A stretch of DNA of 64,000 nucleotides from Rotaria socialis (Eukaryota). Positions 1-64,000 of this stretch are shown here, piece after piece; position 1 is the first letter of the stretch; each line of letters begins with the position of its first letter. Made by a program: the position numbers and the translations under genes. The stretch covers positions 407,310 to 471,309 of the forward strand of contig CAJNYT010000051.1 of assembly GCA_905331485.1 (NCBI GenBank), given 5' to 3'. The notes under the pieces are model-generated. The model saw only the letters and a program-made list of their open reading frames with translations. It was not told the origin of the DNA and did not search any database.

Positions 1-721
1 CCGTATTATGAACACTATCGGGATCGTTCACTTTATGGAGGTACTCAACTATTTTTTGAAACGCGATCTAAAGGGAGTCTGGGTGGTGATAGGGTAGAAA
101 AACATCTTGATTTCGTTATAATTGTAACAGCACTTTTTCTTGCAAAGTGCGCTTGTGTCGTGATATCATCACTCTTTACTTCACACGTGCAGTACTAGAA
201 TCATACAGTAAATATATTCACTCTCCGTTTCTAAGCAAAAAACGACAGAGAATAGCAAGAAGGCAAAATTAGCTTTTGTGAGGTACGAGAATAATGCCTT
301 ATAAAAAATGTGTCAAAACTTTTGAGATATCTCTAAGGTTACCATATTCCCACGATTTGGATTTTTGTTTGTTCCTAACTACATTAGTTTATATAAAATA
401 TGATTCGATATTCATTTTTTCAACATACAAGAAAAACACTAGACTACCATTAAACAGACGAATATTAACTTTTTTCAATTCACTTATGTTTATCATTTCC
501 TTTTTCTCTCTCTCTCCTTCTGTTTTTAGATGCATTTGAGCAGCACTTTAATTATATTAGTTAACAATACCATTTTCTTTTACACTTTCTTTTTTTTCTA
601 AATTTTGTCTAGTTTCCAAAGAAACACAAAAACCTGTTTCCTAACCAATGACAAACATGTTGATATGTAGGAACTTTTATTCTTATTCTTTTTCATTATT
701 ACAAGCGTATACATCAGAAAC

Positions 722-1084
722 ATGCATGCTGTTCAATATATGCCAAAGTCAACAATTGAAATCAGTAAAATCGATGAGAATGATGAACATCAACTTGAAT
801 CTCGACCAAGTTTATCAGAACCATGGCATCCAATTCATAGTGATCGACTTCCAAGTAGTTTTGATGATCGTGCATCGCCAGTAAAAATCTATAACGACGA
901 AGAACGATCACAAGAATCGAAATCTGTCGAAGAACCAGTACAAGAAGTAAAGCCTGTGGAAAAACTCAAACAAATAACTCGCATATCGAAACCTAAAGAT
1001 TCAAAAAAATTATCATCATCTACGGCTAGTACAGAGGATGAATCAGCATTACTCAAATTGAATTCACTAAGAAAACCATGTTAG
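722..1084 (+). CDS. Unassigned acidic, Ser/Lys-rich ORF (120 aa). It may be an upstream exon of the DCX-WD40 gene or an independent small gene
   Basis: Uninterrupted 363-nt ORF in AT-rich DNA. No recognisable domain. Confidence 0.2.
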   Translation: MHAVQYMPKSTIEISKIDENDEHQLESRPSLSEPWHPIHSDRLPSSFDDRASPVKIYNDEERSQESKSVEEPVQEVKPVEKLKQITRISKPKDSKKLSSSTASTEDESALLKLNSLRKPC

Positions 1085-1846
1085 TATAGAAATTTTATTT
1101 AAATTTCGAGTGAGGCGTACTTAGAAACTATAGCATGTAATTGTCCTCAATGATTACATATAACTTAAAATATTCGATCTCTAAGTGGATTCTATTCGAT
1201 AAAAACAAGTCCGCGACTCGCAGAAAAAAATAATTGTTCTATTTATAAGTCCGCATAGTTGTTTATTCATTCTGTATTTTAGTATAATTACCATATTGCC
1301 ATTATTGAAAGGATGCGTTGTCTTCAACAATTAAGAAATAAACGTAAAATATAAATTATTTATAGAAAAATAGGAGAACATCTTATAATCGTCGTAATAC
1401 TATCAAGTTTCAATTGTGCGATCTTAACCGAAACGTAGAGAAGTGAAATTCAATTCGGATGGACAATAATTATTATTCAATAGATTTCAGTACGAAAAAG
1501 AATATTATGTATCGAAATTTTCTATCAGAGACTCTGGTTCAGATAGAATATCTTTCTAGTCCTAATGTAAGACTGCTCATAAATCTGTACTTTTCTTCGA
1601 TACGATTTCGTTGCTAATGATAGAGCATAGCTATATGCATATATTTATATTTTTAATTAACATCAGAAATTTTTTCCTATAAAAATAGATATGTAGAACA
1701 GAAAAATAAGATACTTTTTGAATGTGTTAGAAAATGCAATCATTGTCTGCGCAATCATCACGAATGTATCACACCGTTACTAATAAAGACTTCAGCTATG
1801 CTAAAAATGATGTGTAGTATGAAATCTTCCCTTTGTTTTTGAATAG

Positions 1847-2451
1847 CTCAAGCCATATCAACTATTCCTTCGATTGATCGTCGTGGAGTTAAAGGTATTT
1901 TACTTCGATTTTTTCGTAATGGTGATGACTATCATCCGGGCACTGTCATAGCAATAAATGAATTAGAAATAAAATCTTGGGAAGCATTTCTAAATTTTCT
2001 TAATCAACATCCAAAACTTATTTTATCATCTGGAGCTATTCAGTATGTTTATACTCTTGATGGGCAGCAAATTCGTTCGATGAATAAACTGGAAAATCGT
2101 CAATCATATGTTGTTGCAGCAGGACCGTTCACTAGAACAAATTATCGTTCAATCAATGACGCATTCAATGATGATTCAAATGGACGTACAAATAAAAGGA
2201 ATCCAGTTCCAAATTCAACTAAACGATCGTCAGTTGTGACAGAGCGACGTTCATCAACTATCACTGGCGATCAATTCTATATATTTCCATATTCTTGTTT
2301 AGATATGTATGAAATTATGATTTTAAATCGAAATTCAGCTGCTAAATTTGATTCATGGTTAAATAAAGAAGTAACAAGTTTACTTTATCATTATATCGAT
2401 GATGATATTATCACACATTTATTTGCAATAACAAAATCTACGTTTATTGAA
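1847..2451 (+). CDS. DCX (doublecortin) domain exon of the DCX-WD40 gene
   Basis: Acceptor gaatag at 1841-1846. The translation matches the doublecortin domain consensus (RxxRNGD...G....A.....S...L...L.........V..LYT.DG..I.S...L..G.SYV). Candidate donor gtaaag near 2452. Confidence 0.6.
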
Positions 2452-5400
2452 GTAAAGATAATTCATAATAAAATATTTTCTTTATTTTAATATGAATTTC
2501 GTTCTATAGATAAAAAGTTTTTCACAATTGTTTAATACATTGAAAATAACCGATCGATTTATTGGTTGTTCAGAAGCAGAATTTCAGCATTCACAACAAA
2601 ATTTACCAGCAATCGTAGCTGGTGGTTTCTTTAATAGCACGATATCGCCAAAGAATCCGCTGAGTGAATTTCAAAGATCAACTCTGAAACAAGGTATTTA
2701 CTTTTGAAATATTTTCTAAAATTATCTTTGATTAAATTGTTTTAGATGCAAAATTATCTATCAGTTGGATGTAAGTTAGACATACGTTTTTTCCTAGAAA
2801 AATTTTACTTTTTATCTTTTCATTTTTAGTTATGGTTATGATGGCGCCAAAGAACAAACAAAAACACTTTATAATTTATCGGACAATGAAATACTCTATG
2901 TAATCAATGCTGTATGCATTTTATATGAAATTGATTTAAAACAACAACGATTTTATACTAAACACAATAATACAATAAATTGGCAAGTGACTGATGCTCG
3001 CTGTTTGTATCTGTTCGCGTTGAAATAAATTTTTACCCTTGCTGATATTTTGTAAATGAAGCTGTGTAGGAGCAAGAAATTTGTTTTAGTTCAAAGTCTA
3101 CCCAGACAATTTATTATCTAACGGTCTTCCCACTCAAGTAGTAATCGTTTTCTGGGGTTCATCAACCTTGAATTGTGTATATAAGAAGTAATTTCCATAA
3201 AACATTGGAACATCTAACTTTTCTTTATTATTTTTCCTTGTGTAAATGAATAATTATTAATAAAAATTTCATTTTTCTCTTAATCTAGTCTTACTACTCA
3301 TCAATATCATCCGTTAGTTGCCTCAAGTGAAACAATATCATCAAACGATCGTCTTTATGTTTTAATCCACATTTGGGATCATGTGAAACTTGAAACAATA
3401 ACTAAATTATGTAAAGAACAATTTGGCTCTGAAATATTTCTTCTATCATTTTCAACTAAATCAGATGATAATTTCATTCTTATTGTTTCGCGTGATAAAC
3501 CAGAAATTATTTTGGTTACTGATTGGAAGCATAATGAAATAATCTATAGTATTACTGTAACTATCATCTTTGTCTTTTCGTTAAAACAGTAGATATCGTT
3601 TTCTTTGCCTGCTATTTAGAGTAAATCTGATAAAATACTTTCGACTTATTTTGCTTTTAATACAAACCAATGGATAACATGTATAAGTCAACAATATTTA
3701 ACATTTTATCGTATCGATTGGAATTCAAAGCCCCTGAAAATTGCAGAAGAACAAGAATCAAACGTTCAAGTAAGAGTAGCTATATTTGAAAATGACTATG
3801 ATCAATTTTCTTATGATTTTCGTATATTAGAATATTTATACGGGTGCAATTGCATTTTTTAATGCCAGTAAAAGCCTGATTGTCGGTGATAAAGTTGGAA
3901 GTGCACATATCTGGTGTTTAACCGATAATAAACCGAGATTATCAGCTGTGAAAAAAAGTATTATAGAGGTAAATATTATTCATAAACAGAATATATTCAG
4001 ACAAAAACAACATACACAATTTTTATTTCGTTAATAGAACGATGTGACGATGATTGTATCTATCAATGAAGAATCTTTTCTTCTTGCCAATGGACAAAAC
4101 CAAATGAAACTTTGGCATGTCAGGTCAAATGCTATTGCAGATATATCAGTAAAGATTCAATGCAGGAAAATACGAACATATTTTCTTTCTTGTTATTAGT
4201 TGGATGATATTTATGGTTCAATTCAATCGATATGTTCGATTCATCAAGGATTAGTCATTGGAACAAAATCAAATTATATTCTTTTAAAAGAATTCAATCG
4301 AAACTTTATTGATATTTTAATGCAAGTATGTATTTTAAATGAAAATTAAATTTCAAACAAAAAAAAAACAATTATTTCATATAGGGGCATACAGGTCCAT
4401 CGGCATATATCTGTTCGAATAAAAATACTGATTCTTTCTTTTTTACAAGTTCTGATCGATATCTATATAAATGGAATACTCGAACAAAGTTAGTTGAATG
4501 GTCAATTAGGTCTCCGGTAGGAAACACAGAAAAAAAAATATTATTCATAGAAATTCATTTTTTCTATTTCAGCAATTAATTTCATGCGTGGCTTTACATC
4601 CTCAAAGAAACATAATTATTCTTGGTACTGAAGCAAGCAAACTACTTATCTATGATACTTTATCATCATGCTATATAACAACAATTCTGTTAAGGATTAA
4701 TACCGGAGTGAAAGCAGTGCGATTTTCACCAGGTTTTATTCTATGACAAGATTCGATAAGATCATATGTTTGTTAAATTTAGATGGTGGAGATTTAGCAG
4801 TTGGATTAAAAAATGGAATGATATGTTTATTTGAAGTATTAGGCAATGGAGAGTTTAATCTGCGAACTAACGGAAATTTTCAGGTATAGAATGAATACAT
4901 ATTTCAATTTTTTTTCCTGACGATACACGATTCTTACAGAATAATAATCTACCAGTCATTGATATGATATGGTCAGTTGACTCAAGTTATCTTCTTGCAA
5001 TTTATAATGGTGACAATTATAACGTTTGTACGTAATGAATAAATTTGATTTGAGAGAAACGTTTTATAATTATGATTATAGGGTCAATGCCATCGTTTGA
5101 TGTTGTACGTGAACAAAATATTAAAAATATCTCATGGCATCAAATGACAAATCCAATGGTGTGTAATCTAATTGGTATGATAGAAATTTTCAAGTCACTG
5201 AGAAATAAATTTTCGTAGTGTTGAATCCACAAACCTATTGAATGAGATAAAAACTTGTGTATATTGTACTATAATCAACCATCATAGAATACCTATCAAC
5301 TGAGTGGCCGTGCATTTTAAAAAGAATAAAAACATTGCAGCACTTCATGATTTACATTTGATGAAAAGAATTGAAAACAAGAAAAACGACTACGCTGTGA

Positions 5401-6296
5401 AGCTCTAAAACAACTACAAGAAGAAAGACATTACTAGCTAAGTAAAAACATGTGCAAAAGCTACATCATGCAGATGAAATGTCAACTACTTTCATATTCA
5501 AAACATAACTTATGCATTTTAGTGTTGTTTTTCACAACAAAATATACTATTAATTATGAAGGACTTATAAAGATTTGGTTGGCTTAAGTAATCGAAACTT
5601 TCAAAAGGCAGCACTTCAGAAGAAGAAAAAATAAACAAGTTGTTATTCATATACTCAATTTCAAAAAACAATCTAGAAAACGCCTTATTCCCACTTTTGT
5701 GTCTCATTCATTTGAAAGAATTAATCATTTCTCAATGAAAGGGTGATTAACGTTCATATTTAGAATATAGAAAAATTAAAATGTAAAGCACTAGCTGACG
5801 GGGAAAAAATTCTTTTGAACGTTATTGTTCTTTTATATTTTTGGTGTCGCTTCTAGAATTTTTTGCTTTTAACTCTATGAAATGCAATGCTTTCTTCGTG
5901 ATGGAAAAAAAGTTGCCAGCTCGAACCTGAAAAAAGAGACGGAAATAATCCGTCGGCGATTGCGTCCGAACTATCGATTATTATTTTCTTGTTTAGACAA
6001 ATCAATAGTGGAAATGTGTACATCGGCAATCGTTTTATCATCTAATCTCGTCATTTGTGCCGGTAAAGATGGTCAAATTCGTTTATTTCAAAGTTCTAAT
6101 AAAGTAAGAAAAAATGAAGATTCTTATACAAGATTAGTTTTATTTGATTTTCATTTCATAGCGTAACATTCGAACATTACAAGTTGGCCTTGGTTCAATT
6201 CAATCTATGATACCATCGACCGGCAGTAACAGTTATCTCTTGTCAATCAATAATAATCCGGCTATTGTTGAAATTCAAGTCAATATTGAATCGTAA
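1847..6296 (+). CDS. Multi-exon gene encoding a doublecortin-domain + WD40-repeat protein (DCX-EMAP-like microtubule-associated protein); span only, at least 12 exons
   Basis: Exon 1847-2451 encodes a DCX-type ubiquitin-like fold (RFFRNGDDYHPGTVIAI...IQYVYTLDGQQIRSMNKLENRQSYVVAAG). The downstream exons lie at about 2573-2692, 2830-2983, 3383-3560, 3840-3960, 4045-4140, 4200-4320, 4385-4500, 4575-4735, 4780-4880, 4940-5030, 5070-5160 and 5920-6103. They encode WD40 blades (GDKVGSAHIWCL, MKLWHVRSNA, LVICAGKDGQIRLFQ, etc.). The terminal exon 6162-6296 ends NIES-stop. GT/AG introns visible. Confidence 0.65.
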
Positions 6297-6974
6297 TGAC
6301 TAGTTGCAAATTCACTACCGCTTATTTTCTCGCCTATTACTCAATTAAAGACTTTTTATTGATGAGCTTTGTCAAAATAAAATGAATGGGAAACTGCATC
6401 AGAAAATAAAAACACTCAAAAAAAATATGTGTTCATATGGAACAAAAGGTGTGAAAAAGGCAATCGTAGATAAAGTAATATTATTCTCTTTTGATTAATT
6501 ATAAGTTGAGCTTGGTTCCATAACTATTTTTTGATTATGCGAAATCACCGAGACTGGAAGATGATAAATCAGAACAAACCGGCAAACCGCGTGTTGTATC
6601 ACCGAACGTTTGTCCAACACGATATTTACGTTCTTGAAATTACATCAAAAGAAATTATATATAATAAACCTCTTTTTTCTTTTGTTTTTCTATTAGAAAA
6701 CTTACGAGGTAAATAACCCGTATATTTCGGAACCATTCCGGTTGGATTATAGATTTTAAAAGATGAACTTGATTTTGGACGCGTTTGTGTAAAATCAATT
6801 AAACTTCTTGTATAGCTAAAATTAGAATAAATGTTAGATATGCTTCGAATGCTTTAAAGAAAACGAGCAAAGAAAAGTTTTGTTTTCTATCCGAAAAGCA
6901 AAGCATTACTAGGCGTAAATAACCTGTCTAGAATGAGAGGAATACTGTATGAATGAAAAGCGTTAGTAAATGAT

Positions 6975-7757
6975 TTACTCTGGCCGAGCAGCATAATTTG
7001 GTGATAATGATTGATTATCAACAGTTGTAGGAAAATTTGTCGTCGAATTTGTTGTTTCAACTGCAAAACGATGCAAAGATTTTTTTGTTGCCTCATGATA
7101 ACGTGAGCCAAGACCGACTCCTATTGGAACCATACGAGGAACATAACCATGATAGCCAGGCATAGGTGGTTCGACAAAGGGTCGACGATCCTCTATAATT
7201 ATATTCAAAAATTGTCTTAATTGAAAAAACTCTCTTTACAGACCTTGTTGAGAAATTTCATTTGGATGATATGCTCGATGATAATCAAGAAAATGTTTCA
7301 CAACTGTACCACTGTTTAAACTGCGTGTTTTTGGATAAGCATTCACAGTACGTTGTAATTCTTGAATTTGTTGTCTTCCTCTTGCATATGCAGCTTGTGT
7401 TCCGGTTACACATGCATCGGTTTCAATACGATATCGATTACCGTGTTGATATTTTCGTTGAGGTACATAACCTAATTTTCGATCCATATTTAACTATAGA
7501 CAAAAATGAGGTTTTCTTCTTTTTTTTCCATTACCTGTATAACCTGGAATTAATCCATCAGGAAAGTCTCGTGTTACATATGGATCAGGTTGATCATATT
7601 TAACAATAGCATCTGATTTTGAACGTTTAATTAAATGAGGAAATTCTTTGGATAAAATATGTGTTTCTTCTCCGTATGTATGGCCTTGACGAAATCGTAA
7701 TTGATGAATGTGACCTGTATATCTATATGATAAATAAATAAAATAGCTTTTCAATAC
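6975..7757 (-). CDS. PGY-repeat protein of the CIMIP2/FAM166 (DUF2475, sperm-tail PG-rich) type; at least 3 exons, junctions unresolved
   Basis: Minus-strand ORFs contain repeated P-G-Y-x-G-x-(I/V)-P motifs (GLIPGYTGNG, RYTGHIHQLRFRQGHTYG, PMPGYHGYVPRM, PIGVGLGSRYH). The candidate gtaatg donor after PGYTG lies at about 7535. Confidence 0.4.
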
Positions 7758-8752
7758 ATGATTTTATTTTTATAGCTTTTAAAATATTCTTTTCAGTCAT
7801 TTGTCTGTCTTCTCCCTGTTGTTTCAATCATTAGCATGAAGCATTACAAGTTTAACAAAAAAAAAATAGAATTATTTCATTCGATTTCATCTTAAGCTGG
7901 TCAAATATGAATGAATTAAAGAAATCATACAAAAACAATAAAGAGCAAATCGTTTAAATTTTTGTTAATAAAAATACAAAATTCCACCAGAAAATTTAGC
8001 TTTTCGATCAATTAATATAGACAAAAACTTAGTTAATCTCGGATCGATAATTCTCATTATTAGCAACCATGTAATACTTTAGAAACTTCATCTCTGCTTC
8101 GTGGAGATAGAGCAACTCATTGTTGTCTCATAAACGATGATCGCTTACACTTCATGTTCATATCGTAGTTTTCAAACGTGAAAAATGATTACTTTGGAAT
8201 TTCCGAGCCATCTTTGAGATTAGCGAATTGCTGGCAAGCTTCAAGGGTTGGTCCACCACCGAATTCGACTGTTGTCATTTCTCCTGTTTGAGAAGAAAAG
8301 AACGAGCAATTGCAGTAGTAACGAATTGTTTAATATGTCATTTACTTCATAAACTGTTCTCGATCACTTGACGACGACCTCTACAGTTTATACATTATAA
8401 GATGGATAAGCAAATATAATCTATTCTGAAAAATAAAATATATTGAGAAAATAAATATTTATTTCAAAAGCAATGAATTTATAATAATAATATCAATTCA
8501 TTATTTAAACAATAAAATGAAAGACTTACACGTGATTGGTTAACTATTAAATATGCTTTGTTTATTCAGCTCTTTTTCTTTTGACACTGAACAAACTTAG
8601 CATTATCCGCCTCAACGTATCCGAATGAGCACAGAAGTAGTCTCTACGTCAATATCTCCTGTTAAAGGTATACCTGTACTAATTTTTGAACTGGCTAAGA
8701 TTATCTTACACATCATTTATTATATCTAGAACATACTGAAACGGTTACTAAA

Positions 8753-8959
8753 ATGGATACATCAATAAATGATGTCGAACCACCAAATCACGAAGAAACA
8801 GCAATAAATGGTGGCGAAGAAGAGGCACCAACAGAAACAAAAACAGGCAAACGAAAACGTTCAACCAAAAAGTCTGCTGAAACGGATGAAAGTTCTACAC
8901 CAAATTCTCGTCCAAGACGTACACTACCAAAACGTAAATCAGATTTCCTTAACTCGTAA
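8753..8959 (+). CDS. Possible 5' exon or uORF of the PWWP gene (basic/acidic KRKR-rich, 68 aa). It is in the same frame as the 8963 ATG and separated from it by a single TAA
   Basis: ATG at 8753. The ORF ends TAA 8957-8959, immediately upstream of ATG 8963 in the same frame. Splicing out an 18-nt gtaaaatatgcatgttag segment (8956-8973) would fuse the two frames, but an intron that small is implausible. Confidence 0.25.
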   Translation: MDTSINDVEPPNHEETAINGGEEEAPTETKTGKRKRSTKKSAETDESSTPNSRPRRTLPKRKSDFLNS

Positions 8960-8962
8960 AAT

Positions 8963-10893
8963 ATGCATGTTAGATATTTAGGTGAAGAACCAACGACTAC
9001 GAATGTGAATGGTAGTGCTAAAGCAATTAAAACTAAAGTACAACGTAGTTCAGCAGAGCAAGCAGCTGCTGATGCAGATGATGAACAAGAACGTGATAAA
9101 AATATTCCCATACTTCACGATGTTGCTGATGTTGTTTGGGTTAAAATTGGTGGGCATCCATGGTAATTGTATATATTCTTTCGCGCTGAATAAGATGTCA
9201 TTTTTCAAAATTCAGGTGGCCAAGTCTTATCATTCGCGATCCAAATGATGCAACGCGATGCTTTACTAAAGTATCCGGTGAGTGATAATAAAAGCGAAAT
9301 TGAATATAAAAAATAATTAAGAATAATTTATATCATAGGTAGTGCACGTGCAAAACGAATGTATTTCGTTGTTTTCTATGGTTCAACAGCTGATTTTGCA
9401 TGGGTTCCTGATGCAGCTATAATACCTTATCAAGGCGTTGAAGCTTTTACTAAATATGCGCAAGAAATTGTTGATAAAGTAATTAAGAGGAAATGTTTGA
9501 AATCGTTTTTACATCAATGTTTAATAGGCTCAAACAAAATCTCAAAAAGAACAATTAACAGAACGATTTCAATTGAAAGTTACTATTGGCCGTCGTGAAG
9601 ATTGGGAAATGGCTGTACGCGAAGCTGATGAAACAATTAAACAAACAAGTGAAACACGTCTAGAAGGAATTGAACCAAAACTTCAATTTTATACATCAAA
9701 AATCAGTATGAATCATTTATCGCAAGAGAACTTTTGTAGAACATGTGTTTTTGTTTAGCTACATCAAAAACTCAACCTGGTCGCAAACCAAAAGGATCAA
9801 TGGCAAAATCAGATGATGCTTCTGAATCATCAAATGCACCGACATCATCGATCGATGTTACTGATCGGTCATTACTTGCGGAAAAAACTTTCGAATTCAA
9901 ATCTGAGGATGAATCATCAAGTGATACAACACCTGTCCGTAAGACACCATCAGTTAAAATAAAACTTAAAAAGCAAACATCCCATGATGCTGATTTTACA
10001 ACAACACCGCCAGCTAAACGTCGCAATGCACGCAATTCAAATGCACCAAAAGATAGTGCAGCTAATGGCTCATCGATTTCATATCAACAACGAACACCGA
10101 CCAATACTACTGAAGCAGCGCCCACCAATGGAAATAGTACAGGAAAGAAACGAGGACGACCACGTCTTAGTAAACCATCGGTTATAACAAATGGTGATGC
10201 TGAAAAAACCGAATCAAATGCGGATACTACACCGATTCCAACCAAATCGACGACAGCAAAACCATCTATTACAAAACCACAGGCATTTCGTAATACGGTA
10301 AAGCAAAATTGACGAAATTTGTGCTTTCGAAGAGCAAATATCCTCTGATAAATATATATATATATGTTTACTTTTTGTAGTCGAACCCCGTATCATCATT
10401 AAATACTATTCTTGTTGGGCAACATCATCGTTTTGATACACGTATTGGTTTTCTTTCACCTTATGAAGAACAAGAAATATTCGATACAATCGATCGTATA
10501 CGTTCAATAAAAACATTCGAAGAAGCTGAACAAATAGCTAAACAACGTTTTGAACATATATTATGTTTGAATCTCAATAAAACACATGTTGATATTCCAC
10601 AAGAATGTAAGTTGTCAGAAAACAATTCATATCCTTCTTAACTATTTTCGGTCGAATTTTTAGGGTTTTACTCATTTTTGTTCGCTCATCCAATCTTAAT
10701 TGTTAAAAATCCACATTGGTTCGATGATAAGAAAACATCAGATTCATTGATTGACAATGACTTATTGAATGATGTCAATCGTACTCAATCGTCGAGCAGT
10801 CTACAAGTATTAAAACATCAACTACTGATCTTATCAAAATTATATCACAATGAATTACAAGTTCGTCAACCGGGCGTTCATGCAAATAAATAA
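8963..10893 (+). CDS. PWWP-domain chromatin reader of the HDGF/PSIP1(LEDGF)-like type, with an AT-hook and a C-terminal helical (IBD/TFIIS-N-like) module; 7 coding exons
   Basis: Exons: 8963-9162, 9216-9277, 9343-9478, 9528-9705, 9759-10297, 10381-10606, 10664-10890 (stop 10891-10893). The spliced translation reads ...VVWVKIGGHPWWPSLIIRDPNDATRCFTKVSGARAKRMYFVVFYGSTADFAWVPDAAIIPYQ..., a canonical PWWP fold. AT-hook GKKRGRPRLSK in exon 5. Exon 6 (FDTIDRIRSIKTFEEAEQIAKQRFEHILCL) resembles the LEDGF/HDGF-related helical domain. Donors gtaatt, gtgagt, gtaatt, gtatga, gtaaag, gtaagt. Acceptors ttcag, ggtag, aatag, tttag, tgtag, tttag. Confidence 0.75.
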
Positions 10894-12541
10894 AATTCTA
10901 TTCGAAATAGAATTTTAAAATCAAACTTATTGAATTGTATATTTTTCCCTTGTTTTTTTCACCTGCGTACATTGTAGGAGACAAAAAAGCCTATATTGAG
11001 TTTAACTCAATACCCTAGTTGCAATAATATTAAAAAAAGAAAAAGATTTTTTTTTGTTTATGTGGCTGAGAAAAAAAATTATATGTGTATGTGTAGATGT
11101 TTGTTTCTTGTATTATTGTTGTTGTACTTGATGTTTTCGTTCGGCTTTTTCCTTCTGAAATAAAATAATTTTTTTTCGTAGAGTCGAAAAAATCGATGAA
11201 ATATAGAAATTTAATTTTGTTATTATTTGATGTCGTGGATACCGATTGAAACCATTTTATCATTGAAATTGTTGTGAATAGCGGAAAATTTCGATCTTTC
11301 ACGAAACAATTATTTTGCTGAAATGTAGTCTGACTTATGAACTTACTCATTATCAGCCAGATTTTTGGCATGTAGATACTATCGTTTTAAAGCGTATTAC
11401 TTTTCTGAAGACTAAATTTCATTAAAACAAAAACTTAGAAATTTCGACGTATTCAAGTGGTTGTACTTCTTTTTTAACTGGACTGTGCAGTAAATCAATA
11501 TAAATAATGATTATTTCAAATGAAAATTCTATGAAACAACAAGAAAAGTGTGACTTTTCGGATCTGATTTGTAGACTAGGTCATCACTTCCGATAGACTT
11601 GCATTGTTGTTGATCATACGAAAGTGATTTATCAGTGTTAAACGATTGAAATACATCTCGATCTCTATATTTACGAATCAAAATATGTCATTGATGAAGA
11701 TAGTTTTATTTCTAATCATAGATTCATTTGAAATATCATTGATAGCCGCACAATTAATAGGTGATATGATCTATTTAGTTTTGGTACTTCGTGGAAGACG
11801 AATTGATTATCTTGTAATCTCCATTGCAACACAGTGAGAACTGAGAAGAATAAAATGCTTTCCAATAAAATTAAAAACAGATTACACACGTATAAATACG
11901 ATGAAAACATTAATGAATGGTGGCTGACATGCTTCAATGCACTTTATTTTACTTCCGTATAAGTTTTATTTCATACTGTTAGAGCTCATCGATATATGAT
12001 TTGTTTTTCGTTCCTTTGGTGAACTATTACATAAGCTTGGTTATCGATACGACTTGAATGATAAAATAATTAGATCAATGCATACTATGCATTGCATAGT
12101 ATGATCGACAATATGGACAGAATTATATGTGCAGTTCGTTGTGTACATTCGACGCATACAAATACACTTCTAAATGCGTATAAAAGGTTTAACCTGCTAT
12201 TTGACTGATATCAAACGAGACAACGTATATAGAAAGCTATGGTCATATAAAATCCTAACGTGAACATTTTACTTTTTTTTATTATTCCTTTGCGTGTTTT
12301 ATGTCAACACTACGAAAAATGTACCGGAGGACCTATATAGATTAGTGATAGAAAAATTATGATTCACACGAACTTTCTTGAAAAATATAGTCATTTTAAC
12401 TGAATCTCGAAATCTTTCTGGTTGCTTTCTCTCTTGCATGTAAGTTGAAACGAGAGGAACCTGACTTTTTCCGATAAACTTTCTATGCTTGTTGTTCTAT
12501 ACTGAGATATGAAAAAATTTCTTTTTATAGACATTCAATAG

Positions 12542-12543
<2 letters not shown>

Positions 12544-12576
<33 letters not shown>
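12544..12576. repeat. Compound microsatellite (AT)n(AG)n
   Basis: atatatatatatagagagagagagagagagag. Confidence 0.9.
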
Positions 12577-12579
<3 letters not shown>

Positions 12580-12910
12580 CAGTATTCTACGTTAAAGTCT
12601 TCATCGCTCTTCGTACTTTCATGAAAAACAAAATAATTTGAAATAATGATAAATATTGATATTTTCTGGTGAGCCATACTATCGCTTTCATAGTATTTTT
12701 TCCAGTTTTGAAAGCAAATCCGGCACTTCTCTTGTATTTTACTTTTTGTTCCTCACTCAAGCATTCTATTGGCATCAGGTAAGCACCAGTTTCACTTAAC
12801 TGTTCGGTCAAGTTATTTTCCGATGAAAAAACAATGGATACTTCCAGGTCATGTCTCTTTAGCTTTTTTCTTGCTATTTTCAAGATTTAAAAACTTTCCA
12901 TTATAAACGA

Positions 12911-14250
12911 ATGCAGTTTAATAAGAGTACTGACAATACTATCCCAAATGCTATTGTCCAACCGTCACCATCGGCTGATCAAATTGAAATCAAACGAATT
13001 CGAAAAATTCTTTTGGTCTTGGTTGGCTTTTTCTTCGTGAGTTTATTTAACGATTACTGAAAGTTAGAGGAAAACACACTCAAATATTGGATAAACTTTA
13101 ACTTAACGGATCAGCGTCTTTACTTCACTCTTAACGAACAAATTCAGATTGAAACTTTTATTATCGTCAATGTATTTTAATTAAACAAATCATATGACTA
13201 TGTAAATATTCGTTTTGTAGGTAATATCTGTGTTGAATATGTTAAAAAGGAGCTTGCCGATTAAGAATCAAAGTGATTCAACAGCCAATATGAACGTTTT
13301 TATAGTTGGAATATCATTTCTGCCGATTCTATTTGATACCTTTGGAATCTTCGTCATTCGTGGATACCATCGAAAGGGCGTGTCTGTGGTATGTTAAGTG
13401 TTTTTCGCTTCCTATTTTCTGACGAAAATAGAGATTTATATGCATCGGATAAAGTGCTTAGGCACGGAAAAGATATTTGCCTGGCAACTAGAATCAGGAT
13501 AAAAGTTATTTTTTAATTCAGAATTATACATTTCATAGTTACTTAATATTTGCTCGAATGTACCAATTTATGCGTTATATATTTCAACTAGATATGAAGT
13601 AGATCAGTATCAAACAGCAATTGTAATTGTTTTCAAGTGATTTGGAAACGCTTCTTTCTTTAACGAAATCAGCTAATCTGGTTGAAACGTAATATACTCT
13701 AACGAAAACTAGGAAAACCATAATTAATCATTGATTTGATAACATTCCTTTTAAAAAACTAGCTAAAGCAGTATATTGAATGTGATACGCTTCAGGTGCG
13801 TATTGATTCATCCGAAAAATGTTTCGAAATCTTTTTCATAGTACGTGTGTGTTCTTTAGGAGAAATTTTTTAAAATTAATATTATGTGAAATGACGTGAT
13901 CAAATAAATTTCTTTTTTTAAATATTATCAATCACTAGTTTGCATGGCTCAAGACGATCGAAATGATATTCATTGGCTTTTTTCTGGCGTTTATCATTTA
14001 TGTCATTGGTCATTTATTATTTACTACGGGCCAAACTGATCGTTCTAATCGCTACTCGAATATTCCCACTGTACTCCTTATCGTGATTTTTGCGTTGTTT
14101 GCAGTTTGTGTTGCTTTAAAAGTAAGTAGTGTTTCGTTTTCATTTTGCGGATATACTTTAACTATTTTCAGGTGATCGTCATAAAATATACTTTCAAATT
14201 GGCACGACTACTTAAAAGTGAGGAACAGTTCAACAATCTCACAGTCTAAT
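12911..14250 (+). CDS. Small multi-pass (about 4 TM) membrane protein of unknown family; 184 aa, 4 exons (paralog A)
   Basis: Exons 12911-13036 (gtgagt donor), 13221-13388 (gtatgt), 13939-14121 (gtaagt), 14173-14250 (stop TAA 14248-14250). The translation is MQFNKSTDNTIPNAIVQPSPSADQIEIKRIRKILLVLVGFFF|VISVLNML...FIVGISFLPILFDTFGIFVIRGYHRKGVSV|FAWLKTIEMIFIGFFLAFIIYVIGHLLF...IVIFALFAVCVALK|VIVIKYTFKLARLLKSEEQFNNLTV. Confidence 0.65.
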
Positions 14251-17200
14251 TTTTCTCGTATACTGTATTATAATATATGTTGTTTCGTCTATGTAGTATA
14301 CAATTTTTTTCTATATTACTATCTAGAATACTTCTTGCATTCAATAAACTAAAATAACTGTAGTATAATAATAACAGAATCATATATTACTGCAAGAGGA
14401 GCAAAATCTGAAAAACAGAACAATCAAAATATCGAACAACTCTGATGGCATCCAGACTCGTCTTCTTATAATGATCTGATATAGTTTATCTTGAGAGTAT
14501 TTACCTTATATAAGATTGAAGTTTCTACAAGAAAAATTCAACGAACAGGAGCAGGAGATCTTTCAAAAACACGGGAGAATATTTTTTATCATCTGTGTTG
14601 AAAATTTCTGGGAATGATCAATCCTTATGTGCATTTTACATGTGTTTGTTCTTGTATCCTCTGAATATTGTTTGCGAATGATAAAGAAATACAATCGGGA
14701 TTTCAGCTGAATTATTTATAGCAAAGGCTTGATGAATAATGTCGAGTTTGATGAGAACTAGATGTATCTTATTTGAAAAATCCAATGTTAAACTATAAAC
14801 ACATGAACGACATTGTTGTGAAAAAAAGACGAAAACAGAAAAGTTATTATTTCATCTGAGATAATGTTTTCAGATGATTTTTCTAGTAAGTATTACAAAA
14901 AATAACAACGCAATCGGGAAGAATTACAATTAATAATCTATAGCACAACATAGATGCTGGTGGTAAGAATTTAGTAAACATATTAGCTCGACCGAATATA
15001 CTGAAATTCTGTCGAATTATTCATTTACTGAATAAATTGCTTTGAGATTTGCATTTTCAGAAAGGAACGTGCTGTTTTTCCCGCTAGAACCACATTTCAC
15101 AATGGTTTCGATTTCTAAGGAATGGGAGACTACTTTAACGTTCAGTATATATGGAGAGATTTCGTTTCAAGTATAGTTGTATCCTGATATAACAGAAGTT
15201 GTGGAAAAAACGCAAAGATAGTTAAGAGAAGTAAGATTGAGTTTGAGTGAGTTCTCTGTGGCTAGACACATTGGTGATTTCGCAACGATTCGACATCTAC
15301 TTCCGTCTTGGTCGCTCGATATTCTTTTCGAAGTTCGACAAACTAGAACTAACGCATCTCTCAATGAGTATTTAGAAGTCGTTCGATTTCTCTTGGGAAA
15401 AAGTGTGCTTAAACAGATGCAATGAAAGATCTCTTCAATCGATCGATCAATAGTTGCAACAACGAAACTCCTAAAGCAGAATGTTTCACAGGACGTATGT
15501 ATTCTGCCTTTACAGCTTCCGGTAGTTTGGATGAGCGTAACATGACTGGCGATGATCTCTGGTCGAACAAAGTTGGCGAGTTCATCACCGATAAAGCATT
15601 TATGTTCACGTCAAAGTAATGTGGCAGCAGAGATGCAAAAGATCTTGTTTGTTCACTGTATCTACCACGACACGAGTAAGCTCTGAATATCTGAATAAAG
15701 CAGAACTGTCCATTCCTCTCGACATTCCATTGACAGTAATCAAAATAAACCTTGGATAACCGATGATGATAATACTTACTCGTTGATAATTATTTCAATT
15801 CGCGAACGAATTTGATAGAAGCACTCTATATTCGAATAATAAGAAAAATCAGTTCTGTTATAGAAAACCAAGTAGAATGCATATACAAACTCAAGAAAAA
15901 TGATTTAGAGAACTATAATGAATGCGCGCTTCAGAATGTGGCGTATGCACTGTGCGGAGAAAACTATCTGGAAACTGAAATCCACTCTTTATCTAACGTA
16001 AATTAGGTGATACTAATAACTTTCAATAGTATGAAATTATTTCACTTTAAGACAATTGATAAAATATTCAAAGAGATTCACATTTATTTTCAGTTTTTTA
16101 TTACTTTTCTGGAGGTCGTTCGTCGTTGATAATAAAACTTTTAGAAATCAACAAGGAGATATAAAGAGTGACTGAAATTTAACCGTACCTGAAGGATCAA
16201 GAAGAAACTTCTCGTAGTTTTTTTTTCAACTGGATTCTTCAATAAATCAATATAATTTGTTAGTCTATTGTAATCCTATTTATTCATTTCAGTTTCAGAT
16301 AAACAATAAAATACGTTTTGAATATCAACAGTCAATGGAATATTTATTTCAAATAAACTAATAAAAAATATGTTGCTATGTCATGAAATGTAACCAGCAA
16401 TAGACAAAAAAATCGATTGGTGAGATAAATGTTCATTTCAAGCGGGAAAATACCGTTCAGGTCAAAAATGAATTCTTTTCCCATTCTGTCTATAACAGAA
16501 GACAAACTATATAAGTGTAAGTCAGCGTGTGTATACTAAATTTATATTGAGTACTTTTGTCGTCACTGTTCAGAAAAGAGATTCGTGCATATTCAACATA
16601 TTCCATGCTCCACAGAACTTTACAAACACCAAATATGAGTACTTTTCATTCTTCACATTCGTTCTTTCCCAACGATTCATTGAAACCAAATTTCTTATCA
16701 GCTCTGTGACATTTGTCATGCATCACCACAAAACTATGAAAGCTTTCCCTGATATCGTAAATGATTTTCGGCATCCCATCTTCTTGCAAATTTCCCCATC
16801 ATTGTTTTAACCAAAGTCAACCAAAATCTAACCGACTGTAAATTTTCCCAAGTACTGTGCAAACTCCTTTTTCTCTTATCGCGAATACCTGTACGTTCAT
16901 TTCGATTACATACGAACGCATTTTTCTTCTATGGGAAAAATGATTTTTCATTTATGCAAACTATTTTTCTCATTGAGTTTTACAGTGGTTTGACGTTATT
17001 GGGGGAACGGGATATTTTCGTTACTGTTTTTTTTTTGTTTACTGTGTGTACCGTAAGTTTAGTTTTTAAGCATTTTTGACATGTACGTCATTTTTCCGCT
17101 TGAAACGAGCATTTATGTCACCGATCAAATATTTGTCTAATCCTCAATGTAACTGGTGAACTACGATAGAACAGTTTATTTGAGAGATAGAAAAGTTTAT

Positions 17201-17883
17201 CTAAGATATTTTGTAATAGTCTATAGAATCTTTTCATTTTTCGTAAGTAAGAGACCACGAGCTAACGAGAAGAGAATACAAAAAAAAGAGTAAACAATGG
17301 ATTTGAAAAGAATGTTAACTTTATCGATTATCGCGCTTTACTTCTACTCTCTTCTTTTGTTATTCTTAAATTCCATTTCATACTGCTGATCTTATCAATA
17401 CGTGATTCTTTTTCTCTTATAAAATCTGAGCTGATGCGAACGTAGAGATACGGCGGTTGGGCTGATATTAAACAGTTCAACAAATATCATGATTGACTAG
17501 AACAATACTCATTCATACATGTTGAAGATACACTTCTCAACACGCTTAAAAGATATAGTAACTTTCTATATGCCTGATACTAGACGTACCGTAACACATA
17601 TGGACTGAAGTTACCGTCGAATGACATGCTAATGCAAACATTTTGTATTTTTCATTTTTCTTCTGCGTGACTTCTGTTAAAACTACGGTGAACTATGATA
17701 AGAAATTCATTTATCTTTATTTAGCTGAATCGATAATAAGCTAAATTTCTTTTCGTGTTCCATTTACTTTTTTTTTATTGATGAGAGAAATTTACAAAAA
17801 AGCATTTATCGTTTCTTCTGCATTTATTTCGAAGATTCAATTAGCTTTTGCTTATTATTCAAACACAATACACCAAAGAAAGT

Positions 17884-19659
17884 ATGATGATAACCGTGCA
17901 GAGCGATATCCCGAATATTAATGTTGAATCATCACCATTGGCTGATCAACTTCAACTGAAACGAACTCGAAAAATTCTTCTCATCGCAGTTGGTGCTTTT
18001 TGGGTGAGTTTCTTTTTCTAATCGTTGCTCAAAGATAATTAGATAAGTATAGTGACTTTTTTGGTTAAAACAGATTCAAATATTAGAACGAATTTAACTG
18101 ATTATAGTGCCTTTTTGTTTTATTTTGAACAGCAAAATTCAGATTAAACCTTTCATTGCATTCTATGTATTTGAATTTGAACGTAAAATAACATATTTCA
18201 GTATAAATATCCATTTCACAGGTACTCTCTTTGTTCAATATGATTAGTACTGGTCTCGAGTTGCCAAGAGTACCTGATTCAGAACGAAAAATAAAAAATT
18301 TAATAGTTGGACAAGCTGTTTTATCGGTTGTATTGAACACTTTTGGACTATTTGCCATTTTTGGTTACCGTCGAACAGGCCTACTTGTGGTATGTTGAAT
18401 ATTTCTTTCCATTCATACATTTTTTTTAGAAGATAGCGAACAACGTGTTTAAATGTGAACAACAAATAGTTTCGTCACGGCTGGAACCAAAATTTGAAGT
18501 TTTTCATTTCTAATAATATAGTTCACGGTTACGTCAACACGTTGACGCATGAGCTCTTAATAGATATGTGTCACAGAGCGAGGCAAAATTAAATTAAAAC
18601 TAAAACGACTGGTCAAAGTAATGTGTATTTATTGATGAATCTATATGGTTAACAAAGACTTAAAAGAAACGTTAGAAAAAGTGGTCAACGTATCCTGACA
18701 TTCGAATAATCATTTGAAAAACTCGATCAGTGATTAAATACAATGAATTGAGCTACTGAATAGTTTAATCATAAGATTTTCTTCTAAATAACAGCGATGA
18801 TTGATTAACTAGTCCTTCTAATCTTTTAACAAACGTATGCTGTATAATAGCTGTACCTATGTTTAGGTAGATAGTGTTCATACTTATATAGCTGTATATA
18901 TATATATATATATTACTGTGCGAAGGATCGAAATTAAAATAAAAAATCTCTCTCACTCTAAATTCAACCATTCGTTATCTTTCAATTAACTCTGGTGATG
19001 AGAAATTGATTCAGTTTCTACAATAACTGTAATCGACCATTTAGTAAACGTTATTATTAGTCATATTTCATTTAGAGACACAGCTAGCTAAAGCAGCAAT
19101 TATGTTTGTTTCGATTCATTAGGAAAAATTACTTGATCTGGTTGAGATGCGATTTACTTTAAAAAAAAGACTAAAATCATCGTTAGATTCAATGATGTCG
19201 CTTAAGTACTGAAAGAAAGTAATAATCAACTAAAGTACTTTTTCTCTCGTTGCTTGTTTTTCTACAGAATTCTATTCAAAATAATATTGTGAGAAAGAAC
19301 ATTAATTAAAAAGGGCTTTTCTTTTTAAATTTTCAATCATTAGTTCGCATGGCTTAACATCGTCGAGTTGATATTTATTAGCATTGTGATTGCATTTGTT
19401 TTATTTGCTGTTGGTGAAGTGATATTTGTAGCAAGTCAAAACAGTGTTCACAACGCTCACATTATGGGTCCGGGAATAATTATTGCCATAGATGCCATAT
19501 TACTGCTTTCTTATTTCGCTGTAAAAGTAAGTCTTATTTCTGTTTCAATTTTTTAATATAATTATTTTAAAACAATTTCAGACGTTTATCGTCAAATATA
19601 GTTTCAAATTGGCACGAATCATTAAAGCTAATAAACAGTTCATCACTCAAAAAGTCTAA
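17884..19659 (+). CDS. Paralog B of the small 4-TM membrane protein; 182 aa, 4 exons
   Basis: Exons 17884-18003 (gtgagt), 18222-18389 (gtatgt), 19344-19526 (gtaagt), 19582-19659 (stop TAA 19657-19659). Exons 2-4 have exactly the same lengths (168, 183, 78 nt) and phases as paralog A. The protein is about 45% identical (FAWL(N/K)..E(L/M)IFI, KY(S/T)FKLAR(I/L)(I/L)K). Confidence 0.65.
18890..18915. repeat. (AT)n microsatellite
   Basis: Run of ATATAT in the intergenic region. Confidence 0.8.
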
Positions 19660-20671
19660 TTTATCTTCTTTACTAAATTGAAAAAATATGTTTTATTTGA
19701 TCTACGTAGTATTCAATTTTATTCTGTAATATTAGCTAGAATACTTTTTTTCTCTCAACAAATTGAAATAAATGTAGTATTATAATAATGAAATTATATG
19801 TCGCGAAAAGAGGCGTATACTCTTAATGAAAGAAATATTAAAACCATCGATCAAATCTAACGGCATTAATGAATTAGACTTATCTTCTTATAATAAAAAA
19901 ATGCATTATATCTGTTGAGAGTACTTGCCGTACATACAATTGCAATTTCTACAAGAAGGATGTGGGTGTGAGTTATACGAATACTCAGGTGTCTAAACCC
20001 ACAGCCACCGTCACGCCCAACTTTGTACTATTTGGAAACCTTTCTGAAAAGGTGCCTAGACCAAGCTCGTATATAAAAAAGTTTCAAGGGAAAAAATTGC
20101 GATACAACTGTGCATTTAATTCAAAAAACATTTTCTTTAGAAGCGAATCGTTTTATTTTTTGCTTCTCCATCATGCCGACAAGTCAAAGCTTGCATTAAC
20201 CAATGCATCACCCCACCTATTAAAAAAGAGACAACTAGTAATAAAAGGTAACAGTAGACATCCATGCTACGACTCATAACCTGTATGGTTCGACTGAAAA
20301 AAGTGAATTACTCACCTACAGCGAATGATGATGCATTAATATCGACATTGGTCTAAATAAAAAAAAAAAACACTAGACTCATAAAAGATCAGGCGTGATA
20401 CTTACTGTTGGTGCTTCTTTACCATTATTTAATTCATTCAACGATTATTGCTATAACGAGAATAATAAGAAAAGATATTTTTATTCGAAATGGAAGAAAT
20501 GCTTCTTACGGAAATCGTGAGAATACTACGAGCTAAATGATTGCTATCGGGTTGCGCCGACAACTCTTTGGATAGCTAAAAAGGATGAAAATTAATATGG
20601 ATTGAAGAAAATATTGAATACTTGAAATACCTCAGCTCTCTGTTGTATGAACACGTTCTCATGTAATAAAA

Positions 20672-21135
20672 ACCGCATGAAAATCGGCGGTTAACCGCGG
20701 TTTTGCCGGTCCGGTTACCGGCTCTCATTACCGCATAACGGATAAATACCGCGGTTTACCACAAAAAATGAACTGGCATTTACCGCGGGAAACCGCCGGT
20801 TTTGATTAATACCGAGGTTACCGCTAAAAAAAGCGGTTAACCAGTTCATCTATAATTTTTCACAGAAAAAGTCTTCCAAATCATCAATTAATCTATTTTA
20901 AAGATCTTTTTTTTTAACTTTTACATGTGATAAACATGCGCAAAAAAACGCCGGTTTACCGCGGTTTTACCGGTCCGGTTACCGGCTCCCATTACCGCAG
21001 AACGAATAAATACCGCGGTTTACCGCAAAAATTGATCAGGTATTCGCAACATGGGTTACGCAGAACGAATAAATACCGCGGTTTACCGCAAAAATTGATC
21101 CGGTATTCGCAACATGGGTTACGACGTTCATCAAT
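20672..21135 (+). repeat. CCGCGG-rich dispersed repeat element, copy 1. Two sub-units are separated by an AT spacer. The 3' 48-bp motif is tandemly duplicated
   Basis: Dense accgcgg / ccggttaccgg motifs in an otherwise AT-rich context. Its reverse complement recurs at 51530-51910. Confidence 0.8.
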
Positions 21136-21235
21136 ATATTCATTGGTATGGTCCATCAAGAAGAAATACTAAAGATAAATAGATTAAAAACCGTAATCTA
21201 ATATAGCACCTAATTAAATACCAAGTGTTTTCTCT

Positions 21236-21500
21236 CCCAGGTCGAACAGTCCGGTCTGGAAACGGCAGGTTCCGTGTAGTTCCGTTAATTTTGTGGAAGC
21301 AGTATTCCGGTTGGAAAATTTTCGCATTTTTCTGGTGATTTCTGATTAATTCCTGCCGGAAAGCACCGGAACTTGCCAGGAGTTCGCCGGAAAAGTTCGG
21401 TCGTATTTTTCACCAGAATACAGCTTCCATGTTCCAGCAATTTCCCGCATATTTCCTGCAGTATCCTACGAGATCCGGCGGCCGGAATGTTTGACCCTGG
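21236..21500 (+). mobile_element. MITE-like foldback element (about 265 bp), copy 1. TIR CCCAGGTCGAACA...TGTTTGACCCTGGG
   Basis: Terminal inverted repeats plus an internal palindrome (ggaagcagtattccgg / ccagaatacagcttcc). 85-90% identical to 48821-49117. Confidence 0.75.
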
Positions 21501-22199
21501 GCTGAATTGAAAAAACTTTAGTTTTGTTAAATGATCTAAATTAAGAAAAAAATTAAGAATTTAGGATAATGCAAAAAGGGGAGTTTTATTTGCTGTATCA
21601 ATAATTTGTTTTGTATCTTTAGATTATGGTAAATAATGCAATATTTTTAATACGTATAAACAGGAGGATGAACAAATATACAACAAGTACGTTATATATA
21701 TATAAATTATTTTTGATATCTATTTTACAAGACTTTTAATTGAAGTTTGTGGTATCATCTATAATATGAAATTTAATAAAAAATAATAAGAAGTAAGAGT
21801 AAAATACAAGATTTGAGATAGACATATCTGGTCTACATACTAGAATAAAATGGAAAAGAATAAATAAATAAATAAACAATCGAATAGATAAGCGTTCAGT
21901 GTTGGACAAACTTTTAAACGAAATAGAAAAAATAGAAATCCATCCTTCAAAACGTAATGCATTAGTATCTTGATGAGAGAAAACGAACAAAATATCTATT
22001 AAAATTTACAATTTTTACCATAAAATTTTCTGTAATCACTGAATTTTAGAAATCTACCACAATATGAAATATATTTACAACAAACTTATTCTTCATAAGA
22101 TGTCACATACGTACAAAGTCTGGTGCGAGAAGCTCTCTTTGAGCAGGACTAGAGTTGTGACAGTTCACACCCACGGAAAAACAAATTCTTCAAAAACGC

Positions 22200-22460
22200 G
22201 CTTAACCTCGGTTTTCTCACTTCCGCTTCGGTTTTCATTTAGCGGACCGCGGTACTACTCGCGGTTAATCGCGGTGTGATCCACAGCAACTAAAATAAAC
22301 CGCAGTTCATTAGCGAAAAGCTGCGGTCTCAGAGATTACTTAACGCCGCAATTTTAAAAAAGCTCGCTTCAATTGAATGAAACCGCAGCGTTACTTTTTA
22401 CAAGATATACGGTTATTAAGAACGCGCTTATGTGCAAGTTTACCGCGGCATTAGAGACTG
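22200..22460. repeat. Diverged member of the CCGCGG/ACGG-rich repeat family
   Basis: cggaccgcggtactactcgcggttaatcgcgg..., related to 48480-48670 (ttttacggaccgtttttccgctag). Confidence 0.5.
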
Positions 22461-24041
22461 CAATTTTTCATGATTGGAAGAGTTGCGATAATCGTTGTGG
22501 TCATTGAAGAAGATAAATATAAAAACCTGTAGAAAAATTCGCAAATGATAGTGTTAATTTCCTTCAAGTCTTGGTATATGTTTACCATACTTTTTTCTGA
22601 TGATATTCAGACTAATTTTGTATCATAGAGCGAAGTGTCTAAGTGATTTCTCTCGATAATTAAGTATTGGATTATTCGAAGGAACAATAAAAAAAAGAAG
22701 TCTACGCCATGAATTCAAGTTTTCAATGATGATTTCACCTGCTCCAAGTTTAACGTAACTAAAAAGATTTTCATGTTTTCTTTTTGTGAGAAAGTGATAC
22801 TTTCATGGTAGTTTGTTAAATTATTGATAGAACGATATATGCTGCTTACAGAAATAAAACGTATTAAAAGTGAGCGGATCTTAGATATGTTTTTCTTAAA
22901 TATAGTGCAGAAACAAATATTTCATTTATTATGTAGTAAAACAAAGTTATCAAATAAAGAAAAATAAGAGAACAAACATAAAATACAGAAATTCATCACG
23001 ATTCATATAAGTTAGGAAAACGAGCAAGGTAACATACTCTGTCGTTTTCATAAAAACAACATTTCTCAATGACATTCCAAGCATCTATAAAATCAAATAC
23101 GTCATGTGAAATATTTCCATATATTGATCGAGATCAGCATTCTCTCGAATAATCAATAGTCGAGAAATAGTTTAGAAAAAAATTTATTTGAAAATTATGT
23201 TTTGTATGTTCAATCATGTTACTTATATTCAGTTTTGTATGCATAAAAAAACCGGTGAATGGCTATAGTTCATTTTTATGCTGCCCGTATTGATTTAATT
23301 GAAGGGCAATTAATTATTTGTATGGAAGTTCTTGATAGATTTTATCCAATTCTTCATTCATGTTTTAAACCAACTAATATGGTGTTAGATTTATTTATAC
23401 AAAGATTAGCAAAACATGTTTGTTCTGTTTTTATTTTATTGACAACGAATTCGTTTAGATTATTTTAGCACTTGATTATCTTTAATTAAAAAAAATTTAA
23501 TTCATCGAGATATAAAAACACAAAATATTTTAGTTGGACGCCACGCCAATCAATATTTAAATTATGTGATTTTAGAATATGTGGAACTTTGAAAGATTCA
23601 CTTTCATCAACTCATCGTTGATCATTACCAGGGTTGCATCTCTTCCGCTTTTTCGAATAAAACCTGTTGCATATCAAACATACGTACGGAATAATATTTG
23701 ATATTATTGAGTCAATTCTTATTGTTTACAAATACCGTGAGTCGTGATTCTTTTATGTTTGAAACTTTGATGAAATAAAAAGAAATCCAATAAACATGAA
23801 ACAATGCCTAATATTCTCAGAAGCATTACAAATCTGCAACAATATAAGCTTCAGCTTTTTAAGATCAGTTTTCCGCTTTTTAGACTTCATCAGGTGGCAA
23901 CCCTGACCCTAATAACAACACTTAGCTAGTTTTTGAGTATAATAACGGCGCATCATTACGAAAATAATATCAGAGAATTTATTCACAAATAGCATATCTA
24001 TTTATAATCGTTGTATAGGAATGATAACAAACTCGGTGACT

Positions 24042-24088
24042 GGACAATTCGTCGCGAGACAATTCGTCGCATGGACAATTCGTCGCAA
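24042..24088. repeat. Tandem array of 3 copies of a 14-bp unit GGACAATTCGTCGC (left arm)
   Basis: ggacaattcgtcgcgagacaattcgtcgcatggacaattcgtcgc. Confidence 0.85.
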
Positions 24089-24367
24089 TGTTAATTAATG
24101 AAAGAGAATATGAAATATCGCTCGACATAATTAAATCAAGTCGAATGCGTTGAACTTAATGAGTAAACCCACTATATTTTGAAAGATATTATCAATCTCG
24201 TGGAAAAGCTAATAGCTTGATGGGAAATTGAAAAAAAATCATTAAAAACAAATCATTAAAAACATTTTCATTTATCTTCCAATAAAAATAAAATGCTATA
24301 TTTTATCACAATTATTCTTTTCTCTCTTTGCTCTCTCTCTCTAGATTAAATTATGTTTACTGTATAT

Positions 24368-24503
24368 GCGACGAATTGTCCGTGCGACATATTTTTCTTG
24401 CGACGAATAGTCTGCGACGAATTGACTATGCGACGAACTGTCCATGCGACGAATTGTCCGCCACAAATTGTCCGCGACGAATTGTCTCGCGACGAATTGT
24501 CCT
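24368..24503. repeat. Tandem array of about 9 copies of GCGACGAATTGTCC, the reverse complement of the left-arm unit (right arm)
   Basis: gcgacgaattgtccgtgcgac...gcgacgaattgtcc repeated with 0-7-bp spacers. Confidence 0.85.
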
Positions 24504-25199
24504 AGTGCCAACAAACTCAACTAGTTGAGTGTTGTTATTAGGGTCAAAAAATAGCTTGACATCAAGATAAAAGTAAAAAGCCAGTTGTGTTGTTATTGGG
24601 GTCAACAAAAAAGCTGGCTGTTGTTATTAGGAACAAAATTTCTTTTTCGATTTTAGACCTTCTCGTTTGAAAAAATTTATTCCACCCAAACTAACATCGA
24701 GTTTTCATGAACCTTTGGTCAATAAGAGAGTTCGACACGTTCTACAAAACTGCTACAGACATCTCTCCTGTGTCTCTTATAGGAAATGTGAAAAAAACGT
24801 TTTATTTCTTGAAAAAGATCAATTTGCTTGAATTTTGTTAGTGTTGTTATTAGGGTAACTTACTCTACCGGTTACTACACTGTAAAAAATCATCATCCTA
24901 TCGACTATACAAACATGTAGCTGTCACACATTAAACATAGCGCGTGTACATTTCTGGAAACAAACTGAGCTATACGTAGGTATATCCACACTCCTAGGTT
25001 CAATTTTTCTTTAAAAACAAGTTCGTCATAATTAGTAAGCGTGAGTGCGTGTTTGTTTCATTAACCACCATTTAGAATTCGATTCTTTTTATCGAAGAAT
25101 ACAAAATATTCAAGCATTTCATGATTAAAATAAAATAAGTTTTAGATGAAAGTCATTCGGAAATAATTGAAGTCGTTCAGAATCAGTTCTCTCAGGGAT

Positions 25200-26940
25200 T
25201 GGTACGATCAATACCGACGAGTAAATGTTGAATAAACGGATGCCATGATGAATCTTTCAATTCTAATTGTCTGCAATAAATACCATTACGTTGGCCCGTT
25301 TGCTGATAGAATTCGATCGCCTGTTTTATTTTTCCATGCATGCTAGCCGGTAAATAGTTGTAAAGATTGATCTTAATGATAGAAGAGAAATTTGAATGAA
25401 GAATGACGATATCAAAAAACGAAATTGACTCACTTCGATTTGTTCAATACTAGTTAACATTTCAAACATATTCTGTTGTAATGATTGTGTTTTAAGAACG
25501 AGCCATAGAAGAATGACACCCGTACCAATCAAACGAAGAAGTTCGTTGCGTACATTCAAAGCTAATAAAATAAAATTCGTTTTTCTATACATCAGTATGA
25601 AAATCATCGAATATTACCGAGTGAATTAAAACCTTGTTCGCGCAAATAATGTTCAAGGCCATTAAAAATTTCAAAATCTATATGAAATACATCAGCTAAC
25701 TCTTTATTCAATATAAAGGAACCATCCTATATTTGAATTCAACAGAAAACAATAAATAAATGCCGTAAATGATAATCGATACTACCTCGAATTGAAGTTG
25801 CATAACTTCTTCAATCATAGTCTTTGTAGATTGAACATCTTTGAGCTTACCAAGAAGCGTGTCATCAATTGTTTTACCTAAATTCACGAATTATCAGTTT
25901 CTTTGGAGAATACTAACAAGACATTGACGAACCTAACGTAGTAGCAAGTTCACCCGAAAAATTATGTATTACAGTTTCGGTTTGGCCGTCAAGCTAACAA
26001 AATTAACAACAACAGAACAATTGAATTACAACAAAATGATATACTACGCACCGTGTACAATGGATCCTCAGGCTTGCGATCATAAACTAGAAAATAGAAA
26101 GAATTAAATATCATTTGTTTTTTTGAAACACTGACCAGATTTAGCTCGGAAGTTTGCATCACTCTCGACATAAGTAATATGTTGTTCAATGTCATCTACT
26201 GACGATCCTAGAAAAGTTTAAAATATATTTAAAGATCAAATGAAAACAAATCGAATAAATATCGTACTTGCGAGATCACCAGGATTGATAGTAATGGATG
26301 CTTTGGCACCGGAACGTGCTTCCTCGGCGTCAACACGAATTATACCATTCGCATCGATCTCCATTCGAATAGCTATTTCGAGCGTCTGAGCAGCAAAGTT
26401 ACGTGTTAGACCGCTAAGACACAATTCTCCCAATAGTAGCTAAAATAGAAAAAAAAGACTATAGAATGAAGTTTATCCATTTAGCTCACGACATACATTG
26501 TATTTCGTCAGATTATGTTCGCCTTCAAATATGCGAATAGAAGCTGTCGTTTGATAGGCATAAGCATTGGTGAATATTGAATAAAATTGAGTTCGCGTTG
26601 GAATCGTTGTATTACGACGAATAAGTGTGTGCATGTGACCGTGAGTATCTTCTACACCCAAGCCCAGTGCGCATACATCGAGGAGTAATAGGTTGTGGAT
26701 GGATCCCTGTGATGGCACATTATCTTTGGGTGTCCTATGAGAGATCAGTTTTTATTTTTATTATCATTTAAAATAATTTCACGAATAACGAATAACGGTT
26801 AACATTTAACCGTTGCACATATCTGTGAAATCGTACAGTACTTACATTTTTCGTTTTGCTTTCTTTATACATAACAGCGAATGTGAGACTGTACTTTCTA
26901 ATTCGATGTTTTGCATATCGCTATCATCGAAGCGCCTCTA
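25200..26940 (-). CDS. Hsp70-family gene portion encoding the substrate-binding domain (SBD-beta plus lid); no nucleotide-binding domain found upstream
   Basis: Exon about 26473-26735: TPKDNVPSQGSIHNLLLLDVCALGLGVEDTHGHMHTLIRRNTTIPTRTQFYSIFTNAYAYQTTASIRIFEGEHNLTKYN (compare the Hsc70 linker and SBD-beta LLLLDV...LIKRNTTIPTKQTQ...YEGER). Exon about 26239-26433: EIDANGIIRVDAEEARSGAKASITINPGDL (compare FDIDANGIL..ITITNDKG). Further C-terminal exons about 26110-26215, 25990-26090, 25640-25900 and 25200-25610. The upstream exon 26849-26940 (RRFDDSDMQNIELESTVSHSLLCIKKAKRK) joins in frame via the donor aat|gtaagt, but it is not NBD-like. Confidence 0.55.
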
Positions 26941-27099
26941 GAAGCGAGTGAAAATGTTGCAAAAATATTGCATACTCATTTACGTACTTCCGCCAATTTG
27001 AACAAGTGGTGCATTGGCTTATTCATTCTTTTGCATGAGGTATCAGATAAGGTACACATGCGGACTTTCGGTTGTGGTACCTGAGCTGTCTGCATGTAG

Positions 27100-30000
27100 C
27101 AGCTACCCCCACTACTACCACCAGCACGAGGTGCTACGGATGGTTGCTGTGATGACGATGATGAAAACGAAGAAGAAAAAGGTGTTTTAAAATAATCTAG
27201 GCCAGATGACGATATTGGTGAGATACCTAGAATATATAAATTTATGCAACTATCAATCGATCCACATGAATAATATGCTGAACTATGATAAATTATATTA
27301 CTATCATAGATAAAGTAATGAAGTATGATGATCTTTTAGATTTGCGTCATCATATTACTATCATATCCCTACTGAATGAAGATAAAGCTAAGATGATTGT
27401 ATATCACTTGGAGACAATGTTTCTTTAGAAAATATTATCTACCTGGCTTTGTTATTGATCGAAGTAAATTACACAAACTACAGTCTACTATTATGAAAAA
27501 TAGATATAGAATTTTCTTTTACTATAATTTTTTGAATTTGTCTTAGGAAACTACAATATTTACAACGGTATTGAACATCTATTTAGAAACAACAGGTCTA
27601 ATAGTAAATTACTGCAAACTATCCACCGCATATTCATTATACGCATAGCTTGAATTTATGAAATACAACATTATTTACATTTTGTATTCCGAGCTATGCT
27701 TTGTATTTCAATAAGACAATCAATAAGAACAATCGTAAGGAAAGCTAACTGTATACTGCGAAATGTACCATAGAATTCTAATGGACGCAACCGATTCAAA
27801 TATATTATGGCTACAGTGAAACTTCAGGAGTAACATGAATTGAGGAAATGATACTGATTGCGAAAGAGAAGTAGTAGAAGTAGCGGCTTTTCCCACCTCT
27901 AGATATTGTAAGTCTATCGATGATAGAAAATGGCAATGCCGAGTACAGAAATTAGTATTATTCTATTTGCGACTCACCAACTGCTGATTGATAATTCATT
28001 TGTGGTGCCATATTCGGAAAAGTTGCGTTGTTATTATTGGTGTTGTTTATTATTTGATCTTCTGCTTCGTTCATTAGATTTGATGCACTAGCATACATAA
28101 ACATACTCTGAGGTTGTTCACTAGTACCAGGGACTGCCATATCAGAATAGGGCTTTGATGTATCCATTGAGGATTTCCGAAAAGAGAAAAAGTTTGACAT
28201 TCCACCTCTATCTCTCGATGAAGATCTCCCTATGGTTAATTGTTGTTGTTGTTGTTGCTGCTGCCGCTGCGGTGGTGACATTGACATTGACATTGGCATT
28301 GGTGGTGCCGCTGGTGGTGACATTCTCATTGACATTGGTATTTGTAGTGGTGGTGGTGGCATTCTCATTGATATTGACATTGGTGGCGGTGGTGGTGGTG
28401 GAGGTAGTGGTGACATTGACATTGGCATTGGCGGTGGTGGCGGTGGTGGTGGCTGAGATGATTGCCAAGATACACTTGATGATGGAAGTAGTGGAACTAT
28501 TAATAAGAATTAAGGGAAATGCTTTTATATCTCGAATAGAAATAATGGGTTCTAGTAAAATGTATTCGGATAAATTAAGAACGATTTGGTAGCGTAGCTC
28601 CTTCATGTCTACCATTTGAAACTCATATATATATATTATTTTGCTTCCCTAAGCTAATGCAAACTATATATAAAGCAAAAACTCTTTCGTAGTGTTTAAC
28701 AAAAGATCTGCATACATCTAAGGCATCTACTTCCCGTTAGAAATGAAGACACAATGTTATAGGCCTAACTTAAAATATCACCTGTAGTTGTTTTACGGCT
28801 ACCGCCAAAATAATGCGCTGCTGAAGCAGTAGATTTTGATGAGCTTTGACATCGTTCCAATGATTTTGAAGCTAGAGAGAAACTAGACAGTGGCATGCAA
28901 GCAGGAATGGATGGAAAAAGGAAGAAAGGAAAAATGTCGAAAGGGAAAAATATCGAAAATAAAAATGTCGAAAACAAAAATATGAGGTGAAAATGACCAT
29001 GCAAGATTGAATTGAGGTTGAGGGGGACTTGTACTTCAAAATACTCTCGTTTTCAGCATTTTTATCCATCTACATTTGTATTAATTTTGTTTTCGATATT
29101 TTTATTTTCGACATTTTTCCCTTTCGATATTTTTCCTTTCTTCCTTTTTCCATCATACCGCAAGCAGTAACTTCACGTAGTCGTGGAGGTATTATGGGTG
29201 GCGCAGGAACTGACATTGTAAAGAGTATAAAGAAATAAGCTTGAAACTAAGAACAATTTCACTCATACTTCGTATTTTCTTCTCTTGTTTCGCTTCTTTT
29301 TTAGGCATTTCCTTTAACTTTGGCTGGGATCCTGATTTCGAAAGTAATTAAAATAAAATAAAATAGATTTCATAAATAGGTATCTGTACATTACTTTCAT
29401 TGATCTTTGTGGTAGGCATAAGATGACTCGTTGGAGAAGACATCCGCGTGTCCATGAATCGAACAGATCCAAAATCGCCGCCGCCACTACCACCGCCGCT
29501 ACCGGCAGCGCCTATAGTCGCCTTGCCACTCATTGAATCACCCTTTTTATGTTTCACTGATGACTCTAGTTTCAAATCACTGGATTTCTTCGATGATTTT
29601 ATCATTTCTAGGTTCTTTGCTAAAAATACAATCAAACATGAACTTCATGATATTGCTACTTATCGAAATATGAAATAGTCTATTCATTACTGATAGAAAA
29701 GTGGTAGTATTCAATGACGCAAGCTTCGTCTTTCTTTGTGAAATATAGTTGCTTTGCACTGCCAAGTACAGATTGAGACAAATAGTATAGTGCTGGGTTC
29801 GATATAATAATAATCCATATATATATATATATATATATATATATCGCCATTGAATGAATAAACTGGCATATTCTTGCAATAATCAAAAAGTTGACGAGTA
29901 CTTATGTATTCTTCTGGGAATCAATGCGTATAGAGATTTTGTAATTTACTCATTAAAGGGAACTTTACTTTCAAAGACTATCTAATAATTATCTGAATGG

Positions 30001-33000
30001 CTACTAATGTTCCAAAGCTATCGATAGGAAAACGGTTATGCCATATATCTGTCTATTGTGATTTCCTTTTCATTTTTGTCAATCAGATAAATATATTCAC
30101 TTTTTGAATGTTTTGATGACTAGTGCCTAGTTGAGGATGTGGACTAAGTCTACCGAACTATAATTCTTTATGGTACATTTAACATTTGTAATTCACTACA
30201 AATAGATAAATCAGTTGGTTTGAGCGACTTTATTGACTCCGAAAAAAAAAGTCTAGTAGTCCCTAAAATAACAGTGACAAACATATTAAATTAATGATAA
30301 TATCATCAAAATTTTTACTTCTCATCGTTTGTGCTAAGTGACCTCATTAAAAAAGAATGGAAGCAAACGCTATTTCACGAAAGTATTATTATGGTGTCCT
30401 TTGATGATTATAAAAATTGTATTACTTACTAAAATCGATATAGGAAGACTCATCCATAGTATCTAAACAGCTGAAATCGATATCGGAGTATGGATCAACG
30501 TCTGATTCTTTCGACTGTAACTGTGGCGATCCTGATGGCGCTTCAACTGAAGGAATATTCACTAAAAAAAATACAATACATTCAACCGCGAGTAGAAGTA
30601 CATAATCTAAGTGCTTTTTGAAAAGCAAACATTATCAAAAAAATTATTTTTCTCTACTATTATATTCAAAGCCTTGTATTTCTAAATGAAACATAAAAGA
30701 AAATATTTAGTACTACATAGTTATATTTTCCTAGATAAAATCAGTAGTATATTTTGGTTCTTTAATTGGTATTCAAGTTGCGTAGTTATTACACTGTAAA
30801 TTGACTTGTTTTTGGACATCATTCTTATACTCAAGCAGTATTTTATTCATTCTATTTTGGTTTTTTTTAGTACTCCAGAAATGCAACAAGGATGTAATTA
30901 ATATATTATAACTTAGAGTTATTCATATACAATGCACAATATAGCTGATAAAGTTCATGGAATACAAATGTGTCTAAATTTCTACTCTACATGTTCTAAG
31001 CCTGCTGTTAGATCATGTTGCACAGATGTTGAATAACTTACCACATCTAGAATAGGATGTGCCATCGTCGAACAAACCGAACCCCATATCATCGCCTTCA
31101 TCGTCTGACTCAATTGGCATTAACCGACGTTTCGATGAGCTCGTTTTTGAAACCATAGGTTTGGATGCTAAAATTAAAAACAGAAAATTTTAACGAACAA
31201 TAGAAATAAATCATGTATAACGTTTTGTAAAATTCAGTATCAGAATATTTTACTCTCTCCTGCGACATTCAAAAGTCTCTTCTGTCTGAAGGAAATATTT
31301 AGTATTGTACTCATCAATTTCTGAATGAAATAAATATATTTCGATTCAAGCATCGATTTTAAATATTTGACAATGAATTACAATATATATATATCAATTG
31401 ATATACGATCTGTAGTAAATCTGACAAAAACCGTGGGTTTCACGCGTGTTTAAAGTTCTACCGTATATACGTCAACCCTATTTTGACACGATATTTCTCA
31501 AAATTTGCATAACTCACCAGATACAGGAAAAGAGACGTTGCAGAGCAGGCGGCAGTGCAGATCCCCCTCGTCTTCATCATCTAATTCAGCCGATTTTGGT
31601 GATAATGCGACAGAATTTGGTACCAACTCATGCTTCTCTGCTAAAATTGAATACAGAAAGTTTCAAACAAAAGTAGCTACAAATAACTGATGTAATTTTA
31701 GAAAAGCAAAAGACTATAAAAACAATTTATTGCCGTTATGATTGTTGAACTATTTTTTTTCCGCAAAGCCGACATGGCTAGATAGATCTGGGCGATCTGG
31801 TTTGAAATGTTAACATGGAAGCTACTTGGTAGAGACCTTTTAGAAAAAAACAGTAGTTCCTGCTTTTTATATAAATAATGATAGAAAAACTCATTGTACT
31901 TATTGGTTTTTCATATGCAGATTCAGGCAGAATTTTCTACATCAGAATGAAAAAAATGAAATCTACACAATGATCTTTTTTTCGTAGTATTGATATATAA
32001 ATTTGTTGAAAACTGTTTCAGCCAAGAAAAAGAAAAGCTGTTATCATAATATGAGTACGGTGAAATTGTGAAATACGATGGAACTTCTAATATGGTAGAA
32101 GAGAAGATCCATCATGTTTCATCTTACGAATTTTAATCTCATATTAACGTTTGACAGGATTCAAATTCATTCGCTCACACTGCTATAGAAAATCTTTCAC
32201 GAAAAATGCACCACTTGCCTGATGAAGAAGCCCCGCCATCATCAAATAAGTCCCAGCACATTTCATCATCTGCATCCTCTGATTCTTCTGATGTTGACGC
32301 AGTTGACAATCCTTGTCTGCAAGATATAAGCATTCCTAAAAGTAAAGGCAGACTATTTCGATGAGAAATACAATTGCTGGATAGTTATAACTCAGCTTGC
32401 TGTTCATCGAATAATTTGTTGCTCAATCTTTCGTTTAAAAAATTCTCGTTTTACTTTGGATTTGGGTAAAAATGAGAAGGTCTATTTGTAAGTGTCCTGT
32501 TACAATTTTTATTATTTTATTATTTGAATCAATCAAAACAAGAACTGAGATGTTTCCTACCGACATATTTATTAAATCTACTTAAGTTTCAGCTGAAATC
32601 AATAAGGATGTAGAAAATGATTTTCATGTCACTCTCACCCTTCAACACACTATCTTTCAACATAAAAGTCTAATATGTGTATAATGTATTAATTACCTAT
32701 ATCACGACGTAGCTTTTTCTCCTTTTGTGATGATGAAAGTTCGATACGATCTATGCATTGGCTTTGTTCGGCTATCTGAACAAGAAATATTCATTTTTGT
32801 AGGAGTCCGAAAATCAGAAATGATTTTTTTAAATTACCGAATCGGACATGTTTTTTGCCAGCTGTTTTAATCCAGCTAGTGATTGAGTATGTTCCAATAG
32901 ATTAAGATCTAGTAAAACAAGATAAAAAATATTACTTGGAAGAAAAAAATTGTTTTTTTTCCACACTCTACATTGCGACATTTAACAAAATTCATACAAA

Positions 33001-33690
33001 ATGAGTAACGATCTTCATTACTATGAATGTTTACCATTTCGATTTCATTTAATCTCAATATCAAACATAAACTTTACTAATATCCATTGTTCATCTAGAG
33101 GTCGTACATTCTGATTAGAGCAAAATTGAATATTAATATAGTATTACTATCTCTCGCATGTTTTCCAGATTGTTATACTACTCTAAACTCTTTCTATCCA
33201 TTTAACAGCATTGTCAAAGAACAACCGATTGATCGAGTGAGCGACAACTAACTAGTGTAATGAATCGTTTTTAAAATTATCTATGACATTCAGAATGTCT
33301 AAGCATTATTTTATTGTTATTTTTTTCCTTCACGAATACGATCGAGTTCTTAGATTTATTGTTATCACTCAGTTTTTTCGGTAATAGTTTTAGAGCAGAG
33401 TTGGTACCGTAAAGAGCATACATACTATATATGAAAATAGAATCACTTAGATGCTATATGATGTACTTAGACTATAAAAATCAAACTCTTCTGTCTTTTT
33501 CTCTCGATTGTAAATTAAAAACTTTTCTTACCATCACCTTCGGGGAGTTCTTCAATTCTAGAGAAAGAAAGACAAATTTTGTTTTCGAATACAATCTTTC
33601 TGTTTTGTTACATACTCTACGTTCATTGTGATCCTTAAATTGTTTGCTGCACATCGTTGTTCTAATGCTTGTCGTTCTTCAGTTGTCGCG
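27100..33690 (-). CDS. Putative long multi-exon gene for a low-complexity protein; it may continue into the Hsp70-SBD exons
   Basis: Same-strand exon candidates: 33610-33690 (MLSATTEERQALEQRCAANNLRITMNVE, gtatgt donor), 32847-32915, 32690-32775, 32230-32335 (..SEDADDEMCWDLFDDGGASS), 31520-31640, 31025-31160 (..SDDEGDDMGFGLFDDGTSYS), 30430-30560 (DVDPYSDIDFSCLD..SSYIDF), 29350-29640 (Gly/Ser-rich), 27958-28500 (PPMSMS repeats, polyQ), 27100-27230. Linkage into one transcript is inferred, not shown. Confidence 0.3.
28232..28456 (-). repeat. Coding minisatellite: degenerate CAATGTCA/CCACCACCG repeats giving (P)n-MSMSM-(P)n protein repeats, plus an adjacent (CAA/CAG)n polyQ
   Basis: ggtgacattgacattgacattggcattggtggtg... 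repeated. The minus-strand translation is MPMSMSPLPPPPPPPPMSISMRMPPPP...QQQQQQQQ. Confidence 0.8.
28909..29152. repeat. About 70-bp near-perfect inverted repeat (arms 28909-28983 and 29085-29152) with an about 100-bp spacer; predicted long hairpin or cruciform
   Basis: The left arm ggatggaaaaaggaagaaaggaaaaatgtcgaaagggaaaaatatcgaaaataaaaatgtcgaaaacaaaa equals the reverse complement of the right arm, apart from 3 atgtcg/atatcg swaps. Confidence 0.85.
29817..29844. repeat. (AT)14 microsatellite
   Basis: atatatatatatatatatatatatatat. Confidence 0.9.
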
Positions 33691-33751
33691 CTGAGCATCT
33701 CATTCTTTATATCTATTTTATAATTTTTTGAAATAACAAATTTTTCAATAT

Positions 33752-36700
33752 CTATTCTAATCTAATCAACATACCGTTTCGCATTTTATCTTCAAGTTCA
33801 TTTGCTTTATCATGTTCATTTAATGAATGACGATATGTACGTATAATAGACATCATCATGTCGAATTTAGCATCACCACCTGCTCGATAGGAGATTTTCT
33901 CACAAAGTTTTTCAATATCAACAACCGACTCTTTTTTGCTAAGAATCGATGCACTTTCGAGTGAAACACGACCATCGATTAGTTTCTGTTTAATCAAAGC
34001 CAAACTTGATTTATCACCATCCCATTCTATGTATGGTAATATATCGACATCTCGATCAAGCATAACATCGATGAGACGAACGCCTAACATTGAACAAAAA
34101 AATCTAGTTATCATAGAATATGAGTTTTCTACAAACCTGGTTGAAGAGTTGACTGATCTGTTTTGGCATCACGTTCTTCAATGGCAACAAAACTGGTATA
34201 TGGACTGACAACAGAATAATTAATACTCAAATCTATGAGATCTTGTTTACATTGAATTTTAATCAATTCGTTTTCGCTTTCGTCTTTATGTAATACTCCG
34301 TTTTCATAATCGTCAATTATCGCTCGTGCAGTTAGACAATGTAGAATACGTCCTCTAGTTGTTGTCATTGGACTACTGAATACAGTAGTAACAAATTCTT
34401 GCCCATCGATAGTCGCCGTTAATGTTGCTTTGTGACAATTGTGTATAAATCGATAGACGCTGAGTCGCATTCCATCGAACAAAGATCGGATCATTTTTGG
34501 CGCTTGCATATTGAATTTTTGTCCTTCGTCCAAACCACCATGCCAATCAATCGATATACTTGTAACACATGGTTGTCGGGTATGTTCGAGGATCTCCAAT
34601 ACTTTTGTTTTCCACTTCGATCGATAGTTCGAATCGAATATTGTTACTAGACCACCTCCTCGTATCCCACGAGTTAACTGTTTCAAGCCATGCTTGTTAG
34701 CAACATTCCCAATTGAACATGCAAATAAACGATCACAACGCATAGTTGGTCGATGTTCAAGTAGAGCAATAATCGAATTAACATCATGGATATGTCCGTC
34801 AGATAAAAGAATAAATTGGCGACCCGATTTCGACGACGATAAAGATGGTAGTAATGAATAACGATGAAGAACAGCTAATAAATCTGTATTACCACGATGA
34901 ATAAGTGAATGCTAGAATATACAAATTTTATTAGAAAAACAAAATCATCTCAAACAAAAACTACCGACCAAAACAAAATGTTTGGCTTTATCTAGGTTCT
35001 CTTTTGTAGTTGGTGTTGAAATTGGAAAACATTCATCATTATCTAAATAGTTCAATTTTCAATAGTAGGCAAAATAATATGGTTGAGTATCGTCGTATTA
35101 CCTGACCCAAAAGTAACTACATTGAAATATGTATTTTTATTATCAACTTTCAAATTAGTAAGAAATAAATGAGCTAGCTGTTTAGCTTGTTGAACATGAC
35201 TACCATCCATTGAGTTCGATACATCGACAATGAAAATAATTTCGACTGTTTCGTTCGACATCGATAATGTTTCGAATCTTGGATAGAAAGTAAGTAAACA
35301 TGCTTCAGAATCGCGATTCTTCGATGTTGTTGTTCCATTGTTATCATCTAATGCCCATGTTTCATTTGATATTCGAGGCAAATTAGCACTTTTAAGTGTT
35401 ACCGAAAGAACAAAATCTCGATCGAGTAAAACATTATCGACAAGTTCGACCATGGCCATACAGTCGGTCAGTTTTCGACGAAGACGATGTGTCGGCGAAA
35501 ACAATTTGGTTATTTCATAGGGCATAAGAATAGATGTTTTGAAACTGAATTCGACTTTTTCGTCGACAATATCAATAGATCGTACAGTCGATTGATCTTT
35601 TGCTTCAATGGCTTGTTTCGATTGCCATGAAGCCATTTTTGCTGGAAGTCGAAAGATAATATCGCCATTTTCGATTTCTAATTCGGCAACATAGGTTATT
35701 TTGATAATGACTTCATTGTTGGCTGGTAAGTTACCAACAGCTACGCTGAATACTTGAGCCTGCTCCTGATGCATCAAATAGGCACCGTGGCCTTTTTCGA
35801 TTGCTTCTCGGTATTCTTGTTTGGCTTGTTCTTTCTCTTTGACTACACCTTTAATAATTTTATTATTGATATGTGCTTCAAAACCACATACAGTTGAATT
35901 TTCATCAAGTGGAAACACATATTTAGCTTCGATAGGTGTCGAACTCGTATTATGATAGACTTGATAGAGAACAACCTTATCGATGAAAACAAAACAGGAT
36001 GTATTAGTCGATCAAAACAACAGCTATAATTACTTCAACTGTAGCATCAACGATTTGAGCTCGAATATGAAATGATTTCAGTGGTACAAGTTTTCCCGAT
36101 GATGGACATACTAAACCATAGTCTTGTTCGGCTACTTCAATAATTTCATCATCAATTGTCAAGGGAACTTCGACTAGAACGTAGCAGATAACCTAGCTGA
36201 ATTTTATTGGAAGATAAAGAATCATTATTACCATGTTCACTGAGTTTTAATGCATGTTGCTCATGATGGACAACGGGTAAACGTTCTAGTGCAATATTGA
36301 TACTATCATTTGGTATCCATGAAACTTCCACAATGTAGAGTAAACGTTGTTGATCGAGTTGGTAAATTGCATATTCATTGTCCTATTCCAATAGAAATCA
36401 TATTTATTATTGCAACATTTAGCATGTCGGTATAAGTGACGCTGCTCCAACAATTTCGTATCTAGTTTTATTGAAAACAATGAATACAAAGATATAGAAC
36501 ACAATGTCAAATATTGATCTCTCGTTTTTCTTATTGTATTGCCACGCCATTCATGGCTGCCTGTTCACAACTATTCTCTTCATATTTTTATCGAATATGT
36601 GTTGAAACTCTGGCAATGATACACACGATAAAAATGCTTTCCACAAGCATTCGCGAGTGTAATATTATCAGAAACAATACAAGCAAGCTACTTACGCTAA

Positions 36701-38810
36701 ACATGGAACGATTTTCTTCCGTTCGTTTGACACCATGCGTGCTATGAAAACCATCAGGAGGTTTGGTGATTGTCGGTGAAAATGAATAATAATTCGCTGA
36801 TTCACCTAGGGCGACTTGACAAACACATAATAGTCGTCGACCTGGTCGCGTTGTGCTAGCTGTCGTATATTTTAGCGACGTAGAAACAGAGTCAGAAAAG
36901 TAAACTCCATAACCAAGACAACCAATATCAGTACGGACAACACCTAATTCTTCTACTACCATTTTTGGCATGGCCAAACCACTGAATGTATACATTCACA
37001 CAATAAATATTGTCTCGAGAGAAAGATGAATAGTTTACCGTGAAAGAATTCCAAGAAAATTGGCATATTTTGATCCATGAAATAGTTGCTGTTGATTAGA
37101 TAATGACGTTCGAAAGTTGAGTGCATCTGTTTGCTTGGCTACGCTGAATATTTGATGAATAACGATTTTTTCACCACTAACGAACCGAGAAGCCGATACA
37201 TGTGAAATCAAAATTCAATTCAACTCACTTATCTGTTGACGATTGAATATGTTCGGCAACATTCATAAATTCAGGTGTTGAACTATCGACCATTTCAATA
37301 TGACAGTTCAATGCTCGATATTTTGCTTCGATTGGAGCTTTAATATTCCAATTGGTTAGTTCATTGACTGTGAGCATATCTCGGAGTAACTAAACGAGCA
37401 AAACGTCCAATGAAATTATTAAAATAAATCGACATACCTGACATAAGTCAATTTTTTCAGTTAACGCTCGACGATTTTTTACGAGATCAACCTTATACTC
37501 CGCACGATGCGGAATAAGTGTATAGAAACGAAGCGCAGCAGCAGGATCATTCGTTGATTTGAGTTCAAGTAGTGCAGCCTCAGCTTCAATGATCTGTTCG
37601 GTAGTTTGAAATAAAACTTAATTGGAATACATAAAAGAAAATGAATATATGCGTACAGTTTTGAGAGTAATCGATTCAGGTAATATGCTCAATATTTTAT
37701 TCAAATCACCGATCGATTCTAACCAAACCGATTCAATCAATTGGCATACGTTATCATCGAGTATTTGTGTATCAATGCGATTAGCAAATAAAGACTAAAG
37801 ATATTTTATTTAGTATTGAAAATAAAACTTCTTAATTAATATCATTGACTTACGCGTAGTAATAGTTTTGATCCTAACTTATCTGGTAACATTTCACGAA
37901 TTCGTGTTACACGTGGCATTTTAGCTATTCGATAATAGTATGATGCAAATAATTGTTGTTGTTCGTTGGGTTCATCATCGAATGCATATTGTATCAATAC
38001 TTTATTATCTTGCTTTTGTCCTTGACTAACAATAGTCTGCTTTTCGTATCGAAACCGTAGTCGATAATCTGTCATTGCTCGATCAAAATATTGTTCAGGA
38101 ATAACTTGAAGTTCAAGAACAAAAAATACATCTGAATTGTCATTAGTTTCCTATGAAAAACAATTACAATAGAAGCGAACTAAAGTGATGAAAGAATATT
38201 AATCCTACTTTAAAAATGGCCCATTTGGCTATTTCGCAATGTGTCAATTCATCAAAACGAGGCAAATCAGCATCGTCTGCATTCCATAGTTTTACTTTAT
38301 TCAAATCAAAACGATTAGCTTTAATGCTAGTTGCCTGGGATCCTAACAAGTAGCTATGTAAGACATCAATCAAAACACAAGAACAACGATATGATACCTG
38401 CAATGGGAATAGTGCCTGTTTTTGTAAAATTCTCCTGATCTTCAACTGATTTGACAATAAATTTGCTAATGTCAATTGGCGTTTGACCCGACTGTAAACG
38501 TCGACATTCATATACATATTCAACATTGACCAATGGTAAGCCAAGTTGTTTTGCACGACGGACTTTGTAGCTATCGAAATTATTCGTAACAAATATGTAG
38601 TCAGTCTAGAATAAGTTCTAGTAAAACAGCATATATATATAGTATAGAAGAGCAACATACACTAGCAGTAAGTATGTATGAAATACGTGCTTGCTGTTCT
38701 CGTAAATAGTTGATCAACTCTTGCTTAGCCTTGAATCCTATTTCACGACCGAGCTCGAGTACAATTGTTTTACCATTGAATGGCGATAAAAATGTGGCAG
38801 ATACACTCAT
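33752..38810 (-). CDS. PARP4: Vault poly(ADP-ribose) polymerase (PARP4/VPARP)-like gene: BRCT-like N-terminus, PARP catalytic domain, VIT domain, VWA domain; multi-exon
   Basis: Exon blocks: 38601-38810 (N-terminus MSVSATFLSPFNGKTIVLELGREIGFKAKQELINYLREQQARISYILTA), 38164-38658 (helical/regulatory), 36588-36995 (PARP catalytic: LGYGVYFSDSVSTSLKYT...RRLLCVCQVALGESANYY, compare GKGIYFAD...LLLGEVALG), 35052-35918 (VIT: CGFEAHINNKIIKGVVKEKEQAKQEYREAIEKGHGAYLM...VFSVAVGNLPANNEVIIKITYVAEL; VWA MIDAS motif IFIVDVSNSMDG), 34129-34743 (VWA continuation), 33752-34114 (C-terminus, stop TAG at 33752-33754). The domain order matches PARP4. Confidence 0.75.
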
Positions 38811-40162
38811 TTTTTGTATCTAAAAATTTAGCAAGTTTTTATCTTGTTTTCAAGTCGAATAGAAGACTAAAATGTCTACTGTAGTCTGACTATATATTCA
38901 TCATTTATAAATGCGAGCATTTTATTCCTGATGACTAATGCGGTTACTTATTATTTTAGCAAAAGAAAAACAAAAAATAGGTAGTAGACTTCAGATTTTG
39001 CTATTTTTCTTTATGATTCTACACACTCCGCACGTGGTGTGTCATTGCACAAACTGTCGCAACACGGATATTATAGGAATTTATATATGTTATGTATCAA
39101 CATCTGGCTAAACAATTCTCGATAGATGCCATTGCCAAGCTTAAATGTCGGTTGATTAAATATTTACCAATCTCACAGTGAAATACATTTTCAGCAAGTA
39201 AAACGTCAAAAACTATGTAATTTAGACTATGAGTATGATTAGAAAAATCAATAGAATTCACCAATGAACTATCTTCAGCAAGATGTGAAGTATTTAATAT
39301 ATAAATTAAGTTCGTATATTCTCGATAACGTAAATAAGCATATTATTATGTACATATCTCAATATTGTTTCCTAATAGATGTTCAATCAAAAAAGAAATT
39401 GTTTCATATCATTTTAGTAGTGAGATGTCGCTTGAGACTTCCAGAAAATATTTACTTTGTATTTACTAAACTGTTTTTTTCCTGAATATTTATTTGGTTC
39501 ACTGAAAATTTTTTGATTGATTTATTTTTCTATAATCGGCCAATCTTATCTGCTGTATATCTACGGCATGCGATCATCTTAAAAAGACATTTGCACATTT
39601 TTTTAAATAGTATTGCCAACAATCTCACGTTTTGATTGTGTTATTAACAGGCAGTTCGATGAAAACAAAACGATTAAAAATTTAGATCGAAGGGTTGAAA
39701 TTATTGTTTTTATTTTTATACCTATAAAAACACGGTTCAACAAAGGTATGACTTGTAAATCGTTTATTGAGAAGAAAAAATAATAAAACCATTAAGCAAC
39801 AAATGAACATATGTGAATTATACAAATTTATTCGATAAGAATAGAAGTTGGTTGAAATTTTTTTCTCGATAAATTTCATATGACAAAGAATGATTCTTAA
39901 ATTCCCAGAATAATTTCCGTCATTTGATATTGAACAATTTTTTAAATTATTGTCAAAATATTCAATAATGCATACAATGGAAATAAAAATAACTGAAAAT
40001 ACCGCTAATAAATGTGTGTATAATAAACATTGGGTATATTCGAAATGAAAATTTCTTCGTGTATAAATATAATGGCAATAGTGAATATATTTGATAACAT
40101 GAGTAATTATGTTGGCTATTTAAAAGTCCATGCGATTGAAATCCTATTGGCCAAATAAAGCA

Positions 40163-40234
40163 GGGCGTGGGTGTGAGTGTACCAGTGCGATTATGGACAA
40201 ATGGCCATCCTCGTTGCCCACGCACACACATACA
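40163..40234. repeat. TG/CA-rich palindrome (gggcgtgggtgtgagtgt ... cccacgcacacacataca), a member of a recurring motif family in this window
   Basis: Inverted GT-rich and CA-rich blocks separated by about 36 bp. The same architecture is seen at 50109-50188 and 51309-51361. Confidence 0.6.
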
Positions 40235-40369
40235 ACGTCTTTTGCGCACATCATTCACGATGAACACGAATATCTTCAATTGAGAAATCAAATGTTAGCA
40301 AAAGTAACACTGGGCAAACATGCAAGAACATCTCAAATTGCTAATCAAATCGATCAGAACCAGAGACCT

Positions 40370-40515
40370 GCACAGGAAAAGATTTTTCGTCCTGTCCTAA
40401 CCTGTCCTGCTGGCTACTTTGGTCCTGGCGGGCGTCAGGGCAAGACAAAAATCGAAATCTCATCCTGTCCTCCAGGACAGGGCAGGACAGGACACCAGGA
40501 CAGCAGGACCGCCCT
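40370..40515. other. GC-rich island with at least 9 copies of the heptamer CCTGTCC / GGACAGG in both orientations (nested palindromes)
   Basis: tcgtcctgtcctaacctgtcctgctgg...tcctgtcctccaggacagggcaggacaggacaccaggacagcaggaccgccctgccctg. The overlapping ORFs on both strands are artefacts of the GC content. Confidence 0.7.
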
Positions 40516-41920
40516 GCCCTGTGCACGTCTCTGATCAGAACAGACCATCAACAACCACAGACTCTTTGGTGAAATTAGAATTATGGAATAACCAGCAATA
40601 CACGAATGGCCAATATCGCATGATCACCCATTAAACCTATGAAAGCTGGTTCGCACAACATAAATCGATTATACACAAAATACGGTGCGACTCCTTTGGC
40701 AAAATAAAGATCGTTATAAAGAAGTTCATAGGCGGAACACGAAATAATCGTAACTTGTGCATGAGAAAATTTGGAAATTTTATTCTTTCCTATTGTAAAA
40801 TTTTTCTGATACCAATAAATCTTTCAAATTCAGCTAGCCTACGAAGATAACTGAGAAAACAAAACAAAATAAAATAATTTTCATCTTGCCCAGATAGCAA
40901 AACCTACAGATTTCTGACATTAGATCATAGTATACTTGATTCACACTCAAGAATCAGAATAATTGCCATATAGCTATGACAGATTAAATATTTATTAAGA
41001 AATAAAAATAGCTGTATGTTTCATTAAAAACAAGTATCTCTTTTGGATAAAATATGTTTTATTTTCTTTGTAATAGCAGATTCTAAAGATACCCGATGAT
41101 AACTAAGTTAACCTGTAGTCAAAACGTGTCGCATTTGCCTTTGAATCTGCCAGAAATTGAGTACATAACTCACCCTCCCCCTCAATCCTCATTGTAGTTA
41201 TATATACTCTTCTCTATCATTTAACTGTTTTATTTACCCCCTGATAAGAAGAGTATAAAACATTTTCATCATATTGACTTTGTTAAAGAAAGCTTCGCTT
41301 TGTGCGCGTGATTTGAATAAATGTAAGTGACATTAATGTCTCAACGATTTTATATCATTCAGAAAATGAACGATATAATTATATGTGCCGTGTTTCCACA
41401 GTTGAACGGTTAGAGACACGATTCAGGTAACCAGTTATAATATCATAGGTTCGTTTCGTTCATTTTCCGCATGATATTTAATCGTCGAACGTCAAAGGAA
41501 GTAAAAAGCATTATTGTATAGAAACGATACTTGTATTTATCAAGAACAACAATCTCTTTATTTATCTAAATAGATAAATACTAAGAATCGTTGCGCCCAG
41601 AGGAGGATCTCTATATCTTTTTTTCACACCACTACCCCTATATGGCAACTCCAATTGCTATTTGTTTTCGTATCGTCGCTTTTTCAATTGATGCGTGGAA
41701 AGGCTTTAAAAAGCACCCGATTCAACAGCATTAGCTTTCGCTGATACTTGCCGGGCAGCACATCGTTGAAATGAATGTCTTTTGTGGGTACAAACAGACA
41801 CGGAAAAAACTGGGGACCACTTTTCTTAACAATTTTATGAGTATCGTTTTTGTGAGTCCTCTTGTTTAGAAATACAGCAAGGATAGAAAACTTCTTTTTT
41901 GACCAATCGATAACTTAAGG

Positions 41921-41990
41921 TGTTCTCTAGACAATATGTAAGTAGTCATTTGCAGTGATGAGATCGGTTCGACAAAGCACGAACCGGATC
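41921..41990. other. Strong hairpin: 20-bp stem (cagtgatgagatcggttcg / cgaaccggatcccatcactg) with an 8-nt loop, nested in a longer imperfect palindrome (tcatttgcag...ctgcaaatga)
   Basis: Perfect inverted repeat read directly from the sequence. Confidence 0.7.
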
Positions 41991-42584
41991 CCATCACTGG
42001 TCATTTGATATCATGTGTTCTTCGTTTTCTGCAATGTTTCTGCAAATGACAGTGTCAATATCCAATGAGAGATAAAGGGTCATATTAAAATATGTGTAAA
42101 TAATAAAATAAGTATAATTTCATTAACTGCTTATAAAGAATTTTCATTTCACAATGAATTTGGAATGTTAAGCAGCATGAGTTATTAAAAGCATGTAGGG
42201 TGCAGGAAATGCCAATTTTAAGCAACATTCTTTTGTCTTACTTCTTTATATGACGCGATAATGTTCTTGGAATTACTTATGAAAGGAATGCTCAATATAT
42301 TTGAACAGTCTTCTTGTTGTAAAACTTAGAAAAACTCGAATGAGACTTGATGTTTTCAGCGATCTCGTGTTTTCATTCACTTTTCTAATGTTACTAGTTT
42401 CAAAGATCATTCCATGAACACTATCAAGCCATATCGAAAAATTGCCAAAAAGAGCTGCTTAATTATTGCATTTTCAACACACTAAACGAGATCTAAAGTG
42501 TTATCATAATTTGTACAGAACGATGATTTCTTCTTTAAAATATGAAGTTATCAAGGAGAACCAATGCAGACTTCTCTTCTGATT

Positions 42585-42965
42585 TTTCTTTGTCACAGCC
42601 TCCTTTCTCATTACAGCCGCTATGGCTGGATGGTTAAGATGCTCGGCACATATCCACAAGATAGTGTGTTCAAACCTCGGCGCCATCATCCATAGAATAA
42701 CCTTGGATAAGTTACTAACGGCTGCTTTGTCTCGGATCACCCATCCGATAGCACGCTGATTACATGTGACATACATAAAAATATCCTCGTGGATAGTATG
42801 TGGTTAGTCAGTATGCATGGGAAGCTTAAGTAATTAAGCGGAAGGAACTCTGAGTCAGGCCGGCCTTCTGTCCAGAGCTGCAGCTAGTAATAGTTGTAGG
42901 AAAAATATCGGGCTCTTGAAACTGTCTCCGGACAGCTACCCTATACTGAAAGGTAGCCGCAAGGC
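42585..42965. other. GC-richer, highly structured segment; candidate ncRNA or SINE-like element, unclassified
   Basis: Local stem-loops (gctaccctatactgaaaggtagc; ggccggcc; gagctgcagctag), a GC content well above the flanks, and a (TTTC)n microsatellite immediately downstream. No tRNA cloverleaf or known snRNA box recognised. Confidence 0.25.
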
Positions 42966-42973
42966 AAGGGTAT

Positions 42974-43001
42974 TCTTTCTTTCTTTCTTTCTTTCTTTCT
43001 C
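42974..43001. repeat. (TTTC)7 microsatellite
   Basis: tctttctttctttctttctttctttctc. Confidence 0.9.
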
Positions 43002-43894
43002 ATTACATTCGTATTCTACAGTTGCGACTGTGTTTTGAAACATAATTGAAATCTAAGATTGAATAAGTAGAAGATGATTTAATACTGATATCAACAGCAA
43101 TCAGGACTCTTTGCTCGGACATTGACAATCTTTTCTCTCAAAATGTAACTATTGAGATCTTTATGATGATATTAAAATCTAAAACATTGAAAGAAGCTAT
43201 TACAGTTTATATAAGAAGTGTTTTAGAAATTCGAAGTATTCTTTTTTTTGTGAATTTAAGTTTGAAAACTTTCACGGTTTCACAAAATAAACAACATCTT
43301 TTGTTTACCTAATTTCATTTTTACCTCATTATGACATATTCGTTCATTCATTTATTGTAGATTTATTATTATATTATAAACATCTATATACCACTAGCTT
43401 TTTAAACAACCTCAACGCTTGAGCTGATCTACGAGCAACTCATTCTAGAAATGATTGCATTTCCATAGGATTAATGTACATATATTAAGAAAATAATTTT
43501 GACACAATAATTTCATTTTTTCTTCAGCGTTTTTTTCTTTAAATTTAACTTAATATGCCATTGAAAAATATTTCAAACCTTATAGAACTTTCTTTAAAAC
43601 ATGTTAACTCAAAAAACAAATGGAGAACAGATATTGATAGCTTGTAGATTAGCTGAAGCGTATAGGAAAGATAGGTCGATATAAGACGTAGCTCTCATTA
43701 ATACAGTTCATCAGATCAAAAGGAAGTAAGACTATCGGGTATCTAAAATTGGTCATCCGTTGACAGTTGAAACGTGTAAGTTAGCGACTAATTCACCATC
43801 TCGAATCAGGTCAAACTGTCATGTCTATACACTATATATCTTCCTTTTAGAGTGTATCTATCCAATCTTTTATCCTTGCTCGTCGCATTTAGCA

Positions 43895-45076
43895 ATGAAA
43901 TGGCTCTATTTTATCCTATTATTAATGGTGGCTATGCTTGTTTGTTTTGCGAAAAATGAACAGCAAACAGTGATATCTGAAATATATTCACTTGATGGCG
44001 ACTTCGACAAGATTCGGGCATCTGAACACATACAATTCGAATTGACTCACGTCAATAGTGAACCGAGTGTCATCATCGAAACGGAACAATGGTTGCATAC
44101 AGGCCAATATATAACTGTCACAACAAGACCGAATGATTGTTTGTATCCATGATTTGAAGAATACTGTCAGCTTTTACTCATAGCGTCCCATTTCCTTTAT
44201 GAATGTTAAGAAGAAGCACTTGATCTATTCAAACATGAAACGGGTTTTTTGAATATATTTCTATATGAAGAAAAAGATAGTTGAGCAAAGAGAAATATTG
44301 ATTTAATAGATTTCTTGAGCAGATTTGTTAGTTCAGTCTCATCGCAATGTGTTGCAAGTAAAGAAAAACTTTTATTTTTACCTTTTATTCTGAAGACACT
44401 TTATTGAAAAAAAAAAGAATTATTTCAAATTTGTTTGGCAGATCTTGATATCAAATTGGCGAGCGGCACTAATTATCCAGCAATCAAAGTGTATGTTAAT
44501 TACCGCAAAGCTCTCCTTAGTTTGGAAATAGATGGAATGTCGTCAATGAGATCAAGAAACGTCATTTTTAGTAATCCTTCATCGCTTTTGAATATTGCAC
44601 ATTCTGGAGCTGGCAGCGCAATACTCAAACTACAACACGGTTCTAATATTAATGTTGCCATATCTGGTACAGGCCAACTCTCTTTGTCCGGTCGAGTTCA
44701 AGGGAATGGACGATTGAGCGTCTCAGGTACTGCGCACTTGGATGCAATCGAGTGTCCAATGAATATTGCGACTGCTGAAGTGGCTGGATCTGGATCAGCT
44801 TCTGTTTATGGTGTAAAAGGAGTTCATGCCACCGTGAGTGGAGTTGGTAACATTTGCTATCGAGGACCTTTGCTTAGTCAAGTGATAAGTGGTCTTGGCT
44901 CGATCAAAGAGTGTATTGTTGAAGGGACACCTGCAGAACCTCAACAAACAGCTACAGAACCTCAACAAACATCTACAGAACCCCAAAATTCATCATCGCA
45001 AAGCGACAAAATCATGGATAGAAATCAACGATTATTAGTGATTCTTGCTACTACAGTTTTCTTTCTCTTCTTCTAA
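43895..45076 (+). CDS. Secreted, GPI-anchor-like protein with a Gly/Ser-rich beta-solenoid region resembling the bacterial DUF2807 (putative adhesin head, GIN) fold; 2 exons
   Basis: Exon 1 about 43895-44138: signal peptide MKWLYFILLLMVAMLVCFA, then NEQQTVISEIYSLDGDFDKIRASEH.... Candidate donor gtttgt at 44139 and acceptor tttggcag at 44441. Exon 2 44442-45076: ...AHSGAGSAILKLQHGSNINVAISGTGQLSLSGRVQGNGRLSVSGTAHLDAIE...VAGSGSASVYGVKGVHATVSGVGNICYRGPL..., followed by Pro/Thr/Gln repeats (TPAEPQQTATEPQQTSTEPQ) and a hydrophobic C-terminal tail (LLVILATTVFFLFF), stop TAA 45074-45076. Confidence 0.55.
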
Positions 45077-48000
45077 TTAATCATTAATTGACACTGTTGC
45101 TTTTCTTTTCAATTCATAATCGATGATCCTATAAAGTATGCCTTTCCCTCAAGAAAATCTTCTTACGCCGATTTCGATAACATAATATTCGTTTCTTAGA
45201 CAACAACAACAGCATGAGATATAAGAATAAGACTTGTTTTAATAGTATCATAGAGTTATACGGCTAGATGATGGATAGGTGAAACGAGCACACTCGCATC
45301 CTTTTTTCTATCAGATTTGCCAACATAACTACAACCTGGAAAAGAAAGCTTGCCCAAGTGACATCATAACCAAATGATAACGGTTCTTCTCAAAAAGATA
45401 ATCAGATAGATCTCTCTTATATTCAACTATATAAATAGAGGAAATATCTATTTCATAAACATTTAAGAACTATTCATTTTGTCCACGCCAATAAATACAA
45501 GGTAAGATATCATTTGATTGTTGAAAACCGAGTCACTTAGGCATACATATATTTCTTCAATTTAATAATGAAACAGCAAAGGCAGGCAACCTGCACACTG
45601 GATTTTTGTTTTTACATTTAATATCTTCTTTTTCACCTTATGGATTTTTTCATCTAAGAACGATAGGGTTGAATGTAAATCACATCTTCAACAATAATTG
45701 TTTTCAAAAGCAACCGTTGTTAGGGAGCAAAAGTTATCGTAAAATGAAATGAGTGTGTGAATTCATTAGTAAATTGATAGTGAACTGCTGCATAGGTTTA
45801 TCGTACTATTTTTAATCCCAAGTCTAGAATATGATCGGCATATGTGAAACCAATGATCTTTTCACTTTGATTGGATTTTATGACCTTTTAATGATATTGG
45901 AGCTGAATTAATTTTTTCATGCCAAGATAAATAAAGTCCAATATCATTATGAAAATCTAAATGACGACGTGATAAATTATTTTTCGTATTATTAATTTCT
46001 GTTGATGACCATCTGTCAAGACCAACAACCCACTCAGGTCTATGAGCAAAACAGGAAGAATATTTCAATGAACTATTTGATGATTCAATTAAACGTGTTG
46101 TTAATGATCGATCAATTGATAGACAACAATAATGAGATGAATATGAACATTCTTCAAATTTCGACAAATCCATCTTTTCAATTTTTTTAGTTTTATTAAC
46201 AACAAAAAAACATTTCTTTTCTTTTTGATTGAACTTTTTAATAGAACTATTGGAGTAATGCTTTTCACCATAATAAGAGCAAAGATGTATTCACACTAAC
46301 AATATGAGTTTTATGCATCACAACATTTTTTTTAATAAGAATAAACATTAATCAAAGTGATCTCTTAAAAATATTTCACAATAATAAGAAAAGAAAGATT
46401 ATTTAGAATTAGGTAAATTGTAAACAGAACAACGTTCAATTAAATTGTTCATTAACACAATTGGCAATAAACAACATTTATGAATTCTTTTTAAAAAAAA
46501 ACCATCATCGATTCACATTCAATGTCAAAACCATTAGAACTATTTGTTTATTTATTTAATTTATTCAAGTGTAAGTGGCCTTGTAGGGCTTTAAATTTAA
46601 ACATTTAACATGTCAACTGTATGTGGAACAACAATAGATTGATTTCGTTAGAAAATTTATTCTTCTAAAACAGATTTGTTTACAATATTAATTTATAATT
46701 AAGTTTAAAGAAAACAAAATGTAGAATTTTGTTTTTTTTTGTTCGACAGAATTAATAGAAATCTTTCAAAATTATTTTCGATCATTTTAAAACTGATTAA
46801 GAATTTTTTTTGAAAAGAATTCATAAGATTTTATTCTAAATAATTTCAATTTTATTTTTTTTTTAGTTTCATATTTTAATAAAATAACAGTTTGTTTTTT
46901 GTGTAAAGGTTACTATTTATTTTTTATTTATAAGCGTTCGACGATTTTCTTTACTACTATCGTTGTTCAATTCTGCATCAGTTGTTTCAGTTGTTGATAG
47001 ATCTCCTAAAATGATATTAAAACAATGAATGTTATTTATTTCGATGCGAAAATGTTTTTATCGCTTTTTTAGATTTTAAAATTTCAATTCATTTTTCAAT
47101 TAGAGAAAATCTCAATATATTGTTTAACAAGACTTAATGTTATTATTTAATAAAACACAATGAATAATAGTGCTAAAGATTCTGAATTCAAAACAAAATG
47201 AGTTAACAGAAATTGATTCTGGTTTAAACATATTTAAAGTGTAGAATTTTAAAGAGATATTAACGAATATTAATATTATGTAAAAAGTTGTAAGAAAATG
47301 GTTCATAACAATGGTCTATTTGATTTTATTAATGTAAAAACATCTGATTTCAAGATTTCAACCAGAGAAAAATCGCTTCAAGTAAATCTTTCTTTTCAAA
47401 TATTTATTTCTAAAAACTACTCAATAAAAGTTTTTCGATAACAGTGCATTATCTATATTGAAGAAAAGTTCTGCATGAACTACTATCCGTAACAGTTATA
47501 GGACTCTATTACAATGCTTTCGCTATTTCTAAGTGTTTGTTGAGCTCAAGTAGATTGCTACGCTGCAGTTTTGAATGAGACCAATATCTTATCTTTGACG
47601 CTTTAGTTCACTGATAATAAGTGATAACACTCGATACTTTTCTTTAATCCTTTCCGACCAGCTACTAGAAGACCGGTAGAAAACAAATATTTTCGGGCGA
47701 ATTCTTAGTTCCGTTATCGGGGAGATGCTAAAAGTGTGGTCGTTGGTACAAAAAAAGCTACACGTTACCGAACGGTCGAGTGTGGCCTACAAGCAAAATC
47801 CCAACATGTCAATTTTTTGAATTCACTGCCTAATCCATCTGAGTAACTCAATAGATCATACATCCATAGGAGAAAATTAATCGCTAATTGTTTCTTCGAT
47901 TGATAGTTAAGACACGAGAAAAACGCAGAATTTCTATTCCGACCCTTTTTGGGGGGATCCCAAACCGACCCCTCCCTGTATTCAGTGAAAGGTTATATTT

Positions 48001-48279
48001 TTCTTGTACGTTTATGGATTTACTCATAAATGTATTGGCGTAATTATCAATGTGCTAAAGAATTAAATATGATGAGTACAGATCAGCCCTGCACCAAATG
48101 TTAACTCAATATTGCCAAATGGCTACATCCGGCTGGAAAGGGTTAAGATGAACTCAATCAAAGCTGTCCCTTCTAAAATAGTATAATTGTTTTATCAATT
48201 CAATATGTACTAATCGAACATCCATTTTTTTCTGTAGTAAATCGTCAAGATCCTAGATTTCCTACTCCTTAAAATTGCC

Positions 48280-48519
48280 TTATCGAAAACCTTGTGATAA
48301 CATACCTGATCGTTTGTTACGAGCAGCGGCGAATTCTTTTTCCAATATTTTAATCATAGTTATTGTGCTTGCTTTTAATCCTTTTCGTGAATCCTGATTG
48401 TCAGCATCAACAACGTAAAATTTAATACCGCCCAGGACGATCATTCCGACCGCCGGAACGATCATCTTAACAGGACTGAAGCGTCTATAAAAATGGTATA
48501 ATAAGGCGTTAATTTGCAC
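48280..48519 (-). CDS. Candidate terminal coding exon of an unidentified gene
   Basis: 79-aa ORF (..GIKFYVVDADNQDSRKGLKASTITMIKILEKEFAAARNKRS) with an upstream tttcag-type acceptor context. No domain assigned. Confidence 0.2.
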   Translation of the reverse strand: MQINALLYHFYRRFSPVKMIVPAVGMIVLGGIKFYVVDADNQDSRKGLKASTITMIKILEKEFAAARNKRSGMLSQGFR

Positions 48520-48670
48520 CTCGTTTCGCCGTAATCCGTCAGCTCGTTTTACGGACCGTTTTTCCGCTAGAAAACGGCCATCGTTTTTAACAAAATATTC
48601 GTCGTTTTCTGAGCTGACGGAAAACGGTGTCGTTTTTCAACGTTTTTTACGTCTTTTACGGCCATTTATG
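48480..48670. repeat. ACGG/CGTTTT-rich repeat related to 22200-22460
   Basis: cgttttacggaccgtttttccgctagaaaacggccatcgtttttaac...gacggaaaacggtgtcgtttttcaacg. Confidence 0.5.
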
Positions 48671-48820
48671 CACCGTTTTCTTGGACCTGGGTGGTTTCTC
48701 GTACACTTGGAAAAATAGTGCTGCTCATTTCAACTATTTCTCCTAATGACATATTCATCAATACACGTTGATTCACAATAGCCAAATCATCACATAAAAA
48801 TGTTGCAAACTCCTTGGTAT

Positions 48821-49117
48821 CCCAGGTCGAACAATCCGGCCTGGAAACGGCCGCTTCCGGGTAGTTTCGTTGATTTTGTGGAAGCAGTATTCCGGTTGGA
48901 AATTTGTCGCATTTTTTCCGGTGGTTTACGATTAATTCCTGCCGGAAAGCACCGGAACTTGGCAGGAATTCGTCGGAAAAGTCCGGCCGTATTTTTGACC
49001 GGAATACTGCTTCCATGTTCCAGCAATTTTCTGTGTTTTCCTGCAGGGTATGGTGCCTTTTCCGCATATTCCCTGGAGTATCTTACGGGATCCGGTGGCC
49101 GGAATGTTCGACCTGGG
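48821..49117 (+). mobile_element. MITE-like foldback element, copy 2 (about 297 bp), with a perfect 13-bp TIR CCCAGGTCGAACA / TGTTCGACCTGGG
   Basis: Direct-orientation homolog of 21236-21500. Internal palindrome gtggaagcagtattccggttgg / accggaatactgcttccatg. The overlapping ORFs on both strands (48666-49192) are artefacts. Confidence 0.8.
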
Positions 49118-50108
49118 ATACTCCTTTTCTGCATATGCAAAGAATTGTTGCGGATTCATAATAGCTATAAGTTAAAAATCGAAGCAAAATAAATAATGAT
49201 CACAAGCAGAAAAAAAACATACTGAAGAATATTTGACCGAACGACAAAATGAACAATGTAATTATGATATTGACACAATAAAGAACACAAGTTTTCGATT
49301 TAGTAATTGATTTCAGTGGACAATTTGCTCACACTCGCAAATATATGTGTAATGTGTGTACACATATACCTATTTCCATATGACCGGTCGTATTTTGTCC
49401 TTTCTTTTCTTTTCGTTCAGTAAGAAAAAGAGACCAAGTATGGCGCCATAGTACGATGGCTATACATTTCTAACATGATATTGGCAAGATAAAAGTGAAA
49501 CGATATCGAATGAGAGATTTTCTTCAATTCCTCAATGGTAAAATTACCTTTTAAACAAAAATGTGTTTATTCAATAGACATTTTTCAATAATAAAACTAG
49601 GGGATGAGAAGTTATTGTTAATTAGTAACAATAATAATAATTTTCTCGAAGAATCCGGCTCGCAGCTTTTCTTGATTATACAAGGTGTATCATAATGATA
49701 AGACCCTCTATTGACTTTTGAGAAAAATAAAAATTTCATTAACTAAAGAACGTTTCATTTCCAATTCAATGGCATATCTATCAGTGTCTAGTAGTAGTCT
49801 ATCATGTATCATATTTGCTTCAATTTGACCAATTAACGTCCATGAAGAAATTGAAAAATTTGAGTTTGAATTGCCTGATAATTATAAGACCGGCCTTTAT
49901 CACAATATGTGAATGCTAAATTCACCCTATCTTTACCAGCTCAAATGACCCTTTGAACTTTCTATTCGGAAGAGGAAATAGTTAGCTACACGTTGAAAAT
50001 ACGCTAGATGGAAAAAGCTAAGTTCAACTTTTCTATCGTTTAAGAAATTAAATTCAATGTCAAAACTACCACTATGTAATTCGAGAAAAGTAAATTTTCT
50101 GTTCCTTA

Positions 50109-50188
50109 GTGTGGGGTGTGGGTGTAGGGTGTAGGTGTGGGTAGCGGTGCACAGACACAATATCAGCATTCACATCCCACACCCGTAG
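50109..50188. repeat. TG/CA-rich palindrome (gtgtggggtgtgggtgtagggtgtaggtgtgggtag ... cacatcccacaccc), overlapping the apparent 5' end of the GTPase fragment ORF
   Basis: TG1-3-like tract followed about 25 bp later by its CA-rich complement. Confidence 0.7.
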
Positions 50189-50877
50189 TTTCTCTGAATA
50201 GTATTATGAAGAATGTCAATAATGTTCTACAATACGGAAAACAAATGCAACATGGTACTAGCATACCTGTCATATGTGTACTCAGTAAAATCGATGAGTA
50301 TTTCCAAGGCCAAGCGCCTAATTGTGAAGACGATGTCAAACAACTGGAAGAATATACTGAAAGAGCTTTAACGTTGGTAAATAAGTACTTGATTGATCCA
50401 GCTGTCCAATGTATTCCCATATCAACAAGATGCAATTATGGTGTTGACCAACTTCGGCTGAGTATCAATGCTCAATCACCACTGAATGCTCAAATCATTG
50501 ACAAAAATCTTGATTACATTAGCCGATGTCGACTATCAATAGCCAATAAAATTATAGGGGCTTTTTCTACAGCTTCTGCAGCAGCATCGTTTCTACCTCT
50601 TGCGAACATCGTCATTGTAACTTTCTTAAAAGAATGGATGTATCGAATGTTGGCTTGTTTTTCAATCGACCCAAATCGAACCTCGGATACGTTCAAAGCG
50701 GTGCATCGTATGCAACAAACTGCTAGTGTAGCTATTCGTGTTGGTGCACTCTTCATTGGAGGTGTACTTCAATTAAGCATTGTGGGCTACTTTATTGGCA
50801 CGAGTATATGTGTAGTTACAGCCGCAACATCAACAGCTGCTCTCGGTTGGGCATCCTATTTTTACTTTGTTGACTAG
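50137..50877 (+). pseudogene. 3' portion (or terminal exon) of a TRAFAC-class GTPase gene (GTPase C): G4-like LSKID, C-terminal transmembrane anchor. No G1/G3 motifs are present in the ORF
   Basis: Translation ...IPVICVLSKIDEYFQ...CIPISTRCNYGVDQLRLSI... ends with hydrophobic TM segments (LPLANIVIVTFL; GALFIGGVLQLSIVGYFIGTSICVVTAATSTAALGW), stop at 50875-50877. The upstream region is a TG-rich repeat rather than a P-loop exon. It could be a genuine last exon whose 5' exons lie outside a recognisable range. Confidence 0.45.
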
Positions 50878-51250
50878 ATAGAAGTTTGTCGTTTCTACGC
50901 AAACACCATTACCAGAAGGCATTCTATGAAACTGAATAAATCTAGAGAGAATGAGTATTGAAAACAGGATTTTTTCGTTCTTTCAACAGTTTATTTTGCT
51001 CTCTTAACTGTAACGCGTTGTTTTTTGAATGTTCTAAATAAAGACTTCATTTCGATTCAATGAATATTAAATTTGCTACTTTTCAATCATAATTTTTCCT
51101 GAAGTACCTGCCTGATTCCTTTTTAGTAAATAATCGTTACATGAATGGCAACAAATATCTGGATGTATAGATCGAGTGAGCGTTTATCAGTCTATTCATA
51201 ATTATCATTTTTAACGGAATTTTTTTTCTAGAAAAAAAAGCATTTCTATG
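50761..51250 (+). repeat. Direct repeat copy 1 (490 bp): last about 40 codons plus the 3' UTR of GTPase C
   Basis: About 93% identical to 56999-57466. Both end at ...aaaagcatttctatg. Confidence 0.9.
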
Positions 51251-51361
51251 TGGGTGGGTGTGGGTGTGTCATAGATGTCATAATACCGTTACACTGAGTA
51301 TTGTGATGAGTGTGGGTGTGTGGGGGTATATAAGCAAGACACACACCCACACCCTCACCCT
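51251..51361. repeat. TG-rich block (tgggtgggtgtgggtgtg), then a TG/CA palindrome (gagtgtgggtgtgtggggg tatataagcaagaca cacacccacaccctcaccctc), immediately 3' of direct-repeat copy 1
   Basis: Read directly. It marks the left boundary of the putative inserted cassette. Confidence 0.8.
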
Positions 51362-51529
51362 CAAGAAAAAAAAGTTTTCCTATTTTTCTATTCTAACAGG
51401 AAAGTGCATATGACAATTATAATTCGAATTCGAAAAAAACCTTTTTCCTAGTTTTCCTATTTTCCTGTTGTCGAATGGGAGTGCTAGTTGAATTTTTATT
51501 TATTTTCGAAGTAACTTGATGCACTCCCA

Positions 51530-51910
51530 TGTTGCGAATACCGGATCAATTTTTGCGGTAAACCGCGGTATTTATCCGTTCTGCGGTAATGGGAGCCGGT
51601 AGCCGGACCGGTAAAACCGCGGCAAACCGGCGGTTTTTTGCGCATGTTTATCACATGTAAAAGTAAAAACAAAGGATCTTTAAAATAGTTTAATTGATGA
51701 TTTGGAAGACTTTTTCTGTCAAAATTTATAGATGAACCGGTTAACCGCCTTTTTTAGCGGTAACCGCGGTATTAATCAAAACCGGCGATTTACCGCGGTA
51801 AATGCCAGCTCATTTTTTGTGGTAAACCGCGGTATTTATCCGTTCTGCGGTAATGAGAGCCGGTAACCGGACCGGTAAAACCGCGGTTAACCGCCGATTT
51901 TCATGCGGTT
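51530..51910 (-). repeat. CCGCGG-rich dispersed repeat, copy 2 (reverse complement of 20672-21110)
   Basis: ccgcggtatttatccgttctgcggtaatgagagccggtaaccggaccggtaaaaccgcggttaaccgccgattttcatgcggt is the reverse complement of 20672-20755. The AT spacer is also conserved. Confidence 0.85.
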
Positions 51911-51997
51911 TTTATTACATGGGCTTGAAGCTTCATTTATATTCGAATTCGAATTAGGTATATCATGGCTTTGATACAGATATTAGCCTCATCTAAG

Positions 51998-52020
51998 CGC
52001 ACACACCCGAACCCACATCG
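51998..52020. repeat. Solo CA-rich block (cgcacacacccgaacccacatcg)
   Basis: Same motif class as 51341-51361. Confidence 0.5.
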
Positions 52021-52553
52021 ACACTCTTGTTTTTAAATCTTAGCTGTCTACAAGTTAAATATGAATATATTTGCTTAATTTGGTCAAACAATCGAATGAA
52101 GAACATCAATAGTGGCAAGAATTGATTTATGTAAAGGATTATCTCTGTTTTTCATGAGTGCCTTTTCTATATAAGAATATTCTATACTTGATATCAAGCT
52201 TGTCTTTTAAACTTGATCGTTTTTAACTTGTGGAAAAAGGTTTGCCTTTTCGAAGAAAAATAATTTCACAGAAAGAATTTTTCAGATTTCATTTTTATCT
52301 CCTACATATAATTATTCACTGTCAAGTAACATATATGCAGATTTGCCGGAAAATCTGATAGAATTCCAGTACATATTATACCAATATAATTCTAAAGCTC
52401 TATCAAGATAAAGTCATCTTAAACTGGATTTTTTTTAGAACGGTACGAGCTACCATTTTCATGAACGTAGGTATAATGAGAAGAATTAAACATTTACAAC
52501 CGCAAATTACTTTAATAACAAGACAAAAATCAATTTGTATTCGAAAAATATAT

Positions 52554-54464
52554 TCATGTATTGTTTCCGTATAAGTAACTCACGACTTGGTTCTGGCCTC
52601 GTTTATTTGAAAGGATCTTCACAGTAGCATCGTAATAGCGTTTCATATCTATGTTTTCGTCCATTACACTAATAGTTTTATTGAATTTTGTGAGTAAATC
52701 TTGAGTTCGACCAATAATGTCATAGTTTTTTTTTATTGAAAGTAATGCAGTGACTTTTGCTTTTAATTGTGTTAACGATGAGTTTATTTCTGTTTCCAAC
52801 TTTTGCTGTCTGGCAATCAAGTGTTGTGCTTTAGTTTTTAACATAAATTCTTGTTGTTCAGCATAAGTATAATGTGATCGAGTCTCATTATCTGGTAATG
52901 TTACTCGGACTTTTGCTGTTTGTTGTCGATACATAGGATTATGGGGATTATACCCATCATCATGATCATAATGAGCCTTACTGTATTTCTGATCATGTGG
53001 TCGTTCTCTTGAATATGTGTCATGTCTCTCATCACGATCATGTGATGCTGAAATCTTATGATCTTTACCACAGGTTTCAGCAGTCGCTGATGATGAAGGA
53101 TATCCAGCAGTTCGAGCAGAATATGGTCTTGTAGTTGAATGTGTGCTGTTGTGAGAAGAATCATGATGAAATGAAGTATCGGTATTCTGTTTTAATGATG
53201 ATGAACACGTAGAAGAACGGCTTTCTTGAGGATCATGGTGATGATGATGATTGGATGAAGGATTTTTATACTCTGGTGGCTTGCAATGCTGACCAGTGTC
53301 ATTATCAGTATGCGCCGAAGGATTATTTTTATGCATGTAGTCATCATTCGTTGAATATGAACCGTGTGGATCTCGATTAACAACAAAAGATCTCGAGGTG
53401 TCTTTTTCACAACTCCTTCCTGACGAAGAGGCGCTTTGTGCTGATGCTGGTCGACGATTTTCAATAAATTTCGATGGATTTTCTGATTTTGCGGGTAGTA
53501 GTGATCGTGATTGATGTTGTGGTGATTGATCCCAACGCATAACTGTGATTTCTTGATCTTTTTCCCATTTTTCATTACATTGCATTGTATGGTGCGCATT
53601 GCTAATGCCATCTTCTGTTGCAGTTTGGTCTTTATATATATTAATTAGACTGATAATTTTGTTGATAGCCTCAATAATACAATTTTCAATTAAAGCTATT
53701 TTAATACCACCAATTTCGAATACTTGTGTTGAAACGCTATTAAATTGTAACAATTTTCGCACTAAAGTTTCAGTTATGTCCAGAGTGTCTTCAAAATCTT
53801 GTTCAAACCGACGTATTGCTTTTGATGATTGATTTTTGGGGTTCCATCGAAATAAGCTATTTTGCAAGTGAAATACCCTGCTATCATCTATTTTAAAATG
53901 ATCATGTAATATTGCTGGATCTAAATTAACACTAAGTTTATCACAATTTGTCAAAACTGCAACACAATTGTTTAATAAATCATTTGGCCATATTTGATAC
54001 AATGAATGTAAAACGTTTTTGAATGACACACCGAGACGTGGAAGAGCACCGTTTATAACAATAATAATTCCATTTAGGAAAGGTAATTGTTTTAGAGTCT
54101 TTTCAATGCAGTCCAAATTTCTTTCATCGACATCGAAGCCGTTTGTGTCATTGAATCCTGGTGTATCAATTAGTTCGAGATAAAAATCTGCTGTTCGAAA
54201 TGAATACGTCATGCATTTCTGCGTCTGACTTTGTATTTGATCATTAATATCACGTTCACTGTGCTTATTTCGGTATTTCTTATCAAGACAGTCCAACCAA
54301 TTTGCACATGGTATAGATAATTTAACTTGTGGACTAGTACAAAAAATATTTTTTGGATCTTTTGTACCATAACTCATATTATACAAAAAGTTAATTAATG
54401 AAGATTTTCCGACACCAGCATCGCCAAGTAAAATAAAACGTTTCGGCTCGCGCGCTGAGGTCAT
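52554..54464 (-). CDS. Intronless TRAFAC-class P-loop GTPase A (636 aa): N-terminal G-domain, then a His/Ser/Thr-rich disordered region and a C-terminal coiled coil; GIMAP/AIG1-Toc34-septin-like
   Basis: Full-length ORF with G1 LLGDAGVGKSSLINFL, G3 LIDTPGFNDTNG, hydrophobic IIIVINGAL and G4-like VLTNCDKL. HHHHHDPQ and S/T/H-rich low complexity in the middle. Heptad-like C-terminus (LIARQQKLETEINSSLTQLKAKVTALLSIKKNYD). Coordinates taken from the ORF track. Confidence 0.8.
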   Translation of the reverse strand: MTSAREPKRFILLGDAGVGKSSLINFLYNMSYGTKDPKNIFCTSPQVKLSIPCANWLDCLDKKYRNKHSERDINDQIQSQTQKCMTYSFRTADFYLELIDTPGFNDTNGFDVDERNLDCIEKTLKQLPFLNGIIIVINGALPRLGVSFKNVLHSLYQIWPNDLLNNCVAVLTNCDKLSVNLDPAILHDHFKIDDSRVFHLQNSLFRWNPKNQSSKAIRRFEQDFEDTLDITETLVRKLLQFNSVSTQVFEIGGIKIALIENCIIEAINKIISLINIYKDQTATEDGISNAHHTMQCNEKWEKDQEITVMRWDQSPQHQSRSLLPAKSENPSKFIENRRPASAQSASSSGRSCEKDTSRSFVVNRDPHGSYSTNDDYMHKNNPSAHTDNDTGQHCKPPEYKNPSSNHHHHHDPQESRSSTCSSSLKQNTDTSFHHDSSHNSTHSTTRPYSARTAGYPSSSATAETCGKDHKISASHDRDERHDTYSRERPHDQKYSKAHYDHDDGYNPHNPMYRQQTAKVRVTLPDNETRSHYTYAEQQEFMLKTKAQHLIARQQKLETEINSSLTQLKAKVTALLSIKKNYDIIGRTQDLLTKFNKTISVMDENIDMKRYYDATVKILSNKRGQNQVVSYLYGNNT

Positions 54465-54922
54465 GTTTCTTATTTTTTAAGCAGAATGTAATATGAAATG
54501 AGTTGTCTATACTATTGCAAAGTATCGAGCTTATATATTCAGAATGCAGTTGACTTTTTCCTACTCGTTGATGTATCTTATCAAGACTCTTGAGAATATT
54601 TACTAAGAAGAACAAAGTTTATTGCTCTTGGAATATATTGATGCAAATTTTCAGCATATAACATACAGAAGCAAGGAAGTACATGCCTATCTCAACCGTT
54701 CGAGAGACTTCAATGGTCTATGTTGGAACAAATAAGAAGATATGGCAATAAAGATTACAAGCGAATTTTTGTCATTGCAGTAAGTCAAATCAAACAAATT
54801 TACATTTTTTTTCCAAGTTTTTGCTTTGTTCGAAATTACATGTCTACATGTATATATAAATTACTTCAAAAAAAATACATCATTATACATCAAAAATTAA
54901 AAATTAAAAGCCAAAAGCGAAG
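54465..54922. promoter_or_regulatory. About 458-bp divergent intergenic region between GTPase A (-) and GTPase B (+); presumed bidirectional promoter
   Basis: Head-to-head gene arrangement. No element verified. Confidence 0.4.
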
Positions 54923-56416
54923 ATGTCTTTTTCCAGTATTACCGTGTTCTCCTGCTCTACCGTCCGAAAGGAGTCGAATCCAAATATTATCATTCTATTC
55001 ATTGGTGAATCAGGCTCAGGCAAATCAACTTGTATAAATTATTTTGCCAATTATTTTACCAATTCTTCATTTGATGAAGAAGATCATTATTCAAATATGA
55101 AAATTGTTATACCAAACAGTCTATTTCCTGAGCCGAATTTTCCTGAGGGACACCATCGACATTGTGAGCGTAATGTACATGATACTAGTATGAGTCAAAC
55201 GCAAGAATGTACTGCTTATGATTTTCGATGGAATGGGCAATGTATCAAAATTATAGATACACCTGGTTTTAATGATACAGATTCCCATAAAGATGATCAA
55301 AATATTCAGAAAATCTTGACACAAGCTTCACAAGTTCCATTCATTAATGCTATTGTAATCACGATCAATGGCACAAATGTTCGTTTATCAACATCCATCA
55401 AAACAACATTGAGTCAACTGCGTAGTTCATTACCAGATAAAATTTTTAAAAATTTATTTTTTATCTTCACAAATTGTACTGAAGAAACTAGAAACTTTGA
55501 TTTATCCCTGATTTCTGAATTCAAACCATCAGAAGAACGAACATTTCATATGCAAAATGCATTGTTTTCCATCAAAGATAAGTCGTTACTTCAAAACACA
55601 AAATCAGTACGAAAAATGGCACAAACATGGAAGGAGTCGGTAGAAACAATGGGCGAAATAATGCAGGAAATAAATCAAACATCGGCTACATCGGTACAAG
55701 TATTTAATGATATGAGAATTCGACGAGAACAACTGATTGTACACAAGGAGAATTTGATTGAAAAACAAAAGTCTTTGCTAAATATCATGAATACATTGCA
55801 AATTGAAAAAGAGCGTTTGAAAAATGCCTCTGAAGATCAACAAGCAAACAAAAATTTCACGGAATCAAAACGTATCAGCGTTATTGATATAGAAAAAAAA
55901 TCATATTATAGTACAATTTGTCTGAGACATGGTAAAGTACAAGTATGCCATGAGAACTGTTCGTTATCATATGAGCCCAAGTTGAATTTGCATCATTTTC
56001 AACAATGTGCTGCTGCAAATGGATCAAATTGCCGACATTGTGCGTGTGGAATGAATGACCATTTACATTCTTACGAAATTCCAGTATCACGACTAAAAAC
56101 GGTTGAAGAAATCATTCAAAGTAAAAAGGCTGCTTTTGAACAAGCCAATAGAAATATAAAAAGTAGTAGCGATAGAGTTGTTCTCTTAGAGCGTGTTCGA
56201 GATGCTTGTCAGAATGAGGTTAATGATATTAAAGATGGCTTGTTGACGACAATAAAGGAGTTGAAACAAATTTGTTCACACTTCAATTTTCACGATGAAA
56301 TGAATGGTACAATACAAAAGTTAAGAAAAGAAGCTAAAATTGCAACAGACTTTAAAGCAAAGCAAGAATTCACTCGAACAGCCAATGCCATTGAACATTT
56401 TATCAATCGAATTTAA
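54923..56416 (+). CDS. Intronless TRAFAC-class P-loop GTPase B (497 aa), a paralog of A: G-domain, Cys/His-rich segment, C-terminal coiled coil
   Basis: G1 LFIGESGSGKSTCINYF, G3 IIDTPGFNDTDS, VITINGTNVRL and G4-like FIFTNCTEE. Shared blocks with A (SQTQ(K/E)C(M/T)(T/A)Y.FR, ERTFHMQNALF / SRVFHLQNSLF). CxxC/His cluster CHENCS...CRHCACG. Coiled-coil tail. Coordinates taken from the ORF track. Confidence 0.8.
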   Translation: MSFSSITVFSCSTVRKESNPNIIILFIGESGSGKSTCINYFANYFTNSSFDEEDHYSNMKIVIPNSLFPEPNFPEGHHRHCERNVHDTSMSQTQECTAYDFRWNGQCIKIIDTPGFNDTDSHKDDQNIQKILTQASQVPFINAIVITINGTNVRLSTSIKTTLSQLRSSLPDKIFKNLFFIFTNCTEETRNFDLSLISEFKPSEERTFHMQNALFSIKDKSLLQNTKSVRKMAQTWKESVETMGEIMQEINQTSATSVQVFNDMRIRREQLIVHKENLIEKQKSLLNIMNTLQIEKERLKNASEDQQANKNFTESKRISVIDIEKKSYYSTICLRHGKVQVCHENCSLSYEPKLNLHHFQQCAAANGSNCRHCACGMNDHLHSYEIPVSRLKTVEEIIQSKKAAFEQANRNIKSSSDRVVLLERVRDACQNEVNDIKDGLLTTIKELKQICSHFNFHDEMNGTIQKLRKEAKIATDFKAKQEFTRTANAIEHFINRI

Positions 56417-56959
56417 TAAGCAATTACAGTGACGACCATTTATTCTAGAACTGTGACATTTCGTACCAGAATCTAGCAACTAGTACGAACAGTGATAAAG
56501 CTGTATAGGGATTGTATGCGCTTTAAAAATTGTTTAAAATATATATACTTCATTCTTACTCTTAATAGTTTTAATTAATTTTAATTTAGCCTATTTACGT
56601 ATATCAACAAGGTTATTGAAAGTCAAATAACATGAAGATGTGAGCCAATACAGGTTGGTGCTTGTACTGGCGTCACATTATGGGCAGAAAAAAGGAACTA
56701 GGAGTAATTCTTTCAATGACTGCAGCTAATATTTTAATTTTTGCTTTGTTACAAATAGCTGACACATCATACTGATTGTCTGTATTTACTCAGCTCCTCC
56801 TAATTGGCAGGTTGCTAGAAAATCAACTTTCCGACTTTTGAAAACTATGCATTTGACACAACACAATATGGTTGTATCATTATGATGTTTTTCAGTCAAA
56901 TGAGACAAGAATTTCTATCATGCAGTTAGAATACTACGCGGATTTAACTTGAGGATGTG

Positions 56960-57113
56960 AGTATCGAGTTTTCTCCTATGTGCGCCCACACTCATCCAGG
57001 TGCACTTCAATTAAGCATTGTGGGCTACTTTATTGGCGCTGGTATATGTGTAGCTACAGCCGCAACATCAACAGCTGCTCTCGGTTGGGCATCCTATTTT
57101 TACTTTATTGACT
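56960..57113 (+). pseudogene. Orphan 3' remnant of a GTPase-C-like gene (TM-anchor tail only), within direct-repeat copy 2
   Basis: The translation ..HPGALQLSIVGYFIGAGICVATAATSTAALGWASYFYFID-stop is about 90% identical to the C-terminus of 50137-50877. It is preceded by a CA-rich block (gtgcgcccacactcatcc) and no upstream exons. Confidence 0.6.
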
Positions 57114-57466
57114 AGATAGAAGTATGCTGTTTCTACGCAAATACCATTACTAGAAGACATTCTATGAAACTGAATAAATCTAGAGAGAATGAGTATTGAA
57201 AACAGGATTTTTTTGTTCTCTTAACTCTAACGCGTTATTTTTTCAATGTTCTAAATAAAGACTTTTCATTTCGATTCAATGAATATTAAATTTGTTATTT
57301 TTCAATCATAATTTTTCCTGAAGTTCCTGCCTGATTCCTTTTTAGTAAATAATCGTTACATAAATGCCAACAAATATCTGAATGTATAGATCGAGCGAGC
57401 GTTTATCAGTCTATTCATTATCATCATTTTTAACGGTTTTTTTTTCTAGAAAAAAGCATTTCTATG
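56999..57466 (+). repeat. Direct repeat copy 2 (468 bp) of 50761-51250
   Basis: Collinear alignment throughout. It is followed by unrelated sequence (ttaacaag), whereas copy 1 is followed by a TG-rich block. Confidence 0.9.
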
Positions 57467-58280
57467 TTAACAAGTTTTAAAAACCAATAAACATCTTCAT
57501 CCCTATATAAGTACTGGAACATAAATAGTATTCATACATGATTCTGACCCTCAAAAGAATTTATTTATTCATTCTATTTCAGTCAGTTCGAAAAAAAAAG
57601 ATTTAATGCAAAACTGTACGATCATGTTTATGTCTTGCTAATGAAGATAAGACAAGTCATGATTCTGACAACGATAATATATTCCTTAAATGTCATTCGC
57701 TGTACAATTCATTCCTAATAATAGTTAAGTTGATGATTGCAATCGACTGAAGTCAAGTTTAAGTAGAAGAACAAATTAATTATGTATATCAAAAAGAAAC
57801 TCTTTCATCTTCTAGCAACATGCAACACTAACAATAGTAGGATAAATCCTCATGGAATTCAAGTTCATGAACACATATAATTAGTTTTTCCATAGAAGAA
57901 AAAACAAAAAAAAATTAATATGAATCTTTCTTTTTCTCGACATACATTTATTTATAATAAATTTAAGGTAAAAAAATATTAGCCACCCGATGTTTTCTAA
58001 TTGTATGTGACACAACTTGCATCACAAATATATGATTATATCATATTTAATTATACGTCCGACGGCCAACGTCTGTTTTCTAAAAAAATCAAAACAATTC
58101 CTCTGTTGATCAAATTTGACTTGGCAATCATTTTGTTTTCTTTCTTTTCCGATGCTACTGATGAATAAAAGATCTTCTCAACATATTTCATTTGTCATGC
58201 AATAAACAATGCGTGCTACAGTACGATAATAATTGTCCTAGAGTATGTTGCCTTTTTTTCTTCTTTAGACAATCATTATC

Positions 58281-58616
58281 ATGAATAATCACACAAAGTC
58301 ACTGCCACCTTTCGGATTATTTGTTGCGATGGGCTATTTACCGTCAATATTTAGTCTTCTACTTATATTAATTCTTATACTTATTACGTTATTTATACTG
58401 TTTATGAAACACAAAACTAGTCGTGCATTTGACGAAAATGAAATACGAAGTGATGACAGTGCAAGTGCCAATGAACTGAAATCACTGGAATTTCACCGAT
58501 CAAAACAATATTCGTCAACGTCAAATAATCAACAACAAACATCGATGACTTCATTTCAAACCGATATTGATGAACAAACTACCCGTTCAACGATTGATTT
58601 ACTTTCTGCCAAATAA
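58281..58616 (+). CDS. Possible small single-pass membrane protein ORF (111 aa)
   Basis: ATG-initiated ORF with a strongly hydrophobic segment (LPSIFSLLLILILILITLFILFM) and a Ser/Thr/Gln-rich tail. No homology recognised. Confidence 0.25.
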   Translation: MNNHTKSLPPFGLFVAMGYLPSIFSLLLILILILITLFILFMKHKTSRAFDENEIRSDDSASANELKSLEFHRSKQYSSTSNNQQQTSMTSFQTDIDEQTTRSTIDLLSAK

Positions 58617-60152
58617 TTGAGCTGCTTTATTGTTTGTCTTGTGTTAATTCTGTTCGAGTTTAAAAAATTAGTTTCAATCATAGGTAGCATTTACTAACCA
58701 TATCAGCGCTTTAAATCTTCTTTTTATTTTCATCTCGGAAAGATATGCTTAATTGAAATCCTTGTATAAATTCATATGAAACCTTTTGTTTTTATAAAAT
58801 GTAAATGAACTCCATAGTTGATCAACATTGTTTTTTCGTATTTTTAGGAACAAATGGATTTTTCAACTTTATTTTTCTTTAAATTATTTGGCTATTATGA
58901 TTAAAATGATCCATCTGTTTCTCTTTTGTGCGTCAGTAAAATTACCAGATTTTTCACAATTCAATGTGAATTATCGATATTAAAATAATATTGTTGATCA
59001 ATCATTACTATTGACCAACGAATAGATCATCCGATTATTTACATTATGAACTAAATGTTTTCGATAGTTAGTTGATTCGATTCTACATTTCTAGAAATCA
59101 ATACATCGGATTAGATTTAAGTGATAATAGAAGATAGACTCAAACTAATCGAAAAAAAGTTTTTGGCCAACACTATCTATTCAATGGAGACAAACGAGAG
59201 TTATTCATCGAAATAATCAAAGGAATATTCTTTTTGTTTTTGTCTATTTTTTTTATTCTAGCTAATAAAAAAGCAACTCATCTGTGATCCTTTTCATGAA
59301 ATCTTTAGGTACATCGTCATTTCAACCATATAAAAAAACAACGGAAAAAAAGATGAACTGCATCCTGATCGCAGAGACTTTGTTTTTGACAAGTAAGACA
59401 ATATGTCTGCAAAGAGCAGCATAAGAAGACGAACACGAGAAAAATAATCATAGAATAGAAACATCAACACACGATTTACTTATATGAAGAAGAAAGAAAC
59501 TCATTCATGCAGTCTATTAAGCCTATGTGAGATTTTTTAGGTTCATCTTGATGATGATTCTCATTGTTAACATGCAGTAGAAAAAAAGAAGACAAAACAA
59601 TCTACTTTGAATGTGTTTGGAAGAAATTATTTTCATGTGCTAGTATCGCTGCTCAACTCGAATCATCGTTGATTCTTCTGACTAGTAGATACACTCTTCA
59701 ATGAATGTTGTGCAATATTTATTTTTTTTTGTATCAAGAGGAAATGTCCGCAATCCAAAAGATATGATGCTATTAGTAATATTACCTTAGATTTATCTAT
59801 GAGAATGCGAGACATGTTGGAGTAGTGAAAATCAAGATCTTGAAGTCTAGGAAATAACTGTATCACCTATTTGATGGTACGCTGATTTTTATTGTAAATC
59901 TTGAAAAAATAATTTTGTCCGATGATCATGAGGTGACTATACTACTCGACAAAAATAAACTTTCTAACGATGATCCTGGCTAATTTTTTTAGACACAGTA
60001 CATCATCAAATATCTTAGTTAAATTTTAATTATTTTTGGTTTTTCTCTTTATTCATTCAAGATTAAACTTTGCACAAAATCCATGACTTGAGTTTACTGG
60101 TGTCTCTACGAGTTCATCATCGGTATCAACTGAATCCATTCTTGCCATACGG

Positions 60153-60682
60153 CTACTCTAAATTCGATTGTTGTTGTTGTTGTTTGATTAGATTTGTAGC
60201 AGCAGAAAAGTGAACAGCCGAATTAGGTATTGATTGCTCATTGTTGTGTTCGCCCTCGTCCTCGTACTTCCATAAGGATCCACAATCGATTAATTGAGCG
60301 TTATTAAATTTTTTATAATCGAAAGCTTCAAGTGTGGAATCGCACGATGAAAACTGAAAACCCCACAAAATTTCACTCGGTAAATACGACGTACGAAAAT
60401 GACACGCGAATCCAGTGTAATCAAACGCTCCTTCAATAATTGCAATGATTTCAAAATGTTCTTTTGCTAATGTCGATTTTTGAATACCATAGAGCGGACT
60501 ACGACTATTAATTACATGTTCAACAACGGTTGGCCGTGGAAAAAATAGTTGACCATTACGAAGATGTGTTATTTCCATATCAAAGATTTGATGAGGTACT
60601 ATTTCGCCTTCAAGTGTTCGTCGTTCACGAATCATTAATAAACGAACAGTAGCAGATATTAATTGAGAAGCTGATAAATTTC
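60153..60682 (-). CDS. Kir channel, terminal exon: cytoplasmic Ig-like C-terminal domain
   Basis: Acceptor ttttctatag. ...SPLYGIQKSTLAKEHFEIIAIIEGAFDYTGFACHFRTSYLPSEILWGFQFSS... (compare Kir2 SPLYDLS...[35 protein letters not shown]), polyQ tail, stop TAG at 60153-60155. Confidence 0.8.
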
Positions 60683-60772
60683 CTATAGAAAAAAAAACAA
60701 AATAATATTTCTATTCAGAACCATAACATGTTTCAAATATACCTATGCGAAATGTTAATGTCAACAGATTAC

Positions 60773-60823
60773 CTCGTGAAAGAATTAGAGCTTTCTCACT
60801 GAAGACAACAAATTGAGATTTTT
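60773..60823 (-). CDS. Kir channel, 51-nt microexon (…EKSQFVVFSEKALILSR…)
   Basis: Acceptor ctatttttag, donor cacgag|gtaatc. Phase 1 is maintained into exon 3. It aligns to the Kir segment ETLVFSHNAVIAMRDG. Confidence 0.55.
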
Positions 60824-61339
60824 CTAAAAATAGAAATTTATAAGTTTCAAAGATTATCTTTTTTTCAAATGATGAATAACTTTGTCCAATCAATTTTTTG
60901 TCTAAGTACAACTCATGGAAATTCAATACTTCATATCGCAGGCAAATCATAACTTCTACTCATATATTCGTAAGTCTATCAGCTTCCTACTAATAAACAA
61001 TTTTTTCAAACATTTAGAATTCGCTGTTCAAAGTTGCCGGGCTTCATGCAGACTACATAACATGATGTTGTTTCTTTCCAATCAACTTGTTGTGCATTCA
61101 CGTTTTCGTAAGCTTCGACTTCAATAAGATTCTTAAAGCAACAGTAGAAACTGAAATTTTCAGTCGCGTAATACAATCTTCGTTTGATTTAGATACGCGA
61201 TATCAAACGGACAAAAGACGACAAAGTAACATACTTTTAAACCTGGGAATTTCTCTCGTCAGATTGAAAATTAAACTTGTAGATTGGCTCACTTTCCGAG
61301 TTTACAAACTTTCGAATCGATAGCAACTAGAGTTTTCAC

Positions 61340-62006
61340 CTGTTGGCCTTGATAATTTTGTAAAAACAATTTGTGTTACTATCACTTGCAATAAATATCC
61401 CAATGATGATTGAAGTGTTAATACAAGAATTCCACCGATACATTCTGTTGTTATATATCGTGAACCATATCCAATTGTATGTTGAGTTTCAATAGAAAAC
61501 AGAAGTGCACTTAGAAAATTATGCACATCTTTAACACAGGTTTCTTTGTCGGCATACGTATTTCCATGAGTAAGATTTGTTTGATTAGCTAATAAATTAT
61601 TATTGTCATCTGTTAAAACAAAATCCCCATGTTCAATTGATATAAGAAAATAAAGAAATGCAAATGCAAACCAACTGAACAAAAACCCACATAGAACCAA
61701 TGTTAATACAAGCCACCATTTAGCTTGCATGATAAATAAAATCAAATTCGAATGAATATGTTTAATACGCCCAATCGATAAATAACTAACATTAATATGA
61801 CCATCTTTATCAACAAAACGAAAGGCATCCGTTGATGATAAATCATTTATATTATCATTTGCATTAACAGTTCGATATTGTCCTTTGTTGTCATTAGTTT
61901 TATTCATTCTTCGTTGTGAGATTGATAGTGTAAATCGTAGAAGAAATATTTTCCTTGTAACGTCACAAGAACGAACGAGACGTCTAGCTGTATAGAATAA
62001 TAACAA
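61340..62006 (-). CDS. Inward-rectifier K+ channel (Kir/KCNJ family), exon 1: N-terminus, M1, pore helix with TIGYG filter, M2
   Basis: AFRFVDKDGHINVSYLSIG...KWWLVLTLVLCGFLFSWFAFAFLYFLI...FLSALLFSIETQHTIGYGSRYITTECIGGILVLTLQSSLGYLLQVIVTQIVFTKLSRPT; donor AG|gtgaaa. The true start may be the internal Met (MNKTNDNK..) or further upstream. Confidence 0.8.
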
Positions 62007-64000
62007 ATAACTTTAGAATCTTTCATATCTGTATACATATATCTATCCGTGACAATTATTTTTGCACACATATTCTACTTGCCTACTGATAAACATGTGC
62101 ATTTTTTTCTTCTTTTGTGCCCTATAAAGTTTCATTCATAAGGTACCTAGTGATATTTTGATAGTTATTTGTCGTTGTTAATGCCTGAATGATCACATTC
62201 TTTCATAAACATTCAATATATGTACCGTGATCGATTGGTACGTACACATGATCAAATTTGTCGTCGTCCTCGTATGTAACTTTTGAATAAACAAAACACA
62301 AATACAGGAAATAGTTTAGACAACTAGACAATATTATAGTCAAACTCAAACATGCAGCATGTACTTTCGTTGAAACTTCTAACGGAAATATACCTAAAAT
62401 GTAAAAAAATCACCTGTCAATCAGTGTCGGACGTAGTTTCGCGAAATAGATAATTTATTTTCTAATATACTGTGAAATTCAAGATTATTCATGCTCTCGA
62501 AAAGAAAAAAAACAAATAAATATTCAAATATATTTTTTTCGGTCTGGGTAATTTTACGTTTTAGTAATATATGCTCCTATTCTTCAACATTGAAATTGTT
62601 TATGACAAGAAGAATGCAATTCTAAATTGAGTTTATGTGCGCAGACCATCAAAGAGATACAATACATATTATTCAAATATCGGTTGCACAAGCCGACAAC
62701 AATTTTTTGAACCATTCTCAATGGTTGGATCCCTCGGGACGCAGAAGAATTACATTATTTTTTGTTTCAGTGTATGTACAATGTTGAGAAGCACTCCATG
62801 CAATACTATACGATGCATACATCTAGTAGCAGATGAAATAAATTATGCAGTATTTATCCCATTAAGTGTTCTAACATAAAAAGACATTTACCTGTCTATC
62901 GTCGAAGTGTGAAAACAAAAGAGATTGATTTAAGATATGTCTATACTCCAAGCATACTCTTGTTCTCATCTACACTCTGAATAATGCACTCAAGATGGGC
63001 TGCAAAAATCACAATCAAATACAACAGTTGACGACAAGAATACCTCATGAATAGGTTTAAATGATCAAATTAAGAAACGATATATTGTAAGGTATGCTTT
63101 CACAGGTCGATATAAATAGTCCGAATATTGACTTATGTCATAGTATATGGGAACTGTCGTTTCTTTCAGGCAAATAGTTTTATAATTTTTGAATTCTAAT
63201 TCTAATGCATAACTATGAATTACTTTCAAATGGATCTATTTCTTCAGACAATAGAAACATGTTGTGTTCGATTTCAGCTATTATGTTTAGTCTTAGATTA
63301 CACATTTTTCCGAAACATGATCCACTAGTAATGTTCAACTGTAGATTTGTGCTTTCTCTTTCTAGCATTAACACAAACTAGAGGTTAATAAAACACTATT
63401 TCAATGATTAGTTACGGTGGTTACATCGTATTTCTTAGTTCGGTTTTTTCTTCTTCATTCCTAACTAAATCAACACTATTAAAAATCACAGCTTTCCCAG
63501 CAGAGAGTCATATATTTTTATTCACCGACAACGCAACACATTTCTTATCTCATCTTCGTTTCTTTTAATCTGAATATAAATCAACAATTACTCAAGTTGT
63601 CAATTGTTTGCCACTAGAAATTCTTTTCATCTATCTGCCACTTTCATGTACGAATGTGTCATAAAATAAAGCACACAAGGACTATACACGAAAAGTCATA
63701 TTCGTTCATAAACATACTGACATCTGTAATCACGTAAAACCTGTGGTCTAGCAATGTCAACCAATAGATAAGAAATAAATAAAAACTTTCGAACGAACGA
63801 CACGACGAATGGTTCATACTCTTCTTGTCTTCGTTCTTTTCAATTCAAGACATTCACTCGAATCCTCCAATGAAAAAATATTGATCAGTACAAAAATGAG
63901 GGGTATATAAAAACTACAAGAACTTCACAATGGTATTAATATTTATTCTATAATTTAACGAAATAAACAAATCGATTAATAATCAAATCATATCATGTCA

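What the first reader, a model, noticed from the sequence alone, without database searches (positions are those of the whole stretch)
52554..56416. Novel paired TRAFAC GTPases with divergent C-terminal modules
Both proteins share a G-domain with G1 GxxGxGKS(S/T), G3 DTPGFNDT, a hydrophobic INGxxxRL box and an unusual G4-like TNC(D/T). This places them nearest the AIG1/GIMAP-Toc34-septin clade. Each is fused to a different middle module: a His/Ser/Thr-rich disordered region with an HHHHH run in A, and a Cys/His cluster (CHENCS..CRHCACG, candidate zinc-binding) in B. Both end in long coiled coils. The apparent loss of the canonical Asp in the G4 of B (TNCTEE) suggests altered nucleotide specificity or a pseudo-GTPase partner. 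The divergent arrangement suggests co-regulation as a heterodimeric pair
Basis: partly seen in the sequence, partly recalled or inferred. Interest (0 to 1): 0.65.

Follow-up and report, generated by a model that had tools for sequence, protein, structure and literature searches.

The report
Paired GIMAP-like GTPase genes, bdelloid rotifer
Two back-to-back, intron-free genes in a bdelloid rotifer genome encode sister GTP-binding proteins related to the GIMAP/AIG1 immune-associated GTPases; the pairing is real and ancient, but they belong to a very large, already catalogued and unstudied protein family and are not a wholly new kind of protein.

Summary
ORF A (52554..54464, minus strand, 636 aa) and ORF B (54923..56416, plus strand, 497 aa) are intact, intronless, divergently oriented genes of Rotaria socialis. 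They are paralogs: 30% identity, BLASTP E=5e-40, and profile-profile probability 100% over the full length.

Behind the G domain both proteins share one scaffold: a long helix, a long beta-hairpin, then a long helix. B carries a conserved Cys/His module on the hairpin. A has a variable Ser-rich disordered loop there instead.

The family is huge and patchy (1568 clusters at E<=1e-30). It occurs in rotifers, mosquitoes, tardigrades, nematodes, amoebae, Heterolobosea and probably giant viruses, and I found no experimental work on it. The A-type was found only in bdelloids.

All 9 further loci checked show the same head-to-head pair, and the A and B trees mirror each other. Co-regulation is well supported. 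Heterodimerisation and an immune role are inferred.

B is not a pseudo-GTPase: its catalytic motifs, an Arg aligned to GIMAP7's arginine finger and a conserved Glu in the G4 loop are all present.

The parts
52554..54464 (-). Gene A: intronless 636-aa A-type GIMAP/AIG1-like GTPase, including the stop codon
   Evidence: ORF. It is 99% identical to the annotated R. socialis protein P0073. tblastn gives a single HSP in orthologous loci.
53847..54443 (-). A G domain (aa 8-206). Contains the P-loop GDAGVGKSS (54399..54425), DTPGFNDT (54144..54167), the conserved box INGALPRL with Arg143 (54033..54056) and the G4-like TNCD (53940..53951).
   Evidence: Motif coordinates. Invariant columns. AF2 secondary structure.
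53526..53726 (-). A ascending long helix (aa 247-296) and first hairpin strand (aa 301-313)
   Evidence: AF2 model of A, pLDDT about 80-87 in this stretch. It aligns to B residues 259-333 in hhalign.
52932..53525 (-). A disordered Ser-rich insert (aa 314-511), which takes the place of the Cys/His tip. Includes the copy-specific HHHHH run (53235..53249).
   Evidence: pLDDT 31-40. Ser is 19% here and 16.7% pooled across A-types; insert length is 88-377 aa in orthologs and paralogs; no other copy has a His run longer than 2.
52611..52931 (-). A second hairpin strand (aa 512-524, the conserved V-T-L-P-D-N-E motif), descending long helix (526-577) and terminal helices (583-618)
   Evidence: (D525 and N526 invariant).
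54465..54922 (.). 458-bp shared 5' intergenic region, a putative bidirectional promoter
   Evidence: Head-to-head geometry with 226-511 bp spacing recurs at every other locus checked. No conserved sequence motif was detected across four loci.
54923..56416 (+). Gene B: intronless 497-aa B-type GIMAP/AIG1-like GTPase with a DUF8206-type Cys/His module, including the stop codon
   Evidence: ORF. It is 99% identical to the annotated R. socialis protein P0001. Pfam AIG1 scores 35.9 bits, above the 27-bit cutoff.
54986..55570 (+). B G domain (aa 22-216). Contains the P-loop GESGSGKST (55004..55030), switch-I Thr93, DTPGFNDT (55256..55279), the conserved box INGTNVRL with Arg154 (55364..55387), and the G4-like TNCT-E187 (55469..55483).
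   Evidence: Arg154 aligns to GIMAP7 Arg103. Glu at the fifth G4 position in 31 of 34 B-types.
55697..55846 (+). B ascending long helix (aa 259-308)
   Evidence: AF2 model, pLDDT 87-93.
55859..56113 (+). B long beta-hairpin (aa 313-333 and 380-397) enclosing the Cys/His module (C333...H382, 55919..56068)
   Evidence: AF2. C333, C342 and H380 are invariant; H343, C346, C362, C370, C373, C375 and H382 are at least 90% conserved across 42 sequences. No PDB sequence relative.
56117..56410 (+). B descending long helix (aa 399-450) and terminal helices (456-496)
   Evidence: AF2.

Best explanation
**What the pair is (shown).** A and B are a co-inherited, divergently transcribed pair of paralogous GTPases of the bdelloid rotifer Rotaria socialis. 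They belong to a large, patchily distributed and experimentally uncharacterised eukaryotic family. Each protein has an AIG1/GIMAP-Toc-type G domain followed by a helical module. That module runs long helix, long beta-hairpin, long helix. Because the hairpin strands are adjacent, the two roughly 50-residue helices very probably run antiparallel and form a stalk; this is inferred from topology.

**How A and B differ (shown).** In B, as in most family members, the hairpin encloses a conserved module of about 50 residues with 10 Cys/His positions, corresponding to Pfam DUF8206. Zinc binding by this module is inferred. In A the same position holds a poorly conserved Ser-rich disordered loop of 88-377 residues.

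**History (shown by tree and synteny).** One inverted tandem duplication in a bdelloid ancestor produced the A/B pair. The pair then duplicated as a unit into at least four lineages. It kept the head-to-head layout with a 226-511 bp shared upstream region in every locus examined.

**Mechanism (inferred from family knowledge).** Both proteins keep the P-loop, the switch-I Thr and DTPG followed by a hydrophobic residue. Both also keep an invariant Arg in the 'INGxxxRL' conserved box, and this Arg aligns with the catalytic arginine finger of GIMAP7. The most likely mechanism is therefore nucleotide-dependent G-domain dimerisation, with the Arg supplied in trans, as in GIMAP7/GIMAP2 and Toc33/Toc159. 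The co-expressed A and B would form homo- and probably hetero-oligomers. The B tip would act as the ligand- or partner-binding end, and the A loop as a regulatory or scaffolding element.

**Biological role (inferred, weakest step).** A stress- or pathogen-related, GIMAP-like function.
For: **Identity and host.** Searches give 99% matches to R. socialis proteins. The neighbouring genes are metazoan (an IRK channel and a WD40/LisH gene). Synteny with the A. vaga WD40 gene rules out contamination.

**Paralogy over the full length.**

**Scaffold.** The AF2 model of B has pLDDT 85.8. The model of A has the same topology with residues 314-511 disordered.

**Conservation.** Catalytic and Cys/His residues are conserved. 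Arg154 in B and Arg143 in A align to GIMAP7 R103 in two independent alignments. GIMAP7 activates itself and GIMAP2 by dimerisation with an arginine finger (PMC8066113, quoted; primary source Schwefel et al. 2013, from my own knowledge). Toc33's dependence on dimerisation and R130 is reflected in the PDB entry titles 2j3e and 3def.

**Pairing.** The head-to-head A(-)/B(+) layout was found at 9 of 9 further loci. These cover A. vaga (two pairs), Didymodactylos carnosus, three R. socialis assemblies of this locus, two paralogous R. socialis pairs and two unnamed rotifer-like contigs. At least 17 A/B homolog pairs share contigs.

**Co-duplication.** The NJ tree has A and B as sister clades with mirrored sub-clades. 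Bootstrap support is B 100, A 74 and A+B 72. Distance matrices correlate at r=0.81, with 0 of 2000 permutations reaching that value.

**Family size and spread.**
Against: - No experiment or complex prediction links A and B physically. Adjacency and co-duplication could be passive, because segmental or whole-genome duplication copies neighbours together.
- No conserved promoter motif was found.
- No expression data were available. The bdelloid pathogen-response paper does not mention these genes in its main text.
- The Arg-finger equivalence rests on sequence alignments that place a 2-residue gap next to it.
- Zinc binding is inferred only from Cys/His conservation.
- An immune role rests on analogy and on lineage-specific expansions alone.
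- G4 is degenerate, so even GTP specificity, as opposed to ATP or another NTP, is not established.
- The antiparallel-stalk geometry is inferred from secondary-structure order. I could not inspect coordinates.
Confidence: 0.6

Rival explanations
1. A and B are independent paralogs. They are ordinary tandem duplicates that act separately, each as a homo-oligomer. Their adjacency and mirrored trees arise only because block duplications, including bdelloid tetraploidy, copy neighbouring genes together.
For: Bdelloids are degenerate tetraploids (established knowledge). Tandem arrays of the same family occur elsewhere without any A/B differentiation, for example six paralogs in a row on L003 and many Aedes paralogs. 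The Aedes homolog has no partner within 10 kb. No shared promoter motif was found.
Against: Across at least four pair lineages and at least five species, 9 of 9 further loci keep both genes intact, head to head, within 226-511 bp. This holds despite 45-70% protein divergence. A-type proteins were found only next to B-types. A has lost the family's conserved tip module yet stays under constraint, with invariant TNCD, Arg143 and the VTLPDNE motif. That pattern fits a dependent partner.
Confidence: 0.25
2. The pair is a horizontally acquired or virus-derived gene, from a giant virus, fungus or protist. It would now be a domesticated or still selfish element, and not a host GTPase system of metazoan descent.
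For: Both genes are intronless in an intron-rich genome: the other ORFs in the window are under 300 aa and the neighbouring gene models are multi-exon. The distribution is extremely patchy, covering amoebozoans, Willaertia, Aedes, a tardigrade, nematodes and Glomeromycota. One homolog sits on a contig with an intein-containing ribonucleotide reductase and helicases, which is typical of giant viruses. BFVD holds Hokovirus and Pithovirus AIG1 proteins that align over about 320-330 columns. A published claim exists of AIG1-like HGT from Rhizophagus into nematodes (PMC6872716). Bdelloids are known for massive HGT.
Against: The closest non-rotifer relatives are only about 30-35% identical, so no donor can be named. 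GC content matches the host. The position is stable and syntenic with metazoan genes between Rotaria and Adineta. No transposon hallmarks bracket the pair in all species; the 490-bp flanking repeat is specific to R. socialis. This rival concerns origin, not present function, so it is compatible with the best explanation.
Confidence: 0.3
3. B, or A, is a catalytically dead pseudo-GTPase that merely regulates its active partner.
For: The canonical NKxD G4 motif is absent from both proteins. The window's A copy has Lys at the GIMAP-register acidic position.
Against: B retains an invariant P-loop Gly/Lys, switch-I Thr93, D112-x-P114-G115, Arg154 and Asn212. A retains the equivalent residues. B-types carry Glu at the GIMAP-aligned acidic G4 position in 31 of 34 sequences, and human GIMAP7 itself has Glu there in the alignment. 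G4 degeneracy is family-wide, not specific to B.
Confidence: 0.1

Closest known systems
GIMAP / IAN / AIG1 GTPases (vertebrate GIMAP1-8, plant AIG1; Pfam PF04548)
   Same: These are the best structural and profile matches to the G domain: GIMAP7, GIMAP4, GIMAP1, GIMAP2 and GIMAP5. Shared features are DTPG followed by a hydrophobic residue, a conserved hydrophobic box after G3 with an Arg aligned to the GIMAP7 arginine finger, a G4 that lacks the canonical Asn, helical extensions after the G domain, and genes that occur in clusters of paralogs.
   Different: There is an insert of about 45 residues between G1 and switch I with its own conserved motifs (I63, P64, E82). G4 is T-N-C-x-x instead of T-[RH]-K-[ED]-[DE]. 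The C-terminal half is a helix-hairpin-helix module with a Cys/His tip (B) or a disordered loop (A), which no solved GIMAP has. No C-terminal membrane anchor is evident. Sequence identity is only 15-19%.
Toc34/Toc33/Toc159 chloroplast import GTPases
   Different: The rotifer proteins have no plastid context, no transmembrane anchor and a different C-terminal architecture. NCBIfam Toc34 (TIGR00991) scores 14 bits against a cutoff of 421.
AIG1-like plus DUF8206 proteins of protists, nematodes, tardigrades and mosquitoes (uncharacterised; e.g. Dictyostelium purpureum XP_003286087, Steinernema hermaphroditum 'DUF8206 domain-containing protein', Aedes albopictus LOC115267199)
   Same: They match the B profile over its full length, with E-values from 1e-83 to 1e-186 among the best 150 representatives. 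That includes the stalk and the Cys/His tip. This is the family to which B belongs.
   Different: Outside bdelloids no A-type partner was seen: the Aedes locus has none and the A-type search found only bdelloid or rotifer-like proteins. Outside bdelloids the genes are single or in same-type tandem arrays. Many carry extra N- or C-terminal extensions.
Septins
   Different: Septin matches are largely confined to the P-loop region. There is no septin-unique element or AKAD-type G4, and the distribution is patchy and not housekeeping.
Rad50/SMC-type head, antiparallel coiled coil and zinc hook (analogy only)
   Same: A P-loop NTPase head, a long antiparallel helical stalk and a Cys-based metal site at the far end. 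BFVD lists SMC/SbcC-like proteins at low probability.
   Different: The NTPase class is different (TRAFAC GTPase versus ABC ATPase). The stalk is far shorter, at about 50 residues per arm. The tip is a 10-Cys/His module, not a CxxC hook. The low-probability BFVD matches are not evidence of homology.

Membership tests
TRAFAC-class P-loop GTPase | Walker A GxxxxGK[ST], switch-I Thr, Walker B/G3 DxxG | tested here: met
   A has G14-S21, T81 and D100-G103. B has G28-S35, T93 and D112-G115. All are invariant or nearly invariant in the family alignments.
TRAFAC-class P-loop GTPase | Canonical G4 [NT]KxD that confers guanine specificity | tested here: not met
   G4 is T-N-C-D-K in A and T-N-C-T-E in B. 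The Lys is replaced by Cys. The acidic residue is conserved within each bdelloid type (A pos4 Asp 27/27; B pos5 Glu 31/34) but variable in the wider family. Deviation of this kind is usual in the septin/GIMAP/Toc clade (established knowledge).
AIG1/GIMAP (Pfam PF04548) | Score above the Pfam gathering cutoff (27 bits) | tested here: inconclusive
   B scores 35.9 bits and passes. A scores 25.3 bits, just below the cutoff. Both matches cover only part of the model.
AIG1/GIMAP (Pfam PF04548) | GIMAP/Toc-type G-domain fold as the closest structural neighbour | tested here: met
AIG1/GIMAP (Pfam PF04548) | Conserved hydrophobic box between G3 and G4, carrying the catalytic or dimer-interface Arg | tested here: met
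   AIVITINGTNVRL in B and GIIIVINGALPRL in A align to GIMAP7 AIVLVLQLGRY. Arg154 and Arg143 fall opposite Arg103. The Arg is at least 90% conserved in B-types and invariant in A-types. Its catalytic role was not tested.
AIG1/GIMAP (Pfam PF04548) | GTP-dependent dimerisation or oligomerisation | not testable with these tools
   This needs biochemistry or a multimer prediction. Only single-chain prediction was available.
AIG1-like plus DUF8206 family (PF26633) | Cys/His module C-x8-CH-x2-C ... C-x7-C-x2-C-x-C-x4-H-x-H between two long helices, C-terminal to the G domain | tested here: met
   B has it at C333..H382. A does not: the module is replaced by disordered residues 314-511. Direct scoring against PF26633 was not possible, because the local Pfam copy appears to lack it: a UniProt-named DUF8206 protein gave no such hit. 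The link rests on full-length homology to proteins that carry that annotation.
Septin (PF00735) | Septin G domain with the septin-unique element; score above the Pfam cutoff | tested here: not met
   Neither A nor B gave a Septin hit at E<=1. PDB septin matches are mostly limited to the P-loop.
Housekeeping ribosome-associated GTPases (Era/EngA/YihA/RsgA) | Equivalog-level NCBIfam or Pfam match and universal distribution | tested here: not met
   The best NCBIfam scores are 14-20 bits against cutoffs of 42-421. MMR_HSR1 matches cover only the P-loop in A and 61 residues in B. The distribution is patchy.

The most novel reading that the evidence does not exclude
A and B form an obligate heteromeric GTPase machine, a previously unrecognised type of invertebrate and protist cell-autonomous defence module. 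The B subunit's zinc-bound tip, at the end of a helical stalk, would sense a pathogen-derived or damage-derived ligand. The A subunit would have traded that tip for a phospho-regulated disordered arm and would supply trans-activation and scaffolding through its arginine finger. The wider DUF8206 GTPase family, found from amoebae to mosquitoes and giant viruses, would then be an ancient immune GTPase lineage parallel to the GIMAP, IRG and GBP families.
Probability: 0.2. Interest if true: 0.65.

Novelty: new variant of a known kind. Interest (0 to 1): 0.42.

Why it matters
GIMAP/AIG1 GTPases are linked to lymphocyte survival in vertebrates and to pathogen responses in plants, and they are often described as missing or sparse in invertebrates. 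This locus belongs to a very large relative of that family, with more than 1500 clusters at E<=1e-30, spread across protists, ecdysozoans, rotifers and probably giant viruses. Its architecture (G domain, helical stalk, Cys/His tip) has no solved structure. I found no experimental literature on it.

The bdelloid A/B pair is a natural experiment within that family. One partner keeps the tip and the other has replaced it with a disordered loop. The two have also stayed locked head to head through repeated duplications. That makes the pair a tractable entry point for asking whether these GTPases work as hetero-oligomers with an arginine finger supplied in trans, as GIMAP7 and GIMAP2 do, and what the tip binds.

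The value is moderate. The finding extends a known kind of protein and does not reveal a new principle.

Tried and rejected
- **Housekeeping GTPase assignment (Era, EngA, RsgA, septin proper).** Rejected. Only P-loop-level matches were found, far below the curated cutoffs.
- **Third paralog in the window.** tblastn of A and B against the window found none.
- **ORF 50137..50877 as a third member of the system.** It is a 5'-truncated fragment of an unrelated MMR_HSR1 plus DUF697-like GTPase. It flanks the pair only in R. socialis.
- **Conserved bidirectional-promoter motif.** Across four intergenic regions, nothing was shared beyond a 7-mer, GTATATA.
- **Informative domain fusions in long family members.** None were found.
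- **AFDB Foldseek search.** The library was unavailable.
- **Literature.** There were no papers on DUF8206. None links AIG1 or GIMAP to bdelloid genes or to Aedes. The bdelloid fungal-pathogen transcriptome paper does not mention GTPases in its main text.
- **Apparent 681-aa A variant in assembly L009.** This is an assembly-gap artefact, not a polymorphism.
- **First bootstrap script.** It timed out and was re-run with a faster distance routine. A few saturated distances gave NaN warnings there, so the bootstrap values for A are approximate.
- **A+B complex prediction.** Not attempted.

Full report
**1. Observation**

The window is AT-rich (about 32% GC). A lies at 52554..54464 on the minus strand (636 aa). 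B lies at 54923..56416 on the plus strand (497 aa). The next longest ORF in the 64 kb is 288 aa. With a stop-codon frequency of 0.075 per codon, the expected number of ORFs of at least 497 codons is about 2e-12.

The two proteins are paralogs: BLASTP gives 30% identity over about 300 residues with E=5e-40. Profile-profile comparison of their families gives probability 100% and E=3.9e-63 over the whole length.

**2. Source and annotation status**

Both proteins match 'unnamed protein product / G domain-containing protein [Rotaria socialis]' at 99% identity. Three R. socialis assemblies carry the same locus at 99.3-99.7% nucleotide identity. The neighbours are ordinary metazoan genes: an inward-rectifier K+ channel and a LisH/WD40 protein. 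A WD40 gene also follows the orthologous pair in Adineta vaga. The pair is therefore resident in the rotifer genome and is not contamination.

Both genes are intronless. tblastn gives single full-length HSPs in the orthologous loci.

**3. Which kind of GTPase**

- Pfam gives AIG1 as the best family: B scores 35.9 bits, above the 27-bit cutoff, and A scores 25.3 bits, just below it.
- NCBIfam housekeeping GTPase models score far below their cutoffs.
- A profile of 42 B-type sequences finds GIMAP7 as the best PDB sequence (E=5.7e-7). Septins and GIMAP4 follow, mostly through the P-loop.
- hhalign against GIMAP7 gives probability 96.3% and E=1.5e-9.
- The AlphaFold2 model of B is confident (mean pLDDT 85.8).
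- Foldseek's first 23 PDB hits are all GIMAP1, 2, 5 or 7, or Toc34/33.

**4. Catalytic features**

In the B-family alignment the P-loop Gly and Lys, Thr93 (switch I), D112, P114, G115 and Asn212 are invariant. Arg154 of the 'INGxxxRL' box is at least 90% conserved. In the A family the equivalent residues, including Arg143, are invariant.

HMMER and hhalign each place this Arg opposite Arg103 of GIMAP7. Arg103 is the catalytic arginine finger supplied in trans in the GIMAP7 dimer. This is from my own knowledge of Schwefel et al. 2013; the principle is restated in PMC8066113. Toc33's dimerisation dependence and its R130 appear in the PDB titles of 2j3e and 3def. The residue after DTPG is hydrophobic (Phe), as in GIMAP, Toc and septin GTPases, which lack a cis catalytic Gln.

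B-types have Glu there in 31 of 34 sequences. A-types have an invariant Asp one position earlier and an acidic residue at the canonical position in 21 of 27. The wider family is variable at both positions. G4 is thus degenerate family-wide. B has not specifically lost it, and nothing marks B as a pseudo-GTPase.

**5. Architecture behind the G domain**

The B model shows these elements in order:

| Residues | Element |
|---|---|
| 226-252 | helices |
| 259-308 | a 50-residue helix |
| 313-333 | a long beta-strand |
| 334-379 | a compact Cys/His region |
| 380-397 | the return strand |
| 399-450 | a 52-residue helix |
| 456-496 | two terminal helices |

The two strands are adjacent and the two helices have equal length. 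The helices therefore very probably run antiparallel and form a stalk, with the hairpin and Cys/His module at its far end. This is an inference from topology, because I could not inspect coordinates.

Ten Cys/His positions are invariant or at least 90% conserved across 42 sequences that reach down to 21% identity: C333, C342, H343, C346, C362, C370, C373, C375, H380 and H382. That is enough for two metal sites.

The module has no sequence relative in the PDB. In more distant family members it is annotated as Pfam PF26633, DUF8206. The local Pfam copy appears to lack that model.

The A model has the same topology: helix 247-296, strand 301-313, strand 512-524 and helix 526-577. Residues 314-511 have pLDDT of 31-40. 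Across 26 A-type proteins this insert is 88-377 residues long, Ser-rich (16.7% pooled) and unalignable. The HHHHH run occurs only in the window's copy.

A and B therefore do not carry two different fused modules. They share one scaffold, and in A the tip module has been replaced by a disordered loop.

**6. Family size and distribution**

An exhaustive profile search found 8873 clusters (50% identity) at E<=1e-3 and 1568 at E<=1e-30. Most of the best 150 representatives match over nearly the full profile length.

Named members come from the following organisms:

- the bdelloids Adineta vaga, A. ricciae and A. steineri, Didymodactylos carnosus and Rotaria species;
- Aedes albopictus (many paralogs) and Aedes aegypti;
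- the tardigrade Paramacrobiotus;
- the nematode Steinernema;
- the amoebozoans Dictyostelium purpureum, Acytostelium, Pelomyxa and Phalansterium;
- the heterolobosean Willaertia;
- a Gigaspora protein with a kinase fusion, matching over the G domain only.

One homolog sits on a contig with an intein-containing ribonucleotide reductase and helicases, which resembles a giant virus. BFVD holds Hokovirus and Pithovirus AIG1 proteins that align over about 320-330 columns.

Tandem arrays occur: six paralogs lie in a row on L003. The nematode 'AIG1-like' expansion attributed to transfer from Rhizophagus (PMC6872716) may be the same family. I could not test this.

I found no paper on DUF8206 and none on these bdelloid genes.

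**7. The pairing**

A-type proteins were found only in bdelloids or rotifer-like environmental contigs. At least 17 of them share a contig with a B-type protein.

I fetched 9 further loci, and every one has the A-type gene on the minus strand directly upstream of the B-type gene on the plus strand, 226-511 bp apart:

- two pairs in A. vaga (L001, L006);
- D. carnosus (L004 and L005);
- three R. socialis assemblies of this locus (L007-L009);
- two paralogous R. socialis pairs (L012, L013);
- two unnamed contigs (L010, L011).

A neighbour-joining tree of G domains puts the bdelloid A and B clades as sisters, apart from other family members, including other A. vaga paralogs. Bootstrap support is B 100, A 74 and A+B 72. 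The four sub-clades of A mirror the four of B. The pairwise distance matrices of the partners correlate at r=0.81, and 0 of 2000 permutations reached that value.

The simplest history is one inverted tandem duplication in a bdelloid ancestor. The tip module was then lost in one copy, and the pair duplicated repeatedly as a unit.

**8. Mechanism**

Shown:

- two intact, conserved GIMAP-like G domains with all phosphate-binding and Mg-binding motifs and an Arg aligned to a known trans-acting finger;
- a shared stalk-like scaffold;
- a conserved Cys/His tip in B and a disordered loop in A;
- an obligatory head-to-head layout.

Inferred:

- a bidirectional promoter that gives co-expression, although no conserved motif was found;
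- nucleotide-dependent G-domain dimerisation with Arg-finger activation, probably including A-B heterodimers by analogy with GIMAP7/GIMAP2 and Toc33/Toc159;
- zinc binding at the B tip, which would act as the ligand or partner interface;
- regulation or scaffolding through the A loop;
- a stress- or pathogen-related role, suggested only by family analogy, lineage-specific expansions and tandem arrays.

**9. Rivals**

1. Passive adjacency of independently acting paralogs remains possible, since block duplication alone copies neighbours together. The 9-of-9 retention of both partners, and the constraint on a tip-less A found only beside B, argue against it.
2. A horizontal or viral origin is plausible given the lack of introns, the patchy distribution and the giant-virus homologs. 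It cannot be settled, because the nearest non-rotifer relatives are only 30-35% identical. It concerns origin and not present function.
3. The pseudo-GTPase idea is not supported (section 4).
4. A housekeeping GTPase is excluded (section 3).

**10. Verdict**

This is a real and well-delimited feature. It is correctly placed near GIMAP/AIG1. It is best described as a bdelloid-specific paired variant of a very large family of AIG1-like GTPases with a DUF8206 tip, a family that is catalogued but has not been studied experimentally. The conserved pairing and the tip-for-loop swap are the new and useful points. Heterodimerisation and an immune function remain hypotheses. Interest is moderate.

Noticed in passing
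window 50185..50874 (+) and 56999..57112 (+): These are fragments of a different GTPase gene. The first stretch encodes aa 177-406 of a roughly 406-aa bdelloid 'MMR_HSR1 G domain plus DUF697-like' protein. The best hit is 89% identical (R. socialis and R. magnacalcarata). The N-terminal G-domain half is absent from the window, and the ORF is not in the R. socialis gene models. It is probably a 5'-truncated pseudogene. A second 38-aa fragment of the same gene end lies just downstream of B.
   Followed up: partly
window 50760..51251 and 56998..57467: A direct repeat of about 490 bp, 89.5% identical, brackets the A/B pair. It consists of the last roughly 115 bp of the DUF697-type GTPase gene plus its 3' flank. 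It is present in the R. socialis loci L007-L009 but not in A. vaga or Didymodactylos. This points to a Rotaria-specific local duplication or rearrangement around the pair.
   Followed up: partly
window 51526..51921 versus 20660..21055 (inverted, 95%); 48820..49046 versus 21235..21461 (88%); internal 122-bp repeats at 51537..51657 and 51801..51921: Dispersed, transposon-like repeat copies lie between the GTPase fragment and gene A, and again near 21 kb. They were not classified.
   Followed up: no
L012 9766..11485 (-), R. socialis paralogous pair locus; L006 1..1109 (-), A. vaga: Further GTPase genes sit near paralogous pairs. One gene model in R. socialis has AIG1 (weak) plus RING/zf-rbx1/E3_UFM1_ligase Pfam hits. 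An IIGP/MMR_HSR1-type GTPase lies about 3 kb from the A. vaga pair. This may indicate clustering of GTPase genes.
   Followed up: no
L012 about 3198..4285 (-): In one R. socialis paralog, the A-type coding sequence is interrupted by about 1.1 kb between residues 91 and 97. This is an intron or an insertion, unlike the intronless window copy.
   Followed up: no
L003 (ENA metagenome contig k141_669421, GC 49.5%) 5836..17520: Six family paralogs lie in tandem on one 30-kb contig from an unidentified organism. One carries a DUF8206 hit.
   Followed up: partly
window 44435..45076 (+) region / L007 1..860: The upstream gene model carries Pfam DUF2807, a domain I know mainly from bacterial proteins. 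It could be a candidate for horizontal acquisition in this bdelloid genome. This was not examined.
   Followed up: no
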